Shown: piece by piece, positions 1 through 64,000 of the stretch
How positions within the stretch are numbered: the first letter of the stretch is position 1
Layout: each line of letters starts with the position of its first letter
Assembly: GCA_017451295.1 (NCBI GenBank)
Contig: JAFSPW010000057.1
Span: 8,227-72,226 of the forward strand
Direction of reading: 5' to 3'
Length of the DNA: 64,000 nucleotides
Source: Clostridia bacterium
Lineage (GTDB): Bacteria > Bacillota > Clostridia > Christensenellales > CAG-138
Translations under genes and position numbers: made by a program
Notes under the pieces: generated by a model
Database searches by the model: none
What the model was told of the DNA's origin: nothing
Seen by the model: the letters and a program-made list of their open reading frames with translations, nothing else

Positions 1-137
1 CCGAAGTTCTTAAAGTCATAGGTGTGGCCGTCCTGGGGGGCAAAGGCCAGGCAAACCTTGCCGCCGTGGCCGATGACGGCGTGCTCCATGTCCCGTCCCA
101 TGCGGGGGCTGTACTGCTTGTGATAGGTCTCTAACAT
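1..137 (-). CDS. esterase-family (alpha/beta hydrolase-like) protein, N-terminal fragment running off the window
   Basis: Reverse-strand ATG at 137 follows GGAGGA (141-146) and the stop of the upstream ATP-grasp gene. It translates to MLETYHKQYSPRMGRDMEHAVIGHGGKVCLAFAPQDGHTYDFKNF, which resembles 'putative esterase' N-termini. It is too short to appear in the ORF track. Confidence 0.4.
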   Translation of the reverse strand, partial: MLETYHKQYSPRMGRDMEHAVIGHGGKVCLAFAPQDGHTYDFKNF

Positions 138-146
138 AGCTCCTCC

Positions 147-1340
147 TTATGCCCATTGCTGGACAAACTCTATAAATTCCTTAACCTCCGCCTCGCTGTA
201 GGCGTGGGCGGTGTACATTTGGTTCCCCATGGCGGAGGCCAGGATGTCCGGCATCCGTTCGCACATGGCCATGTTCTTTCCGTATCTTTCCATGATTTCC
301 TCATGGCTGTGGCGATAGGTGCGGCTGTCCTTTCTACTGGCATAGACACACCAATGGTCCTGGCCGCTTTCGGGCAGCAGACGCTTGTCCGCCGTCACCA
401 TGTCGGCCCAAATCTGGTACACATCCGTGGCGTGGGCAAAATCCATCATGTCCGGGGTGTACCCGCCCGCCGGCCGCATGTTTACCTCCAGGGCCACAAA
501 GTCGCCCACCCTTCCAAGGTTCTGCCGTTCCCTGGTAAGACGGAAAAACTCGAAGTGGACGAACCGGCTCTTTACACCAAAGGCCTTCACCGTCCGCCGC
601 CCCATGTCCAATAGCACAGGGGGCACCTCCTTCAAGGTGTAGTAGGACAGCTCCAAATCCTCGTTCACCAAATCCGCAATGGAGGGCGGAAAGGCGGAGG
701 AGGCTTCAAACAAAGGCTCGCTGTTGGAATCCACAATGGCATCGTAGGAGTAGATATCCCCGTAGATAAACTCCTCCATCACATAGGGCACCGGGGGCTT
801 GATGCGAAAGAACGTTTGCGAATCCTCGTCGTTCTCCAGCTTCCAGGTGTCAGCAGCTCCCACGCCCACATCGGGCTTGACAATCACCGGATAGCCGCCG
901 ATATCCTCTAAAAAGGCTTTGGCGGCAGCCTCATCGCTAATCAGGTGGGACCGGGCTGTGGGGATATTTGCGCTCGAGTATACGGGCTTCATGGCATACT
1001 TGCGCTTCCAGCTGCCGATATCCTCATATTTTATGCCGGTGGTGATGTTAAAATCGCTGCGAAGCCGGGCATCCTGCTCCAGCCAGTATTCGTTGTTGCT
1101 CTCCAGCCAGTCAATCTTTCCATACCGGAAGGAGAAGTAGGCCACCGCCCGGAACACCTGCTCATAGCTTTCCAGGGTGTCCACCTTGTAGTATTCCGTG
1201 AGAGCCTCCTGTAGCGGCTCCTCCAAACTCTCATACGGCGCATCCCCGATTCCCAGCACATTGACCCCGTTTCTGTGCAAACGGTCGCAAAAATTCCAAT
1301 AGGTACGGGGAAAATAGGGGGAAATAAAGACAAAATTCAT
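147..1340 (-). CDS. ATP-grasp domain-containing protein
   Basis: From ORF 147..1403, with the start trimmed to ATG 1340 (MNFVFISPYFPRTYW...). It has an ATP-grasp-like core (GGYPVIVKPDVGVGAADTWKL ... FVALEVNMRPAGG). Confidence 0.75.
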   Translation of the reverse strand: MNFVFISPYFPRTYWNFCDRLHRNGVNVLGIGDAPYESLEEPLQEALTEYYKVDTLESYEQVFRAVAYFSFRYGKIDWLESNNEYWLEQDARLRSDFNITTGIKYEDIGSWKRKYAMKPVYSSANIPTARSHLISDEAAAKAFLEDIGGYPVIVKPDVGVGAADTWKLENDEDSQTFFRIKPPVPYVMEEFIYGDIYSYDAIVDSNSEPLFEASSAFPPSIADLVNEDLELSYYTLKEVPPVLLDMGRRTVKAFGVKSRFVHFEFFRLTRERQNLGRVGDFVALEVNMRPAGGYTPDMMDFAHATDVYQIWADMVTADKRLLPESGQDHWCVYASRKDSRTYRHSHEEIMERYGKNMAMCERMPDILASAMGNQMYTAHAYSEAEVKEFIEFVQQWA

Positions 1341-1445
1341 AGGTACCTCGCTTATATATCTTTGCGTGATATATAGTATAAAACGAAATGACCTATGAAT
1401 CAAGCCCGGTTTTCTGTTCCCGGGCGTAATAGAGGGCGCTGGAAT

Positions 1446-1775
1446 TCACTTTTTCCCCAGGCAGCTCATCAGCCGCAGCAGCTGCTGCAGGTCCATGCCC
1501 CCGCTTCCTCCCTCCGGCGGCTTTCGATTGGGCGGCGGCGGCGGAGGCGGCGGCGGATTCTGGGGCGGCAGGGGCACCCCCAGCCGCCGGGAAAGCTCCT
1601 CGCCCAAAGGCGGCGGCAGCAGGGGACCCACACAGCGCACATATTGCTCCACTCCCAAGCGGCCTCGTTCCATTCTCACCTGCTCGGCAAGTACCAAAGC
1701 GCAGGTCAGCGGATGGGGCGGCGGGGAAGGCGGCCCGGCCTGACCGGGACGGTTGTTGTTCATATAGCTGTTCAT
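1446..1775 (-). CDS. hypothetical proline-rich protein (coding strand and frame uncertain)
   Basis: 109-aa ORF containing a run of nine Pro. The region is GC-rich low-complexity sequence, (GGC)n at 1531-1557, and is open in several frames on both strands. There is no convincing SD. Confidence 0.3.
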   Translation of the reverse strand: MNSYMNNNRPGQAGPPSPPPHPLTCALVLAEQVRMERGRLGVEQYVRCVGPLLPPPLGEELSRRLGVPLPPQNPPPPPPPPPNRKPPEGGSGGMDLQQLLRLMSCLGKK

Positions 1776-1863
1776 GCTCTATTCTATGCGCCCCTGCCGC
1801 CCCTTGCCACCGGGCATACCCTGGGGGAAGGGCGCATAGGCTCATAGCAAAGGGGGTGAGCCC

Positions 1864-2079
1864 ATGACACAGGACGAGATGGAACAGTTTCTGCACCAGC
1901 GGCAGAATAGCACCGAAGGGGAGCTCATGGAGGAGCTCAAGCGCATGACCCGGGCCCAGGAGCAGACGGGGGAGATGAGCACCACCCGCATGGAGGAGAT
2001 TTATAACACCCTTTGGCCCTTTTTGAACGAGGCCCAGCGGCAGAAGATGCAGGAGGTCATCCGCCGCCTGAAGGAGTAG
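1864..2079 (+). CDS. hypothetical small acidic protein (71 aa)
   Basis: ATG is preceded by AAAGGGGGTGA SD-like sequence. The composition is helical and charged, with no recognisable family. Confidence 0.5.
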   Translation: MTQDEMEQFLHQRQNSTEGELMEELKRMTRAQEQTGEMSTTRMEEIYNTLWPFLNEAQRQKMQEVIRRLKE

Positions 2080-2185
2080 AATTTTGTCCCTACGGTGAAC
2101 CTTTTGCCAGCATTGGGATTCTGCCCTTTACGCAGAAGGAATTTTGTGGTAAACTCCCATATTGAAATAGTATGCGGAGTGTAAT

Positions 2186-4930
2186 ATGAGTTTCATTGAT
2201 AGATTGCTGGGGAACACCAGCGAGCAAAAGCTGAAAAAGATGCGGCCGGTGGTGGCCAAAATAAACGGCCTGGAACCGAAGTACCAGGCCATGACCGACG
2301 AGCAGCTGCGGCAGCAGACGGAGCTGTTCAAGGAGCGCCTAACCCGGGGGGAGACCCTGGACGATTTGCTTCCCGAGGCCTTTGCCGTGGTTCGGGAGGC
2401 CGCCGTGCGTACCGTGGGCATGCGGCACTTTGATGTGCAGCTGCTGGGCGGCATGGTGCTCCATCAGGGCCGCATTGCGGAGATGAAGACCGGCGAGGGC
2501 AAAACCCTGGTGGCCACCCTTCCCGCTTACCTCAACGCCCTTTCGGGCAAGGGTGTCCATATCGTCACCGTCAACGACTATCTGGCCCGCCGCGATGCCC
2601 AGTGGATGGGCAAGATTCATCGCTTCCTGGGCCTTTCCGTGGGCTGCATCGTCCACGACTTGACGGCCGACGAGCGCCGCGCTGCCTATGCCTGCGATAT
2701 CACCTACGGCACCAACAACGAGTTTGGTTTTGACTACCTGCGGGACAACATGGTGGTCTATAAGGAGAACATGGTCCAGCGGGAGCTGAACTATGCCATC
2801 GTGGACGAGGTGGACTCCATCCTTATCGACGAGGCCAGAACCCCCCTCATCATCAGCGGTCAGGGGGAGGAAAGCTCCGAAATGTATCGGGAGGCGGACC
2901 GGTTCGTCCGCCGTCTCACCCGGGGCGAGGACATCAAGGACATCAGCAAGTCCGACCAGATGATGGGCATCCAGCAGGAGGACAGCGGGGACTATATGTG
3001 CGACATTCGCCGCCGCACCGTCCAGCTGACGGCCCAGGGTATCGAAAAGGCCCAGAAGCACTTCCATGTGGAGAACCTGTCGGATGTGGAGAACACGGAG
3101 CTGAACCACTACATCAAGCAGGCCCTTCGTGCCCACGCCCTCTTCACCCGGGATAAGGACTATGTGGTCCAGGACGGGCAGGTCCTCATCGTGGACGAGT
3201 TCACCGGCCGGCTCATGATCGGCCGCCGCTATAACGAAGGCCTTCACCAGGCCCTGGAAGCCAAGGAAGGGGTCAAGGTGGAGCGGGAGAACAAGACCCT
3301 GGCCACCATCACCTTCCAGAACTACTTCCGCATGTTCCATAAGCTGGCGGGCATGACCGGTACCGCCAAGACCGAGGAGGACGAGTTCACCGCCATCTAC
3401 GGCCTCGATGTCGTGGAGGTCCCTACCAACAAGCCCTGCATCCGGGAGGACAAGCCCGATATGGTCTATTCCACCGAAGCCGGGAAGTTCCGGGCCGTGG
3501 TGGAGGAGATTGTGGCCGTCCATAAGACGGGCCGTCCCCTGCTGGTGGGCACCATCAGCGTGGAAAAGAGCGAGTATCTTTCCGACCGGCTCAGCCGGGC
3601 CGGGGTGCCGCACCAGGTCTTAAACGCCAAATTCCATGCCAAGGAGGCCCAAATCGTGGCCCAGGCGGGCAAGCTCAACGCCGTCACCATCGCCACCAAC
3701 ATGGCCGGCCGCGGCACGGATATTCTGCTGGGCGGCAACCCGGACTTTTTGGCCCGGCAAGCCCTCATGCGAGACGGTCTGGAGGAGGACTTAATCGAGG
3801 AAGCCACGGGCCATGCGGAGACCGGCGATGAAACCATTCTCGCCGCCCGCGCTAAGTATAAGGAGTATTATGATGCCTTCAAGGTGGAGACGGACCGGGA
3901 GCACGCCCAAGTGGTGGCCCTGGGTGGTCTGCACATCATCGGCACCGAACGGCACGAAAGCCGCCGCATCGACAACCAGCTAAGAGGCCGGGCCGGCCGT
4001 CAGGGGGACCCGGGCAGCACCCGGTTCTATGTGTCCTTGCAGGACGAGCTGATGCGCCGCTTCGGGGCGGACCGGGTGGAAGGCATCATGGCCAAGCTGA
4101 ACCCCGGGGACGAGATTCCCATCGAAAACGGCCTCATCACCCGGCAGATTGAGGGCGCCCAGAAGCGGGTGGAGATGGCCAACTTCGACACCCGCAAGAA
4201 CGTGCTGCGCTATGACGATGTCATGAACAAGCAGCGGGAGATTATCTATGGCCAGCGCCGCCAGGTCCTCATGGGGGAGGACATGCACCAGAGCTTCCTC
4301 GGCATGATAGAGGACACCATAGAGAGCATCGTCAACGCCTACTGCCCCAAGGAGGGGAAGGCCGAGCAATGGAATCTGTCCCTTGTCGCCAAGGAGATTT
4401 GCGATTTATGCGCCCTGCCCCCGGTGGATATTTTCGCCGGGCAGCCCGTCTCCCGTCAGGAGGATGTGATGGCCATCTGCCGGGCCTATGTGAATCGGGC
4501 CCTTGAGAATAAGGCCCAGGAGCTGCAGCAGGCCGGTATCGACCTCCACGAGGTGGAACGGGTGGTGCTCCTTCGCACCGTGGACACCCACTGGATGGAT
4601 CACATCGACGCCATGGACCAGCTGCGCCAGGGCATCGGCCTTAGGGCATACGCCCAGAAGGACCCGGTGGTGGCCTACACCAACGAAGGCTTTGAAATGT
4701 TCGATGCCATGGTTTCGGCCATTCGGGAGGAGGCCGTCAAGGGCCTTATGCGGGTAGCGGTCCGCAAGGCGCCCGTGGTGCGGCAGCAGGTGGCCAAGCC
4801 CGTGGACACCCCGTCCCCCGAGGGGAACGCGCCCATGAAGAAGCTGGCTGCCGATAAGGTGGGCAGAAACGATCCCTGTCCCTGCGGCAGCGGAAAGAAA
4901 TATAAGAACTGCCACGGCAGAAACTTGTAG
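2186..4930 (+). CDS. secA: preprotein translocase ATPase SecA
   Basis: 914 aa with motor motifs [20 protein letters not shown] and [20 protein letters not shown], and the C-terminal zinc finger [14 protein letters not shown]. Confidence 0.98.
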
Positions 4931-4994
4931 CGCCCGGTAAAGCACAAGCGTATCTCGGCACACAAATCTACCAAAGCAGAAGGAGAAGATAAAC

Positions 4995-6095
4995 ATGGTT
5001 GTATTGGATGAATACAAGTTCAAACTGGGAGAACTGAGCAAAACCCTGGAACAGGCCAACGCCCAGATGCGGCCCGAGGAGTTGACACAGGAGCTTTCCG
5101 AGCTGGAGGAGCGCATGAGCGCCGCCGACTTCTGGAACGATGTGGATGCCGCCAACAAGGTAACCCAGCGGGTCAAGTCCATCAAGGATAAGCTCGAGCG
5201 GCTCACCAAGCTCAACGGCAGCCGGGAGGACATTCTCGCCCTCATCGAAATGGCCGAGGAGGAGGACGACGAGTCCATCACCGAGGAGATTAAGGCAGAG
5301 CTCGAATCCCTGGAAAAGAAGGTCTCCGCCCTTAGACTCGAGATGCTGCTTAAGGGTCCCTACGATGCCTATAACTGCGTGCTCAGCCTCCATGCCGGCG
5401 CCGGCGGCACCGAAGCCCAGGATTGGACCGAGATGCTCTATCGCATGTACAGCCGCTATTGCGAGCGGAGGGGCTGGTCCGTAAAGGAAATCGACCTGCT
5501 CATGGGCGACGATGCGGGCATCAAGTCCGTCACCTTCGAGGTGGACGGGGAGAACGCCTATGGCTATCTCAAGGCCGAAAAGGGGGTCCACCGCCTGGTC
5601 CGCATCTCCCCCTTCGACAGCAACGCCCGGCGGCACACCTCCTTCTCCTCCCTGGATGTGACCCCCATCTTCGATGACGACAGCAACGACATCAAGATTG
5701 ATCCGGAGGATTTGCGTATCGACACCTACCGTTCCGGCGGTGCCGGCGGCCAGAACGTGAACAAGGTCTCCTCCGCCATCCGCATCACTCACCTGCCCAC
5801 GGGCATCGTGGTCCAGTGCCAAAACGAGCGCAGCCAGCTGCAAAACAAGGAGATGGCCATGCGTATCTTGAAGGGCCGCCTGCTGGAGCTCCAGGAGCGG
5901 GAACGGGAGGCCCAGATGGCAGAATTGAAGGGCGTTATGAAGAAGATTGAATGGGGCAGCCAGATTCGCTCCTATGTCTTCCAGCCCTACACCTTGGTCA
6001 AGGACCACCGCACCGGCGTGGAGAACGGCAACATCCAGGCCGTCATGGACGGGGATTTGGATGCCTTCATCTCCGAATATCTGGTTCAGTCCTAA
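4995..6095 (+). CDS. prfB: peptide chain release factor 2
   Basis: 366 aa with the GGQ motif (SGGAGGQNVNKV) and the RF2-specific SPF (RISPFDS). SD GAAGGAGAAG lies upstream. The gene is a single uninterrupted frame. Confidence 0.95.
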   Translation: MVVLDEYKFKLGELSKTLEQANAQMRPEELTQELSELEERMSAADFWNDVDAANKVTQRVKSIKDKLERLTKLNGSREDILALIEMAEEEDDESITEEIKAELESLEKKVSALRLEMLLKGPYDAYNCVLSLHAGAGGTEAQDWTEMLYRMYSRYCERRGWSVKEIDLLMGDDAGIKSVTFEVDGENAYGYLKAEKGVHRLVRISPFDSNARRHTSFSSLDVTPIFDDDSNDIKIDPEDLRIDTYRSGGAGGQNVNKVSSAIRITHLPTGIVVQCQNERSQLQNKEMAMRILKGRLLELQEREREAQMAELKGVMKKIEWGSQIRSYVFQPYTLVKDHRTGVENGNIQAVMDGDLDAFISEYLVQS

Positions 6096-6104
6096 GGGAT
6101 TGCA

Positions 6105-6134
6105 CAAAACAGCGCCCCGCTTTGGCGGGGCGCT
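6105..6134. terminator. GC-rich hairpin between convergent prfB and hpf
   Basis: AGCGCCCCGC-tttg-GCGGGGCGCT, a 10-bp perfect stem at 6111-6134. On the minus strand it is followed by GTTTTGTG. Confidence 0.7.
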
Positions 6135-6165
6135 TGCTGTATGTGTATGAGCAAATGCCTTGTGC

Positions 6166-6693
6166 TTATGCAGGCTCAATCAGGCCGTAGTTGCCGTCCT
6201 TGCGCTGATAGAGCACGTTCACAAGGCCGGTTTCGGCGTTCTCGAACACGAAGAAGGAATGGCCCAGCATCTCCATCTGGAGCATGGCCTCCTCCTCGCT
6301 CATGGGCCGGATATCAAAGCGCTTGGTACGCACAATCTGCGGGGTGAAGGCTTCCGGCTCCTCGGGGGTTGTGGGGGCAAAATCGGCAATGACTTCGCCG
6401 CTGCGGCGCTTCTTGTCCTGCCGGGTGCGATAGCGCTGCACCTGCTTCTCCAGCTTGCTTACTACATTGTCCAAGGAAGCGTACATATCGCCGGAGGTTT
6501 CCTCCGCCCGAATGATGCGGCCTTCATAAGGCACGGTCACTTCCACGATGTGGCGGTTCTTCTCCACCGACAGGCTCACCTGGGCTTCCGCATCCTGGGG
6601 GAAAAACTTGGAGAGCTTGCTCAGCTTTTTCTCCGCCGTCTCCCGCATATAGGTGGAGATGTCCAGATTCTTACCGGAAATGGAAATACGCAT
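6166..6693 (-). CDS. hpf: ribosome hibernation promoting factor, long form
   Basis: Begins MRISISGKNLDISTYMRETAEKKL... and ends with a C-terminal dimerisation-like region, ...RFDIRPMSEEEAMLQMEMLGHSFFVFEN. ATG 6693 has better SD spacing (GGGAG-8 nt) than GTG 6702. Confidence 0.9.
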   Translation of the reverse strand: MRISISGKNLDISTYMRETAEKKLSKLSKFFPQDAEAQVSLSVEKNRHIVEVTVPYEGRIIRAEETSGDMYASLDNVVSKLEKQVQRYRTRQDKKRRSGEVIADFAPTTPEEPEAFTPQIVRTKRFDIRPMSEEEAMLQMEMLGHSFFVFENAETGLVNVLYQRKDGNYGLIEPA

Positions 6694-6829
6694 ACGGTTC
6701 ACTCCCTCTGATGCGATGGTATCGTTCTAACGCATCTATAAGTATAGTACCACAGAATACCGTTCTTGTCCTTCCTTTTTTCAAAATTTTTCCGTGAGTT
6801 TTCTTTTTGCATGTTTTGGCTATCTTTCC

Positions 6830-6858
6830 TTGCATCGACTCAAGAAAACTGCTATATT
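6830..6858 (+). promoter_or_regulatory. sigmaA-type promoter for the nitroreductase gene
   Basis: TTGCAT (6830-6835), 17 nt spacer, TATATT (6853-6858). Confidence 0.5.
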
Positions 6859-6887
6859 TATACCATCTTTTTTATAGGAGGCAGACC

Positions 6888-7412
6888 ATGAATCCCATTC
6901 TTGAAGCCATGAAAACCCGCCGCAGCATCCGCAAGTTCAAGCCCGATATGCCCGAGCGGGAAGCCATCGAGCAGATTATCGAAGCCGGTCGCTATGCTGC
7001 CAGCGGCAAGGGCGCCCAGGCCACCATCACCCTGGCCATCACCAATAAGGAGACTCGCGACAGGCTCATGACCGCCAACGCCCGGGCTCTGGGCCATGAG
7101 GGTATCGACCCCTTCTATGGCGCCCCGGTCATTCTGGTGGTCCTCAGGGACAAGAGCTTCTTCACCAGCATCTATGACGGAAGCCTGGTCATGGGCAACA
7201 TGATGCTGGCCGCTCACGCCCTGGGCCTGGGCAGCATCTGGATTCACCGGGCAAAGGAGGAGTTTGAGCAGCCGGAGTGGCAGGCCCTTCTCAAGGACCT
7301 GGGCATAGAAGGGGAGTGGGAAGGCGTCGGCAACCTGGCCCTGGGCTATATAGAAGGGGAGCCGCCCAAGGCAGCTCCCCGCAAGGACGGCCGCGTGTTC
7401 TTTGTGGACTAA
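6888..7412 (+). CDS. nitroreductase family protein
   Basis: Start trimmed to MNPILEAMKTRRSIRKF after AGGAGG. This is a typical nitroreductase N-terminus and size (174 aa). Confidence 0.85.
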   Translation: MNPILEAMKTRRSIRKFKPDMPEREAIEQIIEAGRYAASGKGAQATITLAITNKETRDRLMTANARALGHEGIDPFYGAPVILVVLRDKSFFTSIYDGSLVMGNMMLAAHALGLGSIWIHRAKEEFEQPEWQALLKDLGIEGEWEGVGNLALGYIEGEPPKAAPRKDGRVFFVD

Positions 7413-7414
7413 CC

Positions 7415-8548
7415 CTATTCCTGCTTATCCGAAGCGGTGGCTTTGAGCCGCCGCTTTTCCAATGCCGGCAGCAGATAGTCCTGGTACAGCAAGTCCAAAA
7501 TGGCCACCGCAGGAATGGCCAGCAGGATGCCCAAGATGCCGAACATCCGTCCCCCAACGATAACGCCGACAAGAATCCACAGACCGGACACCCCCAGGGA
7601 GTCCCCAAAGAGCTTGGGCTTTATCACATATCCGTCCAGCCCTTGCAGAATCAGGGTGAAGATAAGGAAGGCCAAAGCGTGCCAGGGGTTCACCAGCACC
7701 AGCACAAAGGCGCCGATAACCGCCCCAACCACCGGCCCAAAGGTGGGAATCAGGTTGGTGATGGCCGCCACAAAGGACACAAGACCCACATAGGGCAAGC
7801 CCAGGATGCCCATAAACACCGCATTGCTGATGCCCACAATCAGGCTGTCCAACAGGTTAAATACGATGTACCGGTTCAAAATTCCGTGGCACCGGGAGAG
7901 AAAGTCCGATATGTCACCATACTGCTCCTTGCCGACCAACGCCTTCAGCAGCCGCTGCCCGCCTCGCTTGAGCCGGGGCTTGTCCGAAAGCAGATAGATG
8001 GACAGCAAAAACGCAATACAGAACTGAACCGCCCCCTTGCCAAGCCCTACGGAGGTGGTCAAAATGGAGGAAAGGTTGTTGCGGATATAGTCCGACACGG
8101 CGGTCAGGATAGCCTCGGAGGAGGCGATAAACCGGTCAATATTCAGCGCCGTGGCCAAGACCCCCCATTTATCCAGCAGTCCGTGAAGGGAGGCCAAATA
8201 TCCGTCCAGATTGCCGGCAAACAGGGTCACGCTCTCCACCAGCTGCGGAATCAGCATCAGCAGCAAAAATACCAGCAGCAGAATCACCGTGATGAATGCC
8301 AGCAGGTTAGAAAGAAACCGCCGGGTCTTCATATGCCGGATGGGCCGAAACAGCCGCTCATACAGCATGGCCAGAGGGTTCACAATGTAGGCAATCACCG
8401 CCCCTAAGATGACGGGGGAGAAGTAGCCCACAAAGGTGCCCACGCTCTTCCAGAACGCCCCCCAGCGAAGCAGCAGCACCAGCACGATTACGGCAATGGA
8501 GCCGGCCACGGCGTTAGGGTACCAGGGAGCCTTGCGATAGTTTTTCAT
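7415..8548 (-). CDS. AI-2E family (PerM-like) transporter
   Basis: Start trimmed to MKNYRKAPWYP. The protein is multi-TM with a family-like C-terminal region (GLWILVGVIVGGRMFGILGILLAIP). Confidence 0.8.
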   Translation of the reverse strand: MKNYRKAPWYPNAVAGSIAVIVLVLLLRWGAFWKSVGTFVGYFSPVILGAVIAYIVNPLAMLYERLFRPIRHMKTRRFLSNLLAFITVILLLVFLLLMLIPQLVESVTLFAGNLDGYLASLHGLLDKWGVLATALNIDRFIASSEAILTAVSDYIRNNLSSILTTSVGLGKGAVQFCIAFLLSIYLLSDKPRLKRGGQRLLKALVGKEQYGDISDFLSRCHGILNRYIVFNLLDSLIVGISNAVFMGILGLPYVGLVSFVAAITNLIPTFGPVVGAVIGAFVLVLVNPWHALAFLIFTLILQGLDGYVIKPKLFGDSLGVSGLWILVGVIVGGRMFGILGILLAIPAVAILDLLYQDYLLPALEKRRLKATASDKQE

Positions 8549-8671
8549 AGCGTACCGTCCAAGTGTTTTTTTACATAATATCATGCCCCGGAAGGTTGTC
8601 AAGGGATTCGTCGTTCCCTTGAAAAAACGGTGGAACCGTGGTATGCTTCTATACATATAGGAGGTGTTCTC

Positions 8672-9238
8672 ATGGTCGCTTCTGCTGTATTCAACGAAGC
8701 CATCGTCTTTGCCACGGTTCTTTCCCTTATCCGGGTGGTAAAGCGCATGGAGAAGGGCACGGTCCACAAGGCCTTTCGCTTCTTTACCACTTTGTCCAAT
8801 GTGTTCTGTGGCCTGGCGGCCCTGCTTATGCTCCTATGTGAGCTGGGCGGGTCCGTCCCCATGGGGGTACTGCTGCTAAAATACATCGCCACCTGCGCCG
8901 TCACCGTCACCTTTTTCACGGTGCTCCTGTTCCTCTGGCCCAGCACCAGGAGCAGTAAGGGCCTGTGGGACGGGCCGGAGCTGGTGATGCACCTGATTAC
9001 GCCGCTGCTGGCGCTTGTGTCCTTCCTCTGCTTTGAAAAGGGAGAGTTGCCCTTTGGCGTGGTGTTCCTCGGTGCCCTGCCCGTCATCCTCTATGGGGTG
9101 GTGTATCTGAATAGAGTGGTCTTCACCACCGCCTGGGAGGACTTCTACGGCTTCAATAAGAACGGCAAGTGGCACATCAGCATGGCCGCCATGTTTGTGG
9201 CCGCTTTTCTCATCAGCGTGTTGCTCTGGTGGATGTAA
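8672..9238 (+). CDS. hypothetical integral membrane protein
   Basis: ATG 8672 follows AGGAGG. The protein has about six hydrophobic helices and I cannot assign a family confidently. Confidence 0.6.
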   Translation: MVASAVFNEAIVFATVLSLIRVVKRMEKGTVHKAFRFFTTLSNVFCGLAALLMLLCELGGSVPMGVLLLKYIATCAVTVTFFTVLLFLWPSTRSSKGLWDGPELVMHLITPLLALVSFLCFEKGELPFGVVFLGALPVILYGVVYLNRVVFTTAWEDFYGFNKNGKWHISMAAMFVAAFLISVLLWWM

Positions 9239-9244
9239 ACCCAA

Positions 9245-9283
9245 AAAGAGAAACAGAGGGGAGGTTGCTCCCCTCTGTTTTTG
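9245..9283. terminator. bidirectional intrinsic terminator
   Basis: AACAGAGGGGAG-gttg-CTCCCCTCTGTT, a 12-bp stem at 9252-9279. It is flanked by an A-run upstream and a T-run downstream, between convergent genes. Confidence 0.8.
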
Positions 9284-9292
9284 CGTGCAGAA

Positions 9293-9748
9293 TCAATAGT
9301 ACAGGTTCAGCAGCAGCCGGTTAAAGGCGGTCGTCAACTCGTTACCGTTGTGGACCAGGGCGATGATAAGACAGCTGAACACCAGAATCCAGCCTACCAG
9401 CCGCAGAATCAGGGCGGCGACGGAGAACCGTTTCAGGCTGATGTTCTTGGGATGCCCGGCGCCGAAGATGAACAGGAAGATAAGCCCAACCACCGGTATG
9501 CTGTAGAGAATCATCAGCAGCGCATACTGCCAGGTGGTCAGGGTCTGCTTCTTGTCCGGCAGCTCCACAATGGTGGGGCCTTCCTCCGGCTCCTGGGCTG
9601 CTGCCTGCACCGGCGCCTGGGGCGGGGGAGTGGGCTCCGCTTCGGGGGACACAGGGGGGAGGGGTGCCTCCTCTATCTGCCGCCCGCACTCGCCGCAGAA
9701 CTTGGCCTCGTCCTCCAAGGGACTGCCGCAAAAGGGACAATTCTTCAT
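9293..9748 (-). CDS. zinc-ribbon domain membrane protein
   Basis: N-terminal CPFCG...CGECG zinc ribbon, a Pro-rich linker, then TM helices. Confidence 0.7.
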   Translation of the reverse strand: MKNCPFCGSPLEDEAKFCGECGRQIEEAPLPPVSPEAEPTPPPQAPVQAAAQEPEEGPTIVELPDKKQTLTTWQYALLMILYSIPVVGLIFLFIFGAGHPKNISLKRFSVAALILRLVGWILVFSCLIIALVHNGNELTTAFNRLLLNLYY

Positions 9749-9760
9749 ATCCGGCTCCTC

Positions 9761-10171
9761 TTACTTGATGATGGTGGGGAGCTTGGCCACAAAGGGCAGG
9801 TATTCCCCGCTGCCCTTGAGGGCGCGGACGATGCCCATGATGGTGAAGATGAACAGCACCATCGTCCCCACGCAGCCAATAATCCAGCCCAGCACCGGGA
9901 TAATCATCACCAGGCAGCAAAGCAGCTCTCCAATGAACAGCCACAGTGCCTGGTTCACATGATGCATGGCAAAGGCGGAGTTCCGGCAGCCCACCATGGG
10001 CAGAATCCCCACGGTCAGATACCCGAGCATGGCCAGGATTTTGTTCTCCTCCACATCCTGAGCTTCAAACACCGGAGTGGCCTTCACCGGGGGCACCAGC
10101 TCCTTGCCGCAAACGGGGCAAAAGCGCACGCCTTCAGCAATTTCGGCGCCGCAATGAGGACAGTATTTCAT
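9761..10171 (-). CDS. zinc-ribbon domain membrane protein
   Basis: N-terminal CPHCG...CPVCG zinc ribbon followed by TM helices. It is a paralogous neighbour of 9293..9748. Confidence 0.7.
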   Translation of the reverse strand: MKYCPHCGAEIAEGVRFCPVCGKELVPPVKATPVFEAQDVEENKILAMLGYLTVGILPMVGCRNSAFAMHHVNQALWLFIGELLCCLVMIIPVLGWIIGCVGTMVLFIFTIMGIVRALKGSGEYLPFVAKLPTIIK

Positions 10172-10247
10172 AGCAGTTTACCTCCTGTTTGGTTTCTACG
10201 GCCAGTATACAACACTTTTCGCCATAAAACCAGACATTATTGTGAAC

Positions 10248-12644
10248 TTATTGCCGCAAAGGTGCGCCGTTTTCGTTCAGGGTCCGGATGATGGTCTCAA
10301 AGGCGGTGCGAATCTCCTCCTCCGTCAGCGTGTGGTCCTCCGAGCGCAGGTTGAAGGTGATGGCCAGGCTCTTCTTGAAGGGCCCCACCGCCGGTCCCCG
10401 ATACACATCAAAGAGCCGTGCCTTCTCCACAATCACGTCCACCGGCGCCTGCTCGATCAGCTCTATCCAATGAATGCTCTCGCTGTTCTCCGGCACCACG
10501 ATGGCCAAGTCCCGATTCACCACCGGGAACTTGGGCAAGGGCTGGAAAGTGGGCGTCTCGTTCCAAAGGGCCAGCAGCGCTTCAAAGGACAGCTCCGCCA
10601 TGTACACCGCCACGGGAAGGTCCCAGGCCTCCTGCACCGCCGGGTGCACCTGGCCGAGTTCTCCCAGTTTCTGCCCGTTCACCAGGATGTCTGCCCGCCG
10701 TCCCGGCTGGAAGCAGGGGCTGTCGCTCTTTACATACCGGGCGCCGGCAACACCGAACCGGCTGAGCAGGGTTTGGATGGCGCCCTTTAGGGTATAGAAG
10801 CTCTCCTTCTCCCCAAAGAACACGAGGCCAATCTTCTCTTCCTCCCTGGGCAGGGCATCTCCCCCTAAATCGAAGTGGACATTGCCCACCTCCATGAACC
10901 GGCCATAGCCGGTCTTGCGGCGAATGTTCCTGACGGCAGAGTCCAGCATCCCCATGTACAGGGTGGTCCGCATCAGGCTCTGGTCCTCCCCAAAGGGGTT
11001 CAGGAGCTTCACGGCCCGGTTCCTCTCGTCCTTAGCATCAAAGCCCAGGGCGTTCAGGGCGTTGGGACCGGTGAAGTTATAGTTGTACATCTCCAGGCAC
11101 CCGCAGGCCACCAGGGTATCCTTCACCAGGTCCTCGGCCCTAAACTTCGGCGCCAGGCTTCCCCGGAAGGTCTCGCCCTCCATCAGCACGGCGGGAATGT
11201 TCTCAAAGCCGTAGATACGGCCCACTTCCTCCGCAATGTCCGCGTCCGCCTCGATGCCGGATTCAATGTCCGTCCTAAAGTGGGGGATGGTCACATGGAG
11301 GTTCTCCCCCTCATCTTGCGCCGGCACTTCGATGGTGGAGAGGAGCTTGGCCATCTCCTTTGCAGAGAGCCGGGTGTTCAGTATCCGGTTCACATGGTTC
11401 ACGTCCACGTCGATTTCCCGGTCCTTTAGATCGGCATGGCATACATCGATGGCGCCGCCAATAATCGAACCTGCCCCAAGCTCCTGCACGAGCTCGATGC
11501 ACCGCTCCAGCGCCAGCTCTGCGTTCACAGGTTCCACGCCCTTGATAAACCGGGCGGCGGCGTCGGTCACATGCCGGAGCTTGCGGGCCGTGCGGCGAAT
11601 GTTGCTGGCCTTAAACACGGCAGACTCAAAGAACACGGTCTGGGTATTCTCCGTAATCTCGCTGTTGAGTCCGCCCATCACGCCGGCCACGCCCACGCCG
11701 CCCTGGGGGTCGCTGATGAGCAGCATGTTCTCATCCATCACCCGTTCCTTCTTGTCGAGCGTGGTGACCACTTCGCCCTCTTTGGCGTTGCGGACGATGA
11801 TGTGCCCCTCCCGGATGCAGGCTGCATCAAAGGCGTGGGTGGGATGGCCGTACTCCATGAGCACATAGTTGGTGATGTCCACGATGTTGCTGATGGGCCG
11901 CATACCCATCTGCTTCAGCCGCCGCTGCATCCAGGCGGGGGAGGGGCCAATCTTCAGGTTCGTAGCCGCCCGTCCGCAGTACCGGGGGCACAGGTCCCCG
12001 TTCTCCACCGTTACCTGCATGATGTCCTTCACGTCCCCTTCGCCGGGTACCCGGGCGATGACCGGCGCCTTCATCTTTTGGCCCAAAGCGGCAGCAGCCT
12101 CCCGGGCAAGGCCGATGATGCTGTTGCAGTCCGGTCGGTTGGGCAGCACCGAGAAATCGAAGATGACATCCTCCCGGTCGATGGCCTTCTCAATGGGAAT
12201 GCCCACCGGCGTGTCCGCCCGCAGAATCAGAATCCCGTCCGCTTCTGCCCCGGGATACTCCTGCTCGGAAAGATTAAACTCCTCGCCCGAGCAGAACATG
12301 CCCTGGCTCTCCACCCCCCGGATGTTGGCCACGGTGAATTCCTGGCTGCCGATTTTTGCCCCCGCATAGGCAACGGGCACCACGGCACCTACAAACACGT
12401 TCTTGGCGTTGGTGAGAATCTGGGCAATCTTGCCCCCGATGTCCACCTGGCACACCGTCAGCTTATCGGCGTTGGGGTGCTTCTGCATGGACAGAATCTT
12501 GCCCGTGATGACCCCGGACACAGCCTTGAGCTCCTTTTCGCAGCTTTCCAGCTCAAAGCCCCGCCACATCATCCGCTGGATGAATTCCTCATCCGTCACG
12601 TTAAAATCAACATATTCCTGCAGCCATGTCTTTGGCAATCTCAT
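10248..12644 (-). CDS. pheT: phenylalanine--tRNA ligase beta subunit
   Basis: 798 aa with an N-terminal tRNA-binding domain (VITGKILSMQKHPNADKLTVCQVDIG). It lies immediately downstream of pheS. Confidence 0.97.
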   Translation of the reverse strand: MRLPKTWLQEYVDFNVTDEEFIQRMMWRGFELESCEKELKAVSGVITGKILSMQKHPNADKLTVCQVDIGGKIAQILTNAKNVFVGAVVPVAYAGAKIGSQEFTVANIRGVESQGMFCSGEEFNLSEQEYPGAEADGILILRADTPVGIPIEKAIDREDVIFDFSVLPNRPDCNSIIGLAREAAAALGQKMKAPVIARVPGEGDVKDIMQVTVENGDLCPRYCGRAATNLKIGPSPAWMQRRLKQMGMRPISNIVDITNYVLMEYGHPTHAFDAACIREGHIIVRNAKEGEVVTTLDKKERVMDENMLLISDPQGGVGVAGVMGGLNSEITENTQTVFFESAVFKASNIRRTARKLRHVTDAAARFIKGVEPVNAELALERCIELVQELGAGSIIGGAIDVCHADLKDREIDVDVNHVNRILNTRLSAKEMAKLLSTIEVPAQDEGENLHVTIPHFRTDIESGIEADADIAEEVGRIYGFENIPAVLMEGETFRGSLAPKFRAEDLVKDTLVACGCLEMYNYNFTGPNALNALGFDAKDERNRAVKLLNPFGEDQSLMRTTLYMGMLDSAVRNIRRKTGYGRFMEVGNVHFDLGGDALPREEEKIGLVFFGEKESFYTLKGAIQTLLSRFGVAGARYVKSDSPCFQPGRRADILVNGQKLGELGQVHPAVQEAWDLPVAVYMAELSFEALLALWNETPTFQPLPKFPVVNRDLAIVVPENSESIHWIELIEQAPVDVIVEKARLFDVYRGPAVGPFKKSLAITFNLRSEDHTLTEEEIRTAFETIIRTLNENGAPLRQ

Positions 12645-12660
12645 GTTTGTTTCCTCCTAA

Positions 12661-13683
12661 TCAGAACTGGGTCAGGAACCGGGCATCGTTCTCATACTCG
12701 TGGCGAATGTCCGATATGCCGTACTTCAGGCTGGTCACTCTGTCCACGCCGATGCCGAAGGCGAAGGCGGACCACTCCTTGGGGTCAAGTCCGCAGTTCT
12801 CCAGCTCGTGGGGGTTGGTCATGCCGCAGCCCAGAATCTCAATCCAGCCCGTGCCCTTGCACACCCGGCAGCCCTTGCCCTTGCAGATGGTGCAGCTCAT
12901 GTCCAGCTCCGCCGAAGGCTCCGTGAAGGGGAAGTAGCTGGGGCGCAGCCGGGTCTTCACGTTCTCCCCGAACAGAGCCCTGATGAAGGCATCCAAGGTC
13001 CCCTTCAGATTGGCCAGGTTCAAATTCCTGTCCACCACGAACCCTTCAATCTGCATGAACACCGGGCTGTGGGAGGCATCCACCTCGTCCACCCGGAACA
13101 CCCGCCCGGGCATCAAAAAACGGAAGGGCGGCTTAAAGGTCTGCAGCGCCCGAATCTCGCAGGGGGAGGTGTGGGTCCTCAGCAGCACCTTGTCGTTGAT
13201 ATAGAAGGTGTCCTGCATGTCCCGAGCCGGGTGGTCAAGCGGCAGGTTCAACAGCGTAAAGTTGTTGTCGTCCAGCTCGATTTCCGGCCCATCGAACACC
13301 TGGAACCCCATGCCCACAAGGGCATCCCGAATGGTGCGATAGGTCTTTGTCATGGGGTGCAGATGCCCCAGCATCTGGGGGGTGACCCCTTCTTCCGTTA
13401 CGTCGAGAGCCTCCCGCTCAAAGCGCAGCTCCTGGGCCTTCTGCCGAAACTGAGCCCGGCGGCTCTCCATGGCCGCCTCCAGCTCCTGCTTGAGCTTGTT
13501 CACCCCGGCACCGAGCTCTGATCGCTCCTCCTTGCTCAGCTTCCCCATGGAGCGGAGAATGGCGGTGAGCTCCCCGGCCTTGCCAAAGAGCTGCTGCTGC
13601 AGAGCGTTCAAATCCCCCTCTTCCGTCAGAGCATTCAGGCGTTGTTGTGCTTCCTCTCGGATGCGCTGCAAATCGTTTTCCAT
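12661..13683 (-). CDS. pheS: phenylalanine--tRNA ligase alpha subunit
   Basis: 340 aa with class II aaRS motifs (FRVDEVDASHSPVFMQIEG; AFAFGIGVDR). Confidence 0.97.
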   Translation of the reverse strand: MENDLQRIREEAQQRLNALTEEGDLNALQQQLFGKAGELTAILRSMGKLSKEERSELGAGVNKLKQELEAAMESRRAQFRQKAQELRFEREALDVTEEGVTPQMLGHLHPMTKTYRTIRDALVGMGFQVFDGPEIELDDNNFTLLNLPLDHPARDMQDTFYINDKVLLRTHTSPCEIRALQTFKPPFRFLMPGRVFRVDEVDASHSPVFMQIEGFVVDRNLNLANLKGTLDAFIRALFGENVKTRLRPSYFPFTEPSAELDMSCTICKGKGCRVCKGTGWIEILGCGMTNPHELENCGLDPKEWSAFAFGIGVDRVTSLKYGISDIRHEYENDARFLTQF

Positions 13684-13695
13684 TTGTGCTTCTCC

Positions 13696-13950
13696 TATTC
13701 TTCCTGTAGTTCAAAAAAAGATCGCCTCGTCAGGGACGAAGCGATCGTGGTACCACCCTTGTTCACCGCCTGTTCGGCGGCCTTTACAAGCTATATCGGG
13801 CTGACCCGTCGCAGACTACCGGGCCCATGGCCTTTCCCCTGCACCGCTCCCGGGCGAACCGCATCCCTTATTCGGCGCCCCGCTTCCACCTTCTCGGGGC
13901 TCTCTTTGGCCGCCTGGGGGACCTTTTCCCGTTCCCAGCGTTGGTATATC
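13696..13950 (-). promoter_or_regulatory. T-box leader (Phe, UUC specifier candidate) controlling pheST
   Basis: On the minus strand there is an AGAGAG stem-I element and GGUUCGCC in the specifier region. The T-box sequence AACAAGGGTGGTACCACG is followed by the terminator GATCGCTTCGTC-CCT-GACGAGGCGATC plus T7 (13713-13746). Confidence 0.8.
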
Positions 13951-13954
13951 GTGG

Positions 13955-14815
13955 TCATTCTACCACCCGGGCTTGTTTCCCGTCAAGCACTATTTGCACC
14001 CCGGACAGCAGGTCCGTCCGCAGTATCCGGCAGCCCGCCGCTTCCAGCCGGTCAAGGGCCTCCTGTGTGGGATGCTTATATTCGTTATCCCTTCCCACGC
14101 TGATGACGGCCACCTCCGGTTCCACCACTTTAAGGAAAACCTCCGAGGTGGAGGAGGCGGAGCCGTGATGCCCCACCTTCAGCACCTGTGCCTGCAGCAG
14201 CTCCCTTGGATAGGTGAACAGCAGGCTTTCCTCCGTCTCAAAGGTGCCGTCCGCCATAAACAGCGCCTGGTTCTCCCCGTAGCTTAGGGACAGCACCATG
14301 GAGCCGTCGTTCACCTCCGGGTAATAGACGTCCGGCAGGGGACTTAGCACCCGCAAGGTTGCCTCCCCAAAGGTGAAGGCCTCGCCGCCCCAAACCTGGC
14401 GGCAGTAGGCACCCCGGCGCCTCGCTATGACCATTCCGCTGCCATAGTCCGCGGGAAGCCCTTCAAAGTATACGCCTTTGATATGGAACTTTCGCACCAG
14501 GGTCCCCAGGTTCCCGCAGTGGTCCTCGTGGGGGTGGGTCAAAAACAGATAGTCCACCCGGTCGATGCCCAGGGCTTTGAGCTGCTGCACCACCTGCCGG
14601 CGGCTGCTCTCTGGCCCCGTATCAATTATCAGCCGTTCCCCGTTTGGAAAGGTGATAAGGGTGCTGTCTCCCTGTCCCACATCGAGAAACACGAGGTTTA
14701 CCTTGTCCGCTTCCAGAGGGCCGGGGCTTGGGGCAGCCGCTGCCTTTTGGCGGCAGCTTAGCAGCACCAGCAGCGCCAGCAGCGCCGCAGCAAGGGCCAT
14801 CAGCCGCCGCTTCAT
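13955..14815 (-). CDS. secreted MBL-fold metallo-hydrolase (ComEC C-terminal-domain-like)
   Basis: Has a signal peptide (MKRRLMALAAALLALLVLLSC) and the HxHxDH motif (HPHEDHCGN). Confidence 0.8.
   Translation of the reverse strand: MKRRLMALAAALLALLVLLSCRQKAAAAPSPGPLEADKVNLVFLDVGQGDSTLITFPNGERLIIDTGPESSRRQVVQQLKALGIDRVDYLFLTHPHEDHCGNLGTLVRKFHIKGVYFEGLPADYGSGMVIARRRGAYCRQVWGGEAFTFGEATLRVLSPLPDVYYPEVNDGSMVLSLSYGENQALFMADGTFETEESLLFTYPRELLQAQVLKVGHHGSASSTSEVFLKVVEPEVAVISVGRDNEYKHPTQEALDRLEAAGCRILRTDLLSGVQIVLDGKQARVVE
13957..13986 (-). promoter_or_regulatory. candidate promoter of the pheS T-box leader
   Basis: On the minus strand: TTGACG, 18 nt spacer, TGG-TAGAAT (extended -10). It overlaps the 3' end of the upstream MBL gene. 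Confidence 0.5.
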
Positions 14816-15507
14816 GCCTGCCCCTCCACCACATCAAACACCTGCACCACGCCCTCCTTCACCACAAACCGTATGTCATATTTCCCATAGGCAAACCCAT
14901 AGGGGTCCTCCCGGCCAATGAGATACCCGGGCCGAGGGTCAAGGGACAGGGCGGACAGCAAAGCCGCCTGCTTCTGTTGGGGAATGCGCTCGAGCAGCTC
15001 CGGGGGAAATGTAACCGGCAGCCGGTTATCCTTCAAAGCCTCGGCAAAGCCGTTTCGCGCCTCGGGGTGGCTGTCCGTAAAGGACAGATAGGGTTTGATG
15101 TCATAGATGGGGGAGCCGTCCATCAAATCCGCCCCGGCGACGCGCAGCACCGTGCCCTTGCCGGGCAGCTTCTCTATGCCCAGCAGCTCCACGGAGGATA
15201 GCCCCAAAGGATTGGGCCGGAAGGGGGAACGGGTGGCAAACACGCCCATGCGCTTGTTTCCGCCGAGCTTAGGGGGCTTTACCATGGGGGACCAAGCCTG
15301 CTGCTTCACCTCAGAAAAGCCCCAAATCAGCCACAGGTGGCTGTACCCCTCCAGGCCCCTTAGGGCGTTCTCGTCCCGATAGGCTTTTTCAAACACCACC
15401 AACGCCTCCAGGGACGGCACCAGATTGCTCTGCCGGGGGATGCCGAACTTCTCCTTAAAATCGCTCTCGATGCGGGCGATAACCTGCAATGTAAACTCCT
15501 CTTTCAT
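14812..15507 (-). CDS. trmO: tRNA (N6-threonylcarbamoyladenosine(37)-N6)-methyltransferase TrmO (TsaA/YaeB family)
   Basis: 231 aa with a TsaA-like N-terminus (IARIESDFKEKFGIPRQS...). It overlaps the downstream gene by 4 nt. Confidence 0.8.
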   Translation of the reverse strand: MKEEFTLQVIARIESDFKEKFGIPRQSNLVPSLEALVVFEKAYRDENALRGLEGYSHLWLIWGFSEVKQQAWSPMVKPPKLGGNKRMGVFATRSPFRPNPLGLSSVELLGIEKLPGKGTVLRVAGADLMDGSPIYDIKPYLSFTDSHPEARNGFAEALKDNRLPVTFPPELLERIPQQKQAALLSALSLDPRPGYLIGREDPYGFAYGKYDIRFVVKEGVVQVFDVVEGQA

Positions 15508-15513
15508 AGCTAC

Positions 15514-15542
15514 AGTATAGGGCCAATCCCCGGCGCTGTCAA
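15514..15542 (-). promoter_or_regulatory. consensus sigmaA promoter placing the TSS on the trmO ATG (leaderless)
   Basis: On the minus strand: TTGACA (15537-15542), 17 nt spacer, TATACT (15514-15519), then 6 nt (GTAGCT), then ATG at 15507. There is no SD. Confidence 0.55.
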
Positions 15543-15568
15543 AAGAAAAAGGGACCGATTTCGGCCCC
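15541..15568 (-). terminator. intrinsic terminator of the ABC importer operon
   Basis: On the minus strand: GGGGCCGA-AA-TCGGTCCC followed by TTTTTCTTTT. Confidence 0.8.
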
Positions 15569-15580
15569 GATTCTCATTGT

Positions 15581-16378
15581 TTATCGGCTTAAGAGCACCT
15601 GGTCGCTTTCCACCTGCTCTCCGGCGGCGGCGGCGAACCGATCCAGCAGCTCCTGCTTGGTGATGCTCTGCTTCTCCTGCCCGCTGATGTCCAGCACGAT
15701 CTTCCCGGCGTTCATCATAATCAGCCTGTTGCCGTGGTTGATGGCATCCCGCATGTTGTGGGTGATCATCAGGGTGGTCAGATGCTCCTGCTGCACCAGC
15801 TGGTCCGAAAGGGTCAGCACCTTCTTGGCGGTGGCCGGGTCCAATGCGGCGGTGTGCTCGTCAAGGAGCAGCAGCCTCGGCCGCTGCAAGGTGGCCATAA
15901 TCAAGGTGATGGCCTGCCGTTGTCCGCCGGAGAATAGCCCCACCTTCTCCTGCAGCCGGTCCTCCAGCCCCAGGCCGAAGGACTTTAGCCTCTGGCGAAA
16001 CAGGTCCCTGTCCTCGTTGGTCACACCCCACTTGAGCCCCCGCTTCTTCCCCCGGCGCAGGGCCAGGGCCAGATTCTCCTCCAGCTGCATGTTGGGGGCG
16101 GTGCTCATCATGGGGTCCTGGAACACCCGGCCGATGTACTTGGCCCGCTTGTATTCCGGCAGGGCCGTGATGTCGATGCCGTCGAGAATAATTTTCCCGC
16201 TGTCCAGGGGCCAGGTGCCGGCGATGGCATTGAGGAGCGTGGATTTCCCTGCCCCATTGCTGCCGATAACGGTGACAAAGTCCCCATCATTTAGGTGCAG
16301 GCTAAGTCCCGACAAAGCGGTCTTCTCGTTCACGGTGCCCTTAGCGAAGGTCTTGCTGATGTTCTGAATGTCAAGCAC
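15581..16378 (-). CDS. ABC transporter ATP-binding protein
   Basis: Walker A GSNGAGKST, signature FSGGQRQAITL, Walker B LLLLDEHTAALD. Confidence 0.9.
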   Translation of the reverse strand: MLDIQNISKTFAKGTVNEKTALSGLSLHLNDGDFVTVIGSNGAGKSTLLNAIAGTWPLDSGKIILDGIDITALPEYKRAKYIGRVFQDPMMSTAPNMQLEENLALALRRGKKRGLKWGVTNEDRDLFRQRLKSFGLGLEDRLQEKVGLFSGGQRQAITLIMATLQRPRLLLLDEHTAALDPATAKKVLTLSDQLVQQEHLTTLMITHNMRDAINHGNRLIMMNAGKIVLDISGQEKQSITKQELLDRFAAAAGEQVESDQVLLSR

Positions 16379-17309
16379 GAGGGGACACCTCCTTCTTCCA
16401 CTTGGGCAGCTTTCCCTTCAGATACGGCATACCCAGGAACAGCGCCACGATGATGGCCGTGAGCATCTTCAAATCGTTGGAGTTGAGCCGAAGCCACAGC
16501 ACCACCACCACTACGAGGTAGTACACCACGCCCCCCAGCACCGTGAAGCTCAAGGTGCCGTAGAAGTTCAGCTTCTTGCCCATGATGCCCCGGGCCAGCC
16601 CCTCGCCGATGATGATGGCGGCCAGGCCGATGACGATGGCGCCCCGGCCCATGTTGATGTCCGCAAAGCCCTGATACTGGGCCATGAGCCCACCCGAAAG
16701 GGCCACGATGCCGTTGCTGATGGCCAGCCCCAGCACCTTGATGGCCTCGATGTGAATGCCCTGCGCCCGGCTCATGGTGGGGTTGTTGCCCGTAGCGCGA
16801 ATGGCAGAGCCCTGCTCCGTGCCAAAGTACCAATAGAAGAAACTGATGAGCACAATGGCGAAGATAGCGCCCCGCAGTATGGCCGTGGGCACAAAGCGGC
16901 TGGACAGCAGCAAAGAGAACTTATCCACGCTGACGGCCTTGTTGGCCGCCATGCCCATGATACGCAGGTTGATGGAGTAGAGGGAGAACTGCGTCAGAAT
17001 CCCCGAAAGGATGATGGGAATGCCCAGGGCCGTGTGCAGCAGCCCCGTCACGAGGCCGGAAAGCACCCCCGCCAAAGTGGCGACAATCAAAGCTAGATAG
17101 CTCGGCCAGCCATGCAGAATCAGCATCACGGCCACAGCCCCGCCTACGGTGAAGGAGCCGTCCACGGTCAAATCGGCGGCGTCTAAGAGTCGGAAGGTGA
17201 TATACACCCCCAGGGCCATGATGCCCCAAATCATGCCCTGGGCAACGCCGCCGGGCATGCTTTTGAAAAGCTTAATCAGGCTCAAAGGGGCCAGTAACAT
17301 AACAGGCAC
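16371..17309 (-). CDS. ABC transporter permease
   Basis: 312-aa polytopic protein that overlaps the ATPase gene by 8 nt. Confidence 0.85.
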   Translation of the reverse strand: MPVMLLAPLSLIKLFKSMPGGVAQGMIWGIMALGVYITFRLLDAADLTVDGSFTVGGAVAVMLILHGWPSYLALIVATLAGVLSGLVTGLLHTALGIPIILSGILTQFSLYSINLRIMGMAANKAVSVDKFSLLLSSRFVPTAILRGAIFAIVLISFFYWYFGTEQGSAIRATGNNPTMSRAQGIHIEAIKVLGLAISNGIVALSGGLMAQYQGFADINMGRGAIVIGLAAIIIGEGLARGIMGKKLNFYGTLSFTVLGGVVYYLVVVVVLWLRLNSNDLKMLTAIIVALFLGMPYLKGKLPKWKKEVSPRA

Positions 17310-17359
17310 GGTTCAATACTCTCCTTGATTATTTGCAGGATATGCCCCTGCAGGGGACG

Positions 17360-17392
17360 AGAAAAGGCCCGGACGCTGCTTTGGTCCGGGCC
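17360..17392 (-). terminator. intra-operon hairpin/partial terminator between the binding-protein and permease genes
   Basis: On the minus strand: GGCCCGGAC-caaagcagc-GTCCGGGCC followed by TTTTCTCG. Confidence 0.55.
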
Positions 17393-17400
17393 GAATGTTG

Positions 17401-18411
17401 TCAGTCGGCGATAGCCACATACCCATCGGGCACAGTCAGCCCCAGGGTATTGCAGATGGAGGCGTTGTACATCTTCTGGATGCCGGCGGCTTCCTGCACC
17501 GGCATGGTGGACACGTCCGCACCGGCAAGGATGTCCAGCGCCATCTTGCCCGTGGCCTTGCCCAGCTCATAGTAGCTCAGGGTCAGGGTGACGGTGCCGC
17601 AGCCCTTGCACAGGCTCTCTTCACCGGCCACAATGGGGGTCTTGGCGTTGATAGCCACGTTGTTGATGGCCTCGGCGCAGGAGGCGGCGGTGTTGTCCGT
17701 GGGGATGAAGATAACATCCACGGCGTCGCAGGCGCTCTTTGTCACGGCGGCCACGTCGTTGGAATCGGCGAAGGTGAAGCTCTGCACCTCAAGTCCAAGG
17801 GCGGTGAAGGCGGCGGTCAGCTCCTCAGCCTGGAAGACGGAGTTGGCTTCGCCGGAGCAGTACAGCAGACCCACGGTCTTGGCTTCGGGGAACATTTCGG
17901 GCACCAGGGCAGCCTGCAGCTCTGCGCTCACATAGTCGGAGGTGCCGGATACATTGATGCCGGTGCTGTTGTCGGCGGCCAGGGTCAGGGTCAAAGCCTC
18001 GCCGTAGTTGGTGACGGAGGTGCCCAGCACCGGAATGGTGTTGGTGGCGGAGGCGGCGGCGGACAGGGCGGGGGTGGCGTTGGCCAGAATCAAATCGACT
18101 TCCTCAGACACGAACTGACCGCAGATAACGGCGCAGCTGGCGGGGTCGCCGGAGGCGTTCTGGTTCAAAAAGGTGACCTTGTCCCCAAGCTCAGCCGAAA
18201 TAGCATCCATAAAACCCTGGGTGGCCATGTCAAGGGCAGGGTGCTGCACCAGCTGGCAGATGCCGATGGTATAGGTCTTGTCCGCTGCCGCAGGGGCATC
18301 GCTGACGGTCTCTGCCGCAGAGGCAGGGGTGGAAGTCTCGGTAGTCTTAGCGCACGCAAGGGCGCTAAAGCACAGCAGCAAAGCGAGGGTCAGTGCCAGG
18401 ATTTTTTTCAT
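17401..18411 (-). CDS. ABC transporter substrate-binding lipoprotein (ABC_sub_bind/PF04392-like; TrpX-type family)
   Basis: Start trimmed to MKKILALTLALLLCFSALACA (lipobox) after AAAGGAG. Family-typical YTIGICQLVQHPALD ... ANATPALSAA. Confidence 0.85.
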   Translation of the reverse strand: MKKILALTLALLLCFSALACAKTTETSTPASAAETVSDAPAAADKTYTIGICQLVQHPALDMATQGFMDAISAELGDKVTFLNQNASGDPASCAVICGQFVSEEVDLILANATPALSAAASATNTIPVLGTSVTNYGEALTLTLAADNSTGINVSGTSDYVSAELQAALVPEMFPEAKTVGLLYCSGEANSVFQAEELTAAFTALGLEVQSFTFADSNDVAAVTKSACDAVDVIFIPTDNTAASCAEAINNVAINAKTPIVAGEESLCKGCGTVTLTLSYYELGKATGKMALDILAGADVSTMPVQEAAGIQKMYNASICNTLGLTVPDGYVAIAD

Positions 18412-18455
18412 TGTCTTTCTCCTTTTTATCTCTCTTTTTGTGTTCCGTTTACTCC

Positions 18456-18495
18456 GCAAAAAAGGAGCCGCAGCAGCTTGTGTCTGTGCGGCTCC
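18456..18495 (-). terminator. intrinsic terminator/attenuator between the leader ORF and the ABC binding-protein gene
   Basis: On the minus strand: GGAGCCGCA-14 nt loop-TGCGGCTCC (18464-18495) followed by TTTTTT (18458-18463). Confidence 0.8.
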
Positions 18496-18514
18496 GATAA
18501 GATCGTGTCAGGCG

Positions 18515-18604
18515 TTACGGTCTTCCGTATGGGCGGCACAAACGGCTTTTACCATAGTAAAAGTAATAATAGCCGTATGCATACCCGGTGAGAAGACGCT
18601 TCAT
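18515..18604 (-). CDS. 29-codon Tyr-rich leader peptide ORF (MKRLLTGYAYGYYYFYYGKSRLCRPYGRP)
   Basis: ATG 18604 lies 11 nt after AAAGGA, and the stop TAA is at 18515-18517. Of 29 codons, 8 are Tyr and 1 is Phe. The ORF sits between its own promoter and a terminator and is below the ORF-track size cutoff. Confidence 0.5.
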   Translation of the reverse strand: MKRLLTGYAYGYYYFYYGKSRLCRPYGRP

Positions 18605-18634
18605 GTCGTTCACTTTCCTTTGCGTGTTGGTGGT

Positions 18635-18663
18635 ACTGTACCACACCTTTTGGCCTGTGTCAA
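18635..18663 (-). promoter_or_regulatory. sigmaA-type promoter of the leader ORF/ABC importer operon
   Basis: On the minus strand: TTGACA (18658-18663), 17 nt spacer, TGG-TACAGT (18635-18640, extended -10). Confidence 0.6.
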
Positions 18664-18696
18664 TAGAATTATATATGATTCATACCAGAACTTTTA

Positions 18697-19167
18697 TCAG
18701 CTTCCCTGAATAATCGACAGGAGCTTGCGTTTGCAGGCCCCCAAATAGCCTCTCAGCCGCAGCAAAAAGAAGCGAACAGGGTACCAGCGGCACCAGGTGT
18801 TCACATACAGCCGGTAGGGAAGGGAAGCAAAGTTCAGGGGCTTTGTGTCCCGAATGACCCCGGTGAGTATGCCCAGAATCTGCCCCTCGGCGACCGTCTC
18901 GCCGCTGATGCAGTTGTCGCCCACAATCCAGTAGGTCCCGTCCTCGTTCACCTTCAAAATCCTGTGCAGCACGTAGGCCCCCTCGGGACCCGGCCGCCGA
19001 AACAGCACCGCCTCCAGGTTTTTACACCGCTGGGGGCCCTTCTTTTCAATGATCATCAGGTCCCGCCCCTGTCGCAGCAGCGGCATCATGCTGACCCCCC
19101 GGTTGGTGTACACGAGGCGTCCGTCCCGTTCCAGCAATTCTTCAAATGTGGCAGTGGTCTCGTTCAT
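18697..19167 (-). CDS. S24/S26-family (signal-peptidase-like) serine peptidase
   Basis: GVSMMPLL (Ser nucleophile context) and HRILKV (general-base Lys context). 156 aa. Confidence 0.65.
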   Translation of the reverse strand: MNETTATFEELLERDGRLVYTNRGVSMMPLLRQGRDLMIIEKKGPQRCKNLEAVLFRRPGPEGAYVLHRILKVNEDGTYWIVGDNCISGETVAEGQILGILTGVIRDTKPLNFASLPYRLYVNTWCRWYPVRFFLLRLRGYLGACKRKLLSIIQGS

Positions 19168-19170
19168 AGC

Positions 19171-19908
19171 CTATCTTTTGAGCATGGCGGCGGAGCTGAC
19201 CTTAGCCGCCTCCAAATCCATATTGCACCACAGCCGATAGAGTTTGACCCCCTGGCCGATACGCCCCACCAGCGGGAGGGTTTTTAGCATGCCGTCCCCG
19301 CCCTCGGGCCGATAGGCCTGGCGAATAAGGTCCGCAAAGGCCTCGCTGAAGCTGATTTCCTCGATGCGGTTGCTCTCTCCCCGATGGATGATGCAGATAG
19401 CCTGCAGGGGCAGAATCTCGTTGGTGCCGTAGTTCTCCTTGCCCTGCCAGGGGTCAGCGCAGCAAAGCACCTGCCCGTCCGGTTCCAGGGCCAAAAAAGG
19501 CTTGTCCCCGTTTAGCACATGGGCCTCGGGCAGCAGCTCAAGCCAGAGCCGTGTGTGGGTGGTCTTTCCCGTGCCGGAGGGAGCCGTGAACATATAGGCC
19601 CGGCCGCCCACAGCCAAGCAGGACCCGTGGAACAACAGCTTGTCCTTCATCAGCAGCGCATCGGCCACCTTGCGTAAGATGGCCTGGGTCTCCATGTAGC
19701 GGTCGGAATACCGCCGGGGAGGCACCCCGTCCAGCTCGTCCTGGAGCCTGGCCTGCTCCCGTTCATAGGAAAGGTCCTCCGGGGAGATGGCAACGAAAAG
19801 TTCCGCCGGGCCGGAGGATAGATAGTCCCTAAAGAAGGACCGGGTATCCGGGCACAGGGCGCTGATGCCTATCTTCACGCCGCAAAGCTCTATGCTAAAG
19901 TCGTGCAT
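19171..19908 (-). CDS. HPr-kinase-related (HprK C-terminal-like) P-loop protein
   Basis: Start trimmed to MHDFSIELCG after AAAGGA. It has the P-loop APSGTGKTTH in the context LFHGSCLAVGGRAYMFTAPSGTGKTT, which is typical of the HprK-like kinases found in RiPP clusters. Confidence 0.6.
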   Translation of the reverse strand: MHDFSIELCGVKIGISALCPDTRSFFRDYLSSGPAELFVAISPEDLSYEREQARLQDELDGVPPRRYSDRYMETQAILRKVADALLMKDKLLFHGSCLAVGGRAYMFTAPSGTGKTTHTRLWLELLPEAHVLNGDKPFLALEPDGQVLCCADPWQGKENYGTNEILPLQAICIIHRGESNRIEEISFSEAFADLIRQAYRPEGGDGMLKTLPLVGRIGQGVKLYRLWCNMDLEAAKVSSAAMLKR

Positions 19909-19941
19909 TGGCTGTCCTTTCTGTCTGTGTACCTTGCAGCT

Positions 19942-19970
19942 ATTATAGTGGAAAGCCGGTTGGTTGGCAA
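19942..19970 (-). promoter_or_regulatory. near-consensus promoter for the HprK-like/S24 peptidase genes
   Basis: On the minus strand: TTGCCA (19965-19970), 17 nt spacer, TATAAT (19942-19947). Confidence 0.65.
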
Positions 19971-19996
19971 GCGGGGAAATCCCTCCCGCATGCACA

Positions 19997-20025
19997 TTGA
20001 CAGCCGGGGATATTTTTTCTATACT
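19997..20025 (+). promoter_or_regulatory. near-consensus promoter for the PqqD-ABC exporter genes
   Basis: TTGACA (19997-20002), 17 nt spacer, TATACT (20020-20025). It sits back-to-back with the minus-strand promoter. The palindrome GCGGGGAAATCCCTCCCGC lies between the two -35 boxes. Confidence 0.65.
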
Positions 20026-20073
20026 GTGTATATACAATCATGGGGCAATGGGCCCCGGAAACAGGAGCAAGAT

Positions 20074-20343
20074 ATGCAACTTCATCCAGACTTTGTTTTG
20101 CAGCAGATGCCGGGGGATATGGCCGTGCTGGTGCCCACCGGCGAGGCGGGGGAACGGTATAGGGGCATCGTCCGCCTCAACGAAACCGCCGCTTTCATCG
20201 TGGAACGGCTGCAGCAGGACACCACCCGGGAGCAGATTGTTGCCGCCCTGGGGGAGGAATACGAAGGGGACGAAAAGGACTTTTTTGCCTCCGTGGACCA
20301 CACCGTCAGCGAGCTCAAGAAGGTAGGCGCCATCCTTGACTAA
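20074..20343 (+). CDS. PqqD-family protein (RiPP recognition element-like)
   Basis: 89 aa, with ATG after AGGAGCAAGAT. PqqD-like pattern MAVLVPTGE...IVRLNETAAFIVERLQQDTTREQIVAAL. Confidence 0.7.
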   Translation: MQLHPDFVLQQMPGDMAVLVPTGEAGERYRGIVRLNETAAFIVERLQQDTTREQIVAALGEEYEGDEKDFFASVDHTVSELKKVGAILD

Positions 20344-20401
20344 GGAAGCCAAAAGAGAAGCACCGAAGCAGGACCGGCGCCTGATTTCCAAGGAACGGGG
20401 C

Positions 20402-22120
20402 ATGTCCCTGTCCACGCTTCGCTGGCTGTATCAGGTTCCCGGCAAGAAGCGGGGGTACGTGCTGTCCCTGTCGGCCCTGTATGCCCTGACGGGCTCCATG
20501 GGCGTGGTCTATGCCCTGCTGATGCGCGCCATTGTGGATAGCGCCGTGGCGGGGAACATGACCGCCTTTTGGGAAAATGTGCTGTACATCGTGGCTTTGG
20601 TAGCGGTGCGCCTGGGGCTCAACGCCCTCATCCGGTGGCTGGACGAGCAGGCCAGAACGGACCTCGAGAATTGCTTCAAGCAGCGGCTGACAAAAAGCAT
20701 CCTCAAAAAGGACTATGCCTCCGTCAGCGCCATCCACTCCGGGGAATGGATGAACCGCCTCACGAGCGACACCGGCGTGGTGGCCGGGGGTTTTGTGGAC
20801 ATTCTGCCGGGCTTGGTGGGCACCCTGGTCCGCCTTGTCAGCGCCCTCGTCATGATTATCGCCCTGGATGCCTGGTTTGCCTATATCCTTCTGCCCGGAG
20901 GTCTGCTGCTGGTAGGGCTGACCTATGCCTTTCGCAAGGTGCTCAAACGCCTCCACAAGTCCATCCAGGAGGCGGACGGCCGCCTGCGTATCTTCTTGCA
21001 GGAGCGCATCGGCGGGCTGCTGATGATTAAATCCTTCGCCGCCGAGGAGGCTACCGAGGCTGCCGCAGCGGACTATATGCGCCGGCATAAGGCCGCCCGT
21101 ATGCGCCGCCTTCGCTTCTCCAACTTCTGCAACGTGGGCTTTGGCGCCGCCATGCAGGGCATGTATCTGCTGGGCGCCGTCTACTGCGCTTACGGTATTC
21201 TAAACGGCACCGTGTCCTACGGCACCATGACCGCCGTGATGCAGCTTATCGGCCAGGTCCAGGCGCCCTTTGCCAACATCAGCGGCTACCTGCCCCGGTT
21301 CTATGCCATGTCCGCCAGTGCCGAACGGCTCATGGAGGTGGAAAACTTTGCGGACGACGGCACCGAAAACCCCCTGTCCATGGAGGCTGTCAACGGCTTC
21401 TATGAGCAAGAGCTTGCGGCGGTGGGCCTGCAGAATGCGTCCTTTACCTATTATGCCCAGGCCGAAAGCATGGACCAGCTAAATAAGGACAACATGCCCG
21501 TGGTACTTAGGGACTTTTCCGTGGAGATTTCCAAAGGGGAGTATGTGGCCTTTACGGGTCACAGCGGCTGCGGCAAGTCCACGGCCCTGAAGCTCTTCAT
21601 GTGCATGTACCGTCTGGACGGCGGCAGCCGCTATATCCGCACCACCGACGGCATGGAGTGGGACCTGTCCCCCGATTGGCGGCGGCTCTTTGCCTATGTG
21701 CCGCAGGGGAACCAGCTGGTCAGCGACACCATCCGCCGCACGGTGGCCTTCTCGGATGTGGAACGGGCGGGGGAGGAGGAAGCCCTTTGGCAAGCGCTGC
21801 AAATCGCCTGCGCCGATGAGTTCGTCAGGGAGTTGGAAAACGGCCTTGACACCAAGCTGGGGGAGAGGGGCACCGGCCTTTCCGAAGGCCAGATGCAGCG
21901 CATCGCCATCGCTCGGGCCATCTTCTCCGGCAGCCCCGTGCTGCTGCTGGACGAAGCCACCAGCGCCCTGGACGAGCAGACGGAGGAACGGCTCCTTCAG
22001 AACCTGCGGAGCCTGACGGACAAGACCGTCCTCATCGTCACCCACCGCCCCGCCGCCCTGAAGATCTGCGACCGGGTCCTTCACTTCACGGAGGATGGGG
22101 TAGAGACGGCGAAAAGCTGA
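20402..22120 (+). CDS. ABC exporter, fused permease/ATPase
   Basis: N-terminal six-TM domain plus an NBD with Walker A GHSGCGKST, signature LSEGQMQRIAIARA and Walker B VLLLDEATSALD. There is no C39 peptidase domain. Start at ATG 20402 after AAGGAA; the alternative TTG at 20336 overlaps pqqD. Confidence 0.88.
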   Translation: MSLSTLRWLYQVPGKKRGYVLSLSALYALTGSMGVVYALLMRAIVDSAVAGNMTAFWENVLYIVALVAVRLGLNALIRWLDEQARTDLENCFKQRLTKSILKKDYASVSAIHSGEWMNRLTSDTGVVAGGFVDILPGLVGTLVRLVSALVMIIALDAWFAYILLPGGLLLVGLTYAFRKVLKRLHKSIQEADGRLRIFLQERIGGLLMIKSFAAEEATEAAAADYMRRHKAARMRRLRFSNFCNVGFGAAMQGMYLLGAVYCAYGILNGTVSYGTMTAVMQLIGQVQAPFANISGYLPRFYAMSASAERLMEVENFADDGTENPLSMEAVNGFYEQELAAVGLQNASFTYYAQAESMDQLNKDNMPVVLRDFSVEISKGEYVAFTGHSGCGKSTALKLFMCMYRLDGGSRYIRTTDGMEWDLSPDWRRLFAYVPQGNQLVSDTIRRTVAFSDVERAGEEEALWQALQIACADEFVRELENGLDTKLGERGTGLSEGQMQRIAIARAIFSGSPVLLLDEATSALDEQTEERLLQNLRSLTDKTVLIVTHRPAALKICDRVLHFTEDGVETAKS

Positions 22121-22145
22121 CCTTTGCAATTTAAAAGGTTCGTCA

Positions 22146-22190
22146 ACGAATTTGGATAGCCAAATTCGTGATGTAAGGGTATGCCCTTAC
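22146..22190. terminator. two adjacent perfect hairpins between the convergent ABC exporter and the island operon
   Basis: ACGAATTTGG-atag-CCAAATTCGT (22146-22169) and GTAAGGG-tatg-CCCTTAC (22173-22190). Confidence 0.55.
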
Positions 22191-22202
22191 ACCCCGGCGA
22201 CA

Positions 22203-23795
22203 TTACAGGCTGAAATCCGCCGTGTTGTCGCGCTGATAGGAACACCAGTTGCCGTTTTCGATCAGTTCTTCGCGGGCAATCAATCGAAGCAGCGCATCGC
22301 ATTCGCCGAAACGGTCGATGCGATCGAGGACGGCGGCATAAAAGCGCTCCATTTTGACATGATCGGATGTTGTGCGCGAAAGCGACAGGCGTCCGTAATA
22401 GTTTGAGATAAACAGCGTTGCCGCCGAAATGCTGCCGAGCAGCAGCTTGGACAGCGTACGATAGAATTCGGCGTTTGCGATTTTCTGCGAAAACGGCAGC
22501 AAGCCGCCCCAAATGAGCTCGAAGAGCAACACCGCAAGATACAGCAGAATACTAACCCAAAGAGCAACGCGGACGATGCGTTCGCTCCCCTTGTGCGTGC
22601 GCTTTGACCAACCGACGGACCGTTCGTGATACCTGCGCTGTGCGTCGACCCATGCGTCACGGATGCGATTTGACCGATCCGGCGGAATGCCGACAGACAG
22701 AACTTTCAGCGCGGAGGCGACCCATCCGGTTTCCGTCTTGCCGGTCCACGGCAAAACATCGGCGGCGGAAATGCCGCTTCCGGCATAGCGTAAAAACGCC
22801 TGCACGCGCAGTCCCTCCGCCAGCATCCGATATTCGAGATAGCGCCGGTGCGAAGCAAAGCGGTTCCCGTACCGCTGCACAAGCCATGCAAGCAGCAGCA
22901 TTCCGCCGCAAACGAGAATCATTCCGTGCAATTCGGCTTCGTCATATAGAAGAAACGCAATCGTGATGACCGTGCTGATGATCGCAAGCGCGGCAAGAAT
23001 GCGGCGGTACTGTTTGGCAAAACGAACGCTCAAAGAATCCGCCTTTGCATACAGAGTTTCCATACGGTCGAGCTGCCTGTCCGGTTCCCGATCTGACGGC
23101 AAAAGCGCAGATTCGGATGCGGGCGCTTTCTTCGCCAGCCGGTTGAACTCGTCGGTCCGGGACAGCGTTTCGTCAAAAGCGGCACGGTCCCCGAGAAAAC
23201 GCACCGCTCCGGCGGCACTCGTTTCGTCACCTTTCCGCGGCGAAAGGATATGCAGCACGGGACAGCAGCCCCCGAGCGGAATCGAATCTTCCGGTGAATA
23301 ATCGCCGTCCAGAGCGCAATGCACGATCGCCGCCGTGCCGCAGTCTGAAGCGGGCGATTCCGCTCCGTCCCAAAGCGCGAGCAGCACATGGGCGTGCGAA
23401 GCAACATATACGCCCGCCTGCCGATACGCAAAGTCCCGATCCTTCGACGCGGGTGCGCGCTCCGTGTTGGGCGCAACAAAACAATCTTCCGCCGCGTCGC
23501 AAAGGGCCCGGAATGCGGGAAGCGCTTCCCCGGAAAAGTCCTTTTCATATTCCGTCCGATCCATCGGAAAAACGGCGATCAGCGACACACAAAGCGCCTG
23601 TGCGACCTCGGCGCAGAGGCGATCCGCACCGTCCGCAAGGCTGTTTTGCATCACGATTTTGGAATGCGGGCACCTGCTTTGCAGTGCCATGAGTTCCTGT
23701 TTGACTGCGTTGTATAAAACGTCGCGGTCCTCCGGACGGATGTCTCGATGTCCCGTTACGCCGACGACGATCGGGATCGTATCCTGCTCTGCCAT
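22203..23795 (-). CDS. SLOG-like (YpsA/LOG/DprA-type Rossmannoid) domain fused to four TM helices (2 x SLATT-like 2TM modules)
   Basis: 530 aa. The N-terminus has IVVGVTGHRD...SLADGADRLCAEVAQAL...AHVLLALWDG..SDCGTAAIV, matching the SLOG pattern G-TGhR / G-A-G-D / ..D.....G. TM helices: ILAALAIISTVITIAFLLY, GMILVCGGMLLLAWLV, IVRVALWVSILLYLAVLLFELIW, LLLGSISAATLFISNYY. SD AAGGAG. Domain calls are by eye. Confidence 0.6.
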   Translation of the reverse strand: MAEQDTIPIVVGVTGHRDIRPEDRDVLYNAVKQELMALQSRCPHSKIVMQNSLADGADRLCAEVAQALCVSLIAVFPMDRTEYEKDFSGEALPAFRALCDAAEDCFVAPNTERAPASKDRDFAYRQAGVYVASHAHVLLALWDGAESPASDCGTAAIVHCALDGDYSPEDSIPLGGCCPVLHILSPRKGDETSAAGAVRFLGDRAAFDETLSRTDEFNRLAKKAPASESALLPSDREPDRQLDRMETLYAKADSLSVRFAKQYRRILAALAIISTVITIAFLLYDEAELHGMILVCGGMLLLAWLVQRYGNRFASHRRYLEYRMLAEGLRVQAFLRYAGSGISAADVLPWTGKTETGWVASALKVLSVGIPPDRSNRIRDAWVDAQRRYHERSVGWSKRTHKGSERIVRVALWVSILLYLAVLLFELIWGGLLPFSQKIANAEFYRTLSKLLLGSISAATLFISNYYGRLSLSRTTSDHVKMERFYAAVLDRIDRFGECDALLRLIAREELIENGNWCSYQRDNTADFSL

Positions 23796-23808
23796 ACGCT
23801 CTCCTTTT

Positions 23809-25839
23809 TCAATCGAGTTTGTAAATCCGCAGACCGTCGAACTTACGGATCAGCTTCAGCATAGAATTGAATGGTTTCCAATCCTTGCCCTGATCCTTCT
23901 CGGACAGGTTGAGATAGTGCCGCGCAATCTCCAGTTCCCCAAAATCGCCGTTCATACACAGCTTGTGCTGCCGCATCTGCTCCCGCAGCGCATAGCGGTT
24001 CGGCTCGTCGTCTGTCGTTACGGTCTCATACAGGCTTCCTGCCGTCCAGCCCATCGCGCGGTGTGCGCGCACCCAGCGGGCATGCTCCATCGGCGCGAAC
24101 ACGGCGGTCTGCTCGGGGGTGAATGCACGCAGCATTTCAAAGTCCACGGGGCGATCCGTATAGAAGCAGCCGATCGCGTTCAGATATTTCGAGAAGCTTT
24201 TGACCTGATTGATGTTGCTGAGCTGATATTCGAGCGACATCGTGTCAAAGTCGCGTTCGAGCTGTTCCACGGAAATCTCCTGTTCCCGCCCCTCATACCG
24301 GTAGCGTCCGTTGATTGCCACGGCAAAGTCGTACATGTGTAAAAAGCTGCTGCCGGACAGATAGGTATGCTTGCTTTTGCGATCTGCGGTGCGCAAAAAA
24401 GTCGTGATAAACAGCGGATAGCCGCTTAGATCGACGATCTTTTCAATGTCCGTTCGGAAACGCTGCTCCTTTTCCGCCATATCGCTGTACGCTTTGAGAC
24501 GCGGCGGCGCATCCTGCCGGTCGCCCTGCTCCCATGCGCGGTAGCGCGCTTCATATTCTCCGATCTTTTCGGACTCCTCCGCGTCGAAGCAATAGAGCGC
24601 ATGGATCATGCCTCTGCCGAAATCGAACTCAGCGTCCATCGGATGCAGTTCAGTGCGTGAATTCCGACCGTAAGCGGTGCGATCCCAGCATTGCAGTTCG
24701 TCGCACAGCATCAAAAGGTATGCAAGCGGATGCAGCTCGGCTTTCAGCGGCGGCTTGCACTTGTCCCTGTCCTTATAAAACGCGATCGCGAATTTAAAGA
24801 GACTGTTGTGCAGCATGATCGCGGTCAATGCATCGATGTGCGCTGCGGTCAACGCCTCTTCGCCGAGCACTTCGCAAAGCTCCTGATACAGCCGTGTTGC
24901 GGAAAAGTATGCATGATCCATAAAGTACCCGAACCGGTTCGGCTCGGTCGGCTTGCGGCGGATCGTATCGAGCAGGTCATCCTCAAAAATGTCATATGCC
25001 GTACCGAGGCGCTTTGCAATGCCGTAGGCAAGCAAATCTTCGACGGACTCGAATGGACGGGAAAACAGCTTTGCAAAGTGCGCCTTTTGCGCGTCGCTCA
25101 TGCCGGACAGATAATCGAGATCGCGATACGCCAAAAACAAGCTGCCCTTGCCGCGCTTTTTGCGATCGACCTCAAAATAAGCCAACACCTGTTCAAACGG
25201 GATCTCAAACGGATAGCCGATATCATGAAACAGCGCGGTCAAGCCCCAATATTCGAGAAAGAATGCCGCAGCACGATGCTCGTCCCGTTCCGGCGTGAAC
25301 CCGTAGAACGCCTGAAATGTCTTTCGGAAATCCTCGTTTGTTTCAAAGATTGCAAGACCGAGCGCAAACACATAGACCGAGTGCGAATAATGATCGCGAT
25401 GCTTCATCAGCAGCGAGCTTGCGTTCGATTCAAACTCCGACAAGAGCTCGATCATCTTGCTCGACCGCCCGTAAGCGCCGAGGAACATCTTCAAAAAACA
25501 GTAATAAACGGTATAAGCATCCTCGGCAACGCCGGAGTCGATGAAGTTCTCCAGCTCACGCTCAAGGCAGAGTCGGTCGATGTCCATCTGCATATTGTAC
25601 GGGATCTGATTCGGATAAAAGCTTGTGCCGAGATACTGCCCGGTTTCGTCCTCCCGCTTCGCCGTCTCGGATGAAAAGCGCAGTCCCTCGCACCGCTCGT
25701 GCAAAAACCGCAGCGCGGCGGACTTCAGATCGCTGCCCGTTCTGCCCGCGCCGAACATCGCCGGTTCAAACGGACCGACATCCACGTTATAGCGTTCTTT
25801 GTTGATCCTTCGCATCTGTTCCAAAGCCGTGTATGCCAT
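23809..25839 (-). CDS. HD-superfamily phosphohydrolase with RyR-like C-terminal domain
   Basis: 676 aa with an H...HD...D set: HRDHYSHSVYVFALG, LTALFHDIGYPFE, LLMLCDELQCWDRTAY. The C-terminus FAPMEHARWVRAHRAMGWTAGSLYE resembles the RyR repeat (E-x-W...GW-x-G). SD GGAGG. Confidence 0.65.
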   Translation of the reverse strand: MAYTALEQMRRINKERYNVDVGPFEPAMFGAGRTGSDLKSAALRFLHERCEGLRFSSETAKREDETGQYLGTSFYPNQIPYNMQMDIDRLCLERELENFIDSGVAEDAYTVYYCFLKMFLGAYGRSSKMIELLSEFESNASSLLMKHRDHYSHSVYVFALGLAIFETNEDFRKTFQAFYGFTPERDEHRAAAFFLEYWGLTALFHDIGYPFEIPFEQVLAYFEVDRKKRGKGSLFLAYRDLDYLSGMSDAQKAHFAKLFSRPFESVEDLLAYGIAKRLGTAYDIFEDDLLDTIRRKPTEPNRFGYFMDHAYFSATRLYQELCEVLGEEALTAAHIDALTAIMLHNSLFKFAIAFYKDRDKCKPPLKAELHPLAYLLMLCDELQCWDRTAYGRNSRTELHPMDAEFDFGRGMIHALYCFDAEESEKIGEYEARYRAWEQGDRQDAPPRLKAYSDMAEKEQRFRTDIEKIVDLSGYPLFITTFLRTADRKSKHTYLSGSSFLHMYDFAVAINGRYRYEGREQEISVEQLERDFDTMSLEYQLSNINQVKSFSKYLNAIGCFYTDRPVDFEMLRAFTPEQTAVFAPMEHARWVRAHRAMGWTAGSLYETVTTDDEPNRYALREQMRQHKLCMNGDFGELEIARHYLNLSEKDQGKDWKPFNSMLKLIRKFDGLRIYKLD

Positions 25840-25851
25840 GGTGAGTCCTCC

Positions 25852-28800
25852 TTATTCGATTTCCAGTTCAAAGCCGTATTCGCCGCCCAAGGATCGGATC
25901 GCCTGCTGCATATTGTTCGATACGCACGCCGCGCGAAGATGCCGCAGCGTCAGAAGCGGCGAGATGTCGGTAAGCTCCGACGTCCACGACACCTTGATGT
26001 ACTCGAGTTCGGGGTGCTGCTCGATGAAGGTCTTAAATGTTTCGTTGGTGAAGCGGCAGTTGCCCGCATGGAGTTCGTGGATTTTCGCTTGCTTTACGGC
26101 GTCCATCCAAAGCGCGCAGTCCGTGTTGAACACATTGAGACTCTGATACTCCGGCACGGCGGACAGCACCGCATACTGCTCGTCCGGGATCTTCCCCTGC
26201 AAATTATCTATGCTGAGAACAAAATATGGCACATTGCCGTCCTCGTCCGGCGTCATACAGAACGTATAGTCGATTTTGGCGATTGCGCTGATGTCCGAAA
26301 GATTGTTGCGGCTGATATTGAGATCGGTCAGATGCAAAAGCTTCTCAACGCCCTCGATCGAAGTGACCGTTTCCGTGTCCGCCACGTTGATGATCTCGAG
26401 CGACTTTAGATCAAACAGCGGCGACAGATCGGAAAGATTTGCCCAGTTGGCTTGGAACCGGCGCAGCTTTGCGGCCGTCTCGATCCCGCCGAGTGATTCG
26501 ACCGGCTGACCGTACAGATATAGCGATTCGAGGTTTGGAAGACGGGTCAAAAATCCAAAGTCGGTGATCTGCCCCTCCCCGATCGGGAAGCGCTCGCCGG
26601 TTGCGTTGTCGTGAATATACAAGTCCGGTTTGTCGCCGCCGTCCCAGTCCTCTTCGAGCCACAGGTCGCCCCACGGATCTTTCATCACATAGTTTCCGAA
26701 GAATCCGATCTCGCGCACGCGTGAGAGCACGTCATCCGGCAGGGCAACAAATTCGTCAACCGTCATCAGCGGGAAGTCGAAGGAGAGATTGCACTCTGCG
26801 GGGATCGCGCCGAGCGGCGCAAGATCGTCCAGCTTGAGTCCGTTCAGATCTGCCCATTGCAGCTTCTGCAGGTTTTGGATGCCTTGTATGCTTGTCACGC
26901 CGGTATATTGCAGCTTCAGTTCTTCTAGGTCCTGCAGCGTAAACACCGGGGATGCATCCATCAGGGTCGGTGTGAATGTAAGTTCGAGTTTCTTCAACTT
27001 CTGCAGATTCTGAATCCCCTCGATCGACGTCAGCGACTGATCGATCAGGTTCAGATGTTCGAGCCCGGTCAGCTTGGACAGCTTGGAAAAATCGGTCATT
27101 GTACCGGGGTGCTCGATTGCGATATCATGGCTGGGGTCACCGTCGTTCGACCGCAGCACAAAGGTCGGTTTGTCGCCGTCCCATTGCTGATCGAGCCAAT
27201 ACTCCTCCCAGGAGAAGATCACATCGCCGACTGCATGCAGATCCCTGACGCGGCTCAACACCGCGCTTGGCAGCGTGTCGAGCTCGTCAAAGGACAACAG
27301 CTCCACGTGCGGCTCGGCCGACTCCCACCATCCGTCCGGATACTCCACCTCGAAGTTGTCCAAAAGCTTGCTTTCCACAAGCAGCTCAGCCTGCGTCTGC
27401 AGATGAGCCGGCACCTTGAGATAGCGCCCTTTGTGCGCATAAAGCGGGGAAAGATCGGTCACGCCGTCCAGGTCGAACAGTTCGATGTAATAATTCTCCT
27501 TTTGAAAGGACGCGAGCGCCGACAGGTCCGTCAGATCAAAGATGCTTTCGAGCCGCAGCCGATCCGCGTGCAGCGCCGAAAAATCGGGCAGGGTAAACAG
27601 CTGTACCAGCTCCAGATTGTCAAAGGTTTTTTGCTCGATCGCCGACCAGTCGACCAGGCGCGAGCAGTTCTGCACGCGAAGCGTCGAAAGCTCGGGCAGA
27701 TGCTCGAGGCCGTTTAGGGAAGTGAGCAGCGGACAGTCATCCAGTGTCAACTCCTGGATATCCAGCGCGCGCAGCGTTTCGAGCGAGCGCACGCAGTGCA
27801 GCGTCAGACTGCGGCCGACCTCGGGCAGCTGCATCAAATCCACTTCGCCGTCATTGAGATTGGTCAAACCGTCGCGGTTCCAATATTCAAACTCTGCGAC
27901 CGGCGTGTTGTGAATGTAAGGCAGCGCGCTGCCGTTGCGATCCGTGATGTTCAGATAGCTGTATCGCGGCAGGGCGGCAAGTCCAGACCAGTCATCCACC
28001 TCGGAAATGCCGAAGGAAAAGGTGTTTTTGTTGACAATCTCCGACAGGAAATCGACGTCGTGCAGACCCGACCCGTAGATGGCAAGATCGTGGAGGCGCG
28101 GCAGCTTTACGATGGGAGAGATGTCCGCAAGATTAAAGACGCTGTTTAGGTGAACCTGCAAAATTCCCGTGCAGCTTTCGAGCGCGGAGATGTCGGAAAG
28201 ATGATCAAGCCCCTCGATATGCACGCGCCGCAGACTTGTATGATTCTCCAGACCTTTGAGGGAACGTACGCCGCGCGTATACCAAAGCTCGATTTCCTCA
28301 AGATTCTTTGCGTTACTGAGCCATGAAAGATCGTTCAGCGCTTCGTTGTGCAGATCGACATAATGCAGGCTCGTGTTGTCCGAAAGCGCGGACATGTCAG
28401 ATAGGTCTTCGCTTTGATAACCCACAAACAGGCGTTCAAGATGCAGCTTGTTTTCCAGTCCGTGCAACGATGTGAGTTGCGGCAGAGAGAACTCGACTGT
28501 TTCGAGTGCGGAAGATTCTGAGAGGAAACTGAGATCACGGTTTGCGCTGCCCTCGATCGTGAAATACTTCAGTTTCGAGCATTGCTTTAGACCGTCGAGA
28601 TTGAGGGCGGTATCGCTCCAATCGCCCCATAGATGGAGGGACGTGAGTGCGGGCGGCGCAAACGATGATAAGTCCTGCGGCATCGGCGATAGAAATTCCA
28701 AATGCACGTCGTTCAGGCGTCCGCAGCCGTTGAGCGGTGAAAAATCGGCGATGGTGTTGCCGCGGTATTGAAAGCAGCTCATCTGCGATCCAGTAACGCC

Positions 28801-29679
28801 CGAAAGATCGGTGATGCTGCAATCAAACAGTTCCAAAACGCCGAGATTCAAAAGTCCCGACAGATCGGGAAGCTCGCCAATGACTCGCACAAGCGTGATG
28901 AATTTTACGTTCTTCATGTACCGCAAAAAGTCGAGATCGTTCCACGCAGAAAGTTCGATCTCGTGTCCGTCCTCATTGCTGTACCAGCGCGCGATCCCGT
29001 CTTCTTTGGTGCGGTTTGCAAAGTACTCCGCGCCGATGCGCGCCCAGCCATTTTGCTCCGCAATCCCCTCATCACCGGTGAAGTAGTGCAGCGTATCGCC
29101 GACGATGATCAGCTCATAGACCTTATTTAGATCCTCGGCGGTAAGCCCCGCTTCGGAGGGAATGACCGGTTCCGCCGTCGGCGCGGGTGTGCTCTTTTGC
29201 AGCATCGTTTCCTTTGCGGGAAGCAGTTTTGTTGCAAGGAAGATACCTCCGGCGATCACGAGCGCGGCGGCAGCGGCCGCAAGGATGATCGGCAAAGGCT
29301 TTTTTGTTGCTTCAAACGGCTTTGCGGTTGCGATACGCTGTGCAAGCTCTTCTACGGAGTACCGTTCGGCGAAGATCGTGTTGCGGGAATACAGCGCGTT
29401 TTTCAGCAGCTCCGGCGGCGTTGAGCCGTCGAGGTTTATCGGCACCGTCTCCACGCCCTTGGCGTCATTGGCGAAGAACGTTTCCATAAGTGTGATGGCC
29501 TCGTTCAGCCGTTCGGACGTGAACAGCAGCATGACGCCGCTTTTGGTCGGCATTTCGCTTTCGTCTGCGATCTCAAATCCCTTTGCCCGCAGCGCATCGA
29601 GGATCGGTGCGACGCGTTCTTTGTCGGCTTCGGCAAACAGCGGGGACAACTTCTTTTTTCGGTATGCGACTTTTGTCAT
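25852..29679 (-). CDS. giant type-II membrane protein: diverged TIR-like N-domain, 1 TM, ~1100-aa internalin-type LRR ectodomain
   Basis: 1275 aa with no signal peptide. The TM helix LPIILAAAAAALVIAGGIFLATKLL lies around aa 127-150. Dozens of LxxLxxLxLxxxxIxDLSxL repeats follow (e.g. LEEIELWYTRGVRSLKGLENHTSLRRVHIEGLDHLSDISALESC). The N-domain aligns loosely with the TIRs of the two upstream paralogues. SD AAGGAGAC. Confidence 0.65.
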   Translation of the reverse strand: MTKVAYRKKKLSPLFAEADKERVAPILDALRAKGFEIADESEMPTKSGVMLLFTSERLNEAITLMETFFANDAKGVETVPINLDGSTPPELLKNALYSRNTIFAERYSVEELAQRIATAKPFEATKKPLPIILAAAAAALVIAGGIFLATKLLPAKETMLQKSTPAPTAEPVIPSEAGLTAEDLNKVYELIIVGDTLHYFTGDEGIAEQNGWARIGAEYFANRTKEDGIARWYSNEDGHEIELSAWNDLDFLRYMKNVKFITLVRVIGELPDLSGLLNLGVLELFDCSITDLSGVTGSQMSCFQYRGNTIADFSPLNGCGRLNDVHLEFLSPMPQDLSSFAPPALTSLHLWGDWSDTALNLDGLKQCSKLKYFTIEGSANRDLSFLSESSALETVEFSLPQLTSLHGLENKLHLERLFVGYQSEDLSDMSALSDNTSLHYVDLHNEALNDLSWLSNAKNLEEIELWYTRGVRSLKGLENHTSLRRVHIEGLDHLSDISALESCTGILQVHLNSVFNLADISPIVKLPRLHDLAIYGSGLHDVDFLSEIVNKNTFSFGISEVDDWSGLAALPRYSYLNITDRNGSALPYIHNTPVAEFEYWNRDGLTNLNDGEVDLMQLPEVGRSLTLHCVRSLETLRALDIQELTLDDCPLLTSLNGLEHLPELSTLRVQNCSRLVDWSAIEQKTFDNLELVQLFTLPDFSALHADRLRLESIFDLTDLSALASFQKENYYIELFDLDGVTDLSPLYAHKGRYLKVPAHLQTQAELLVESKLLDNFEVEYPDGWWESAEPHVELLSFDELDTLPSAVLSRVRDLHAVGDVIFSWEEYWLDQQWDGDKPTFVLRSNDGDPSHDIAIEHPGTMTDFSKLSKLTGLEHLNLIDQSLTSIEGIQNLQKLKKLELTFTPTLMDASPVFTLQDLEELKLQYTGVTSIQGIQNLQKLQWADLNGLKLDDLAPLGAIPAECNLSFDFPLMTVDEFVALPDDVLSRVREIGFFGNYVMKDPWGDLWLEEDWDGGDKPDLYIHDNATGERFPIGEGQITDFGFLTRLPNLESLYLYGQPVESLGGIETAAKLRRFQANWANLSDLSPLFDLKSLEIINVADTETVTSIEGVEKLLHLTDLNISRNNLSDISAIAKIDYTFCMTPDEDGNVPYFVLSIDNLQGKIPDEQYAVLSAVPEYQSLNVFNTDCALWMDAVKQAKIHELHAGNCRFTNETFKTFIEQHPELEYIKVSWTSELTDISPLLTLRHLRAACVSNNMQQAIRSLGGEYGFELEIE

Positions 29680-29714
29680 GACGGTCTCCTTGTCCTGTGC
29701 TAAGGGGAAATGGG

Positions 29715-30890
29715 TTACGGGACTAAAATGACATCGAACGCCGCATCGTCCGGGAAGATCAGCGGCAGCATATCGATACTCACAGTCACGGTCTCAAGCG
29801 ATGGCTGTGCGTTCAGCACGGAAAGGTCGCGCACATTGCTGTGCTCCAGGTGAAGTGTTTTAAGGCTCGGCAGCGTAGGCAGCGTCGAAAGGTTCACGCT
29901 TAAACAACCCGCAAGGCTCAATTCGTTCAAAAGCACGAGCCGATCCAGTGCAGCAAGCGATTGTACCGGCTGCATCAAAAGGGAAAGAGTTTTGAGATAC
30001 GGCATTCGTCCGATCACGGAAAGATCCTCGACAGAACCCATCAGCGGCTTTGCGCCGTTTACGGTGTATGCGCCGGCTGTGTATTCGATTGCCGACAGAT
30101 CGTTCAGCACCATCGTGCCGCAAAAATGCAGTTCCGTCACGCCGCCGAGGTCGGACAGCTTTATATCGCCATCAGAAATACCCAGCGCATTGCGAACCGC
30201 TGCTTCCTGCTTTGCATCGGGGAATGTGACCGTATCCATGCCGGGAACATACGGTGTCGCCGTCGGCTCCGGCGTTTCGGTCGGCACAGGCGTGGCGGTC
30301 GGCGTCAGTCGTGCCGTAGGTACGGGTGTCGGGTTTGGCAGCAGATAGGCGTCCAATCGACCGGTCATAAGCGCATACAGACCTGCCGCTGCAGCGGCAA
30401 ACAGCAGAATCGCGAGCACAAGCATCAACCAATCAAAACGCAGTTTTTCAAACGGCTTGCGATAATATGCGCGCGTGATCTGTTTGCAGGAAAGAATGGT
30501 TTCGGCACGCGCAGATGCATCGGAACCGGACGAAAGCCTTGTGCATTGTGAAAGCAGATCGTTCCATTCTGCGTTCGGCGCCGTATCCGAAAGCGGCAGC
30601 AGCAGAACCGGCTTCTTCAGAACAAGCGCTGCTTCGATCTCGCTTCGGCAGTTGGGTGAAGCAAAAGCTGTTTTTGAAACAAAGAACAACACCATAGAGC
30701 AGCTTTGCATATGCTCTTCGATGTTCTTCGGCCAATCGCTGCCCGCCGGAATGCCCTCGTCGTACCACAGTCGCAGTTTGCGGTTGTGCAGCAGTGTAAT
30801 GACTTTGAGAACCGCCTCGGAATCGCGGTGCGAATAACTGATGAAAAGGTAGGGACGGCGACCCTCATATGGCTTAAAGTAGACGCTCAT
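29715..30890 (-). CDS. TIR domain - TM - Pro/Thr linker - LRR protein
   Basis: 391 aa. TIR signature PYLFISYSHRDSEAVLKVITLLHNRKLRLWYDEGIPAGSDW ... VLFFVSKTAFASPNCRSEIEAAL (C-x-x-E catalytic-Glu context). TM helix WLMLVLAILLFAAAAAGLYALM. Linker PNPTPVPTARLTPTATPVPTETPEPTATP. C-terminal LRRs. The start overlaps the stop of the upstream gene (ATGA). Confidence 0.75.
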   Translation of the reverse strand: MSVYFKPYEGRRPYLFISYSHRDSEAVLKVITLLHNRKLRLWYDEGIPAGSDWPKNIEEHMQSCSMVLFFVSKTAFASPNCRSEIEAALVLKKPVLLLPLSDTAPNAEWNDLLSQCTRLSSGSDASARAETILSCKQITRAYYRKPFEKLRFDWLMLVLAILLFAAAAAGLYALMTGRLDAYLLPNPTPVPTARLTPTATPVPTETPEPTATPYVPGMDTVTFPDAKQEAAVRNALGISDGDIKLSDLGGVTELHFCGTMVLNDLSAIEYTAGAYTVNGAKPLMGSVEDLSVIGRMPYLKTLSLLMQPVQSLAALDRLVLLNELSLAGCLSVNLSTLPTLPSLKTLHLEHSNVRDLSVLNAQPSLETVTVSIDMLPLIFPDDAAFDVILVP

Positions 30891-31696
30891 GATCCGCCTC
30901 CCGTCAGCACGATATCATACCGTTTAAGAAGCGGAGCGGCATCGACCGCGTTCGCCTGATTCAGTTCAATTCGGGAAAGATTGGAAAGCAGGGCAAACTC
31001 ATCCGTGCGTTCGGGTAAAGCGTCAAAACGAAGGGTCGTAACCGTTACAATCGATTCTTCGGTGATCGGTTCGCCGCTGAGCGCGTCGCGTACCGCTGCA
31101 GTCAGAACGGGATCGGAAAAGAAGACGGTATCAGCAGTTTTTTCAATCGATGGCGCACGAAGATGTCGCACAAGAACCGCTGCGCCGATCAGCAGAAACG
31201 CCGCGGCGACAATTGCGGCTGCAATCGCAAGAACAGCCTTTTTGCGAACGGGCAGCGGCGGACCGATCAACTCCTGCGAAAATCCGTCTGCATGGAGCAA
31301 TGCTGCTTCCGCCGCATCGACGCTGCGCGGCTTGATGTGCACTGCGCGCGAATCCAACCCCATGGACAGCGTGCTTTTTGCAGTATCTACGTCTACGCTG
31401 ATGATCGGGATGCTTTTCTCCTGACAAACGAGAACTGCGCTCTTTACCGCCTGATCCGTACGCGCACGCTTGGTTTGATACAGAACCACAAGCCGTGCCT
31501 TGCGCATACGCGCATCGCGCCGTTCGCGCTCTGCTACGGTGCCGCTGTGCCCCGTGGGGTACCAGATGCGGCAGCCGCGTTCGTACAGCCGTCGAAACAG
31601 CGGCCGCAACCGATCCCTATCCGCATCTGAAAAGCAAAAATACAGATACGGCTGATCGCCGCCGTACGGCGGAAAAAGCTCCGAAAACCTCGCCAT
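30887..31696 (-). CDS. TIR-like domain - TM - short LRR-like tail protein
   Basis: Start trimmed to ATG 31696 (MARFSELFPPYGGDQPYLYFCFSDADRDRLRPLFRRLYERGCRIWY) after GGGGAGG; the longer ORF would run through the promoter. TM helix AVLAIAAAIVAAAFLLIGAAVLV. The catalytic-Glu position appears to be substituted (..RTDQAVKSAVL). Confidence 0.6.
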   Translation of the reverse strand: MARFSELFPPYGGDQPYLYFCFSDADRDRLRPLFRRLYERGCRIWYPTGHSGTVAERERRDARMRKARLVVLYQTKRARTDQAVKSAVLVCQEKSIPIISVDVDTAKSTLSMGLDSRAVHIKPRSVDAAEAALLHADGFSQELIGPPLPVRKKAVLAIAAAIVAAAFLLIGAAVLVRHLRAPSIEKTADTVFFSDPVLTAAVRDALSGEPITEESIVTVTTLRFDALPERTDEFALLSNLSRIELNQANAVDAAPLLKRYDIVLTGGGS

Positions 31697-31730
31697 TCGT
31701 AACCTCCCCGCGCGCTCCGCTTTTGCTTCT

Positions 31731-31774
31731 ATACTACCAAGATATATCGTATATGCAAATGCTGTTTCTGTCAA
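31731..31774 (-). promoter_or_regulatory. candidate promoter(s) of the TIR-LRR/HD/SLOG operon
   Basis: Two overlapping options on the minus strand. First: TTGACA (31769-31774), 17 nt, TACGAT (31746-31751). Second: TTGCAT (31753-31758), 16 nt, TGG-TAGTAT (31731-31736). Confidence 0.45.
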
Positions 31775-31896
31775 TCCCAAACGTAAAAAGCGCCGGAAGG
31801 GTTACCGTTTCAAGTCAGACGCCATGCGTATCCATTTGCTTTTGTACCGATGGTTGTGCGCTCCTTCATTCCCTAAGGGCAATTCTTAATCGGTGC

Positions 31897-31921
31897 AAAG
31901 AAAAAGGCGCATTGCTGCGCC
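31897..31921 (-). terminator. second intrinsic terminator downstream of rplT
   Basis: On the minus strand: GGCGCA-gcaa-TGCGCC followed by TTTTTCTTT. Confidence 0.6.
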
Positions 31922-31949
31922 TTCGAGCCTCTTGTCTGATATTCAAAAC

Positions 31950-31980
31950 ATGCGGAGAAAACACTCTGCTTTCTCCGCAT
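31950..31980 (-). terminator. intrinsic terminator of the infC-rpmI-rplT operon
   Basis: Perfect 11-bp stem ATGCGGAGAAA-9 nt-TTTCTCCGCAT. On the minus strand it is followed by GTTTTGAAT. Confidence 0.7.
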
Positions 31981-32072
31981 ATCCTTAGCTCTTACTGCAA
32001 AACCCGATATGGATTATTTGCTTTCGTATCGGCCTCCCCCTTTAAGGGAAGCTCCTTTGCAGCTGTACTTGC

Positions 32073-32432
32073 TTACGCCTTCTTGGCGGCCAGGGCGGTG
32101 TCCACCAGGGCCTTGAAAGCGGCCATATCGGTGACGGCGAGGTCAGATAGGACCTTCCTATTCACTTCCACACCAGCCAGCTTCAGGCCGTTGATGAGGT
32201 TGGAGTAGTTGGTGCCGCACAGCCGGGCACCGGCGTTGATACGGGCAATCCACAGGCGGCGATACTCACGCTTCTTGTTCTTGCGGCCCACGAAAGCATA
32301 GGCCATGGACTTCATCACCTGCTGGGAGGCAGCCCTATACTGCTTGGACTTGGCACCGAAGTACCCTTTAGCCAGGCGCAGCACCTTGCGGCGCTTCTTA
32401 ACGGAATTTACGCTTCTCTTAATTCTTGCCAT
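32073..32432 (-). CDS. rplT: 50S ribosomal protein L20
   Basis: MARIKRSVNSVKKRRKVLRLAKGYFGAKSK..., the canonical L20 sequence. Confidence 0.97.
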   Translation of the reverse strand: MARIKRSVNSVKKRRKVLRLAKGYFGAKSKQYRAASQQVMKSMAYAFVGRKNKKREYRRLWIARINAGARLCGTNYSNLINGLKLAGVEVNRKVLSDLAVTDMAAFKALVDTALAAKKA

Positions 32433-32445
32433 GGTTCATCTCTCC

Positions 32446-32643
32446 TTACTTATAGGGAATCAGCTCGCGAATCTTCTTCTGCTCTTCCTCGGCGATATAG
32501 CCGGTCTGGCGCAGGCCGCGAAGCCTCTTGGTGGTCTTTTTGGTGAGAATGTGGCTCTTGTAAGCCTTGCCGCGCTTGATTTTGCCGGACTTGGTCACAT
32601 CAAAACGCTTTGCCGCACCCCGATGGGTCTTGATCTTTGGCAT
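32446..32643 (-). CDS. rpmI: 50S ribosomal protein L35
   Basis: [24 protein letters not shown]..., the canonical L35 sequence. Confidence 0.97.
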
Positions 32644-32665
32644 GTTCTTTCCTCCTGTTGAGATT

Positions 32666-33175
32666 TTAATTCTTCGGTGCCAGAACCATATACATGTTTC
32701 TGCCTTCCTGCTTGGGGGGTCTTTCCTGACTGGCTACATCGGAAACCATGTTATAGAAGGTGGTCATAACATCTGCGCCGATATCGCCCCGGGTGATTTG
32801 GCGGCCCCTGAAACGGATGCTCACCTTCACCTTGTTGCCGTCCTGCAAAAACCGGGTGCAGGCCTTGGCCTTCACTTCCATGTCGTGCTGGTCGATGGTG
32901 GCGGAGAGGCGAATCTCCTTGATTTCGATGACCTTCTGGTTCTTGCGCTGCTCCTTCTCCCGCTTCATCATGTCGTAGCGATGCTTGCTGTAGTCCATGA
33001 GCTTGCAGGTGGGGGGCGTGGTGCTGGAGAGCTTGACCAAATCCAGCTCCCGCTCGTCGGCCAGACGCTGGGCGGCCCGGACATCCATGATTCCCAGCTG
33101 TACGCCGTTTTCGTCAATCAGGCGAACTTCCGGATCCCGGATTTGCTCATTGATAGGCAGTTCTTGTGTAGCGAT
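32666..33175 (-). CDS. infC: translation initiation factor IF-3 (non-AUG start, ATC candidate)
   Basis: The IF-3 sequence begins at [32 protein letters not shown] lies 9 nt upstream of ATC at 33175. The 21 codons upstream in the ORF track are non-homologous and lack an SD. Confidence 0.85.
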
Positions 33176-33289
33176 GACTGGACACCTCCTATAAAAAATG
33201 GCGGACGCATCTGCGCCCACCACAAGAATGATTCCCATCAGACCGTGCCTGATTCACTACATCGGCAGGTGAGAGGCGGGCGCCTCTGC
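33176..33289 (-). promoter_or_regulatory. infC leader, candidate L20-responsive leader/attenuator
   Basis: 114-nt untranslated region upstream of infC. A GC hairpin (GGGCGCAGATGCGTCCGCC) is followed by ATTTTTTAT just before the SD. The position matches the Firmicute L20 leader, but the structure has not been verified. Confidence 0.4.
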
Positions 33290-33760
33290 TTAAGCATGAA
33301 CATTATAGCGGCGGTTTTGCCCGCTGTCAAGGGCTTTTGCCGCTTTTTCCCCATATTTTTGCCCCAAACGGTCCGCCCAGTTCTCCGGGTATCGGTCATA
33401 GTACCCAATGCCTCGCCGCCGGCGATAGCGCACCAGGGCGGGCAGGTTGGCCCAGAGGAAGGAGGGGAGCCCCACAAGAGGAAGGTACAAAGGCCCGAGC
33501 AGCAACGACTGCCTGCTGTGCCCGTATTCATGCATCAGCAGCCGGGTTTCTTTCTCCTTATCTAGCCCCTCGGGCACGAAGAGGAACATCCCCAGGGAGA
33601 CGCCGCCCCATTTGCCGTCATGGAAGACGGCCAGGGCGCCGCCCATCCATCGCCGCCGACACCGGCGGTACAGAACCAGCAGCCCCAGCCCCAGAAGGCT
33701 CTGCACCAGGCCCCAGCTCCATTGGAGGAGGATATATGCCGCTTTCTGACTTTTTTTCAT
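33290..33760 (-). CDS. hypothetical membrane protein with HExxH motif
   Basis: 156 aa with hydrophobic N-terminal helices and HEYGH (a possible zinc-metallopeptidase motif). Confidence 0.55.
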   Translation of the reverse strand: MKKSQKAAYILLQWSWGLVQSLLGLGLLVLYRRCRRRWMGGALAVFHDGKWGGVSLGMFLFVPEGLDKEKETRLLMHEYGHSRQSLLLGPLYLPLVGLPSFLWANLPALVRYRRRRGIGYYDRYPENWADRLGQKYGEKAAKALDSGQNRRYNVHA

Positions 33761-33828
33761 GAAAAGACTATAGCACGGCCCCTTAGCCCCGTCAAGGCAG
33801 CATAGGGACGGCCCAAACGGCGTAGACT

Positions 33829-34308
33829 ATGCCCATGGAAAAGAAAAACAACTTTTGGCCCTATGCCATCTGCATCCTGTTGTCCCTGCTGGTAGGGGGT
33901 GTGGCCACCCTGGTGTCCATGGACGGTATGCGCGCCTTCCAAAACCTGCAGCAAGCGCCCCTGACCCCGCCGCCGGTGGTGTTCTCCATCGTCTGGTCCA
34001 TCCTGTATATCCTTCTGGGGGTCTCGGCGGCCATGGTGTACATCGCCCCGCCCCGGGGGATAAAGGAGCAGCATCTGCTCTTTGGGGCGGCGCTGGTGCT
34101 GAACTTCCTTTGGACGGTGCTCTTCTTTGCCCTGGGGCTGCGACTCGCTGCGTTTGTGGTGCTGCTAGTCATGCTGGCGGTGGCTGTGGGCACCGTGGTG
34201 CGCTATGGCCCCCTCTCCAGAACCGCCGCCCTGCTGCAGATACCCTATGCCCTGTGGCTCCTGTTCGCCGGGTATCTGAATCTAATGGTCTTCCTCCTGA
34301 ACGGCTAA
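33829..34308 (+). CDS. tspO: TspO/MBR family tryptophan-rich sensory protein
   Basis: 159 aa, five TM helices. Family-typical LTPPPVVFSIVWSILYILLGVSA ... IPYALWLLFAGYLN. Confidence 0.85.
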   Translation: MPMEKKNNFWPYAICILLSLLVGGVATLVSMDGMRAFQNLQQAPLTPPPVVFSIVWSILYILLGVSAAMVYIAPPRGIKEQHLLFGAALVLNFLWTVLFFALGLRLAAFVVLLVMLAVAVGTVVRYGPLSRTAALLQIPYALWLLFAGYLNLMVFLLNG

Positions 34309-34310
34309 AA

Positions 34311-34342
34311 CAAAAGGGGCTTTTTGGCCCCTTTGTTTCCTT
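34311..34342 (+). terminator. tspO intrinsic terminator
   Basis: AAAGGGGC-tttttg-GCCCCTTT followed by GTTTCCTT. Confidence 0.7.
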
Positions 34343-34616
34343 CTGTCTGTGATGTGTGACGGGCGTGACGGGCATTTCCTAAAACTATTTTAGATTAAAA
34401 ATTAAAAAACGCCCTATACTAGTTTTATGTATTGGCCGTCACGGCCGTCACACCTGGGGCAGGCAAGCCGTTTTTCGGCTGTCTGTGATGTGTGACAGTC
34501 GTGACAGTCGTTTCTAAAAACTATTTTAGATTAAAAATTAAAAAACGCCCTATACTAGTTTTATGTATTGACTGTCACGACTGTCACACCTGGGTAGGCA
34601 AGCCGTTTTTCGGCTG
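34343..34616. repeat. 2 x 136-bp tandem repeat, each unit with 20-bp inverted arms built from doubled 9-mers around an identical AT-rich core
   Basis: Unit 1 arms: 34354-34373 (GTGTGACGGGCGTGACGGGC) and 34434-34453 (GGCCGTCACGGCCGTCACAC). Unit 2 arms: 34490-34509 (GTGTGACAGTCGTGACAGTC) and 34570-34589 (GACTGTCACGACTGTCACAC). The cores (..CTATTTTAGATTAAAAATTAAAAAACGCCCTATACTAGTTTTATGTATTG) are identical. Confidence 0.9.
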
Positions 34617-34618
34617 CC

Positions 34619-36100
34619 TTATTTGTGATACAGCTTCTTGGTCTGGTACACGGGCTCGCAGGTCACATGGATGCCCAGCTTGCGAAGGAGCTTCAAATCC
34701 ACCTCCGCCAGAATGACGGTGGAGTGCATCTCGCAGCCCTTGAGGGCGTTGAGCTGCTCCATCGCCAGCTCCGCCGTGGGGTTGGTGGCGGCGCTGATGG
34801 ACAGGGCCAGCAGGATTTCATCCGTGTGCAGCCTTGGGTTCCGGTTCCCCAGATGGTCCACCTTCAGATGCTGGATAGGCTCGATAATCACCGGCGAGAT
34901 AATCCGCATCTCATGGGGAATCCCCGCCAGCTCCTTGAGGGCGTTGAGCAGCATGGCGGAGGCGGCGCCAAGCAAAGGCGAGGACCCGCCGGTCACAATC
35001 CGGCCGTCGTTTAGCTCGATGGCGGCGGCAGGACCTTCGCCCTCCTCGGCCCGCCTGAGGGCCGGCACCACCACGGAGCGATTCTCGGGGGTCAGCCCCG
35101 CCTGTTTCATTAAAATGCGGAGCTTGTCCGCTTCCTCTGCGGACATGAGCCCCTGCTTCTTGCTCATCTGGGCGGCAAAGTAGCGGCGGATAATCTCCTG
35201 CTGGGCTTCATAGCGGACGGCATCGTCATCAAAGATGCAGAAGCCCACCATGTTCACGCCCATATCCGTGGGGGACTTATAGGGGGACTGCCCGTAAATC
35301 TGCTCGAACATGGCGTTGAGTACGGGAAAGATTTCGATATCCCGGTTGTAGTTCACGGCGATTTGCCCATAGGCATCCAGGTGGAAGGGGTCCACCATGT
35401 TCACATCGTTCAAATCCGTGGTGGCGGCCTCATAGGCAAGGTTCACCGGGTGATTGAGGGGCAGATTCCAGATGGGGAAGGTTTCAAACTTAGCATACCC
35501 GGCCTTTACGCCCCGCAGGTTCTCGTGATAGAGCTGGGAGATGCAGGTGGCCATCTTGCCGCTGCCGGGACCCGGGGCGGTCACCACCACCAGGGGGCGG
35601 GAGGTCTCCACATAGTCGTTCTTGCCGCAGCCCTGATCGCTCATAATCAGCTGTGCATCCGCCGGGTATCCGGGAATGGAATAGTGGTGGTAGCACTTTA
35701 CCCCCAGGGCTTCCAGGCGGTTGGAGAAGTTCACCGCCGCCGGCTGCCGGGCATACCGGGTGATGACCACGCTGCCCACATAGAGCCCAAAGTCCCGAAA
35801 CACATCGATAAGCCGCAGCACATCCTGGTCATAGGTGATGCCCAAATCCCCCCGGACCTTGTTCTTTTCAATGTCCGAAGCGTTGATGACGATGATAATC
35901 TCCACCTGGTCCTTAAGGGAACGGAGCATCTGCATCTTGCTGTCCGGCTGGAACCCCGGCAGCACCCGGGATGCGTGATAATCGTCAAAGAGCTTGCCGC
36001 CGAATTCCAGGTACAGCTTGCCTCCGAAGGAAGCGATGCGCTGGCGAATGTGTTCCGACTGCATGCGAACGTACTGTTCATGGTCAAAACCGATTTTCAT
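34619..36100 (-). CDS. DUF1846 (UPF0371) family protein
   Basis: MKIGFDHEQYVRMQSEHIRQRI... is a typical UPF0371 N-terminus. ATG 36100 lies 8 nt after GGAGG. Confidence 0.85.
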   Translation of the reverse strand: MKIGFDHEQYVRMQSEHIRQRIASFGGKLYLEFGGKLFDDYHASRVLPGFQPDSKMQMLRSLKDQVEIIIVINASDIEKNKVRGDLGITYDQDVLRLIDVFRDFGLYVGSVVITRYARQPAAVNFSNRLEALGVKCYHHYSIPGYPADAQLIMSDQGCGKNDYVETSRPLVVVTAPGPGSGKMATCISQLYHENLRGVKAGYAKFETFPIWNLPLNHPVNLAYEAATTDLNDVNMVDPFHLDAYGQIAVNYNRDIEIFPVLNAMFEQIYGQSPYKSPTDMGVNMVGFCIFDDDAVRYEAQQEIIRRYFAAQMSKKQGLMSAEEADKLRILMKQAGLTPENRSVVVPALRRAEEGEGPAAAIELNDGRIVTGGSSPLLGAASAMLLNALKELAGIPHEMRIISPVIIEPIQHLKVDHLGNRNPRLHTDEILLALSISAATNPTAELAMEQLNALKGCEMHSTVILAEVDLKLLRKLGIHVTCEPVYQTKKLYHK

Positions 36101-36217
36101 ATACAATTCCTCCCCAAATTAGCCCCCATTATACCACAGCCGACAATAATTTCAACGCTTGTCTTTGTCCGTTTTATATTGTATACTGTAGTGACTATCC
36201 CCACTTGGAGGTGTGCC

Positions 36218-37912
36218 ATGCGGTTTTCGGACATGCCCTATATTCGCCCGGACAAGGATCTGTTGGAAGAACAGATTGCCGAACAGCTCGAGCTGCTGCA
36301 ATCGACAGATTTCTCCACGGCGGATGGGGCTTTTGTGGCCCTCGAAAAGATTTTCTCCGGCGTGCAGACGGCGGTGAGCCTTTGCTACATCCGCCACTCC
36401 ATCAACACGGAGGATGCCTTCTATGCCGCCGAGCAGGAGTATCTGGACGAGACCATGCCCGAGCTTGAGCAGCTGCAGCAGACCGTGTATGGGGCCTTGG
36501 CTGCCTGCCCCTGCCAAAAGGAGTTTGAAAGCAAATACGGCTCGCTGATGTTCACCAACATCAGCATCCGCCTGCGCTCCTTCTCAGCGGAGCTCATTCC
36601 CTCTATGCAGGAGGAGAACAAGCTGACCACCGCCTATGAAAAGCTCATCGCCTCCGCCCAGATTCCCTTTGAAGGGGAGGTATTGACCCTGGTGCAGCTC
36701 GGGCCCTATCAGCAGAGTACCGACCCTATGATGCGTAAAAAGGCCTGGCTGGCTGCGGCGGGCTTTTATACCGAGCACCGGCAGGAGCTCGACGACATCT
36801 ATGACGGTTTGGTGAAGCTGAGAACCAAGATGGGCCGCCAGATGGGCTATGAGAACTATATCCCCCTGGGGTACGACCGCATGGAGCGCAACTGCTACAC
36901 CAAGGAGGATGTGCAGGCCTTCCGCCAGGCCATCGTGGACTATGTGGTCCCCGTGGCGGACCGGCTCTATCGCCAGCAGGCAGAGCGCCTGCATCGTCCC
37001 TATCCCTTAAGCTATGCGGACACGACCCCCCGCTTCCTCTCCGGCAACCCCAAGCCCCAGGGCACGGCGGAGGATATTCTGGCCGCCGGCAAGAAGTTCT
37101 ACCATGAGCTCTCCCCCGAAACCTCCGCCTTTATCGACGGTATGTTCGAGAACCAGCTCATGGATGTGCTCAGCCGCAAGGGCAAGGCCGGCGGCGGCTA
37201 CTGCACCGATATTCCGGACTATCACTGTCCCTTCATCTTCGCCAACTTCAACGGCACCCAGGGGGATGTGGAGGTGTTGACCCACGAGGGCGGCCACGCC
37301 TTTGCCGGCTATACCGCCCGGGACATCTTCCCCCCGGAGAACCAAAGCCCCACCATGGAAAGCTGCGAGATTCACTCCATGAGCATGGAGTTCTTCGCCT
37401 GGCCCTGGGCGGAGGCGTTCTTCGGCCCCGAGGCGGACAAGTACCGCTATTCCCACCTGATGGGCGCCATCACCTTTTTGCCCTACGGCGCCATGGTGGA
37501 CCACTTCCAGCACATCGTCTATGAGCAGCCGGACCTGACCCCTGAAAAGCGCCATGAGAAGTGGGCGGAGCTGACCGCTATCTATATGCCCTGGATTAAG
37601 CTCGATATGCCCTTCTGGGGCGAAGGGAGAGCCTGGCAGCGGCAGAGCCATATCTATGGCATGCCCTTCTATTATATAGACTACTGCCTGGCCCAGTCCG
37701 TGGCCCTGCAGTTCTGGGCCCTGATGCAGGAGGACAGAGCCGCCGCCTGGCAGCGGTACTATGGCCTTGTTCGGCTGGCGGGCACCAAGACCTATCGGGA
37801 GCTGGTCCTCTCGGCCGGGCTTACGGACCCCTTTAGGCCCGAGGGTCTCAAAGCCGCCTGCGCCGCCGCCACAAAGTGGCTGGACCGGCAGGATGTCACC
37901 AGGTTTCAGTAA
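36218..37912 (+). CDS. M3-family oligoendopeptidase (PepF-like)
   Basis: Start trimmed to ATG 36218 after GGAGGTG; the upstream part of the 849-aa ORF is antisense to DUF1846. Zinc motif HEGGHAF. Confidence 0.9.
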   Translation: MRFSDMPYIRPDKDLLEEQIAEQLELLQSTDFSTADGAFVALEKIFSGVQTAVSLCYIRHSINTEDAFYAAEQEYLDETMPELEQLQQTVYGALAACPCQKEFESKYGSLMFTNISIRLRSFSAELIPSMQEENKLTTAYEKLIASAQIPFEGEVLTLVQLGPYQQSTDPMMRKKAWLAAAGFYTEHRQELDDIYDGLVKLRTKMGRQMGYENYIPLGYDRMERNCYTKEDVQAFRQAIVDYVVPVADRLYRQQAERLHRPYPLSYADTTPRFLSGNPKPQGTAEDILAAGKKFYHELSPETSAFIDGMFENQLMDVLSRKGKAGGGYCTDIPDYHCPFIFANFNGTQGDVEVLTHEGGHAFAGYTARDIFPPENQSPTMESCEIHSMSMEFFAWPWAEAFFGPEADKYRYSHLMGAITFLPYGAMVDHFQHIVYEQPDLTPEKRHEKWAELTAIYMPWIKLDMPFWGEGRAWQRQSHIYGMPFYYIDYCLAQSVALQFWALMQEDRAAAWQRYYGLVRLAGTKTYRELVLSAGLTDPFRPEGLKAACAAATKWLDRQDVTRFQ

Positions 37913-38015
37913 GAATCAGGAACGCAGAGAGAGCACCGGGGTCTTCCGGTGCTCTTTTTATGAATATGTGCAGCCGCTTGGTCATAGGTTGTACCAAACA
38001 TCTGGGAGGTGCAAC

Positions 38016-38831
38016 ATGCCGATTATCGTGGTTACCAAAAAATCCCTTCTCACGGGGGCAGTGCTGCTGCTGCTAATGGCGGGAGCCATCTTTCTGCTGG
38101 TGCGGCATAATACAAAGGCCGAAGCTGAGACTGCCGCCGCCATGGTCCAGGTGGACAACTATGAGCTCAATGTCCTGCCTATGCTGGGGCGGGAGCTGCC
38201 GGTGTACGCCGTAGGGCGGGAGGATAAGCACATCGCCCTCACCATCGACGCCGCCTGGGATGCGGATAAGACCCCCTTCATCCTGGACACCCTGGACAAA
38301 TACGGCATCAAGGCCACCTTCTTCCTCTGCGGCGTGTGGGTGAAGCAGTATCCCGACTTTGTGAAGGAGATTGCCGCCCGGGGCCATGAAATCGGCAACC
38401 ACAGCCTGACCCATCCGCACATGAATCGCCTCGATACCATCGCCATCCAGAATGAACTTCGGGAGCTCGATGATATGGTGGAAGAGCTGACGGGTCAGCG
38501 CAGCACGCTCTTTCGCCCGCCCTTTGGGGAGTATAACGACACGGTGATTCGCGCCGCCCGTGAGGCCGGCTATCAGGTGATTCAGTGGTCCCGGGACACG
38601 GTGGACTGGAAGGAAAGCCGCAGCGCCCAGACCATTTTGGACGGGGTCCTGCAAAAGCTGCAAAGCGGGGACATCATCCTTTGCCACAACAACGGCTATA
38701 AGATTGAAACCTATTTGCCGGTGCTCATCGAAACCTGCCAGCAGCAGGGCTATACCTTCGTCACCGTCAGCGACCTGCTCCTCTTGGGAGAGACCTCCAT
38801 CGACAACAACGGCATCCAGCAAGCCAAATAA
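38016..38831 (+). CDS. polysaccharide deacetylase (NodB-homology) family protein, membrane-anchored
   Basis: ATG 38016 after GGGAGGTG, with an N-terminal TM helix. NodB motifs ALTIDAAWD and GNHSLTHPHM. Confidence 0.85.
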   Translation: MPIIVVTKKSLLTGAVLLLLMAGAIFLLVRHNTKAEAETAAAMVQVDNYELNVLPMLGRELPVYAVGREDKHIALTIDAAWDADKTPFILDTLDKYGIKATFFLCGVWVKQYPDFVKEIAARGHEIGNHSLTHPHMNRLDTIAIQNELRELDDMVEELTGQRSTLFRPPFGEYNDTVIRAAREAGYQVIQWSRDTVDWKESRSAQTILDGVLQKLQSGDIILCHNNGYKIETYLPVLIETCQQQGYTFVTVSDLLLLGETSIDNNGIQQAK

Positions 38832-38869
38832 ACCGTATACTTCCCTTTCTTTTGGGGCACACTGTTCCC

Positions 38870-40057
38870 ATGAAGAAAAGGGTAAGAAGAAGCATGGCAG
38901 CGGGGCTGACGGCCCTGCTGTTTTTCTGGTATGCATCACCGGGCACGGCGGCTCTGCGGGCGCTGCCGGAGGCGGTGAGCCCCGATACCTATGTGCAGGC
39001 CATGGGCGTTTCCCGGCGGGAGCAGGCGGCATTGGTGGGGGAGCAGCGGGCGGAGCAGTTGACCCCGCCCCGGCAGGTATACGCCCTCTGGGGCATATTG
39101 CCCCTCAGGGCGGTGCGGACCGTCACCGCCTCGCCTCAAGTCCGTGTCGGCGGCAGAGCCGTGGGCATGGTCCTATACACCAAGGGGGTTCAGGTGGTGG
39201 GCCTTGCCACCGTGGACACGGACACCGGTGCCCAAAGCCCCGCTTCCGCCGCCGGTCTTCGCCAGGGGGATGTTATCCTGGCGGTGGATGGACAAGCCGT
39301 GACCGGGGTAAAGCAGCTAAGTACCCTGCTGCACGCTGGGCAGGGGGCAACCCTGCGTGTGGAACGGGGCGGGCAGGAGCTGTCCCTATCCTTGCGCCCG
39401 GTTCGGGAGGCAAAGAGCGGGCAAATGAAGCTCGGAGCCTGGGTCCGGGAAAGCACCTCCGGCATCGGCACCCTGTCCTTCTCTGAGGGCAAGCGGTTTT
39501 GCGCCCTCGGGCATGGGATAACGGACCTTGATACGGGGGTGAACCTCTGCGCCGGCCGGGGCTTTATCACCCCCGTGGAGCTTGGCCCGGTGGTGGCGGC
39601 AAAGAACGGTCGGGTGGGGGAGCTGACCGGAGCTTTTTCCTCCGCTGAGTCTGAGGCCATGGGCTCCATCGACAGCAACGGTGACTTCGGCGTGGCGGGA
39701 GAGCTGCGGCCCGGTCAAGACATCTTCGGCCCCGCTCTGCCCCTGGGGGAACCCGAGCAAGTGCATACAGGTGCCGCCACCCTCTACAGCGATGCAGCCG
39801 GTACCTGGCGGGCCTATGACTGCCGCATAATCCGCACCAAGGTCCAAAGCTCCCCCGAGGTGCAGGGCATGATGATAGAGGTGACGGATACGGACCTAAT
39901 TTCCCTCACCGGCGGCATTGTGCCGGGCATGAGCGGCAGCCCCATCGTTCAGGACGGGTATCTGGTGGGGGTGGTGACCCATGTGTTTGTCAACGAGCCC
40001 AAAAGGGGCTACTGCATATACGCCCGCTGGATGTATGAAAAACTGATTCAAAAATAG
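38870..40057 (+). CDS. spoIVB: SpoIVB peptidase (S55)
   Basis: PDZ segment (SPASAAGLRQGDVILAVDGQAV) plus an S55 core (GIGTLSF...ALGHGITD...GMSGSPIVQDG). The start is uncertain: ATG 38870 or TTG 38852. Confidence 0.85.
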   Translation: MKKRVRRSMAAGLTALLFFWYASPGTAALRALPEAVSPDTYVQAMGVSRREQAALVGEQRAEQLTPPRQVYALWGILPLRAVRTVTASPQVRVGGRAVGMVLYTKGVQVVGLATVDTDTGAQSPASAAGLRQGDVILAVDGQAVTGVKQLSTLLHAGQGATLRVERGGQELSLSLRPVREAKSGQMKLGAWVRESTSGIGTLSFSEGKRFCALGHGITDLDTGVNLCAGRGFITPVELGPVVAAKNGRVGELTGAFSSAESEAMGSIDSNGDFGVAGELRPGQDIFGPALPLGEPEQVHTGAATLYSDAAGTWRAYDCRIIRTKVQSSPEVQGMMIEVTDTDLISLTGGIVPGMSGSPIVQDGYLVGVVTHVFVNEPKRGYCIYARWMYEKLIQK

Positions 40058-40108
40058 CGGAAATTCCGGAAAAATTCCGGAAGTATTATAAATACCGGAA
40101 AATTCCGG
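40058..40108. repeat. three CCGGAA-N(1-3)-TTCCGG palindromes between spoIVB and spo0A
   Basis: CGGAAATTCCG (40058-40068), CCGGAAAAATTCCGG (40066-80), CCGGAAAATTCCGG (40095-40108). A further half-site TTTTCCGGC lies at 40132-40140. Confidence 0.8.
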
Positions 40109-40160
40109 CATATTTACAATTTGTTCATGGCTTTTCCGGCTTTTTCACCATAAATGCATA

Positions 40161-40189
40161 TTGTAATTTTGTGAAAATATCGTTAGTAT
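40161..40189 (+). promoter_or_regulatory. candidate sigmaA-type spo0A promoter
   Basis: TTGTAA (40161-66), 17 nt spacer, TAGTAT (40184-89). Confidence 0.45.
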
Positions 40190-40261
40190 GACAGCAGGCA
40201 CAACAAAGCGTGCCCCACATATATTCACATAAATAACAATTCAGAAAGAGAGAAAAAGCAC

Positions 40262-41044
40262 ATGAAGACTCTTCGCATCGTCAGCGCCGACGAGGAAACA
40301 ACGGAGGCCCTTTTTGCCGCCCTGCTACGCAAGAAACAGTTTCGTGTTTTGCCGCCTTTGCACGATGGCCGGGAATTGCTGGAGACCTACATGGAGGAAC
40401 CGGCGGATATTCTGGTTATCGATTTGGAGCTGCCGGGCATCGACGGGCTGGAGATTGTGGAAGCCGTGGAGGCCTTGCCGCTTCTGAAGCGACCGCTCAT
40501 TCTGGTCATGACCCAAAAGGCCAAGGGCCTAATTCTGGAAAGTCTGGGGGAGCACATCGTCTATTGCTTTTTCAAACCCCTTGATCCGGAGCAGACGGCC
40601 ACCCGCATCCTGTTCCTTTGCAAGGGGGAGGAGCGGCTCGTGAATCCGGACTATGGGTATCTCGATTTTGTGGTGACCCAAACCCTGTTTAAGCTCGGCG
40701 TGCCGCCCCATCTGCAGGGGTATCACCTGTTGCGCGAAGCCATTAAGCTCGTAAACTGCGCCGAGCAGCCCGCTCGCCTTTCGGTCATGAAGGACATCTA
40801 TCCGGCTGCTGCCCGGCTGTGCGGTACCTCCGTCTCCATGGCGGAGCATGCCATGCGCCACGCCATTGAATGCGCCTGGATGCGGGCGGATATCAACACC
40901 ATCCAAACCTACTTCGGCTATACGGTGGAAGCCCATCGGGACACCCCTTCCAACTCCGCCTTCATCCACATGGTGGCCGATCGGGTGCGGATGCGCCTTA
41001 GCGCCCAGGCCCCGGAGGAGGAGACCGAGGAGGCAAAGAAGTGA
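40262..41044 (+). CDS. spo0A: sporulation master regulator Spo0A (receiver + Spo0A_C domain)
   Basis: The C-terminal domain matches the Spo0A DNA-binding domain (GVPPHLQGYHLLREAI...SMAEHAMRHAIECAWMRADINTIQTYFGYT...PSNSAFIHMVADRV). The receiver keeps D (VIDLELPG), T (VMT) and K (FFKPLD). It sits in the canonical position after spoIVB. Confidence 0.8.
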   Translation: MKTLRIVSADEETTEALFAALLRKKQFRVLPPLHDGRELLETYMEEPADILVIDLELPGIDGLEIVEAVEALPLLKRPLILVMTQKAKGLILESLGEHIVYCFFKPLDPEQTATRILFLCKGEERLVNPDYGYLDFVVTQTLFKLGVPPHLQGYHLLREAIKLVNCAEQPARLSVMKDIYPAAARLCGTSVSMAEHAMRHAIECAWMRADINTIQTYFGYTVEAHRDTPSNSAFIHMVADRVRMRLSAQAPEEETEEAKK

Positions 41045-41865
41045 ACACAGATCCCATAACCGCCTGCTTGCTGCTGCAGTCACAAAACCGCAGTACCGCC
41101 GCCGCTTTTTGCGAGGGACTCGGCATCGCAGCCTCTGGCCGGATTTTGCCTGGCACCGTCTTTGCTTTAGCGGAGGAAGCCTGTTTGTCGCGCCTCGACA
41201 GGAGCGCCGTTAGCGACCTTAGGCTGAACCGAACGCCGCTCTTTCTTTTGATGGAACCGGGCCGCCCGCTGCCCGTGGAGATAGATCACCTTGTCACCTA
41301 TGTGTTCTACAAGCCCCTCTCTTTGGAACTGGTGCTGCGGCGCATCGTTCTGCTGCTTGGCGGGCAGCAGACCAACGGAGGCCGCAGCGAGTGGTTTTGC
41401 TTCCAGGCCCAATGCTCCCTGGATGCCCTGGGGGTCCAGCGGCATCTGCTGGCCTTTGCCTACTTCTCCGATGCCATCGGGATTCTGGCCCAAAAGGTCC
41501 ATCCCTCCCGGACCAAGCTCATGAATCAGCTGTACCCGGCCCTGGCCCAGCGCCACGGTTCCTCCCCGGTGATGGTGGACAGAGCCATGCGCCATGGGGT
41601 GGAAAGCTGCTGGCATCGGGCGGACAAGTCGGTTCAGCGCCAATACTTTGGCTACAGCCTCCAGGACAAGAAGGGCATGCCCACCAACGGCGAGTTTCTC
41701 TTTGCCCTGTTCGAGCATGTGAAGATGCTCCTGCCCTATGATACGGGCAAGGCGGCCTTTATGCGGGAGATTATGGAGATAAACCTGCCCGTGACCGGTT
41801 TGCAGACCGATTTGAATATTGCCCGGGAACGGTTGCCTTTCCGGGAGGAAACTGGTATACTGTAG
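41041..41865 (+). CDS. Spo0A-like paralogue with degenerate (pseudo-)receiver domain
   Basis: The GTG start overlaps the spo0A stop (GTGA). The C-terminus is Spo0A_C-like (LYPALAQRHGSSPVMVDRAMRHGVESCWHRADKSVQRQYFGY...PTNGEFLFALFEHV). The N-domain lacks the phospho-acceptor Asp context (LFLLMEPG). Confidence 0.65.
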   Translation: MNTDPITACLLLQSQNRSTAAAFCEGLGIAASGRILPGTVFALAEEACLSRLDRSAVSDLRLNRTPLFLLMEPGRPLPVEIDHLVTYVFYKPLSLELVLRRIVLLLGGQQTNGGRSEWFCFQAQCSLDALGVQRHLLAFAYFSDAIGILAQKVHPSRTKLMNQLYPALAQRHGSSPVMVDRAMRHGVESCWHRADKSVQRQYFGYSLQDKKGMPTNGEFLFALFEHVKMLLPYDTGKAAFMREIMEINLPVTGLQTDLNIARERLPFREETGIL

Positions 41866-41892
41866 GCAAATACAAGCAGAAGGAGCCAGTCA

Positions 41893-43062
41893 ATGAGCAA
41901 GCGAGCCATTCTTATCGTTCTGGACAGCGTTGGCATCGGAGAGCTGCCCGATGCGGCGGAGTTTACCGATGCGGGTGCCAACACCCTGGGCCATATTCAT
42001 GAGCGTCATCCCCTTACGATTCCCAACATGAGCCGGCTGGGCATTGGTCACATTCAGGGCAGCACCCTGCCCAAGTGCCCCGGTACCCCCGAAGGCGCTT
42101 TTGGCAAGTGCATGGAGGTGACCCACGCCAAGGACACCACCTGCGGCCATTGGGAGATGGCCGGGCTCATTCAAAAGACCGCCTTTAAGACCTTCCCCAA
42201 CGGCTTCCCCAAGGCCCTCATGGAGGAGTTTGAAGCCAAAATCGGCCGGGGCACCCTGGGCAACGAGGTGGCCAGCGGCACCGAGATTATCGAGCGCCTG
42301 GGGGACGAGCACGTCAGAACCGGCAAGCCCATCGTATATACCTCTGCAGACAGCGTCTTTCAGGTGGCGGCTTCAGAGGAGGTCATCCCCCTGCAGGAAC
42401 TGTATCGCATCTGCGAGATAGCGCGTGAGATGCTGCAGGGCGAATACCTGGTGGGCCGGGTCATCGCCCGTCCCTTTGTAAAGAAGGACGGTCACTATGT
42501 CCGCACGGAGAACCGCAAGGACTACGCCATTCCCCCCTTCGAGGACACCATTTTGGACGGTCTGCACAATCAGGGCCTGCCCGTGGTGGCCGTGGGCAAG
42601 ATTGAGGACATCTTCTGCCACCGGGGCATCGACATCGTGGACCACACCAAGAACAACGAAACCGGCGTTGCCGCCACGGAACGGTTCATAAAGGAGGGCA
42701 CCGGCAGCTTCATCTTCACCAACCTGGTGGACTTTGACACGCTCTATGGCCACCGCCGGGATGTGGAGGGCTACGCCAAGGCCCTCGAACGCTTCGACGA
42801 ACAGCTGCCGGATATTCTGTCCCTCATGGGACCGGAGGATATCCTCTTTATCACCGCCGACCATGGCTGCGACCCCACCCATCACGGCACGGATCACACC
42901 CGGGAGCATATCCCCCTGCTGGTCACCGGCGCGCCCGTGAAAGCGGGGGTGGACCTGGGGGTCCGCAAGAGCTTTGCGGACATCGCCGCCACCATCTATG
43001 ACTATCTCACCGGCACCCCCTGGCACGCCGGGACCTCCTTCCTGAAGGATATCCTGAAGTAA
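41893..43062 (+). CDS. deoB: phosphopentomutase
   Basis: MSKRAILIVLDSVGIGELPDA...TADHGCDPT... is typical DeoB. 389 aa. Confidence 0.93.
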   Translation: MSKRAILIVLDSVGIGELPDAAEFTDAGANTLGHIHERHPLTIPNMSRLGIGHIQGSTLPKCPGTPEGAFGKCMEVTHAKDTTCGHWEMAGLIQKTAFKTFPNGFPKALMEEFEAKIGRGTLGNEVASGTEIIERLGDEHVRTGKPIVYTSADSVFQVAASEEVIPLQELYRICEIAREMLQGEYLVGRVIARPFVKKDGHYVRTENRKDYAIPPFEDTILDGLHNQGLPVVAVGKIEDIFCHRGIDIVDHTKNNETGVAATERFIKEGTGSFIFTNLVDFDTLYGHRRDVEGYAKALERFDEQLPDILSLMGPEDILFITADHGCDPTHHGTDHTREHIPLLVTGAPVKAGVDLGVRKSFADIAATIYDYLTGTPWHAGTSFLKDILK

Positions 43063-43087
43063 AGCGGAGCACCCCGCCGCAGCGGTC

Positions 43088-43121
43088 CAGTCCATCGAAA
43101 ACGACGGCTTTCGATGGACTG
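43088..43121 (+). terminator. perfect 13-bp hairpin after deoB (no U-tract)
   Basis: CAGTCCATCGAAA-8 nt-TTTCGATGGACTG. The downstream sequence is AAGCGAAG, so its function as an intrinsic terminator is uncertain. Confidence 0.35.
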
Positions 43122-43169
43122 AAGCGAAGCGTTGGCGCATAGGCTTATCCTGAAAAGGAGGAACTGCCT

Positions 43170-44309
43170 GTGCGTCGTTTTTTATCCGGTTTTCTGGTGA
43201 TTTTGCTGCTGATTCCCTGCCTCGCCTTTGGGGAGGGGGTGGACCCGGTGGACATGAACGTGCCCGCCTACTGCCTCCTGCTCCCGGGGCATCCGGAGCC
43301 CCTGTTGGAGCGGCAGGGGGAGAAGGAGCTGCCGGCGGCGGGCCTAAGAAAGCTCCCGGCCCTTGTCACCCTTTGCCGGGCCTTTGATAACGGAGTCATT
43401 GCCGAAAGTGCCTCCATGCAGGTGTCCTCTCGGGCTGCAAAGATAACCGGGCCCACGGCCTTTTTGGAATCGGGGGAGCAGATTGCCGCCGGGGAACTGT
43501 TGAAGGCGGCGGTGATGATTTCCGCCGGGGATGCCATCGTGGCCCTGGGGGAGAACGCCTTCGGCTCGGAAAGCGTGTTCCTCAACAACATCCAGGTCAC
43601 CCTCCGGGAGCTGGGCATCGACAAGGAGCTCAATGACTGCCTGGGCACCGGCACCGGCTTTTCCCCTCGGGAACTGTGCGCCCTGGCCGTGGCCGCCATG
43701 GACAGCCCCCATTTTTGCGCCTGGTGCGGCCAGTACATGGACCGCATCATCCATACCGGCGGCCGGGAGACGGAACTCGTGAACGCCAACCGCCTGATTC
43801 GCAGCTATAACGGCTGTTTCGGGCTGCTCACCGGTTCCCAAAAGGAGGAGGGCTATTGCGGCATCTTTGCCGTGCGTCGGGGGGAGGCCTGCTATGTGGC
43901 TTCCATCATGGGCGCAAAGACCAGCGAAGACAGGTTCTCTGCCGCCGCCACCCTGTTTGACTATGCCTTTGCCGCCTATGCCCCGGTGCGGCTTAGCAAG
44001 GAGGGGGAGATACTGGCGGCGGACTGGCCCGTTATCTATGGGGACAGGGAGACGGTGGACCTGGTGGCCCATGAGGATGTGTCGCTGCTTCTGAATAAGG
44101 ACCAGGGGAAGGTGGAGCGCCGGCTGGAACTGCCGGAGGTTTTGACTGCCCCCCTCTTTGCGGAGGAGAAGGTGGGTTCGGCGGTGTTTGTGCTTGGAGG
44201 GGAGGAGGTTCGCTCCATCCCCCTGTATCCGGCCGTGGACGTGGTGTCCAACACCTTTAGGGACATCTTCTGCCGCATCGCCTGGCGGTATCTGAGAAAA
44301 AACCAATAG
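43170..44309 (+). CDS. D-alanyl-D-alanine carboxypeptidase (S11/PBP5) homologue with degenerate active-site motifs
   Basis: GTG start 8 nt after GGAGG, with a signal peptide. The fold-level alignment to DacB/DacF is clear, but SxxK reads AGLRK, SxN reads SAG and KTG reads LTG. Confidence 0.7.
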   Translation: MRRFLSGFLVILLLIPCLAFGEGVDPVDMNVPAYCLLLPGHPEPLLERQGEKELPAAGLRKLPALVTLCRAFDNGVIAESASMQVSSRAAKITGPTAFLESGEQIAAGELLKAAVMISAGDAIVALGENAFGSESVFLNNIQVTLRELGIDKELNDCLGTGTGFSPRELCALAVAAMDSPHFCAWCGQYMDRIIHTGGRETELVNANRLIRSYNGCFGLLTGSQKEEGYCGIFAVRRGEACYVASIMGAKTSEDRFSAAATLFDYAFAAYAPVRLSKEGEILAADWPVIYGDRETVDLVAHEDVSLLLNKDQGKVERRLELPEVLTAPLFAEEKVGSAVFVLGGEEVRSIPLYPAVDVVSNTFRDIFCRIAWRYLRKNQ

Positions 44310-44354
44310 GCCCGGGGCTTGCCAAAGGGGGCGGGCCTGGGGTATACTATGCCC

Positions 44355-44999
44355 ATGAGCAGAATCCAGTATTATCTACAAAATCCCCTGCAGCTGCTGT
44401 ATATGCTGCCCGCCCTCTTGCTGGGCTTGACCCTGCACGAGTGGGGCCATGCCTATGCGGCCCTTCGCTGCGGCGACCACACGGCCCGGAACCTGGGGCG
44501 GCTGAGCCTGAACCCCCTGGACCACTTTGATGTGCTGGGCACCCTGTGCCTGCTGTTCCTGGGCTTCGGCTGGGCGAAGCCCGTGCCCATCAACCCTCGC
44601 AATTTCAAGAGCTTTCGCCGGGATTATGTCATCGTCTCCCTGGCGGGGGTCGCCATGAACCTATTGCAGGTGGTGGTATTCTCCGCCCTGTTTGTGGCGC
44701 TGGTTCGCCTGAACCCGGCCCTTATCTACAACGATGGCTTCTATTATATCCTCCTCAACCTCATCGGCATCAACACCACGCTGATCATCTTCAACCTCAT
44801 CCCCCTGCCGCCGCTGGACGGCAGTCGGGTGGCAGAGGTGCTGCTGGCCCGGAAGGTGCCTTATAAGGTTTTCGCCTTTCTCAACCGGTACGGGCAGTAC
44901 ATTCTGCTGGCCCTATTGTGGATTGGGATTCTGGATTATCCCATCTCCTGGGCGCAAAACCTGGTGTTCTCCGCCATCAGTAAGCTGCTGGTGCTCTAA
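44355..44999 (+). CDS. site-2 protease (M50) family membrane metalloprotease
   Basis: HEWGHA zinc motif and NLIPLPPLDGSRV motif. The start is ATG 44355 or 44349. Confidence 0.8.
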   Translation: MSRIQYYLQNPLQLLYMLPALLLGLTLHEWGHAYAALRCGDHTARNLGRLSLNPLDHFDVLGTLCLLFLGFGWAKPVPINPRNFKSFRRDYVIVSLAGVAMNLLQVVVFSALFVALVRLNPALIYNDGFYYILLNLIGINTTLIIFNLIPLPPLDGSRVAEVLLARKVPYKVFAFLNRYGQYILLALLWIGILDYPISWAQNLVFSAISKLLVL

Positions 45000-45002
45000 C
45001 GC

Positions 45003-45791
45003 ATGGACGTCTATCGGGTACATATTCATGACTTTGAGGGACCTCTTGATCTGCTGCTCCACCTGATTGAGAAGGCGGAAGTCAGCATAGAGGACATCTT
45101 CGTGTCCGAGATTACGGCTTCGTATCTGGAGTACATGCAGGAGCTGACCGAGGAGGAGATGGACGCCGCCAGCGACTTTCTCACCGTGGCGGCCCAGCTC
45201 GTGTACCTTAAGTCCCGGCACCTGCTGCCCCGGCCCGTTCCCCTGGAGGAAGGGGAGCAGGAGGACCCGGAGGAGGCCTTCATCCGCCGCCTGAAGGAGT
45301 ATAAGATGTACAAGGCCGCCGGGGAGGAGCTGAGCGACCTCTACCAGCAGGCCCGGCTTCGGTTCTCCCGGCTGCCGGAGGAACTGCCGCCGCCCAAGGA
45401 GGAGGCGGAGTTAAAGGACACCACGGTGGAGGGGCTGTTGCGGGCCTTCCTGCTGGCGCTCGAGGGGGCCAGGGATGAGCAGGAGAACCAGATTCGGGAG
45501 CATCGGGTCCGTCAGGACAGCTTCACGGTTCGCGAACGCTCCGGCTTCATTCGAAAAAGGCTGCAAGAAAGGGAGCATGTCACCTTTGCAGAGCTCCTTA
45601 GCCCCCGACCCAGCCGCATGGAGGTGGTGGTCACCTTCATGGCGGTGCTGGAGATGATGAACCGGGGGGAGGTTCACATCACCCAGGGGGACACCTTCGC
45701 CCCCATCCGCATCCACATGCGCCATCTTTTGGAGGACGGGGAGGACACCATATATATGGACGAGGAGGAGACCCTTTCCTCCGGGGAGTAA
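45003..45791 (+). CDS. scpA: segregation and condensation protein A
   Basis: FEGPLDLLLHLIEKAEVSIEDIFVSEIT is a typical ScpA N-terminus. Confidence 0.9.
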   Translation: MDVYRVHIHDFEGPLDLLLHLIEKAEVSIEDIFVSEITASYLEYMQELTEEEMDAASDFLTVAAQLVYLKSRHLLPRPVPLEEGEQEDPEEAFIRRLKEYKMYKAAGEELSDLYQQARLRFSRLPEELPPPKEEAELKDTTVEGLLRAFLLALEGARDEQENQIREHRVRQDSFTVRERSGFIRKRLQEREHVTFAELLSPRPSRMEVVVTFMAVLEMMNRGEVHITQGDTFAPIRIHMRHLLEDGEDTIYMDEEETLSSGE

Positions 45792-45794
45792 CAT

Positions 45795-46316
45795 ATGGAC
45801 AGAATCACATCCAAGCTGGAAAGCATACTGTTTGTGGCCGGAGAGCCGGTGCCGCTAGCAGAGCTTGCCCGGGGCCTCATGGTGACCGATGGGGAACTCA
45901 AGCAGGCCCTGGCTGAGCTGTCCCTTGCCTATGAATCGGAGGGCAGGGGCCTTCGCCTCTTTTGCACCGGGGACACGGCTCAGCTTACCACCGCCCCCGA
46001 AAATGCCGAGGCGGTGGAGGCGGTGCTCACCCCCCTGCAGCATAAGAGCCTGAGTAACTCCATGCTCGAAACCCTGGCCATCATCGCCTATCGGCAGCCC
46101 GTCACCCGGGGGGAGATTGAGGAGATTCGGGGCGTTCGCTGCGAATACGCCGTGGAACGGCTGCTGAAGCTCAATCTCATAGAGGTTGCCGGACGAAAGG
46201 ATGTGCCCGGTCGGCCCATGCTGCTCAAGACCACGGACACCTTCTTGCATAAGTTTGACCTAAACAGCCTGGAGGGCCTTCCCGCCCTGCCCCGGGAGGT
46301 TATTAAGACCGTGTAA
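45795..46316 (+). CDS. scpB: segregation and condensation protein B
   Basis: LESILFVAGEPV...LETLAIIAYRQPVTRGEIEEIRGV is typical ScpB. Confidence 0.9.
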   Translation: MDRITSKLESILFVAGEPVPLAELARGLMVTDGELKQALAELSLAYESEGRGLRLFCTGDTAQLTTAPENAEAVEAVLTPLQHKSLSNSMLETLAIIAYRQPVTRGEIEEIRGVRCEYAVERLLKLNLIEVAGRKDVPGRPMLLKTTDTFLHKFDLNSLEGLPALPREVIKTV

Positions 46317-46324
46317 ATCCCCTA

Positions 46325-46353
46325 TTGACAAGGGAAGGAACATAGGGTATACT
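46325..46353 (+). promoter_or_regulatory. consensus sigmaA promoter upstream of ylxM-ffh
   Basis: TTGACA (46325-30), 17 nt spacer, TATACT (46348-53). Confidence 0.65.
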
Positions 46354-46358
46354 GTTCA

Positions 46359-46391
46359 AGCTGTAAAGTAAAAATGCTTTACAGCTTTTTT
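46359..46391 (+). terminator. hairpin + U6 immediately downstream of the ylxM promoter (terminator/5' stabiliser)
   Basis: AGCTGTAAAG-taaaaatg-CTTTACAGCT (46359-46386) followed by TTTTT. It starts at about the predicted +1 position. Confidence 0.6.
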
Positions 46392-46402
46392 AGAGGTTAT
46401 GC

Positions 46403-46747
46403 ATGGATAAGTTGATTGAACTCGGGGAGCTGCTGGATTGGTACGGCATGCTCCTGACCCAAAAGCAGCGGGCGGTCGTGGAGCAGTATGCCAACGAGAA
46501 TTGCTCCCTTTCCGAAATCGCCGAGCGGGAGGGCATCTCCCGCCAGGGGGTCCGGGATGCCTTGAAGCGGGGGGAGGAACAGCTCAGGGCCTATGAGCAG
46601 GAGCTGAAGCTGGTGGAAAAGTTCAACCGGCAGGAGCGGCTCATGGCCGCCATGCGAACCCTCATCAAGGAAAGCCATGTGACCGACAGGGAAAAGGAAC
46701 TGCTGAACATGGGTCTAGACACCATAGAGAACGTTTGGGAGGAGTAA
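46403..46747 (+). CDS. ylxM: YlxM/p13-family putative DNA-binding protein (UPF0122)
   Basis: LLDWYGMLLTQKQRAVVEQYANENCSLSEIAEREGISRQGVRDALKR. It is in the conserved position upstream of ffh. Confidence 0.85.
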   Translation: MDKLIELGELLDWYGMLLTQKQRAVVEQYANENCSLSEIAEREGISRQGVRDALKRGEEQLRAYEQELKLVEKFNRQERLMAAMRTLIKESHVTDREKELLNMGLDTIENVWEE

Positions 46748-46753
46748 AGCATC

Positions 46754-48085
46754 ATGGCCTTTGAAGGAATCTCGGGCGGCCTCCAAAACATATTCAAGAA
46801 GCTGACGGGCCGGGGGCGTCTGTCTGAGAAGGACGTGAAGGACGCCATGCGGGAAATCCGCCTGGTGCTGCTGCAAGCGGATGTAAACTACCTGGTGGTG
46901 AAGGACTTTGTCAAGAAGGTCACCGACCGGGCCGTGGGCAGCGATGTGCTGGAAAGCCTGACCCCCGGACAGCAGATTATCAAAATCGTCAACGAGGAAA
47001 TGACGGCTTTGATGGGCGCCACCAACGCCCGGCTGGACTTTGGCTCCACCAAACCCGCCATCATCCTTATGGCGGGTCTGCAGGGCGCCGGCAAAACCAC
47101 CATGTGTGGAAAACTGGCCCTGCTGCTCAAAAAACAGTACAGCAAGAACCCCCTGCTCTGCGCCTGCGATATCTACCGTCCCGCCGCTATCGAGCAGCTA
47201 CAGGTGGTGGGGGAGAAGGTGGGGGTTCCCGTCTTCGAGAAGGGACAGACCGACCCGGTGCAGGTGGCCGCAGAGGCGGTGGAATACGCCCGGCGCAACT
47301 TTTATGATGTGCTCATCGTGGATACCGCCGGTCGTCTGCATGTGGACGAGGGCATGATGGAGGAGCTAAAGAAGCTCCGGGACAGCCTGAACCCTGCCGA
47401 AGTGCTGCTGGTTATCGACGCCATGACCGGTCAGGATGCGGTCAACGCCGCCAAAGCCTTCCATGAGGCGGTGCCGCTGACGGGTGTCATCCTTACCAAG
47501 CTGGACGGCGATACCCGGGGCGGTGCGGCGCTATCCGTCAAGGCGGTGACCGGAAAACCCATCAAGTTTGCCGGAACCGGCGAGAAGCTGACGGATATCG
47601 AGCCCTTCCATCCCGACAGAATGGCTTCCCGTATCCTGGGCATGGGAGACGTGCTCACCCTCATCGAAAAGGCTCAGCAGGCTTTCGACGAGAAGAAGGC
47701 CGTGGAGATGGAGAAGAAGATGCGTACCGCATCCTTCGACCTCAACGACTTTTTAGAGCAGATGGAGCAGATGCAGAACATGGGCTCCATGGAGGACATG
47801 CTCAAGATGATTCCCGGGGCCAGCAAGCTGGGGGACATTCAGATTGACGAAAAGGCCATGGCCCGCACCAAGGCCATCATCCAGTCCATGACCCGGGCCG
47901 AAAGGTCCAACCCGGATTTGCTCAACGCCAGCCGCCGCCGCCGCATCGCCAGGGGCAGCGGCACCAGCGTTCAGGAGGTCAATCGGCTCATGAACCAGTT
48001 CAACCAGAGCCGGCAGCTGATGAAGCAGATGACCAACAAAAAGTTTTTGAAGCGTGGCCGGGGGCGGCTCCCCTTTGGTCTGTAA
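46754..48085 (+). CDS. ffh: signal recognition particle protein Ffh
   Basis: GTPase motifs GLQGAGKTT, DTAGR and TKLDGD, plus a Met-rich M domain. Confidence 0.97.
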   Translation: MAFEGISGGLQNIFKKLTGRGRLSEKDVKDAMREIRLVLLQADVNYLVVKDFVKKVTDRAVGSDVLESLTPGQQIIKIVNEEMTALMGATNARLDFGSTKPAIILMAGLQGAGKTTMCGKLALLLKKQYSKNPLLCACDIYRPAAIEQLQVVGEKVGVPVFEKGQTDPVQVAAEAVEYARRNFYDVLIVDTAGRLHVDEGMMEELKKLRDSLNPAEVLLVIDAMTGQDAVNAAKAFHEAVPLTGVILTKLDGDTRGGAALSVKAVTGKPIKFAGTGEKLTDIEPFHPDRMASRILGMGDVLTLIEKAQQAFDEKKAVEMEKKMRTASFDLNDFLEQMEQMQNMGSMEDMLKMIPGASKLGDIQIDEKAMARTKAIIQSMTRAERSNPDLLNASRRRRIARGSGTSVQEVNRLMNQFNQSRQLMKQMTNKKFLKRGRGRLPFGL

Positions 48086-48100
48086 GGAGGAAAGAGGAGC

Positions 48101-48736
48101 ATGAAGAAAACCATTCTGATTTGCCTTTGCCTGGTACTGCTGCTTTGTGCCTTTGCCTGCAAGAGCGCAGACACAAGCGCCGCCGCCCAAACCGCCGAAG
48201 CGCCCGTCTTTACCACGCTTAGCGATGTCTATGCCATCGAGGAGGACGGTGCCTACAGTATGGACGATAGCTGGTATCTGTATGTGTTCGACTGCAACGG
48301 CACCACCTATCGGGTGGCGGCTCGGATAACGCCCGAGATATATGCCAAGGCCGAGGAAATCGACTTTTTTGATGAGGAACGGGAGCAGAAGCTGCATGCC
48401 CTTCTGGCCGATTTGCCGATTGTGGAGGTGACGAATCTGTCTGCGAATATTCCCAGCGAGGCGGAGTTAGAGAGCTACAAGGGCAAGACCGGAGCAGAGC
48501 TTGTGGATTTAGGCTTTAGCTATATGGGCTATAACTTTTCCGATGAGCAGACCGTCTATTATATGGAGCGCGGCGACTATTCCTATGAAGTGGCCTTCAA
48601 CGAGGTGCTTTCCTTCGAGGACGACGAGATTCCCGATGATTTTGACGCCGATGCCGCCCTTATGCCCCTCACCGTAAAATCCGTCACCTACACGGGTGTC
48701 GGCGGCAGGTGCCTCGATTACATCCCCCAGGTATAA
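48101..48736 (+). CDS. hypothetical lipoprotein
   Basis: Lipobox LLLCAFAC. An acidic 211-aa protein with no recognisable family. Confidence 0.6.
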
Positions 48737-48807
48737 CGCAGGTTTCGGAGGGGCAACCCTCCTGCCGATATACAAACCTAAAAAGCAAAAAGAGGAGAAA
48801 ACAAACA

Positions 48808-49050
48808 ATGCTGAAGATCAGACTGCGCCGCATGGGCGCCAAGAAAGCCCCCTTCTACCGTATCATCGTGGCCGATTCCCGGGCTCCCCGGAATGGCGCC
48901 TTCGTGGAGGAAATCGGTTACTACAATCCCGGCACCGAGCCTGCCGAGCTGAAGGTGGACAATGAGAAAGCCGCTGCCTGGATGAAGAACGGCGCCCAGC
49001 CCACGGATACCGTCCGGGCCCTGCTCAAGAAGTCCGGCGCCATCGAATAA
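48808..49050 (+). CDS. rpsP: 30S ribosomal protein S16
   Basis: Start trimmed to [25 protein letters not shown] after AGAGGAG. Confidence 0.95.
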
Positions 49051-49053
49051 GCC

Positions 49054-49281
49054 ATGGACGAGCTGGTACTGTTTATTGCAAAGAGCCTCGTGAACCACCC
49101 GGAGAATGTGAAGGTGGAAACGCGGGAGGAGGATGACGCCGTCGTCATCCAGCTTTCCGTGGACCCCTCCGATGCGGGCAAGGTCATCGGCAAGCAAGGC
49201 CGTATCGCCAAGGCCATCCGCACCATCGTGAAGGCCTCCTCCGTCAACGAGCAGAAGAAGTACGTGGTGGACATTCTGTGA
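49054..49281 (+). CDS. KH domain-containing protein (YlqC-like)
   Basis: LVNHPENVKVE...GKVIGKQGRIAKAIRTIV (contains GxxG). It is in the conserved rpsP-KH-rimM position. Confidence 0.85.
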   Translation: MDELVLFIAKSLVNHPENVKVETREEDDAVVIQLSVDPSDAGKVIGKQGRIAKAIRTIVKASSVNEQKKYVVDIL

Positions 49282-49793
49282 TTGCGTATCTGCGCGTAGG
49301 CTACATCGCCCGGCCCCATGGGCTCCAAGGGGCGGTGAAGCTCGATCCGCTGACGGACGATGTGGGGCGTTTTAAGGGCCTGACCGAAGGATATTTAGAG
49401 CTGCACGGGCAATATACCCCCGTGCAGCTTTGTGTGCTTTCCAGGCGACCCGATGCGGTGGTGGTGAAGCTCACGGGTATTGACACCGTGGACCAGGCCC
49501 AAACCCTGCGCGGCGGCTATATCTGCGTGGACAGAGCCCATGCGGCGCCGCTGCCGGAGTATACCTATTTTATTGCGGACTTAATCGGTCTGAACGTTCT
49601 GGATACAAACGGGAAATCCTACGGCAAGATTACGGATGTGCTCTCTACCGGCGCCAACGATGTGTATGTTGTGGACGGCGGAAAGCTGATGGTGCCGGCC
49701 TTAAAAAAGGTCATCCACAGCGTGGACCTGCCCGGGGGGACCATCACCTTCCATGCCCAGGTGTTGGAGGAGGTGGGCTTCTTTGCGGATTGA
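49278..49793 (+). CDS. rimM: ribosome maturation factor RimM
   Basis: GTG start. VGYIARPHGLQGAVKL... is a typical RimM N-terminus. Confidence 0.9.
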   Translation: MIAYLRVGYIARPHGLQGAVKLDPLTDDVGRFKGLTEGYLELHGQYTPVQLCVLSRRPDAVVVKLTGIDTVDQAQTLRGGYICVDRAHAAPLPEYTYFIADLIGLNVLDTNGKSYGKITDVLSTGANDVYVVDGGKLMVPALKKVIHSVDLPGGTITFHAQVLEEVGFFAD

Positions 49794-50484
49794 TTTTCTT
49801 ACCCTCTTCCCAGAGATGTTCTCCGGCCCCTTTTCCGCCTCCATGCTCCATCGGGCACAGGAAGCCGGGGTGCTGGAGATTCATATTCACGACATTCGCT
49901 CCTGGTCCGACAACAAGCATAATAAGGCGGACGACTATCCCTTTGGCGGCGGCGCCGGCCTTGTGATGATGGCCCAGCCCATTGTCGACGCCATAGCCGC
50001 CGTGGACCCAAAGCATGAAGCCCACCGCCTGCTCATGACCCCCAGAGGCAAGCTCCTTAGCACACAGAGGGCCAGGGAGCTGGCTGCTTTTGATCGCTTG
50101 CTCCTGCTCTGCGGCCATTATGAGGGGGTGGACGAGCGGGTCATGGCGTACATGGACGGGGAGGTCTCCATCGGCGACTATATCCTGACCGGCGGCGAGC
50201 TTCCGGCCATGGTGGTTGCCGACTGTGTCAGCCGCTTCGTGCCCGGTGTCCTGGGCCGGGAGGAGAGCGCCCAGGACGAAAGCTTCTCCAAATCCCTCTT
50301 AGAATACCCCCAGTACACGCGCCCGGCAGACTTTCGGGGCCAGCCGGTGCCAAAGGTGCTCTTAAGCGGCCACGCTGCCAACATCGCCGCCTGGCGGCAG
50401 GAACAGGCTCTCATCAAAACCCGACAGAACCGACCGGAGCTGTTGGGCACCTTTGGAAAATACTACGAAAACAAGGGAAAATAG
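49783..50484 (+). CDS. trmD: tRNA (guanine37-N1)-methyltransferase TrmD
   Basis: TTG 49783 lies 6 nt after GGAGGAGGTG and gives (M)RIDFLTLFPEMF, the canonical TrmD N-terminus. It overlaps the end of rimM. Confidence 0.92.
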   Translation: MRIDFLTLFPEMFSGPFSASMLHRAQEAGVLEIHIHDIRSWSDNKHNKADDYPFGGGAGLVMMAQPIVDAIAAVDPKHEAHRLLMTPRGKLLSTQRARELAAFDRLLLLCGHYEGVDERVMAYMDGEVSIGDYILTGGELPAMVVADCVSRFVPGVLGREESAQDESFSKSLLEYPQYTRPADFRGQPVPKVLLSGHAANIAAWRQEQALIKTRQNRPELLGTFGKYYENKGK

Positions 50485-50487
50485 GGC

Positions 50488-50516
50488 TTGCATTCCCTAC
50501 TTTGCCATGGTATAAT
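50488..50516 (+). promoter_or_regulatory. near-consensus promoter of rplS
   Basis: TTGCAT (50488-93), 17 nt spacer, TGG-TATAAT (50511-16, extended -10). Confidence 0.7.
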
Positions 50517-50522
50517 ACGCCC

Positions 50523-50611
50523 GTTGCGGCCATGGGTGGTCCTCTGTCCCCTGCTTTGGGGAAACGAACGCCTGTATCGCTCATTGGAATGAACGAAAGG
50601 AGAAAATCAAA
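50523..50611 (+). promoter_or_regulatory. rplS 5' leader, candidate L19 autoregulatory leader
   Basis: A GC-rich UTR of about 90 nt lies between the promoter and the rplS SD (AAAGGAG). The position matches the Firmicute L19 leader, but the structure has not been verified. Confidence 0.4.
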
Positions 50612-50965
50612 ATGTCCGACATCATCAAAGAATTGGAAAAAGAACAGTTGCGTACCGATCTGCCCGAGCTGGAGATTGGCGACCAGGTCCGGGTCTTCGT
50701 TAAGGTTGTGGAAGGCACTCACGAGCGCCTGCAGAACTTCGAGGGCATCGTCATCAAGATGGAGGGCGGCGGCATCCGCAAGTCCTTCACCGTCCGCCGT
50801 ATTTCCTATGGCGTGGGCGTGGAGCGCACCTTCCCCTATCACAGCCCCCGCATCGGCCGCATTGAGGTGGTGCGCCACGGTGTGGTCCGCCGGGCCAAGC
50901 TCTACTACCTGCGGGAGCGTTCCGGCAAGGCTGCCAAGATTCGCGAGCGGATCGTCACCAAATAA
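50612..50965 (+). CDS. rplS: 50S ribosomal protein L19
   Basis: [27 protein letters not shown]...RRAKLYYLR, the canonical L19 sequence. Confidence 0.97.
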
Positions 50966-50974
50966 AACAACCCT

Positions 50975-51003
50975 TGCCCCGCTTTCAAACGGGGCATTTT
51001 TGT
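50975..51003 (+). terminator. rplS intrinsic terminator
   Basis: TGCCCCG-ctttcaaa-CGGGGCA followed by TTTTTGT. Confidence 0.8.
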
Positions 51004-51015
51004 ATCTAATAGCGT

Positions 51016-51870
51016 ATGATTATTCAATGGTACCCGGGGCACATGGCCAAAGCCAAGCGCATGCTCCAGGAGAACATAAAGTTGGTGGATGCCGTGGCGG
51101 AAATCGTGGATGCCAGGGCGCCGGAGGCTTCCCGCAACCCGGACTTTGACGCGCTCTTTTCCCAAAAGGAACGCATCATCCTGCTCAACAAGGCGGACCT
51201 GGCGGACGAGAACGCCACCCGCCGCTTTTTGGACTACTACCGCCGCCGGGGCTTGTTGGCCGCTCCCATGGTCTCCACCGGCGCCGCCGGGAAGAAGCAG
51301 GCCGTGGCCCTGATGGAACGGGCGGTCAGCGACAAGGTGAAGCGGCTGCAGGAAAAGGGCATCAAAAAGACGGTCCGGGTCATGGTGGTGGGCATTCCCA
51401 ATGTGGGCAAGTCCACCTTCATCAACCGCATCGCCGGGGAGAATCGTACTAAGACCGGGGACACCCCCGGTGTCACCCGCAGCAAGCAATGGGTGAAGGT
51501 GGGTCCGTATCTAGAGCTTATGGACAGCCCCGGCTTGCTCTGGCCCAAGCTGGAGGATCAGCAAAAGGCCCAATCTCTGGCCTTCCTTGGCACGGTGAAC
51601 GACGACATCCTCGACGGGGAGGAGTTGGCATCAGCCCTTCTGCAGCGGCTCATGACCCTGTGCCCCGAAGCCCTGATGCAGCGGTATAAAAAGCTGACTT
51701 TGGAAACGGCGATAGAGGACCTGCTCCCGGCCGTGGCCCAGAGCCGGGGCTTTCTGCTTTCCGGCGGGGAACTGGATACAGAGCGGGCGGCCCGCATCGT
51801 CTTGGACGAGTTTCGGGGCGGCAAGATTGCCCGGGTGACATTGGACCAGGTGCCGGAGGAGCAGGCATGA
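51016..51870 (+). CDS. rbgA: ribosome biogenesis GTPase A (YlqF/RbgA)
   Basis: IQWYPGHMAKA, with circularly permuted GTPase motifs NKADL ... GIPNVGKST. Confidence 0.9.
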   Translation: MIIQWYPGHMAKAKRMLQENIKLVDAVAEIVDARAPEASRNPDFDALFSQKERIILLNKADLADENATRRFLDYYRRRGLLAAPMVSTGAAGKKQAVALMERAVSDKVKRLQEKGIKKTVRVMVVGIPNVGKSTFINRIAGENRTKTGDTPGVTRSKQWVKVGPYLELMDSPGLLWPKLEDQQKAQSLAFLGTVNDDILDGEELASALLQRLMTLCPEALMQRYKKLTLETAIEDLLPAVAQSRGFLLSGGELDTERAARIVLDEFRGGKIARVTLDQVPEEQA

Positions 51871-52502
51871 CCCGAATGGAACAGGAGCTCCAGCGGCTTA
51901 GACAGCTGACCCAAATCGACAGAACCTACTGGGACACCCCCGGCTCCATCCTGGCGGGCATGGACGAGGTCGGCCGCGGCCCCCTGGCGGGTCCTGTGGT
52001 AATAGGCTGCGTGGTCATGCCGCAAGAACCGCTGCTGCTCTATATCAACGACTCAAAGAAGGTGACCAAGAAGCGCCGCGCCCTGCTGTATGAGCAGATT
52101 CAGCAGACGGCCCTGGCCTTTTCCACCGCCTGGATTTCTCCTGAGGTTATCGACCAAATCAACATTCTGGAAGCTACCAAGCTGGGCTTTGCTCAAGCCT
52201 TTGGGGAGATTGCCCTCCCGGTGACGGACGTGCTCATCGATGCTCTTTCCGGCCTGGATATTCCCGCCCGCCAGCATCCCCTTATCCACGGGGATGCCCT
52301 AAGCTACTCCATCGGCGCCGCCTCCATTCTGGCCAAGGAGGCAAGGGACAGATATATGATGGAGCAGGATGCCCTGTACCCCCAATACGGCTTTGCCAAA
52401 AACAAGGGCTATGGCACGGCACAGCATATGGAAGCCCTGAAAAAATACGGTCCCTGTCCCATCCATCGCCGCAGCTTTATCGGTCATTTCTGCCATGAAT
52501 GA
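51867..52502 (+). CDS. rnhB: ribonuclease HII
   Basis: AGMDEVGRGPLAGPVV...NDSKK...HGDA...ASILAK is typical RNase HII. Confidence 0.9.
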   Translation: MTRMEQELQRLRQLTQIDRTYWDTPGSILAGMDEVGRGPLAGPVVIGCVVMPQEPLLLYINDSKKVTKKRRALLYEQIQQTALAFSTAWISPEVIDQINILEATKLGFAQAFGEIALPVTDVLIDALSGLDIPARQHPLIHGDALSYSIGAASILAKEARDRYMMEQDALYPQYGFAKNKGYGTAQHMEALKKYGPCPIHRRSFIGHFCHE

Positions 52503-52839
52503 GGGACGATGGGGGGAACGGCTGGCCGGCTGGTATCTGATGCTGCACGGCTATCGCATACTGGAGCGAAATTACCGGGTGGGTCGCTACGAGCTCGATA
52601 TCATTGCGCGGGCGATGGACGGCACCCTCTGCTTTGTGGAGGTGAAGACCAGAGGCCCTCACAGCTTCGGCTTGCCCCGCGAGGCGGTGGGGCAGAGAAA
52701 ACAGCAGTATCTGTACCGGGCCGCCCAGGGGTATTTGATGCACACGAAGGCCCCGGATGCCCCCGTCAGAATGGATGTGGTGGAGGTCTATCTGCGCCCA
52801 TTTCATATCATACACATACAAAACGCCTTAGAAATGTGA
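52495..52839 (+). CDS. YraN family protein (UPF0102)
   Basis: GERLAGWYLMLHGYRILERNYRVGRYELDIIA...FVEVKTR is typical YraN. Confidence 0.8.
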   Translation: MNEGRWGERLAGWYLMLHGYRILERNYRVGRYELDIIARAMDGTLCFVEVKTRGPHSFGLPREAVGQRKQQYLYRAAQGYLMHTKAPDAPVRMDVVEVYLRPFHIIHIQNALEM

Positions 52840-52888
52840 ACAATCCCGTCTAAAATCCTTCCCATTGTGAACCCTTTTCAACAATGGA

Positions 52889-52918
52889 TTGCAATGTGCC
52901 CTCCCTTTGTGGTATCAT
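52889..52918 (+). promoter_or_regulatory. candidate promoter of the glycosyltransferase pair
   Basis: TTGCAA (52889-94), 18 nt spacer, TGG-TATCAT (52913-18). Confidence 0.5.
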
Positions 52919-52962
52919 GCATTTGAGAAAGTATATCCCGCATCGGGATTGGAGGATACATT

Positions 52963-55074
52963 TTGCGTAAAAAGAGCATCAGCGCATTGGTTGGAATACT
53001 TGTGGTGGGACTGTTGGTCATGCTGGGGGTCTATTGGTATCGCCAAAGCCGCACCGCCTCCGCTATAGAGACCACCCTTAGTCTGCAAGCGAAGCCTGGC
53101 GCCTTGCCGGAGGACTGGTATATCACCTCCTATGAAGAGGCCTATACTGCCTATTCCGGGGAGGATGGGATTGTTACCCTCGTGAGTCAGATTCCCGACG
53201 ATTTGCGTCTGTGCAAAAAGGTGACCTTGAAGGGGGGCACCCGCTATGTGCTCTCCGGTCGCATCGCCACAGAGGAGGTGACCGGGGGCCGGGGCGCTTC
53301 CCTTTCCATAGACAACTACAGCCTGGACAAGAGCTGTGTCTATTCCCAAAGCCTCTATGGCACCAACGACTTCACCTTAGAACAGCTGTTGTTTGAAACC
53401 CGTCCGGAGCAGACACAAATCATCATCGCCCTGCGCCTGGGGGGCTACAGCGAGGCGAGCAGCGGCACCGTTCGTTTCCAAAGCATCACCCTGACGGAGG
53501 CCACCGGGGACGAGGGCTATTTTCAGGTCCTAACCCCCTGGGGCGGCACCGAGGAGGAGGACGAGGACAACGCCTTCAGGGGCGAGGAGCAGTATAAATC
53601 CTTCTTCGCCATCATCGTCTGGGCGGCAGTGCTTTCTGGCGTACTGCTGCTGTTTGGCATCTATCGCAATCGCCGCATGCTCACAGAAAAGACCCTGAAG
53701 GAGAAGACCTGCCGTTGGGGCTTTGCCTTTGTGGCGGTGGTGGGCATTCTGCTTCGCCTGGCCCTGTGCACCCTCTTTAGGGGCCACGATACGGATATGA
53801 ACTGCTTTATCGCCTGGGGACAGGATATTGCCCGCAACGGCACCGCCAACTTCTACTGGGCGCCGGGGCGGGAGTGGTACGACTATCCCCCGGGATACAT
53901 GCTGTTTCTGGGGGGCTACTCCTGGGTGCTGAACCTGTTTTATGTGGACACGGCCTCCGTTGCCGGCATCTTCCTCTATATGCTTCCGGCGGCGGCGGCG
54001 GACGTAGGGCTGGCCCTGCTGCTGATGCGCTATGCCCGCAGACGGAACCTAAACAACGCCGGCGCACTGGTCCTGGGAGGTCTGGTGTTCCTAAATCCGG
54101 CTCTGTCCTTCCTCTCCGGCGCCTGGGGCCAGATTGACTCCATCCTGACCCTTCTGGTAGTCCTGTCCTTCCTATCGCTCCTGAAAGGGAAGCGGATCCT
54201 CTCCGGGGCGGTCTTTGGCCTGGCGGTCATGATTAAATGGCAGGCTCTGATGTTTGGCCCGGTGTTCGCCTTTGTACACCTGTTCACCGTCTCCTGGAAG
54301 GAGGAAAAGCGCTGGAAGGACCTGGGGCAAACGCTCCTTGCCGCCCTTTCTGCCGTGGCGGTCATGGTCGTCATCGGTCTGCCCTTCATGGGCAATCAAG
54401 GCCCCTTCTGGTTCGTCCAAAAGTTCCTCTCCGCCTCCTCCGGCTATGACTATGCCACCGTGGAAGCCTATAACTACTTCGCCCTCTGCGGCGCCAACTG
54501 GCGGCGCGCCGGGGAGTACATGATTAACAACGTGCTCACCTACCGGCAATTCGGCACCATCGCCATCGCTCTGGCCATCCTCTGCGGGGCTGTGATTTTA
54601 CTGCAGCGGGGGCGGATACAGAAAAGACAGGGTCTGACCCTTCGGGAGGACAAGGGCGCCGTGTTCCTGTCCGCCGCCGTCACCATGGCCCTCATCTTCA
54701 CCTTCGGTCACTATATGCACGAACGGTATATCGTGCCGGTGCTCGTGCTGCTGCTGTACGCCTATGCCTGCTATAAGGACAAGCGGCTGCTTCTTGCGGC
54801 GCTGCTGTTTACCATCTCCACCTTCCTCAACGAGATGATGGCCATGTATGTGGTGAGCAGCGGGGCTATCGATGTGATTCGGGGCGGTCGGGAGCACAAT
54901 ACCATCCTGCGGCTGTGCGCCGCCATGGAGGTGGGGGAGTGCCTCTACCTTGGGTATGTGGTCATAGACCTGCTGCATAATTTGAAGGGGCGTCTGGGAC
55001 CTGTCTTCATCAAAGAACCAAGCAAGCAAAAGACCGGGCTGTATGCCTTCGTGGAGGAGGGCCTGCAAAAATGA
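52963..55074 (+). CDS. GT-C-fold membrane glycosyltransferase-like protein with N-terminal extracytoplasmic beta-sandwich (CBM-like) domain
   Basis: TTG start 7 nt after GGAGG. It has a TM anchor, a ~190-aa soluble domain and then about 12 TM helices, with the motif GHDTDMNCFIAWGQ near the first loop. The family call is tentative. Confidence 0.55.
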   Translation: MRKKSISALVGILVVGLLVMLGVYWYRQSRTASAIETTLSLQAKPGALPEDWYITSYEEAYTAYSGEDGIVTLVSQIPDDLRLCKKVTLKGGTRYVLSGRIATEEVTGGRGASLSIDNYSLDKSCVYSQSLYGTNDFTLEQLLFETRPEQTQIIIALRLGGYSEASSGTVRFQSITLTEATGDEGYFQVLTPWGGTEEEDEDNAFRGEEQYKSFFAIIVWAAVLSGVLLLFGIYRNRRMLTEKTLKEKTCRWGFAFVAVVGILLRLALCTLFRGHDTDMNCFIAWGQDIARNGTANFYWAPGREWYDYPPGYMLFLGGYSWVLNLFYVDTASVAGIFLYMLPAAAADVGLALLLMRYARRRNLNNAGALVLGGLVFLNPALSFLSGAWGQIDSILTLLVVLSFLSLLKGKRILSGAVFGLAVMIKWQALMFGPVFAFVHLFTVSWKEEKRWKDLGQTLLAALSAVAVMVVIGLPFMGNQGPFWFVQKFLSASSGYDYATVEAYNYFALCGANWRRAGEYMINNVLTYRQFGTIAIALAILCGAVILLQRGRIQKRQGLTLREDKGAVFLSAAVTMALIFTFGHYMHERYIVPVLVLLLYAYACYKDKRLLLAALLFTISTFLNEMMAMYVVSSGAIDVIRGGREHNTILRLCAAMEVGECLYLGYVVIDLLHNLKGRLGPVFIKEPSKQKTGLYAFVEEGLQK

Positions 55075-56843
55075 AGCAACAAACCTACCGGGTGTCGGAC
55101 CTGTTTGAAAAATATCAAAGCCATCGGCTGGTGAAGCTGGACAGGATACTGCTATTGTGCCTCACCCTCGTTTACGGCATCATCGCCCTTTTGAACCTGG
55201 GCACGCTCAGCTTTCCCACCACTGTCTATCGTGGCGAGGTGGGGGAGAGCTTCACCCTGGACTTTGGCCAGGAGGTGAACCTAACCTCCCTGTGGGTCAA
55301 CGGCAACATCGCCCAGGGCACCCTTCGCTTTGTGACGGAGGGGGAGGACAGCCGCACCTTCACCCAGGACCAGGGGGATATGTTCAAGTGGCACCAGGTG
55401 GACCTGGGCCTCTCTGCCCGCTATCTGCAGGTGACGGTGGAGAATCGGGAGGTGGCGATCAACGAGCTGGCCTTCTTTGAGAACGGGACGCTGCTGCCGG
55501 TCACGGCCCTTGAAGGGACGGCTGCTTATCTGGTGGACGAGCAGGACACCGTCCCCGCTGCGCCCAGCTATTTTAACGGCATGATTTTCGATGAGATATA
55601 TCATGCCCGCACGGCCTATGAGAACATCCACAACATGTCCATCTACGAGTGGACCCACCCGCCCCGTGGGAAGCTGATTATCGCCCTGGGCATCCTGATT
55701 TTCGGCATGAAGCCCTTCGGCTGGCGCATTATGGGAACCCTGTTCGGGGTGGCCATGGTGCCGCTGATGTATGTGTTTGCCAAGCGCATCTTCAAGCGCA
55801 CGGACTATGCCTTTTTGACGGCGGGGCTGTGGGCCTTTGACTGCATGCACTTTACCCAAACCCGCATCGCCACCATCGACGTGTACGGGGTGTTTTTCAT
55901 CCTGCTCATGTTCTTCTTCATGTATGAATATGTGCGGCAGGACTTTTTCTCCACTCCCATGAAGGAAAAACTGCGGCCCCTGGCCTTCTGCGGCGTAGCC
56001 TTCGGCTTGGGCTGCAGCAGCAAGTGGATCGGCTGCTATGCCGGGGCGGGCCTCGCTGTGGTGCTGTTCTATCATTTAATCTGTGCCGGCTTCACCGCCT
56101 ACAAGGGTCACGATAAGGGAGCCATGGCGCGGCGGAGCCTCTATCGGCAGCAGCTATCCATCACCTTGCTCTGGTGCGTCCTCTGGTTTGTGCTGGTGCC
56201 GGGGCTCATCTACTTTGTTTCCTATTTCCCTTACTATCGCTATCAGGCTTCCATCCAGGAGGACTATGGCCTGCTGGACATGTGGGATACCCTTATCAAG
56301 AATCAGAAGGATATGTACAACTACCACAGCCAGCTCACCGCCACCCACATGTGCCAGAGCACCTGGTACCAGTGGCCCTTCACCTTCAAGAGCGTTTGGT
56401 TCTATGTGTCTGGGGGCAACGGCACCATCTCCAACATCTCCAGCACCGGCAACCCGGCCATCTGGTGGATTAGCTCCGTGGGCGCCGTGTGCCTGTTCCT
56501 CGAATGGGTGCTGGGGAAGGTGAAGCGCGATGCGGTGCTGCCCATCCTCTTTGTGGGGGTGCTGGCCAACTACCTGCCCTGGGTGCTGGTGAGCCGGTGC
56601 GTGTTCCTGTACCACTTTTTCGCCACCGTGCCCTTCATCCTTTTGTCCACCGTCTATCTGCTGTTCCTCATGGAAAGGGAGAACCGGCGCCTTGGCTGGC
56701 TCAAATGGGCCTGGCTTTCTCTGGCGGTGGTGTATTTTGTGCTACTGTATCCGGCTATCTCGGGGCTGCCCACCGGCATGGGCTATGCAGGGTTCCTGGA
56801 GAACGTACTGCCGGCATCCTATCTGTATTACGGCTGGGTATAG
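55071..56843 (+). CDS. PMT/GT39-family (phospholipid carrier-dependent) protein mannosyltransferase-like enzyme with discoidin-like N-domain
   Basis: FDEIYHARTAYENIHNMSIYEWTHPPRGKLIIALG is the PMT signature. An N-terminal jelly-roll-like segment (..WHQVDLGLSARYLQVTVENREVAINELAFFENG) precedes it. Confidence 0.75.
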   Translation: MKQQTYRVSDLFEKYQSHRLVKLDRILLLCLTLVYGIIALLNLGTLSFPTTVYRGEVGESFTLDFGQEVNLTSLWVNGNIAQGTLRFVTEGEDSRTFTQDQGDMFKWHQVDLGLSARYLQVTVENREVAINELAFFENGTLLPVTALEGTAAYLVDEQDTVPAAPSYFNGMIFDEIYHARTAYENIHNMSIYEWTHPPRGKLIIALGILIFGMKPFGWRIMGTLFGVAMVPLMYVFAKRIFKRTDYAFLTAGLWAFDCMHFTQTRIATIDVYGVFFILLMFFFMYEYVRQDFFSTPMKEKLRPLAFCGVAFGLGCSSKWIGCYAGAGLAVVLFYHLICAGFTAYKGHDKGAMARRSLYRQQLSITLLWCVLWFVLVPGLIYFVSYFPYYRYQASIQEDYGLLDMWDTLIKNQKDMYNYHSQLTATHMCQSTWYQWPFTFKSVWFYVSGGNGTISNISSTGNPAIWWISSVGAVCLFLEWVLGKVKRDAVLPILFVGVLANYLPWVLVSRCVFLYHFFATVPFILLSTVYLLFLMERENRRLGWLKWAWLSLAVVYFVLLYPAISGLPTGMGYAGFLENVLPASYLYYGWV

Positions 56844-56858
56844 GAAGGAGAAACAGAC

Positions 56859-58376
56859 ATGCTGTCCCAGGCAAACAGCTTTGGCCTTTCGGGCCTGACG
56901 GGCTTCCCGGTGAAGGTGGAAGCGGACATCTCCGGCGGTCTTCCTGCCTATGAAACGGTGGGCTTGCCGGACGCTGCCGTAAAGGAGTCCAAGGAGCGGG
57001 TCCGGGCGGCGCTGAAAAACTCCGGCTTCCTGCTGCCTCCCTCCCGAATCACCGTCAGCTTAGCCCCTGCCAACGTGCGTAAGGAGGGCAGCGTCTATGA
57101 TTTGCCCATCGCCCTGGCGCTGTTGTGTGCCCAGGGGAAGATAAAGCAAGCCCCCCTCACCCGGGCTATCTATCTGGGGGAGCTGGCCCTGAACGGGGAT
57201 GTGCGCGGGGTCAACGGCGTGCTGCCCATGGTCATCAGCGCCCGACAGGCCGGGGAAGAGGTGTTCTTCGTCCCCCGGGAAAACGCCGAGGAGGCCGCTT
57301 GCGTGGAAGGTGCCCGGGTGTTCCCGGTGGACAACCTGCGGGGCCTGATTGCCTTTTTGCAGGGGGAGGGAGGCATGGAGCCTCTGCCCCAAACCGTTGT
57401 CGTGCCTGAAATTGGGGAAAACGCCCTGGATTTTTCCTACATCAAAGGACAGGCATCGGCCAAGCGGGCGGCGGAGATTGCCGCTGCCGGCGGGCACAAC
57501 CTGCTGCTGGCGGGGACCCCCGGTTCCGGGAAGACCATGCTCGCTCGGGCCATGCCCTCCATTCTGCCGCCTATGGACATGGCGGAGTGTATGGAGGTGA
57601 CTAAGATTCATTCCGTGGTGGGGCATCGGGGCCTCGTGACGGCCCGTCCCTATCGCTCCCCTCATCACGGGGCTTCGGCGGTGGCCATCACCGGCGGCGG
57701 TTCCAACGCCCTGCCGGGAGAAATCAGCCTTGCTCACCTGGGGGTGCTGTTTTTAGACGAGTTCCCCGAGTTTCACAGGGATGTGCTGGAAAGCCTGCGC
57801 CAGCCTCTGGAGGACGGGGTCATCACCGTGTCCCGGTCCAAGCAGTCCTGCACCTACCCGGCATCCTTCATGCTGGTGGCGGCCATGAACCCCTGCCCCT
57901 GCGGCAACAGAGGTTCTCGGACCAAGGCCTGTACCTGCTCTCCCGCCGCCATCCACCGCTATGTTCGCAAGATTTCCGGCCCCTTGCTGGATAGAATCGA
58001 CCTGTTTATCGAGATGAACGACGTGCCCTTCGAGGAGCTTACGGGCAAGGGCGAGGGGGAGTCCTCCCAAGTCATCCGCCAGCGGGTCACCGCCGCCCGG
58101 CAGCGGCAGCATGAGCGGTTCGGTTCGGACAGCACCCGGCTCAATGCCCAGCTCACCATTGGGGAGATGGACGAATTTTGCCAACTGAGCAAGCCCTGTC
58201 GGGACATTATGGAGCGGGCCTTCCAGCGCATGGAGCTTTCCGCCCGGGCCTATCAGCGGGTGCGTAAGGTGGCAAGAACCATTGCGGACCTGGCGGGCAG
58301 CGAGAGCATTCAAGAACAGCACCTGATGGAAGCCATTCGCTATCGCAGCTTACCCATTCTGCAGGAGGAACCATGA
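56859..58376 (+). CDS. comM: YifB/ComM-family Mg-chelatase-like AAA+ protein
   Basis: Lon-like N-domain plus AAA+ Walker A LLAGTPGSGKTM. 505 aa. Confidence 0.9.
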   Translation: MLSQANSFGLSGLTGFPVKVEADISGGLPAYETVGLPDAAVKESKERVRAALKNSGFLLPPSRITVSLAPANVRKEGSVYDLPIALALLCAQGKIKQAPLTRAIYLGELALNGDVRGVNGVLPMVISARQAGEEVFFVPRENAEEAACVEGARVFPVDNLRGLIAFLQGEGGMEPLPQTVVVPEIGENALDFSYIKGQASAKRAAEIAAAGGHNLLLAGTPGSGKTMLARAMPSILPPMDMAECMEVTKIHSVVGHRGLVTARPYRSPHHGASAVAITGGGSNALPGEISLAHLGVLFLDEFPEFHRDVLESLRQPLEDGVITVSRSKQSCTYPASFMLVAAMNPCPCGNRGSRTKACTCSPAAIHRYVRKISGPLLDRIDLFIEMNDVPFEELTGKGEGESSQVIRQRVTAARQRQHERFGSDSTRLNAQLTIGEMDEFCQLSKPCRDIMERAFQRMELSARAYQRVRKVARTIADLAGSESIQEQHLMEAIRYRSLPILQEEP

Positions 58377-59500
58377 TAGACGAAAGAGACAGGCTGGAGC
58401 TGTGGCTCCACTATGCCACCGGTACCAACTATAAGCAGTTCGCCGCCGTTCGGGAGGAGTATTACTATCTGGACGAGGCATGGGAGGACGTGCGCGCGGG
58501 GCAGATGGGGCGTTTTACCATGCTGGATGAGGAGGGCAAACAGCGGCTTATGGAAGCTGCCCGCGACGGCTTTATGGACCGCTACATCCGCTGGCTGGAC
58601 AAGAACCAAATCAATGTACTCACCAGCACCAGCTATTGCTATCCGTCCCTGCTCAAGGAGATTCATGACCCACCGGCGGTCCTGTTCTATAAGGGCACCC
58701 TTAACGAGGATATGCAGCTGCCCATCGCCGTGGTGGGCACCCGCCGGTGCACGGACTACGGCAAGGAGGTGGCCAAAACCTTTGGCCGGGAGCTGGTGCG
58801 CGCCGGCGCTACCGTGGTTTCGGGCCTTGCCACCGGCATTGACGGCTATGCGGCGGTGGGGGCTCTGTCCGTGGAGGATGCTCAGGACCCCACCGTGGCC
58901 GTGCTGGGCTGCGGCATCGACGTGGTCTATCCCCAGGGCAACGAAAAGCTCTATGCCGCCATTGCGGAACGAGGCTGTGTGATGACGGAGTTTTTGCCCA
59001 AGACCCGGCCCCTGCCCCAAAACTTCCCCCTCCGCAACCGCATCATCAGCGGCCTTTCCCTGGGCGTGCTGGTGGTGGAAGCGGGGGAGCGCAGCGGCGC
59101 CTCCATCACCGCCCACCTGGCCCTGGAGCAGGGCAGGGAGGTGTTTGCCATTCCCGGCCGGGTGACGGATCGAATGAGTATCGGCACCAACACCCTGATT
59201 CGCCGGGGGGAAGCTAAGCTCGTTACACAAGTATCGGATATTTTGGAGGAGTTCGGCGCCGCTTACACGAGCTCGGAGCCCAGGGAAGTGAACCTTTCCA
59301 GTCTTTCCCCTCTGGAACAGCAGATTGTCAAAGCGCTCCTGAGCGGCGAAAAGAATGACGACGAGCTGATGGAACGGTGCGACACCGATATCGGCCAGCT
59401 GATTTATACCTTGACAGAGCTGTCCATTTCGGGAATAATAAAGCAACTGCCGGGGAGCGTGTATGCGCTGGATACCCTGCAAACCAGAATAGTGGAGTAA
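58373..59500 (+). CDS. dprA: DNA-processing protein DprA
   Basis: PPAVLFYKGTL...IAVVGTRRCTDYG...SGLATGIDGYA...GRVTD is typical DprA/Smf. Confidence 0.9.
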   Translation: MIDERDRLELWLHYATGTNYKQFAAVREEYYYLDEAWEDVRAGQMGRFTMLDEEGKQRLMEAARDGFMDRYIRWLDKNQINVLTSTSYCYPSLLKEIHDPPAVLFYKGTLNEDMQLPIAVVGTRRCTDYGKEVAKTFGRELVRAGATVVSGLATGIDGYAAVGALSVEDAQDPTVAVLGCGIDVVYPQGNEKLYAAIAERGCVMTEFLPKTRPLPQNFPLRNRIISGLSLGVLVVEAGERSGASITAHLALEQGREVFAIPGRVTDRMSIGTNTLIRRGEAKLVTQVSDILEEFGAAYTSSEPREVNLSSLSPLEQQIVKALLSGEKNDDELMERCDTDIGQLIYTLTELSISGIIKQLPGSVYALDTLQTRIVE

Positions 59501-59514
59501 TAGAGGATAATAGC

Positions 59515-61593
59515 ATGGCTGAATCTTTAGTCATTGTGGAGTCTCCCGCCAAGGCGAAGACCATCGAAAAGTTTTTAGGCAGCAAATACAAGGTGGTGGC
59601 CAGTCAGGGCCACATCCGGGATTTGCCCAAGTCCCAGCTGGGGGTGGATGTGGAGCATGGCTTTGCTCCCAAGTACATTGCCCTGCGGGGACGGAAGGAT
59701 GTTTTGGAAACCATCCGCAAGGAAGCCAAGAAGGCGGATAAAATCTACCTGGCCACCGACCCTGACCGGGAGGGGGAGGCTATCTCCTGGCACCTGGCAG
59801 AGGTTTTGAAGCTGGACGAAAGCAGCAAGTGCCGCATCGAGTTCAACGAAATCACCGCCACCGCCGTCAAGGGCTCCTTCAAGAAGGCCCGGCCCATCAA
59901 CATGGACCTGGTGGATGCCCAGCAGGCAAGGCGGGTGCTGGACAGACTGGTGGGCTATAAGATTAGCCCCATCCTTTGGACCAAGGTTAGAAAAGGCTTG
60001 TCCGCCGGACGGGTTCAGTCCGTGGCCACCCGCATCATCTGCGACAGGGAGCAGGAGATAAACGACTTCGTTCCCAAGGAATACTGGACCATCACCGCTA
60101 CCCTGCAGGCCAAGAAAGCCTTTGAGGCCAAGTTCATCTCCCTGGATAAGATGAAGGAGCTGACCTGCAAAGCGGATGCGGACAGGGTCCTCTCCTGCAT
60201 CGCCGGCCGTCCCTTTGTGGCAACCGAAGTGAAGACGGGGGAGAAGAAGCGCCACGCCGCCCCGCCGTTCACCACCTCCAGCCTGCAGCAGGAGGCTTCC
60301 CGGAAGCTGAACTTCACCGCCAAAAAGACCATGCAGATTGCCCAGCAGCTCTATGAGGGCGTGGACATCGGCAGGAAGGGCCCTGTGGGCTTGATTTCCT
60401 ATATCCGTACCGACTCCGTCCGCATCAGCCGGGAGGCCCAGGCGGCAGCCCTTGCCTATATCGCCCAAGAGTATGGGCAGGACTATGTCCCCGAACACCC
60501 CAACTTCTACCGGGGTCGGAGCAACGCCCAGGACGCCCACGAGGCCATTCGCCCCACGGACGTGCATAATGACCCCAAGGCTCTCAAAGGCAGTCTCTCC
60601 AACGACCAGTTTAAGCTGTATAAGCTGATTTACGACCGCTTCCTGGCCAGCCAGATGAGCGAATGCCTGCTGGAGACCACCGCCGTCTCCTTCGATGTGA
60701 ACGGCGCCCTGTTCCGCTCCACCGGCGTTCGGACCCTGTTCCCGGGCTTCACCGCCGTGTATACCGAGGGTCGGGACGAGCAGGGCGAGAAGGAGGTGCA
60801 GCTGCCCCTTATTCGGGAGGGGGACAGCTTCGTGCCCTCCGCCATCCATCCGGAGCAGAAGTTCACCCAACCCCCCGCTCGGTATACGGAGGCTACCCTG
60901 GTGAAGACCCTGGAGGAGAAGGGCATCGGCCGTCCCTCCACCTATGCTCCCACCATCTCCACCATTGTGGACAGGGGCTATGTGTTAAGGGAAAAGAAGA
61001 CCCTTATGCCGACGGAGCTGGGCTTTGTGGTTACTAGCCTTATGAAGGATAACTTCAGCAACATCGTGGACGTGGCTTTCACCGCCGATATGGAGGAGAA
61101 GCTCGACAAGGTGGAGGAGGGCCAGGTGCCCTGGCAGCAGGTCATTTCCGAGTTCTACGGACCCTTTGAGAAGGAATTGGATGCCGCCGGCGCCAATATC
61201 GACAAGGTGAAACTGCCTGACCCGGTGTCCGATGTGCCCTGCGACAAGTGCGGGGCCATGATGGTCATTAAGACCGGCCGCTTTGGAAAGTTTTTGGCCT
61301 GTCCCAATTTCCCCACCTGCCGGAACACCAAGCCCCTGGTGGAGAAGCTGGATGTAAAATGCCCCAAGTGCGGCGGCGACATCGTGAAGCTCAAAACCAA
61401 GAAGGGCAAGAATTTCTATGGCTGCAGCCGCTATCCGGAGTGCGACTTTGTCAGCTGGGATAAGCCGGTGCCCGGCACCTGCCCCAACTGCGGCAAGATG
61501 CTCGTGCAGCGCATGGGCCAAAATGGCCCCTTCGTGGCCTGCAGCGATAAGACCTGCGGCTACATTCGCCGGGCCAAAAAGGGAAAGGAATAA
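59515..61593 (+). CDS. topA: DNA topoisomerase I
   Basis: Start trimmed to MAESLVIVESPAKAKTIEKFLG (TOPRIM domain). The C-terminus has zinc ribbons CDKCGAMM, CPKCGGDI and CPNCGKML. Confidence 0.97.
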   Translation: MAESLVIVESPAKAKTIEKFLGSKYKVVASQGHIRDLPKSQLGVDVEHGFAPKYIALRGRKDVLETIRKEAKKADKIYLATDPDREGEAISWHLAEVLKLDESSKCRIEFNEITATAVKGSFKKARPINMDLVDAQQARRVLDRLVGYKISPILWTKVRKGLSAGRVQSVATRIICDREQEINDFVPKEYWTITATLQAKKAFEAKFISLDKMKELTCKADADRVLSCIAGRPFVATEVKTGEKKRHAAPPFTTSSLQQEASRKLNFTAKKTMQIAQQLYEGVDIGRKGPVGLISYIRTDSVRISREAQAAALAYIAQEYGQDYVPEHPNFYRGRSNAQDAHEAIRPTDVHNDPKALKGSLSNDQFKLYKLIYDRFLASQMSECLLETTAVSFDVNGALFRSTGVRTLFPGFTAVYTEGRDEQGEKEVQLPLIREGDSFVPSAIHPEQKFTQPPARYTEATLVKTLEEKGIGRPSTYAPTISTIVDRGYVLREKKTLMPTELGFVVTSLMKDNFSNIVDVAFTADMEEKLDKVEEGQVPWQQVISEFYGPFEKELDAAGANIDKVKLPDPVSDVPCDKCGAMMVIKTGRFGKFLACPNFPTCRNTKPLVEKLDVKCPKCGGDIVKLKTKKGKNFYGCSRYPECDFVSWDKPVPGTCPNCGKMLVQRMGQNGPFVACSDKTCGYIRRAKKGKE

Positions 61594-61596
61594 GCC

Positions 61597-62898
61597 ATGG
61601 CCAATATTACGGTGGTGGGCGCAGGTTTGGCCGGAGCGGAGGCGGCCTGGCAGCTGTGTGAACGGGGCCATCAGGTGACCTTGCGGGAGATGAAGCCCCA
61701 AAAGCATTCGCCTGCCCATCAGAGGGACAGCTTTGCAGAGCTGGTGTGCTCCAACTCCCTGCGTTCGGATCGGCTGGAAAACGCCGTGGGTCTGCTCAAG
61801 GAGGAGCTGCGGGCGCTGGACTCCCTCATCCTTGCCTGCGCCGATGCAACCCGGGTTCCTGCCGGCGGCGCCCTGGCGGTGGACAGGGAGGGGTTCACCC
61901 AACTGGTGACGAAAAAGCTCCTGTCCCATAAGAACCTGACCTATATCCCCGGTGAGGTGGAGGATATTCCCGATGCGCCCTGCATCATTGCCACGGGACC
62001 TTTGACCTCCGGCACCCTGTACGAGCGTATCGGGGAACGGGTAGGCGCACCGCTGCACTTCTATGATGCGGCGGCACCCATTGTGGCCAAGGATTCCCTG
62101 GACTTTTCCAAGGTGTTTGCCGCCTCCCGCTATGGCCGGGGGGAGGACTATCTAAACTGCCCCATGACGAAGGAGGAGTATTTCACCTTCTACCACGCCC
62201 TCATCACAGCCGAAACGGCTCAGCTGCACAGCTTTGAAACGCCCCGGGTCTTTGAAGGCTGTATGCCGGTGGAGGTCATGGCCAAGCGCGGGGAGATGAC
62301 CCTGGCCTATGGCCCTCTCAAGCCCGTGGGCTTGGAGGTGGAGGGGAAGATGCCCTTTGCCGTGGTGCAGCTTCGACAGGACGATGCCAAGGGGCAGCTA
62401 TACAACATCGTGGGTTTCCAAACCAACCTGAAGTTTGGGGAGCAAAAGCGGGTGTTCTCCCTGATTCCGGGGCTGCAAAACGCAGAGTTTGTCCGCTACG
62501 GGGTCATGCACCGCAACAGCTTTTTACCCTCTCCCGGGGTGCTGAACTGGGACTACAGCCTAAGAAGTAATCCCCTTATCTGCTTTGCCGGGCAGATGAC
62601 CGGTGTGGAAGGCTATGTGGAGAGCGCTTCCAGCGGGCTCATGGCGGCACTGAGCCTCCACGAAAAACTGCTGGGCCGGGAGCCGGTGGACTTTACGGAC
62701 CAAACCGCCATCGGCGCCTTGGGACACTATGTGTCCGAGTATGCGGGCAAGGACTTCCAACCCATGAATGTAACCTTCGGCATCATGGCACCGGCGGGAC
62801 AGCGCTTTAGGGGCAAACAGCAAAAGAACCTGTTCCTGTCCCAACGGGCCCTGGAGCAGGTGAAGACCTGCAAGTCCCGCCTGTCTGCGGGCATATAG
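61597..62898 (+). CDS. trmFO: methylenetetrahydrofolate--tRNA-(uracil54-C5)-methyltransferase TrmFO
   Basis: VVGAGLAGAEAAWQL (FAD fold) and the conserved ELVCSNSLR. It is in the topA-trmFO synteny. Confidence 0.95.
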   Translation: MANITVVGAGLAGAEAAWQLCERGHQVTLREMKPQKHSPAHQRDSFAELVCSNSLRSDRLENAVGLLKEELRALDSLILACADATRVPAGGALAVDREGFTQLVTKKLLSHKNLTYIPGEVEDIPDAPCIIATGPLTSGTLYERIGERVGAPLHFYDAAAPIVAKDSLDFSKVFAASRYGRGEDYLNCPMTKEEYFTFYHALITAETAQLHSFETPRVFEGCMPVEVMAKRGEMTLAYGPLKPVGLEVEGKMPFAVVQLRQDDAKGQLYNIVGFQTNLKFGEQKRVFSLIPGLQNAEFVRYGVMHRNSFLPSPGVLNWDYSLRSNPLICFAGQMTGVEGYVESASSGLMAALSLHEKLLGREPVDFTDQTAIGALGHYVSEYAGKDFQPMNVTFGIMAPAGQRFRGKQQKNLFLSQRALEQVKTCKSRLSAGI

Positions 62899-62946
62899 GC
62901 TCGGTCGTTGCATAGGGTATACCAAACCGAAAGGGGGGGTGTTCCC

Positions 62947-63612
62947 GTGAAGCGAGTATTACTATTGGTTTTGCTGACCGTCGGCCTTTTGCTGCCGGCT
63001 ATGGGAGGCAATACGCCGCCCCATAGGGCGGTAACCCTGGAGGTGCCCACACCCTTTAATAGCGCCACTTTGTCGCCCAGGAAAGAGCCGGTGCCCACGC
63101 CGCTGCAGGGGTTTATTAAGCAGACCAAAGCCCGGCAGGAGGCCGCCGCAGCCCTTTATCAAAGGGAGGTAAAGCAGCTGACGGCAGAGGCGGAAGCCTT
63201 GCCCCTGCTGTCGGACTATGCCGCTATCCATGAGGTGGAGCCGGAGGCGGTGCTCTTGGCGGCTCGGGTGGCTATGCTGGAGGGCGGTTTTCAGGAGGAC
63301 AGCGCCCGGGCGGTGCTCTCCGTCATCTACAACCGGTGCATGGCCCCTCGCTTTGGGGGCGGGGTCACCGACATCGCCAGGGAGGTGTTTCGCAAGGGGC
63401 AGTTCTCCGTTATCGGCCACAAGCATTTTGACACCCTGGAGGTGCCGGACAAGATGCTGGATTGGGCCTGGGATGTGTTCTTGAACGGCAACACCAGCCT
63501 GCCGGACAACGTGCTGTTCTTCTGTGCACAGCGCATGGGAAAGGGCTGGGGCAACCGAAAGTATTATAAAAACATTGGGGGCAACCTGTTTTTTTACGGC
63601 AGCACCCAATGA
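62947..63612 (+). CDS. cell wall hydrolase (SleB/CwlJ Hydrolase_2-like), secreted
   Basis: GTG 62947 after a G-rich SD, with a signal peptide. C-terminal VIYNRCMAPRFGG...GQFSVIG...FFCAQ pattern. Confidence 0.7.
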   Translation: MKRVLLLVLLTVGLLLPAMGGNTPPHRAVTLEVPTPFNSATLSPRKEPVPTPLQGFIKQTKARQEAAAALYQREVKQLTAEAEALPLLSDYAAIHEVEPEAVLLAARVAMLEGGFQEDSARAVLSVIYNRCMAPRFGGGVTDIAREVFRKGQFSVIGHKHFDTLEVPDKMLDWAWDVFLNGNTSLPDNVLFFCAQRMGKGWGNRKYYKNIGGNLFFYGSTQ

Positions 63613-63630
63613 AAGTGGAAAGAGTGAAAC

Positions 63631-64000
63631 ATGAGGAAAAGAAAATCAGAATTGAAAGTGAAGCTGATTCCCCTGGGCGGCCTGGGGGAGATTGGCAAAA
63701 ACATGACCCTGTTGGAGTGCGGGGAGGATATTATCGTCATTGACTGCGGTCTGGCGTTCCCCGATGATGAGATGCCCGGCATCGACGTGGTGATACCGGA
63801 CATGACCTATCTCAAGGAGAACAGGGACAAGCTCAAGGGGTTCTTGATTACCCACGGCCATGAGGACCATATCGGCGCCCTGCCCTATGCTTTAAGGGAC
63901 TTCGATGTCCCGGTGTACGGCACGGACTTGACCGTGGCCCTTATCGAGCACAAGCTTCAGGAGATGCATGTGAGCAACCGGACCCTGACCGTGGTGAAGC
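63631..64000 (+). CDS. rnj: ribonuclease J, N-terminal fragment running off the window
   Basis: VKLIPLGGLGEIGKNMTLLECGEDIIVIDCG...ITHGHEDHIGALPY (MBL motif). The frame stays open to the end of the window. Confidence 0.85.
   Translation, partial: MRKRKSELKVKLIPLGGLGEIGKNMTLLECGEDIIVIDCGLAFPDDEMPGIDVVIPDMTYLKENRDKLKGFLITHGHEDHIGALPYALRDFDVPVYGTDLTVALIEHKLQEMHVSNRTLTVVK

Follow-up and report, generated by a model that had tools for sequence, protein, structure and literature searches.

Among the described bacterial TIR systems, Thoeris comes closest to the locus reported here. Type I Thoeris is composed of the TIR protein ThsB and the SIR2-SLOG protein ThsA, type III of several TIR proteins and a SLOG effector, and type VII of a TIR protein and the SLATT effector ThsH, with cADPR as the signal. 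SLOG and SLATT domains (Pfam DUF4231, SLATT_1-6 and YAcAr) reportedly characterize families of nucleotide-sensing effectors, an account that goes back to Burroughs et al. in 2015. The TIR-made signal of type I Thoeris, 3'cADPR, is bound by the effector through its SLOG domain, and a SLATT effector of type VII was reported to respond to cADPR (bioRxiv 10.64898/2025.12.03.692087). LRRs are not mentioned anywhere in this Thoeris survey preprint.

The window, a stretch of 64,000 nucleotides from a Clostridia bacterium, was found to carry a five-gene cassette on the minus strand (22184..32038), which comprises its own upstream region and genes A to E and is conserved as one block. Gene A (30887..31696, 269 aa) encodes a pseudo-TIR, a membrane helix and a short LRR-like ectodomain, gene B (29715..30890, 391 aa) a canonical TIR, a membrane helix, a Pro/Thr linker and an LRR ectodomain, and gene C (25852..29679, 1275 aa) a degenerate TIR, a membrane helix and an internalin-type LRR ectodomain. 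Gene D (23809..25839, 676 aa) encodes a cytosolic protein with a divergent HD-type phosphohydrolase region and a C-terminal RyR domain, and gene E (22203..23795, 530 aa) a protein with an N-terminal SLOG domain and a membrane part of the DUF4231/SLATT-clan type; all five genes are on the minus strand. An earlier note on this DNA had described A, B and C as a tandem trio, and their coordinates and arrangement were confirmed, but it had overlooked the downstream genes D and E, which likely supply the output of the A-B-C system.

The successive gaps from A to E are -4, 35, 12 and 13 nt, and each gene has a ribosome-binding site. The ATGA overlap between A and B, on which the earlier note had already remarked, is present, and the A stop and B start overlap in almost all of the 80 related loci. 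Gene A starts with the ATG at 31696, preceded by the ribosome-binding site GGGGAGG, in agreement with the orthologue N-termini MARxxELFPPY. A promoter-like site upstream of gene A (31746..31774, minus strand; TTGACA, 17 nt, TACGAT), which is a consensus match only (10/12), lies downstream of a hairpin (31903-31924) that resembles a terminator of rplT. A TTG at 31780 is unlikely to be the real start of gene A, since it overlaps the promoter-like -35 box. The single promoter-like site and the short gaps (12-35 nt) suggest that the cassette of the window is expressed as one transcript.

We read this cassette, with somewhat better than an even chance of being right, as a Thoeris-like surface-sensing TIR signalling system with membrane-spanning sensors. 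C would be the variable sensor, whose internalin-type LRR ectodomain would bind an external ligand and whose stripped-down TIR would be non-catalytic. B, with its canonical TIR, its invariant Glu84 and its small conserved LRR ectodomain, would be the only enzyme of the three, and A would be its non-catalytic TIR partner, whose synthesis the gene overlap probably couples to that of B. Binding of the ligand outside would bring the membrane helices and the cytosolic TIR domains together, after which active B-TIR assemblies would form and use NAD+ to make a signal derived from ADP-ribose, probably one of the cyclic ADPR isomers. E would bind this signal through its cytosolic SLOG domain, and its four-helix SLATT-like part would alter membrane permeability, leading to growth arrest or death. 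D, a putative metal-dependent HD phosphohydrolase with an RyR domain of the adenine-nucleotide-binding type, may either destroy the signal, as a threshold or reset, or act as a second effector; a link between this RyR domain and cADPR-type nucleotides is speculation based on the operon. If this reading is true, the cassette would represent a bacterial TIR alarm system wired to cell-surface sensing, and it could serve in phage defence or in some other conflict.

As in Thoeris, one operon encodes both a TIR protein predicted to be catalytic and an effector that unites a SLOG sensor with a SLATT-clan membrane domain. The system has more than a single TIR gene, a feature reported for type III, and by the expected logic an ADPR derivative made by a TIR would switch on an effector that arrests the cell. 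In contrast to Thoeris, the TIR proteins of the cassette are membrane-spanning and have predicted extracellular LRRs, two of the three TIRs appear non-catalytic, E joins SLOG and SLATT-like parts in one protein, and the HD-RyR protein D is added. The Thoeris models themselves also differ from the cassette: the PADLOC ThsB models match B weakly (~3e-5), no ThsA model matches D or E, and NCBIfam ThcB4 of type III reaches 19 bits, compared with a cutoff of 220. A, C, D and E were not recognised by the PADLOC models of known defence systems, which counts against the preferred reading, and no description of such an architecture was found in the literature searched.

In E, the SLOG domain spans approximately aa 1-200 and the membrane part is built of two hairpins of two helices each (aa 266-307 and 410-469), whereas the described SLATT families have one. 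The family matches YAcAr-type SLOG and DUF4231, which were detected in 12/16 and 14/16 E orthologues, respectively, but the copy of the window lies below both Pfam cutoffs (DUF4231, 21.9 bits with a cutoff of 24.7; YAcAr, 16.5 bits with a cutoff of 28.2), which counts against the preferred reading. The motifs GVTGHR, LAxGAD and ALWDG...CGT are invariant. Like the described SLOG/SLATT families, relatives of E pair with STAND-WD40, TIR and other conflict genes. Distant relatives of the SLOG domain adjoin TIR genes in unrelated bacteria and phyla, in the order SLOG-DUF4231, TIR and WD40 on a Caballeronia plasmid, and in the order TIR, caspase and small SLOG-like ORF on B. subtilis pBS72. The E family is also paired with STAND-WD40 and dynamin-like GTPase genes, both of which are typical of conflict systems. 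Unlike the described families, E relatives are recurrently coupled to RyR-domain proteins, including far outside the A-B-C-D-E cassette; no description of this coupling was found in the literature searched, Burroughs et al. 2015 being outside that search.

With regard to D, the HD-type region (approximately aa 140-390) contains the family-invariant residues H150, H153, H205-D206, D308-H309, H344-N345 and D380. The Pfam HD match of the window copy, at 14.9 bits, is below the cutoff of 22 and counts against the preferred reading as well. The family profile of D matches solved RyR repeat domains (E 2.4e-10), and Pfam RyR was detected in 7 of the 18 family members, with a best value of 6e-16. The match to the RyR repeat domains, which are known from ryanodine receptors and from bacterial 'putative ryanodine receptor' domains (e.g. 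PDB 3NRT, 6UAG), covers the C-terminal ~120 aa (domain at approximately aa 560-676) and includes the motif EHxRW...GW..G...Y..L....K..D. In contrast to these, D has the domain only once, joined to an HD-like hydrolase within a soluble bacterial protein. Of all genes of the cassette, D is the most strongly conserved (dN/dS 0.07).

The A-B-C trio was found in all 80 fetched loci, in unrelated genomic contexts. From this strict co-occurrence and the A-B overlap, and from these two features only, we infer that A, B and C may form a hetero-oligomer, as the earlier note had proposed. D and E were both present in 21 of the 30 loci that extend 4.5 kb or more in both directions, in several gene orders. 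When the window was compared with the related locus L005 (blastn), the alignment was confined to 32038..22184 and the flanks were unrelated; the exceptions inside this block were two unaligned stretches within gene C and one extra ORF in L005. An alternative that we consider possible but unlikely is that the locus comprises two or three neighbouring but independent systems. The A-B-C trio would then stand by itself as a membrane TIR module that acts through NAD+ depletion by B itself or through something else, and D-E, an RyR-domain protein and a SLOG membrane protein, would be a separate two-gene system that often lands next to it. In 7 of the 30 well-flanked loci, neither D nor E was seen near A-B-C; this counts against the preferred reading and implies that signalling to E is not obligatory or that the partners are located elsewhere in the genome. 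The position of D relative to A-B-C also differs between loci. D and E are moreover found together or with different partners where no TIR gene was seen nearby, so that D-E could be a separate system that only adjoins A-B-C, which likewise counts against the preferred reading. In locus L090, the gene immediately upstream of an E relative (30% identical to E) is a D relative, within which the contig ends; in L092, the coupling is between an E relative and an AAA-RyR protein, with no TIR gene up to 6 kb away; a STAND-WD40 protein is another such partner of E; and a D relative is found alone on a mobile element. Nevertheless, the joint presence of the five genes in 21 loci, the gaps and promoter-like site that suggest one transcript, and the sharing of the block with L005 as a unit argue against independence. 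So do the recurrence of TIR-SLOG neighbourhoods in unrelated phyla and the binding of TIR-made signals by SLOG domains, which is an established Thoeris mechanism.

A second alternative, to which we give the same low probability, retains the pathway of the preferred reading but assigns it a role in physiological surface sensing, in which TIR-made nucleotides would gate E as a channel without killing. The cues could be plant fibre, host or mucus components, neighbouring cells or the cell-wall state. The cassette is common within one ecological group, with B relatives in 206 species-level genomes that are nearly all from rumen or gut Clostridia. No B relative was found on phage contigs or plasmids, and housekeeping genes flank the cassette in the window (rplT on one side, an ABC transporter on the other) with no recognisable defence island, both of which count against the preferred reading. 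The rplT, infC or ABC-transporter flanks are common to no related locus. In some loci, the cassette is joined by a gene for a Ser/Thr kinase-TM-LRR protein, a classical layout for signal transduction, and the very strong purifying selection on D also fits a physiological role. On the other hand, even near-identical cassettes occupy differing genomic positions, the E family pairs with STAND-WD40 and dynamin-like GTPase genes, and SLATT-type effectors have been described as cell-killing.

The sensor gene also argues against a physiological role, since it is multiplied, mosaic and hypervariable. Gene C is present in 1-3 tandem copies per locus (80 loci) and diverges fastest in the cassette. Two patches of its ectodomain (28435..28810, approximately aa 290-415, and 27487..27913, approximately aa 590-730; both minus strand) could not be aligned at the DNA level even to L005, whose A, B, D and E genes share 92-96% identity with those of the window, and their protein identity was 30-50% in four of four comparisons. 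The first patch has a pS of 0.84, compared with 0.04-0.13 in the TIR domains of A and B, and aa 600-780, corresponding to the second patch, have a pS of 0.54, a pN of 0.40 and a dN/dS of 0.58. This much older synonymous divergence indicates segment exchange. The dN/dS of the patches is below 1 where computable, which counts against the preferred reading.

The TIR domain of B (aa 1-150) matches Pfam TIR_2 (5.6e-18) and ThsB_TIR (7e-5), and 368 homologues were found, which among the matches listed are all approximately 390 aa long. The B family alignment comprises 22 sequences. The predicted catalytic glutamate is Glu84 (codon 30639..30641, minus strand), within the motif S78-P-N80-C81-R-S83-E84 (SPNCRSEI, residues 78-85). 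Glu84, S78, N80, C81 and W42-Y-D-E-G46 are invariant in 80/80 orthologues, and the motif S.NC.SE is present in 116/120 database homologues. The pseudo-TIR of A (aa 1-150, nt 31247-31696) reaches 17 bits with Pfam TIR_2, below the 28-bit cutoff, and TIR_2 is matched by 18/32 A orthologues. The A family aligns with the B family (hhalign, 98.6% probability, E 1e-15), and the AlphaFold2 model of A (pLDDT 86) has the SPARTA TIR, AbTir, SARM1, RPS4 and ThsB as top Foldseek matches. The degenerate TIR of C (aa 1-128, nt 29296-29679) has no Pfam TIR match in the window copy, and TIR_2 was detected at E<=0.1 in 17/30 orthologues. The C family aligns with A at 96.9% and with B at 86% (hhalign), with a 13-residue deletion at the BB-loop region, and the model of its N-domain (AlphaFold2, pLDDT 71) matches BtpA, AbTir and PdTIR best in Foldseek, with TM-scores of 0.5-0.56. 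Computation supports the view that all three N-domains are TIR-related rather than of another fold, in line with the earlier note.

Judged by these alignments, B is the only canonical TIR of the three, and A and C are without the catalytic glutamate. No glutamate was found at the B-Glu84 column in the A family (0/78 orthologues), and no conserved glutamate was found in the TIR of C. The claim that A lacks this residue is thus upheld, but the lysine proposed in its place is not: in the profile-profile alignment, B Glu84 corresponds to A Ala87, A K85 to B R82 and A S86 to B S83, so that the former register was two residues out. K85, D81 and Q92 are conserved in the A family. It is very improbable that the TIRs are scaffolds only, as in the classical adaptor view of animal Toll-like receptors, with the glutamate of B serving structure or binding. 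The conservation of two clearly non-catalytic TIRs does indicate that TIR-TIR contacts matter here, but the complete catalytic signature of B is invariant, the trio is linked to a nucleotide-sensing SLOG effector and a phosphohydrolase, and, according to a 2026 preprint, even the TIR of human TLR4 yields cADPR in a bacterial host.

As the earlier note had observed, A, B and C have no signal peptide and one hydrophobic helix each (A, 158-176 or, more broadly drawn, 155-179, nt 31160-31234; B, 155-173, nt 30372-30428; C, 131-149, nt 29233-29289). No N-terminal hydrophobic segment was found in any orthologue examined, and a single helix was counted in 77/77 orthologues of A, 75/79 of B and 81/83 of C. 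Across the families, the mean number of K+R residues in the N-flank and C-flank is 4.49 vs 1.01 in B, 3.73 vs 1.43 in C and 1.74 vs 1.31 in A; the positive-inside bias is 77:2 in B and 73:4 in C. Pro/Thr-rich linkers directly follow the membrane helix. Together with the internalin-type LRRs, these features lead to a predicted N-in/C-out orientation of A, B and C, with the TIR inside and the LRRs outside, which agrees with the topology first proposed. That the topology is instead reversed or that the proteins do not span the membrane, with cytoplasmic LRRs and a helix that is only an anchor or dimerisation element, is the least probable alternative of all: the flanking charges are balanced in the window copies of A and C (3 vs 3) and cytoplasmic bacterial LRR proteins exist, but the charge bias of the B and C families is strong, a folded N-domain of 130-150 aa without signal peptide is expected to stay inside, a TIR enzyme requires cytosolic NAD+, and linkers and LRRs of these types typically belong to the exported portions of surface proteins in Gram-positive bacteria.

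The ectodomains comprise approximately 93 aa in A, 218 aa in B, of which ~45 aa are a Pro/Thr linker, and 1126 aa in C, close to the first estimates of about 80, 180 and 1100 aa. The LRR richness attributed to all three holds for C and, more weakly, for B. In C, Pfam LRR_4 matches at 4.8e-24 and the NCBIfam internalin-A type at 2e-32; LRRs of the internalin type are the kind found in Gram-positive surface proteins. In B, the linker (aa 174-222) is followed by a conserved LRR ectodomain (aa 223-391), in which LRR matches are weaker in the window copy and LRR_4 is found in many orthologues. It does not hold for A, whose ectodomain (aa 180-269) is a ~90-aa stub that has no Pfam LRR match and is modelled by AlphaFold2 as three strand-helix units.

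Like animal Toll-like receptors, A, B and C combine LRRs, one helix and a TIR, with predicted LRRs outside and TIR inside, and there are several receptor kinds with differing ectodomains. The 2026 preprint also reports that the TLR4 TIR is able to set off a SLATT-type Thoeris effector of bacteria. In contrast to these receptors, the order is reversed (TIR-TM-LRR), a signal-anchor takes the place of the cleaved signal peptide in insertion, the LRRs belong to the internalin type of bacteria, and there is no adaptor-kinase cascade. The likeness does not imply that the whole architecture has one common origin; more likely, it was put together independently from shared domains. Compared with plant TIR-NB-LRR proteins, the cassette has no NB-ARC or STAND NTPase module, and its proteins are membrane-spanning with a predicted extracellular sensor rather than cytosolic. 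In both, the TIR precedes the LRRs and the LRRs are variable. As in the plant RPS4/RRS1 helper/sensor pairs, a presumed catalytic TIR stands beside non-catalytic TIR partners, and the TIR domains of RPS4 and RRS1 were among the Foldseek fold matches.

This study revealed that genes A, B and C, which encode predicted TIR-fold membrane proteins, form part of a five-gene cassette on the minus strand of the window. The genes lie head to tail as A (30887-31696, 269 aa), B (29715-30890, 391 aa), C (25852-29679, 1275 aa), D (23809-25839, 676 aa) and E (22203-23795, 530 aa), where D is a putative HD-like phosphohydrolase with a RyR domain and E probably combines a SLOG domain with a DUF4231/SLATT-like membrane part. 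The earlier note had described A, B and C, but missed D and E of the same run. The ATGA overlap at the A/B junction, from which it had proposed translational coupling, is present in the window. The remaining spacings are short (35 nt between B and C, 12 nt between C and D, 13 nt between D and E), and a purine-rich ribosome-binding site precedes every one of the five starts. Upstream of A, the end of rplT (32073) is followed by a terminator-like hairpin (31903-31924) and then by a promoter-like site, TTGACA-17-TACGAT (31746-31774); a TTG at 31780 was considered as the start of gene A and rejected. The gene downstream of E encodes an ABC transporter and is convergent, with its end at 22120. The G+C content of the cassette is 0.54-0.56, compared with mostly 0.57-0.61 in the wider surroundings. 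Further upstream, just past infC, are a 156-aa ORF without a family match (33290-33760, minus strand) and a TspO/MBR family membrane protein (33829-34308, plus strand; Pfam 3.6e-33).

We conclude from sequence and modelling that A, B and C are probably paralogous TIR-TM-LRR proteins, with the greatest certainty for B, followed by A and then C. As judged from its sequence, B is without doubt a TIR domain protein: it matches Pfam TIR_2 (PF13676) with 66 bits (E 5.6e-18), well over the gathering cutoff of 28 bits, and ThsB_TIR at 7e-5. Given that the window copies of A and C fall under the Pfam cutoff, these two were tested by family scans, profile-profile comparison and fold. The window copy of A scores 17 bits against TIR_2, under the 28-bit cutoff, and 18 of 32 A orthologues match this family (best 7.7e-7). 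The A and B families align in hhalign with 98.6% probability (E 1e-15) over 104 columns ungapped. Full-length A, modelled with AlphaFold2 from 46 sequences (pLDDT 86), shows a five-fold beta-alpha N-domain, whose best solved matches in Foldseek are the TIR domains of SPARTA, AbTir, SARM1, RPS4 and ThsB, and also the related DNPH1 fold.

With regard to C, the window copy has no Pfam TIR match, and 17 of 30 orthologues match TIR_2 at E<=0.1 (best 1.9e-4). In hhalign, the C family matches the A family with 96.9% probability (E 1.4e-10) and the B family with 86% (E 4.7e-6), the latter alignment containing a 13-residue gap opposite the GIPAGSDWPKNIE segment of B, which corresponds to the BB-loop and alpha-B region. 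The AlphaFold2 model of C residues 1-150 reaches only moderate confidence (pLDDT 71), because the homologue search with this N-domain returned four proteins and thus a 5-sequence alignment. Nevertheless, TIR domains make up nearly all of the first twenty Foldseek matches of this model (TM-scores 0.5-0.56), among them BtpA, AbTir, PdTIR, SNC1, a B. cereus TIR and Cat1. TIR-related N-domains, as had been proposed for all three proteins, are thus found by Pfam in B and are indicated by family scans, hhalign and AlphaFold2/Foldseek in A and, less firmly, in C.

The three N-domains differ at the column of the predicted catalytic glutamate. All 80 of 80 B orthologues keep this residue, Glu84 of the alpha-C region, together with S78, N80, C81 and the W42-Y-D-E-G46 stretch, and the S.NC.SE motif occurs in 116 of the 120 B database homologues listed. 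The corresponding column of A holds Ala87, and A, S, R, N or D across the family, with Glu in 0 of 78 sequences. The aligned column varies in C, where 57 of 88 sequences have D or E one column earlier and the family lacks the BB-loop region. The earlier claim that the catalytic-Glu context is confined to B therefore stands; the Lys that it placed at the Glu position of A resulted from an alignment two residues out of register. Near this column, A conserves K85 (78 of 78), D81 and Q92, so that A appears to be constrained for some other function. By sequence, the Glu columns thus point to one enzyme-competent TIR, that of B, and two putatively non-catalytic ones, those of A and C.

A, B and C all lack a hydrophobic segment at the N-terminus, in agreement with the proposed lack of a signal peptide, and each has exactly one strongly hydrophobic helix, also as described before. 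The basic residues said to flank this helix on its N-side are clear only for B among the window copies (5 versus 1), and the positive-inside count was therefore extended to orthologues from 80 related loci, where an N-side excess is seen in all families. A single helix was found in 77 of 77 A, 75 of 79 B and 81 of 83 C sequences. The mean K+R count is 1.74 on the N-flank and 1.31 on the C-flank in A (N>C in 37 sequences, N<C in 16), 4.49 and 1.01 in B (77 and 2), and 3.73 and 1.43 in C (73 and 4). In B and C, a linker rich in Pro, Thr, Ala and Glu directly follows the helix. The C-terminal parts of B and C are rich in LRRs as described, but that of A is not, since it comprises only about 90 residues after the helix, modelled by AlphaFold2 as three short strand-helix units. 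In C, the repeats belong to the internalin class (NCBIfam internalin A, 2e-32), a type of LRR known from Gram-positive surface proteins. Self-BLAST revealed no internal repeats in C; the LRR calls in this protein are Pfam and NCBIfam LRR matches. In Toll-like receptors, the order is signal peptide, LRR, helix and TIR, whereas A, B and C show the order TIR, helix and LRR without a signal peptide. The reversed order noted previously is thus what was found, and its LRR-out/TIR-in logic agrees with the predicted orientation. The likeness to animal TLRs is one of parts and predicted orientation, not of membership.

The ectodomain of C is the most variable part of the cassette. Between the window and the closest related cassette (locus L005), protein identity is 96% for A, 94% for B, 95% for D and 92% for E, but only 75% for C, in which two stretches, around residues 300-400 and 600-750, drop to 30-50% identity. 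The same two stretches were the most variable in three further comparisons. Their pS values of 0.84 and 0.54, against 0.04-0.13 in the neighbouring TIR domains, amount to a far higher synonymous divergence, which argues for old alleles introduced by recombination rather than recent point mutation. Positive selection is not shown in these patches of C, because dN/dS is below 1 wherever it can be computed (0.5-0.6, maximum 0.58) and is otherwise uncomputable through saturation. In contrast, the strongest constraint in the cassette was observed for D, with a dN/dS of 0.07.

Single-sequence searches of solved structures with D and E gave no matches, and family profiles were needed for both. D exhibits an invariant pattern of metal-binding type, comprising H150, H153, H205-D206, D308-H309, H344-N345 and D380, which would fit an HD phosphohydrolase (H...HD...D). 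The match to Pfam HD (PF01966) is 14.9 bits (cutoff 22 bits), and neither the single sequence nor the family profile matched a solved HD protein. The C-terminal RyR domain was recognized with the family profile, which matches solved ryanodine-receptor repeat domains at E 2.4e-10. Pfam RyR (PF02026) is matched by 7 of 18 D family members, the best match (6e-16) being to a shorter D type present at some loci; the window copy alone has no Pfam RyR match.

E appears to begin with a SLOG domain carrying the invariant motifs GVTGHR, LAxGAD and ALWDG..CGT. Its window copy scores 16.5 bits against YAcAr (PF10686; cutoff 28.2), a family matched by 12 of 16 orthologues (best 6.8e-6), and 21.9 bits against DUF4231 (PF14015, SLATT clan; cutoff 24.7), matched by 14 of 16 orthologues (best 9e-7), while one orthologue matches SLATT_3. 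The membrane part consists of two 2-helix hairpins (266-307 and 410-469); a basic loop of about 100 residues (K+R = 20) is predicted to lie in the cytosol, as is the SLOG domain. Against solved structures, the family profile gave only a chance-level match, to KtrA. The E family is large: a limit of E<=1e-30 yields 552 representative clusters, and one of E<=1e-3 yields 5395.

We identified 368 database homologues of B, the 120 listed being nearly all 360-410 aa long with Pfam TIR_2, often together with LRR_4. A scan of one genome per species found B relatives in 206 genomes, from which 80 loci were kept. Almost all of these are rumen or gut MAGs, labelled Clostridia, Oscillospiraceae, Ruminococcaceae, Lachnospiraceae, Limivicinus, Saccharofermentans or Christensenellales. 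A lies directly upstream of B in 80 of 80 loci, usually overlapping it, and at least one C follows B, with two or three tandem C genes at several loci. In the 30 loci flanked by 4.5 kb or more on either side, the order A-B-C-D-E was observed in 14, D-A-B-C-E in 6, D-A-B-E-C in 1, D-A-B-C in 2 and A-B-C only in 7. The flanking genes differ at each locus compared. DNA similarity between the window and L005 is confined to window positions 32038-22184, with no shared sequence outside, and these sharp ends indicate that the cassette is a discrete block that was moved or transferred. No terminal repeats were found at its ends, and no integrase, transposase or recombinase gene adjoins it in the window or in L005. 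Carriage of A-B-C by prophages or plasmids was rejected, as no B relative was found in IMG/VR or PLSDB. The shared block also includes an inverted repeat of 14 nt with a 3-nt loop (ATGCGGAGAAAACA/TGCTTTCTCCGCAT) at window positions 31950-31980, between rplT and the terminator-like hairpin.

By analogy with Thoeris, these domains could form a pathway in which the ectodomain of C binds an external ligand, leading to clustering of the membrane helices and of the cytosolic TIR domains of C, B and A. The TIR of B would thereby be switched on to produce an ADPR-derived messenger, which would be bound by the SLOG domain of E, whose membrane part would then alter permeability. D would either break down the messenger or act as a second effector, under the control of its RyR domain. 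The analysis shows the domain identities, the gene linkage and the topology as predicted; the pathway built on them is what we infer, and a surface-sensing TIR pathway as such seems to us slightly favoured. That its role is phage defence is a more tentative suggestion: early detection of phages outside the cell is one option, and sensing of competitors, of envelope damage or of the habitat are others. The most far-reaching reading, that of a prokaryotic TLR counterpart, is possible but rather doubtful. Here, a repertoire of recombining LRR ectodomains would detect a threat at the cell's exterior (for instance phage particles, weapons of competitors or damage to the envelope), and the signal would pass across the membrane through a hetero-oligomer of one catalytic and two non-catalytic TIRs to a NAD-derived messenger read by E and D.

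A link between TIR and SLOG proteins is suggested by the window, where TIR gene B and the SLOG-membrane gene E share one apparent operon, and is supported independently in unrelated bacteria, namely on Caballeronia plasmids and on B. subtilis pBS72, where distant relatives of the E-SLOG domain adjoin TIR genes. Alternatively, D and E may be a module of their own into which A-B-C plugs, or an independent neighbour. One contig (L090:2-3171) carries a D relative (41.5% identical) directly upstream of a distant E relative (about 30%) and ends inside D. At another locus (L092:3626-7695), a 791-aa protein combines a P-loop NTPase region with an RyR domain at its C-terminus. Its stop overlaps the start of an E relative (about 30%), a NUDIX gene lies close by, and TIR genes are absent within 6 kb. 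The pair of an RyR protein and E therefore exists apart from the TIR-LRR trio, which suggests, on sequence grounds, that this pair is conserved. A further distant E relative has STAND-WD40 proteins and dynamin-like GTPases as partners, and a full-length D relative (62% identical) lies on a mobile element in an IMG/VR contig (L085:8001-10046) without A, B or C. The latter element also encodes a large serine recombinase, a relaxase-like protein and a ParM-like protein, and a different, repeat-rich ORF follows its D relative.

The proposed surface-sensing pathway follows the same logic as Thoeris, but the input design of the cassette differs. In a recent preprint, type VII Thoeris is described as a TIR protein making cADPR with a SLATT membrane protein as effector, and type III as several TIR proteins with a SLOG effector (bioRxiv 10.64898/2025.12.03.692087). 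Curated Thoeris models match the cassette poorly: PADLOC ThsB models match B only at 3e-5 to 5e-3, ThsA models match neither D nor E, and the NCBIfam ThcB4 model gives 19 bits against a cutoff of 220. The Thoeris papers covered, whose systems were tested by phage infection, do not describe a membrane-spanning TIR sensor in their passages on LRRs, membranes or TIRs. A bacterial TIR-TM-LRR receptor, or this cassette, was not found in the literature searched, in which subscription papers are thinly covered, so that an earlier description is possible. On a Caballeronia plasmid (NZ_CP049320.1, locus L087, 6040-12606), genes for a SLOG-DUF4231 protein, a TIR protein and a WD40-repeat protein lie in that order; this trio looks like a cytosolic analogue of the window system, with WD40 replacing the LRRs. 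On pBS72 (L088, 4629-6483), a small E-SLOG-like ORF comes after a TIR gene and a caspase-family gene, an arrangement that recalls TIR-caspase (type IV) Thoeris plus one additional SLOG-like protein.

To our knowledge, how Thoeris TIR proteins recognize infection is mostly unknown, and membrane-bound TIR sensors with large, variable and surface-exposed LRRs would give bacterial immunity or signalling another type of input. The cassette would also be a simple and tractable model of how binding of a ligand outside switches on a TIR enzyme inside, a central question of animal TLR biology. As a 2026 preprint reports TIR domains of animal TLRs to be enzymes themselves, with that of human TLR4 making cADPR in bacteria and triggering type VII Thoeris, this question becomes sharper and a bacterial LRR-membrane-TIR system with SLOG/SLATT proteins more pertinent. 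Moreover, the family would offer natural cases of a catalytic TIR paired with pseudo-TIR domains, and of an RyR domain linked to a TIR operon. Being common among Clostridia of the rumen and gut, it may affect phage-host or cell-cell dynamics there. If the cassette were indeed a TLR counterpart, it would be the first bacterial TIR immune pathway with an extracellular input and would make the RyR domain a candidate for an ancient sensor of ADPR-type nucleotides.

Several loci carry additional genes. In L005, an extra ORF of about 470-500 aa (14979-16478), absent from the window and without a Pfam or NCBIfam match, lies between C and D. Between the same two genes, two 'Lachnospiraceae' loci (L058:8765-11514 and L061) have three genes which, by eye, we take to be a glycerophosphodiester phosphodiesterase, a GH25-type lysozyme and a Sir2-family NAD-dependent deacetylase; these may be unrelated insertions. 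Upstream of D, a gene of about 572 aa was found at four loci (L033:4715-6433, L039:4550-6268, L069:4717-6435 and L043:5280-6998), with further copies in L067, L071 and L027. In its product, C-terminal LRRs come after a Ser/Thr protein kinase domain (Pfam Pkinase 8e-27), so that a kinase takes the place of the TIR on an LRR protein at these same loci. Finally, a 498-aa protein encoded directly upstream of A in a Limivicinus locus (L082:5000-6496) combines a TIR_2 match (5e-23), a hydrophobic stretch and LRRs, and is by its sequence a putative fourth member of this architecture, with a canonical, non-degenerate TIR.
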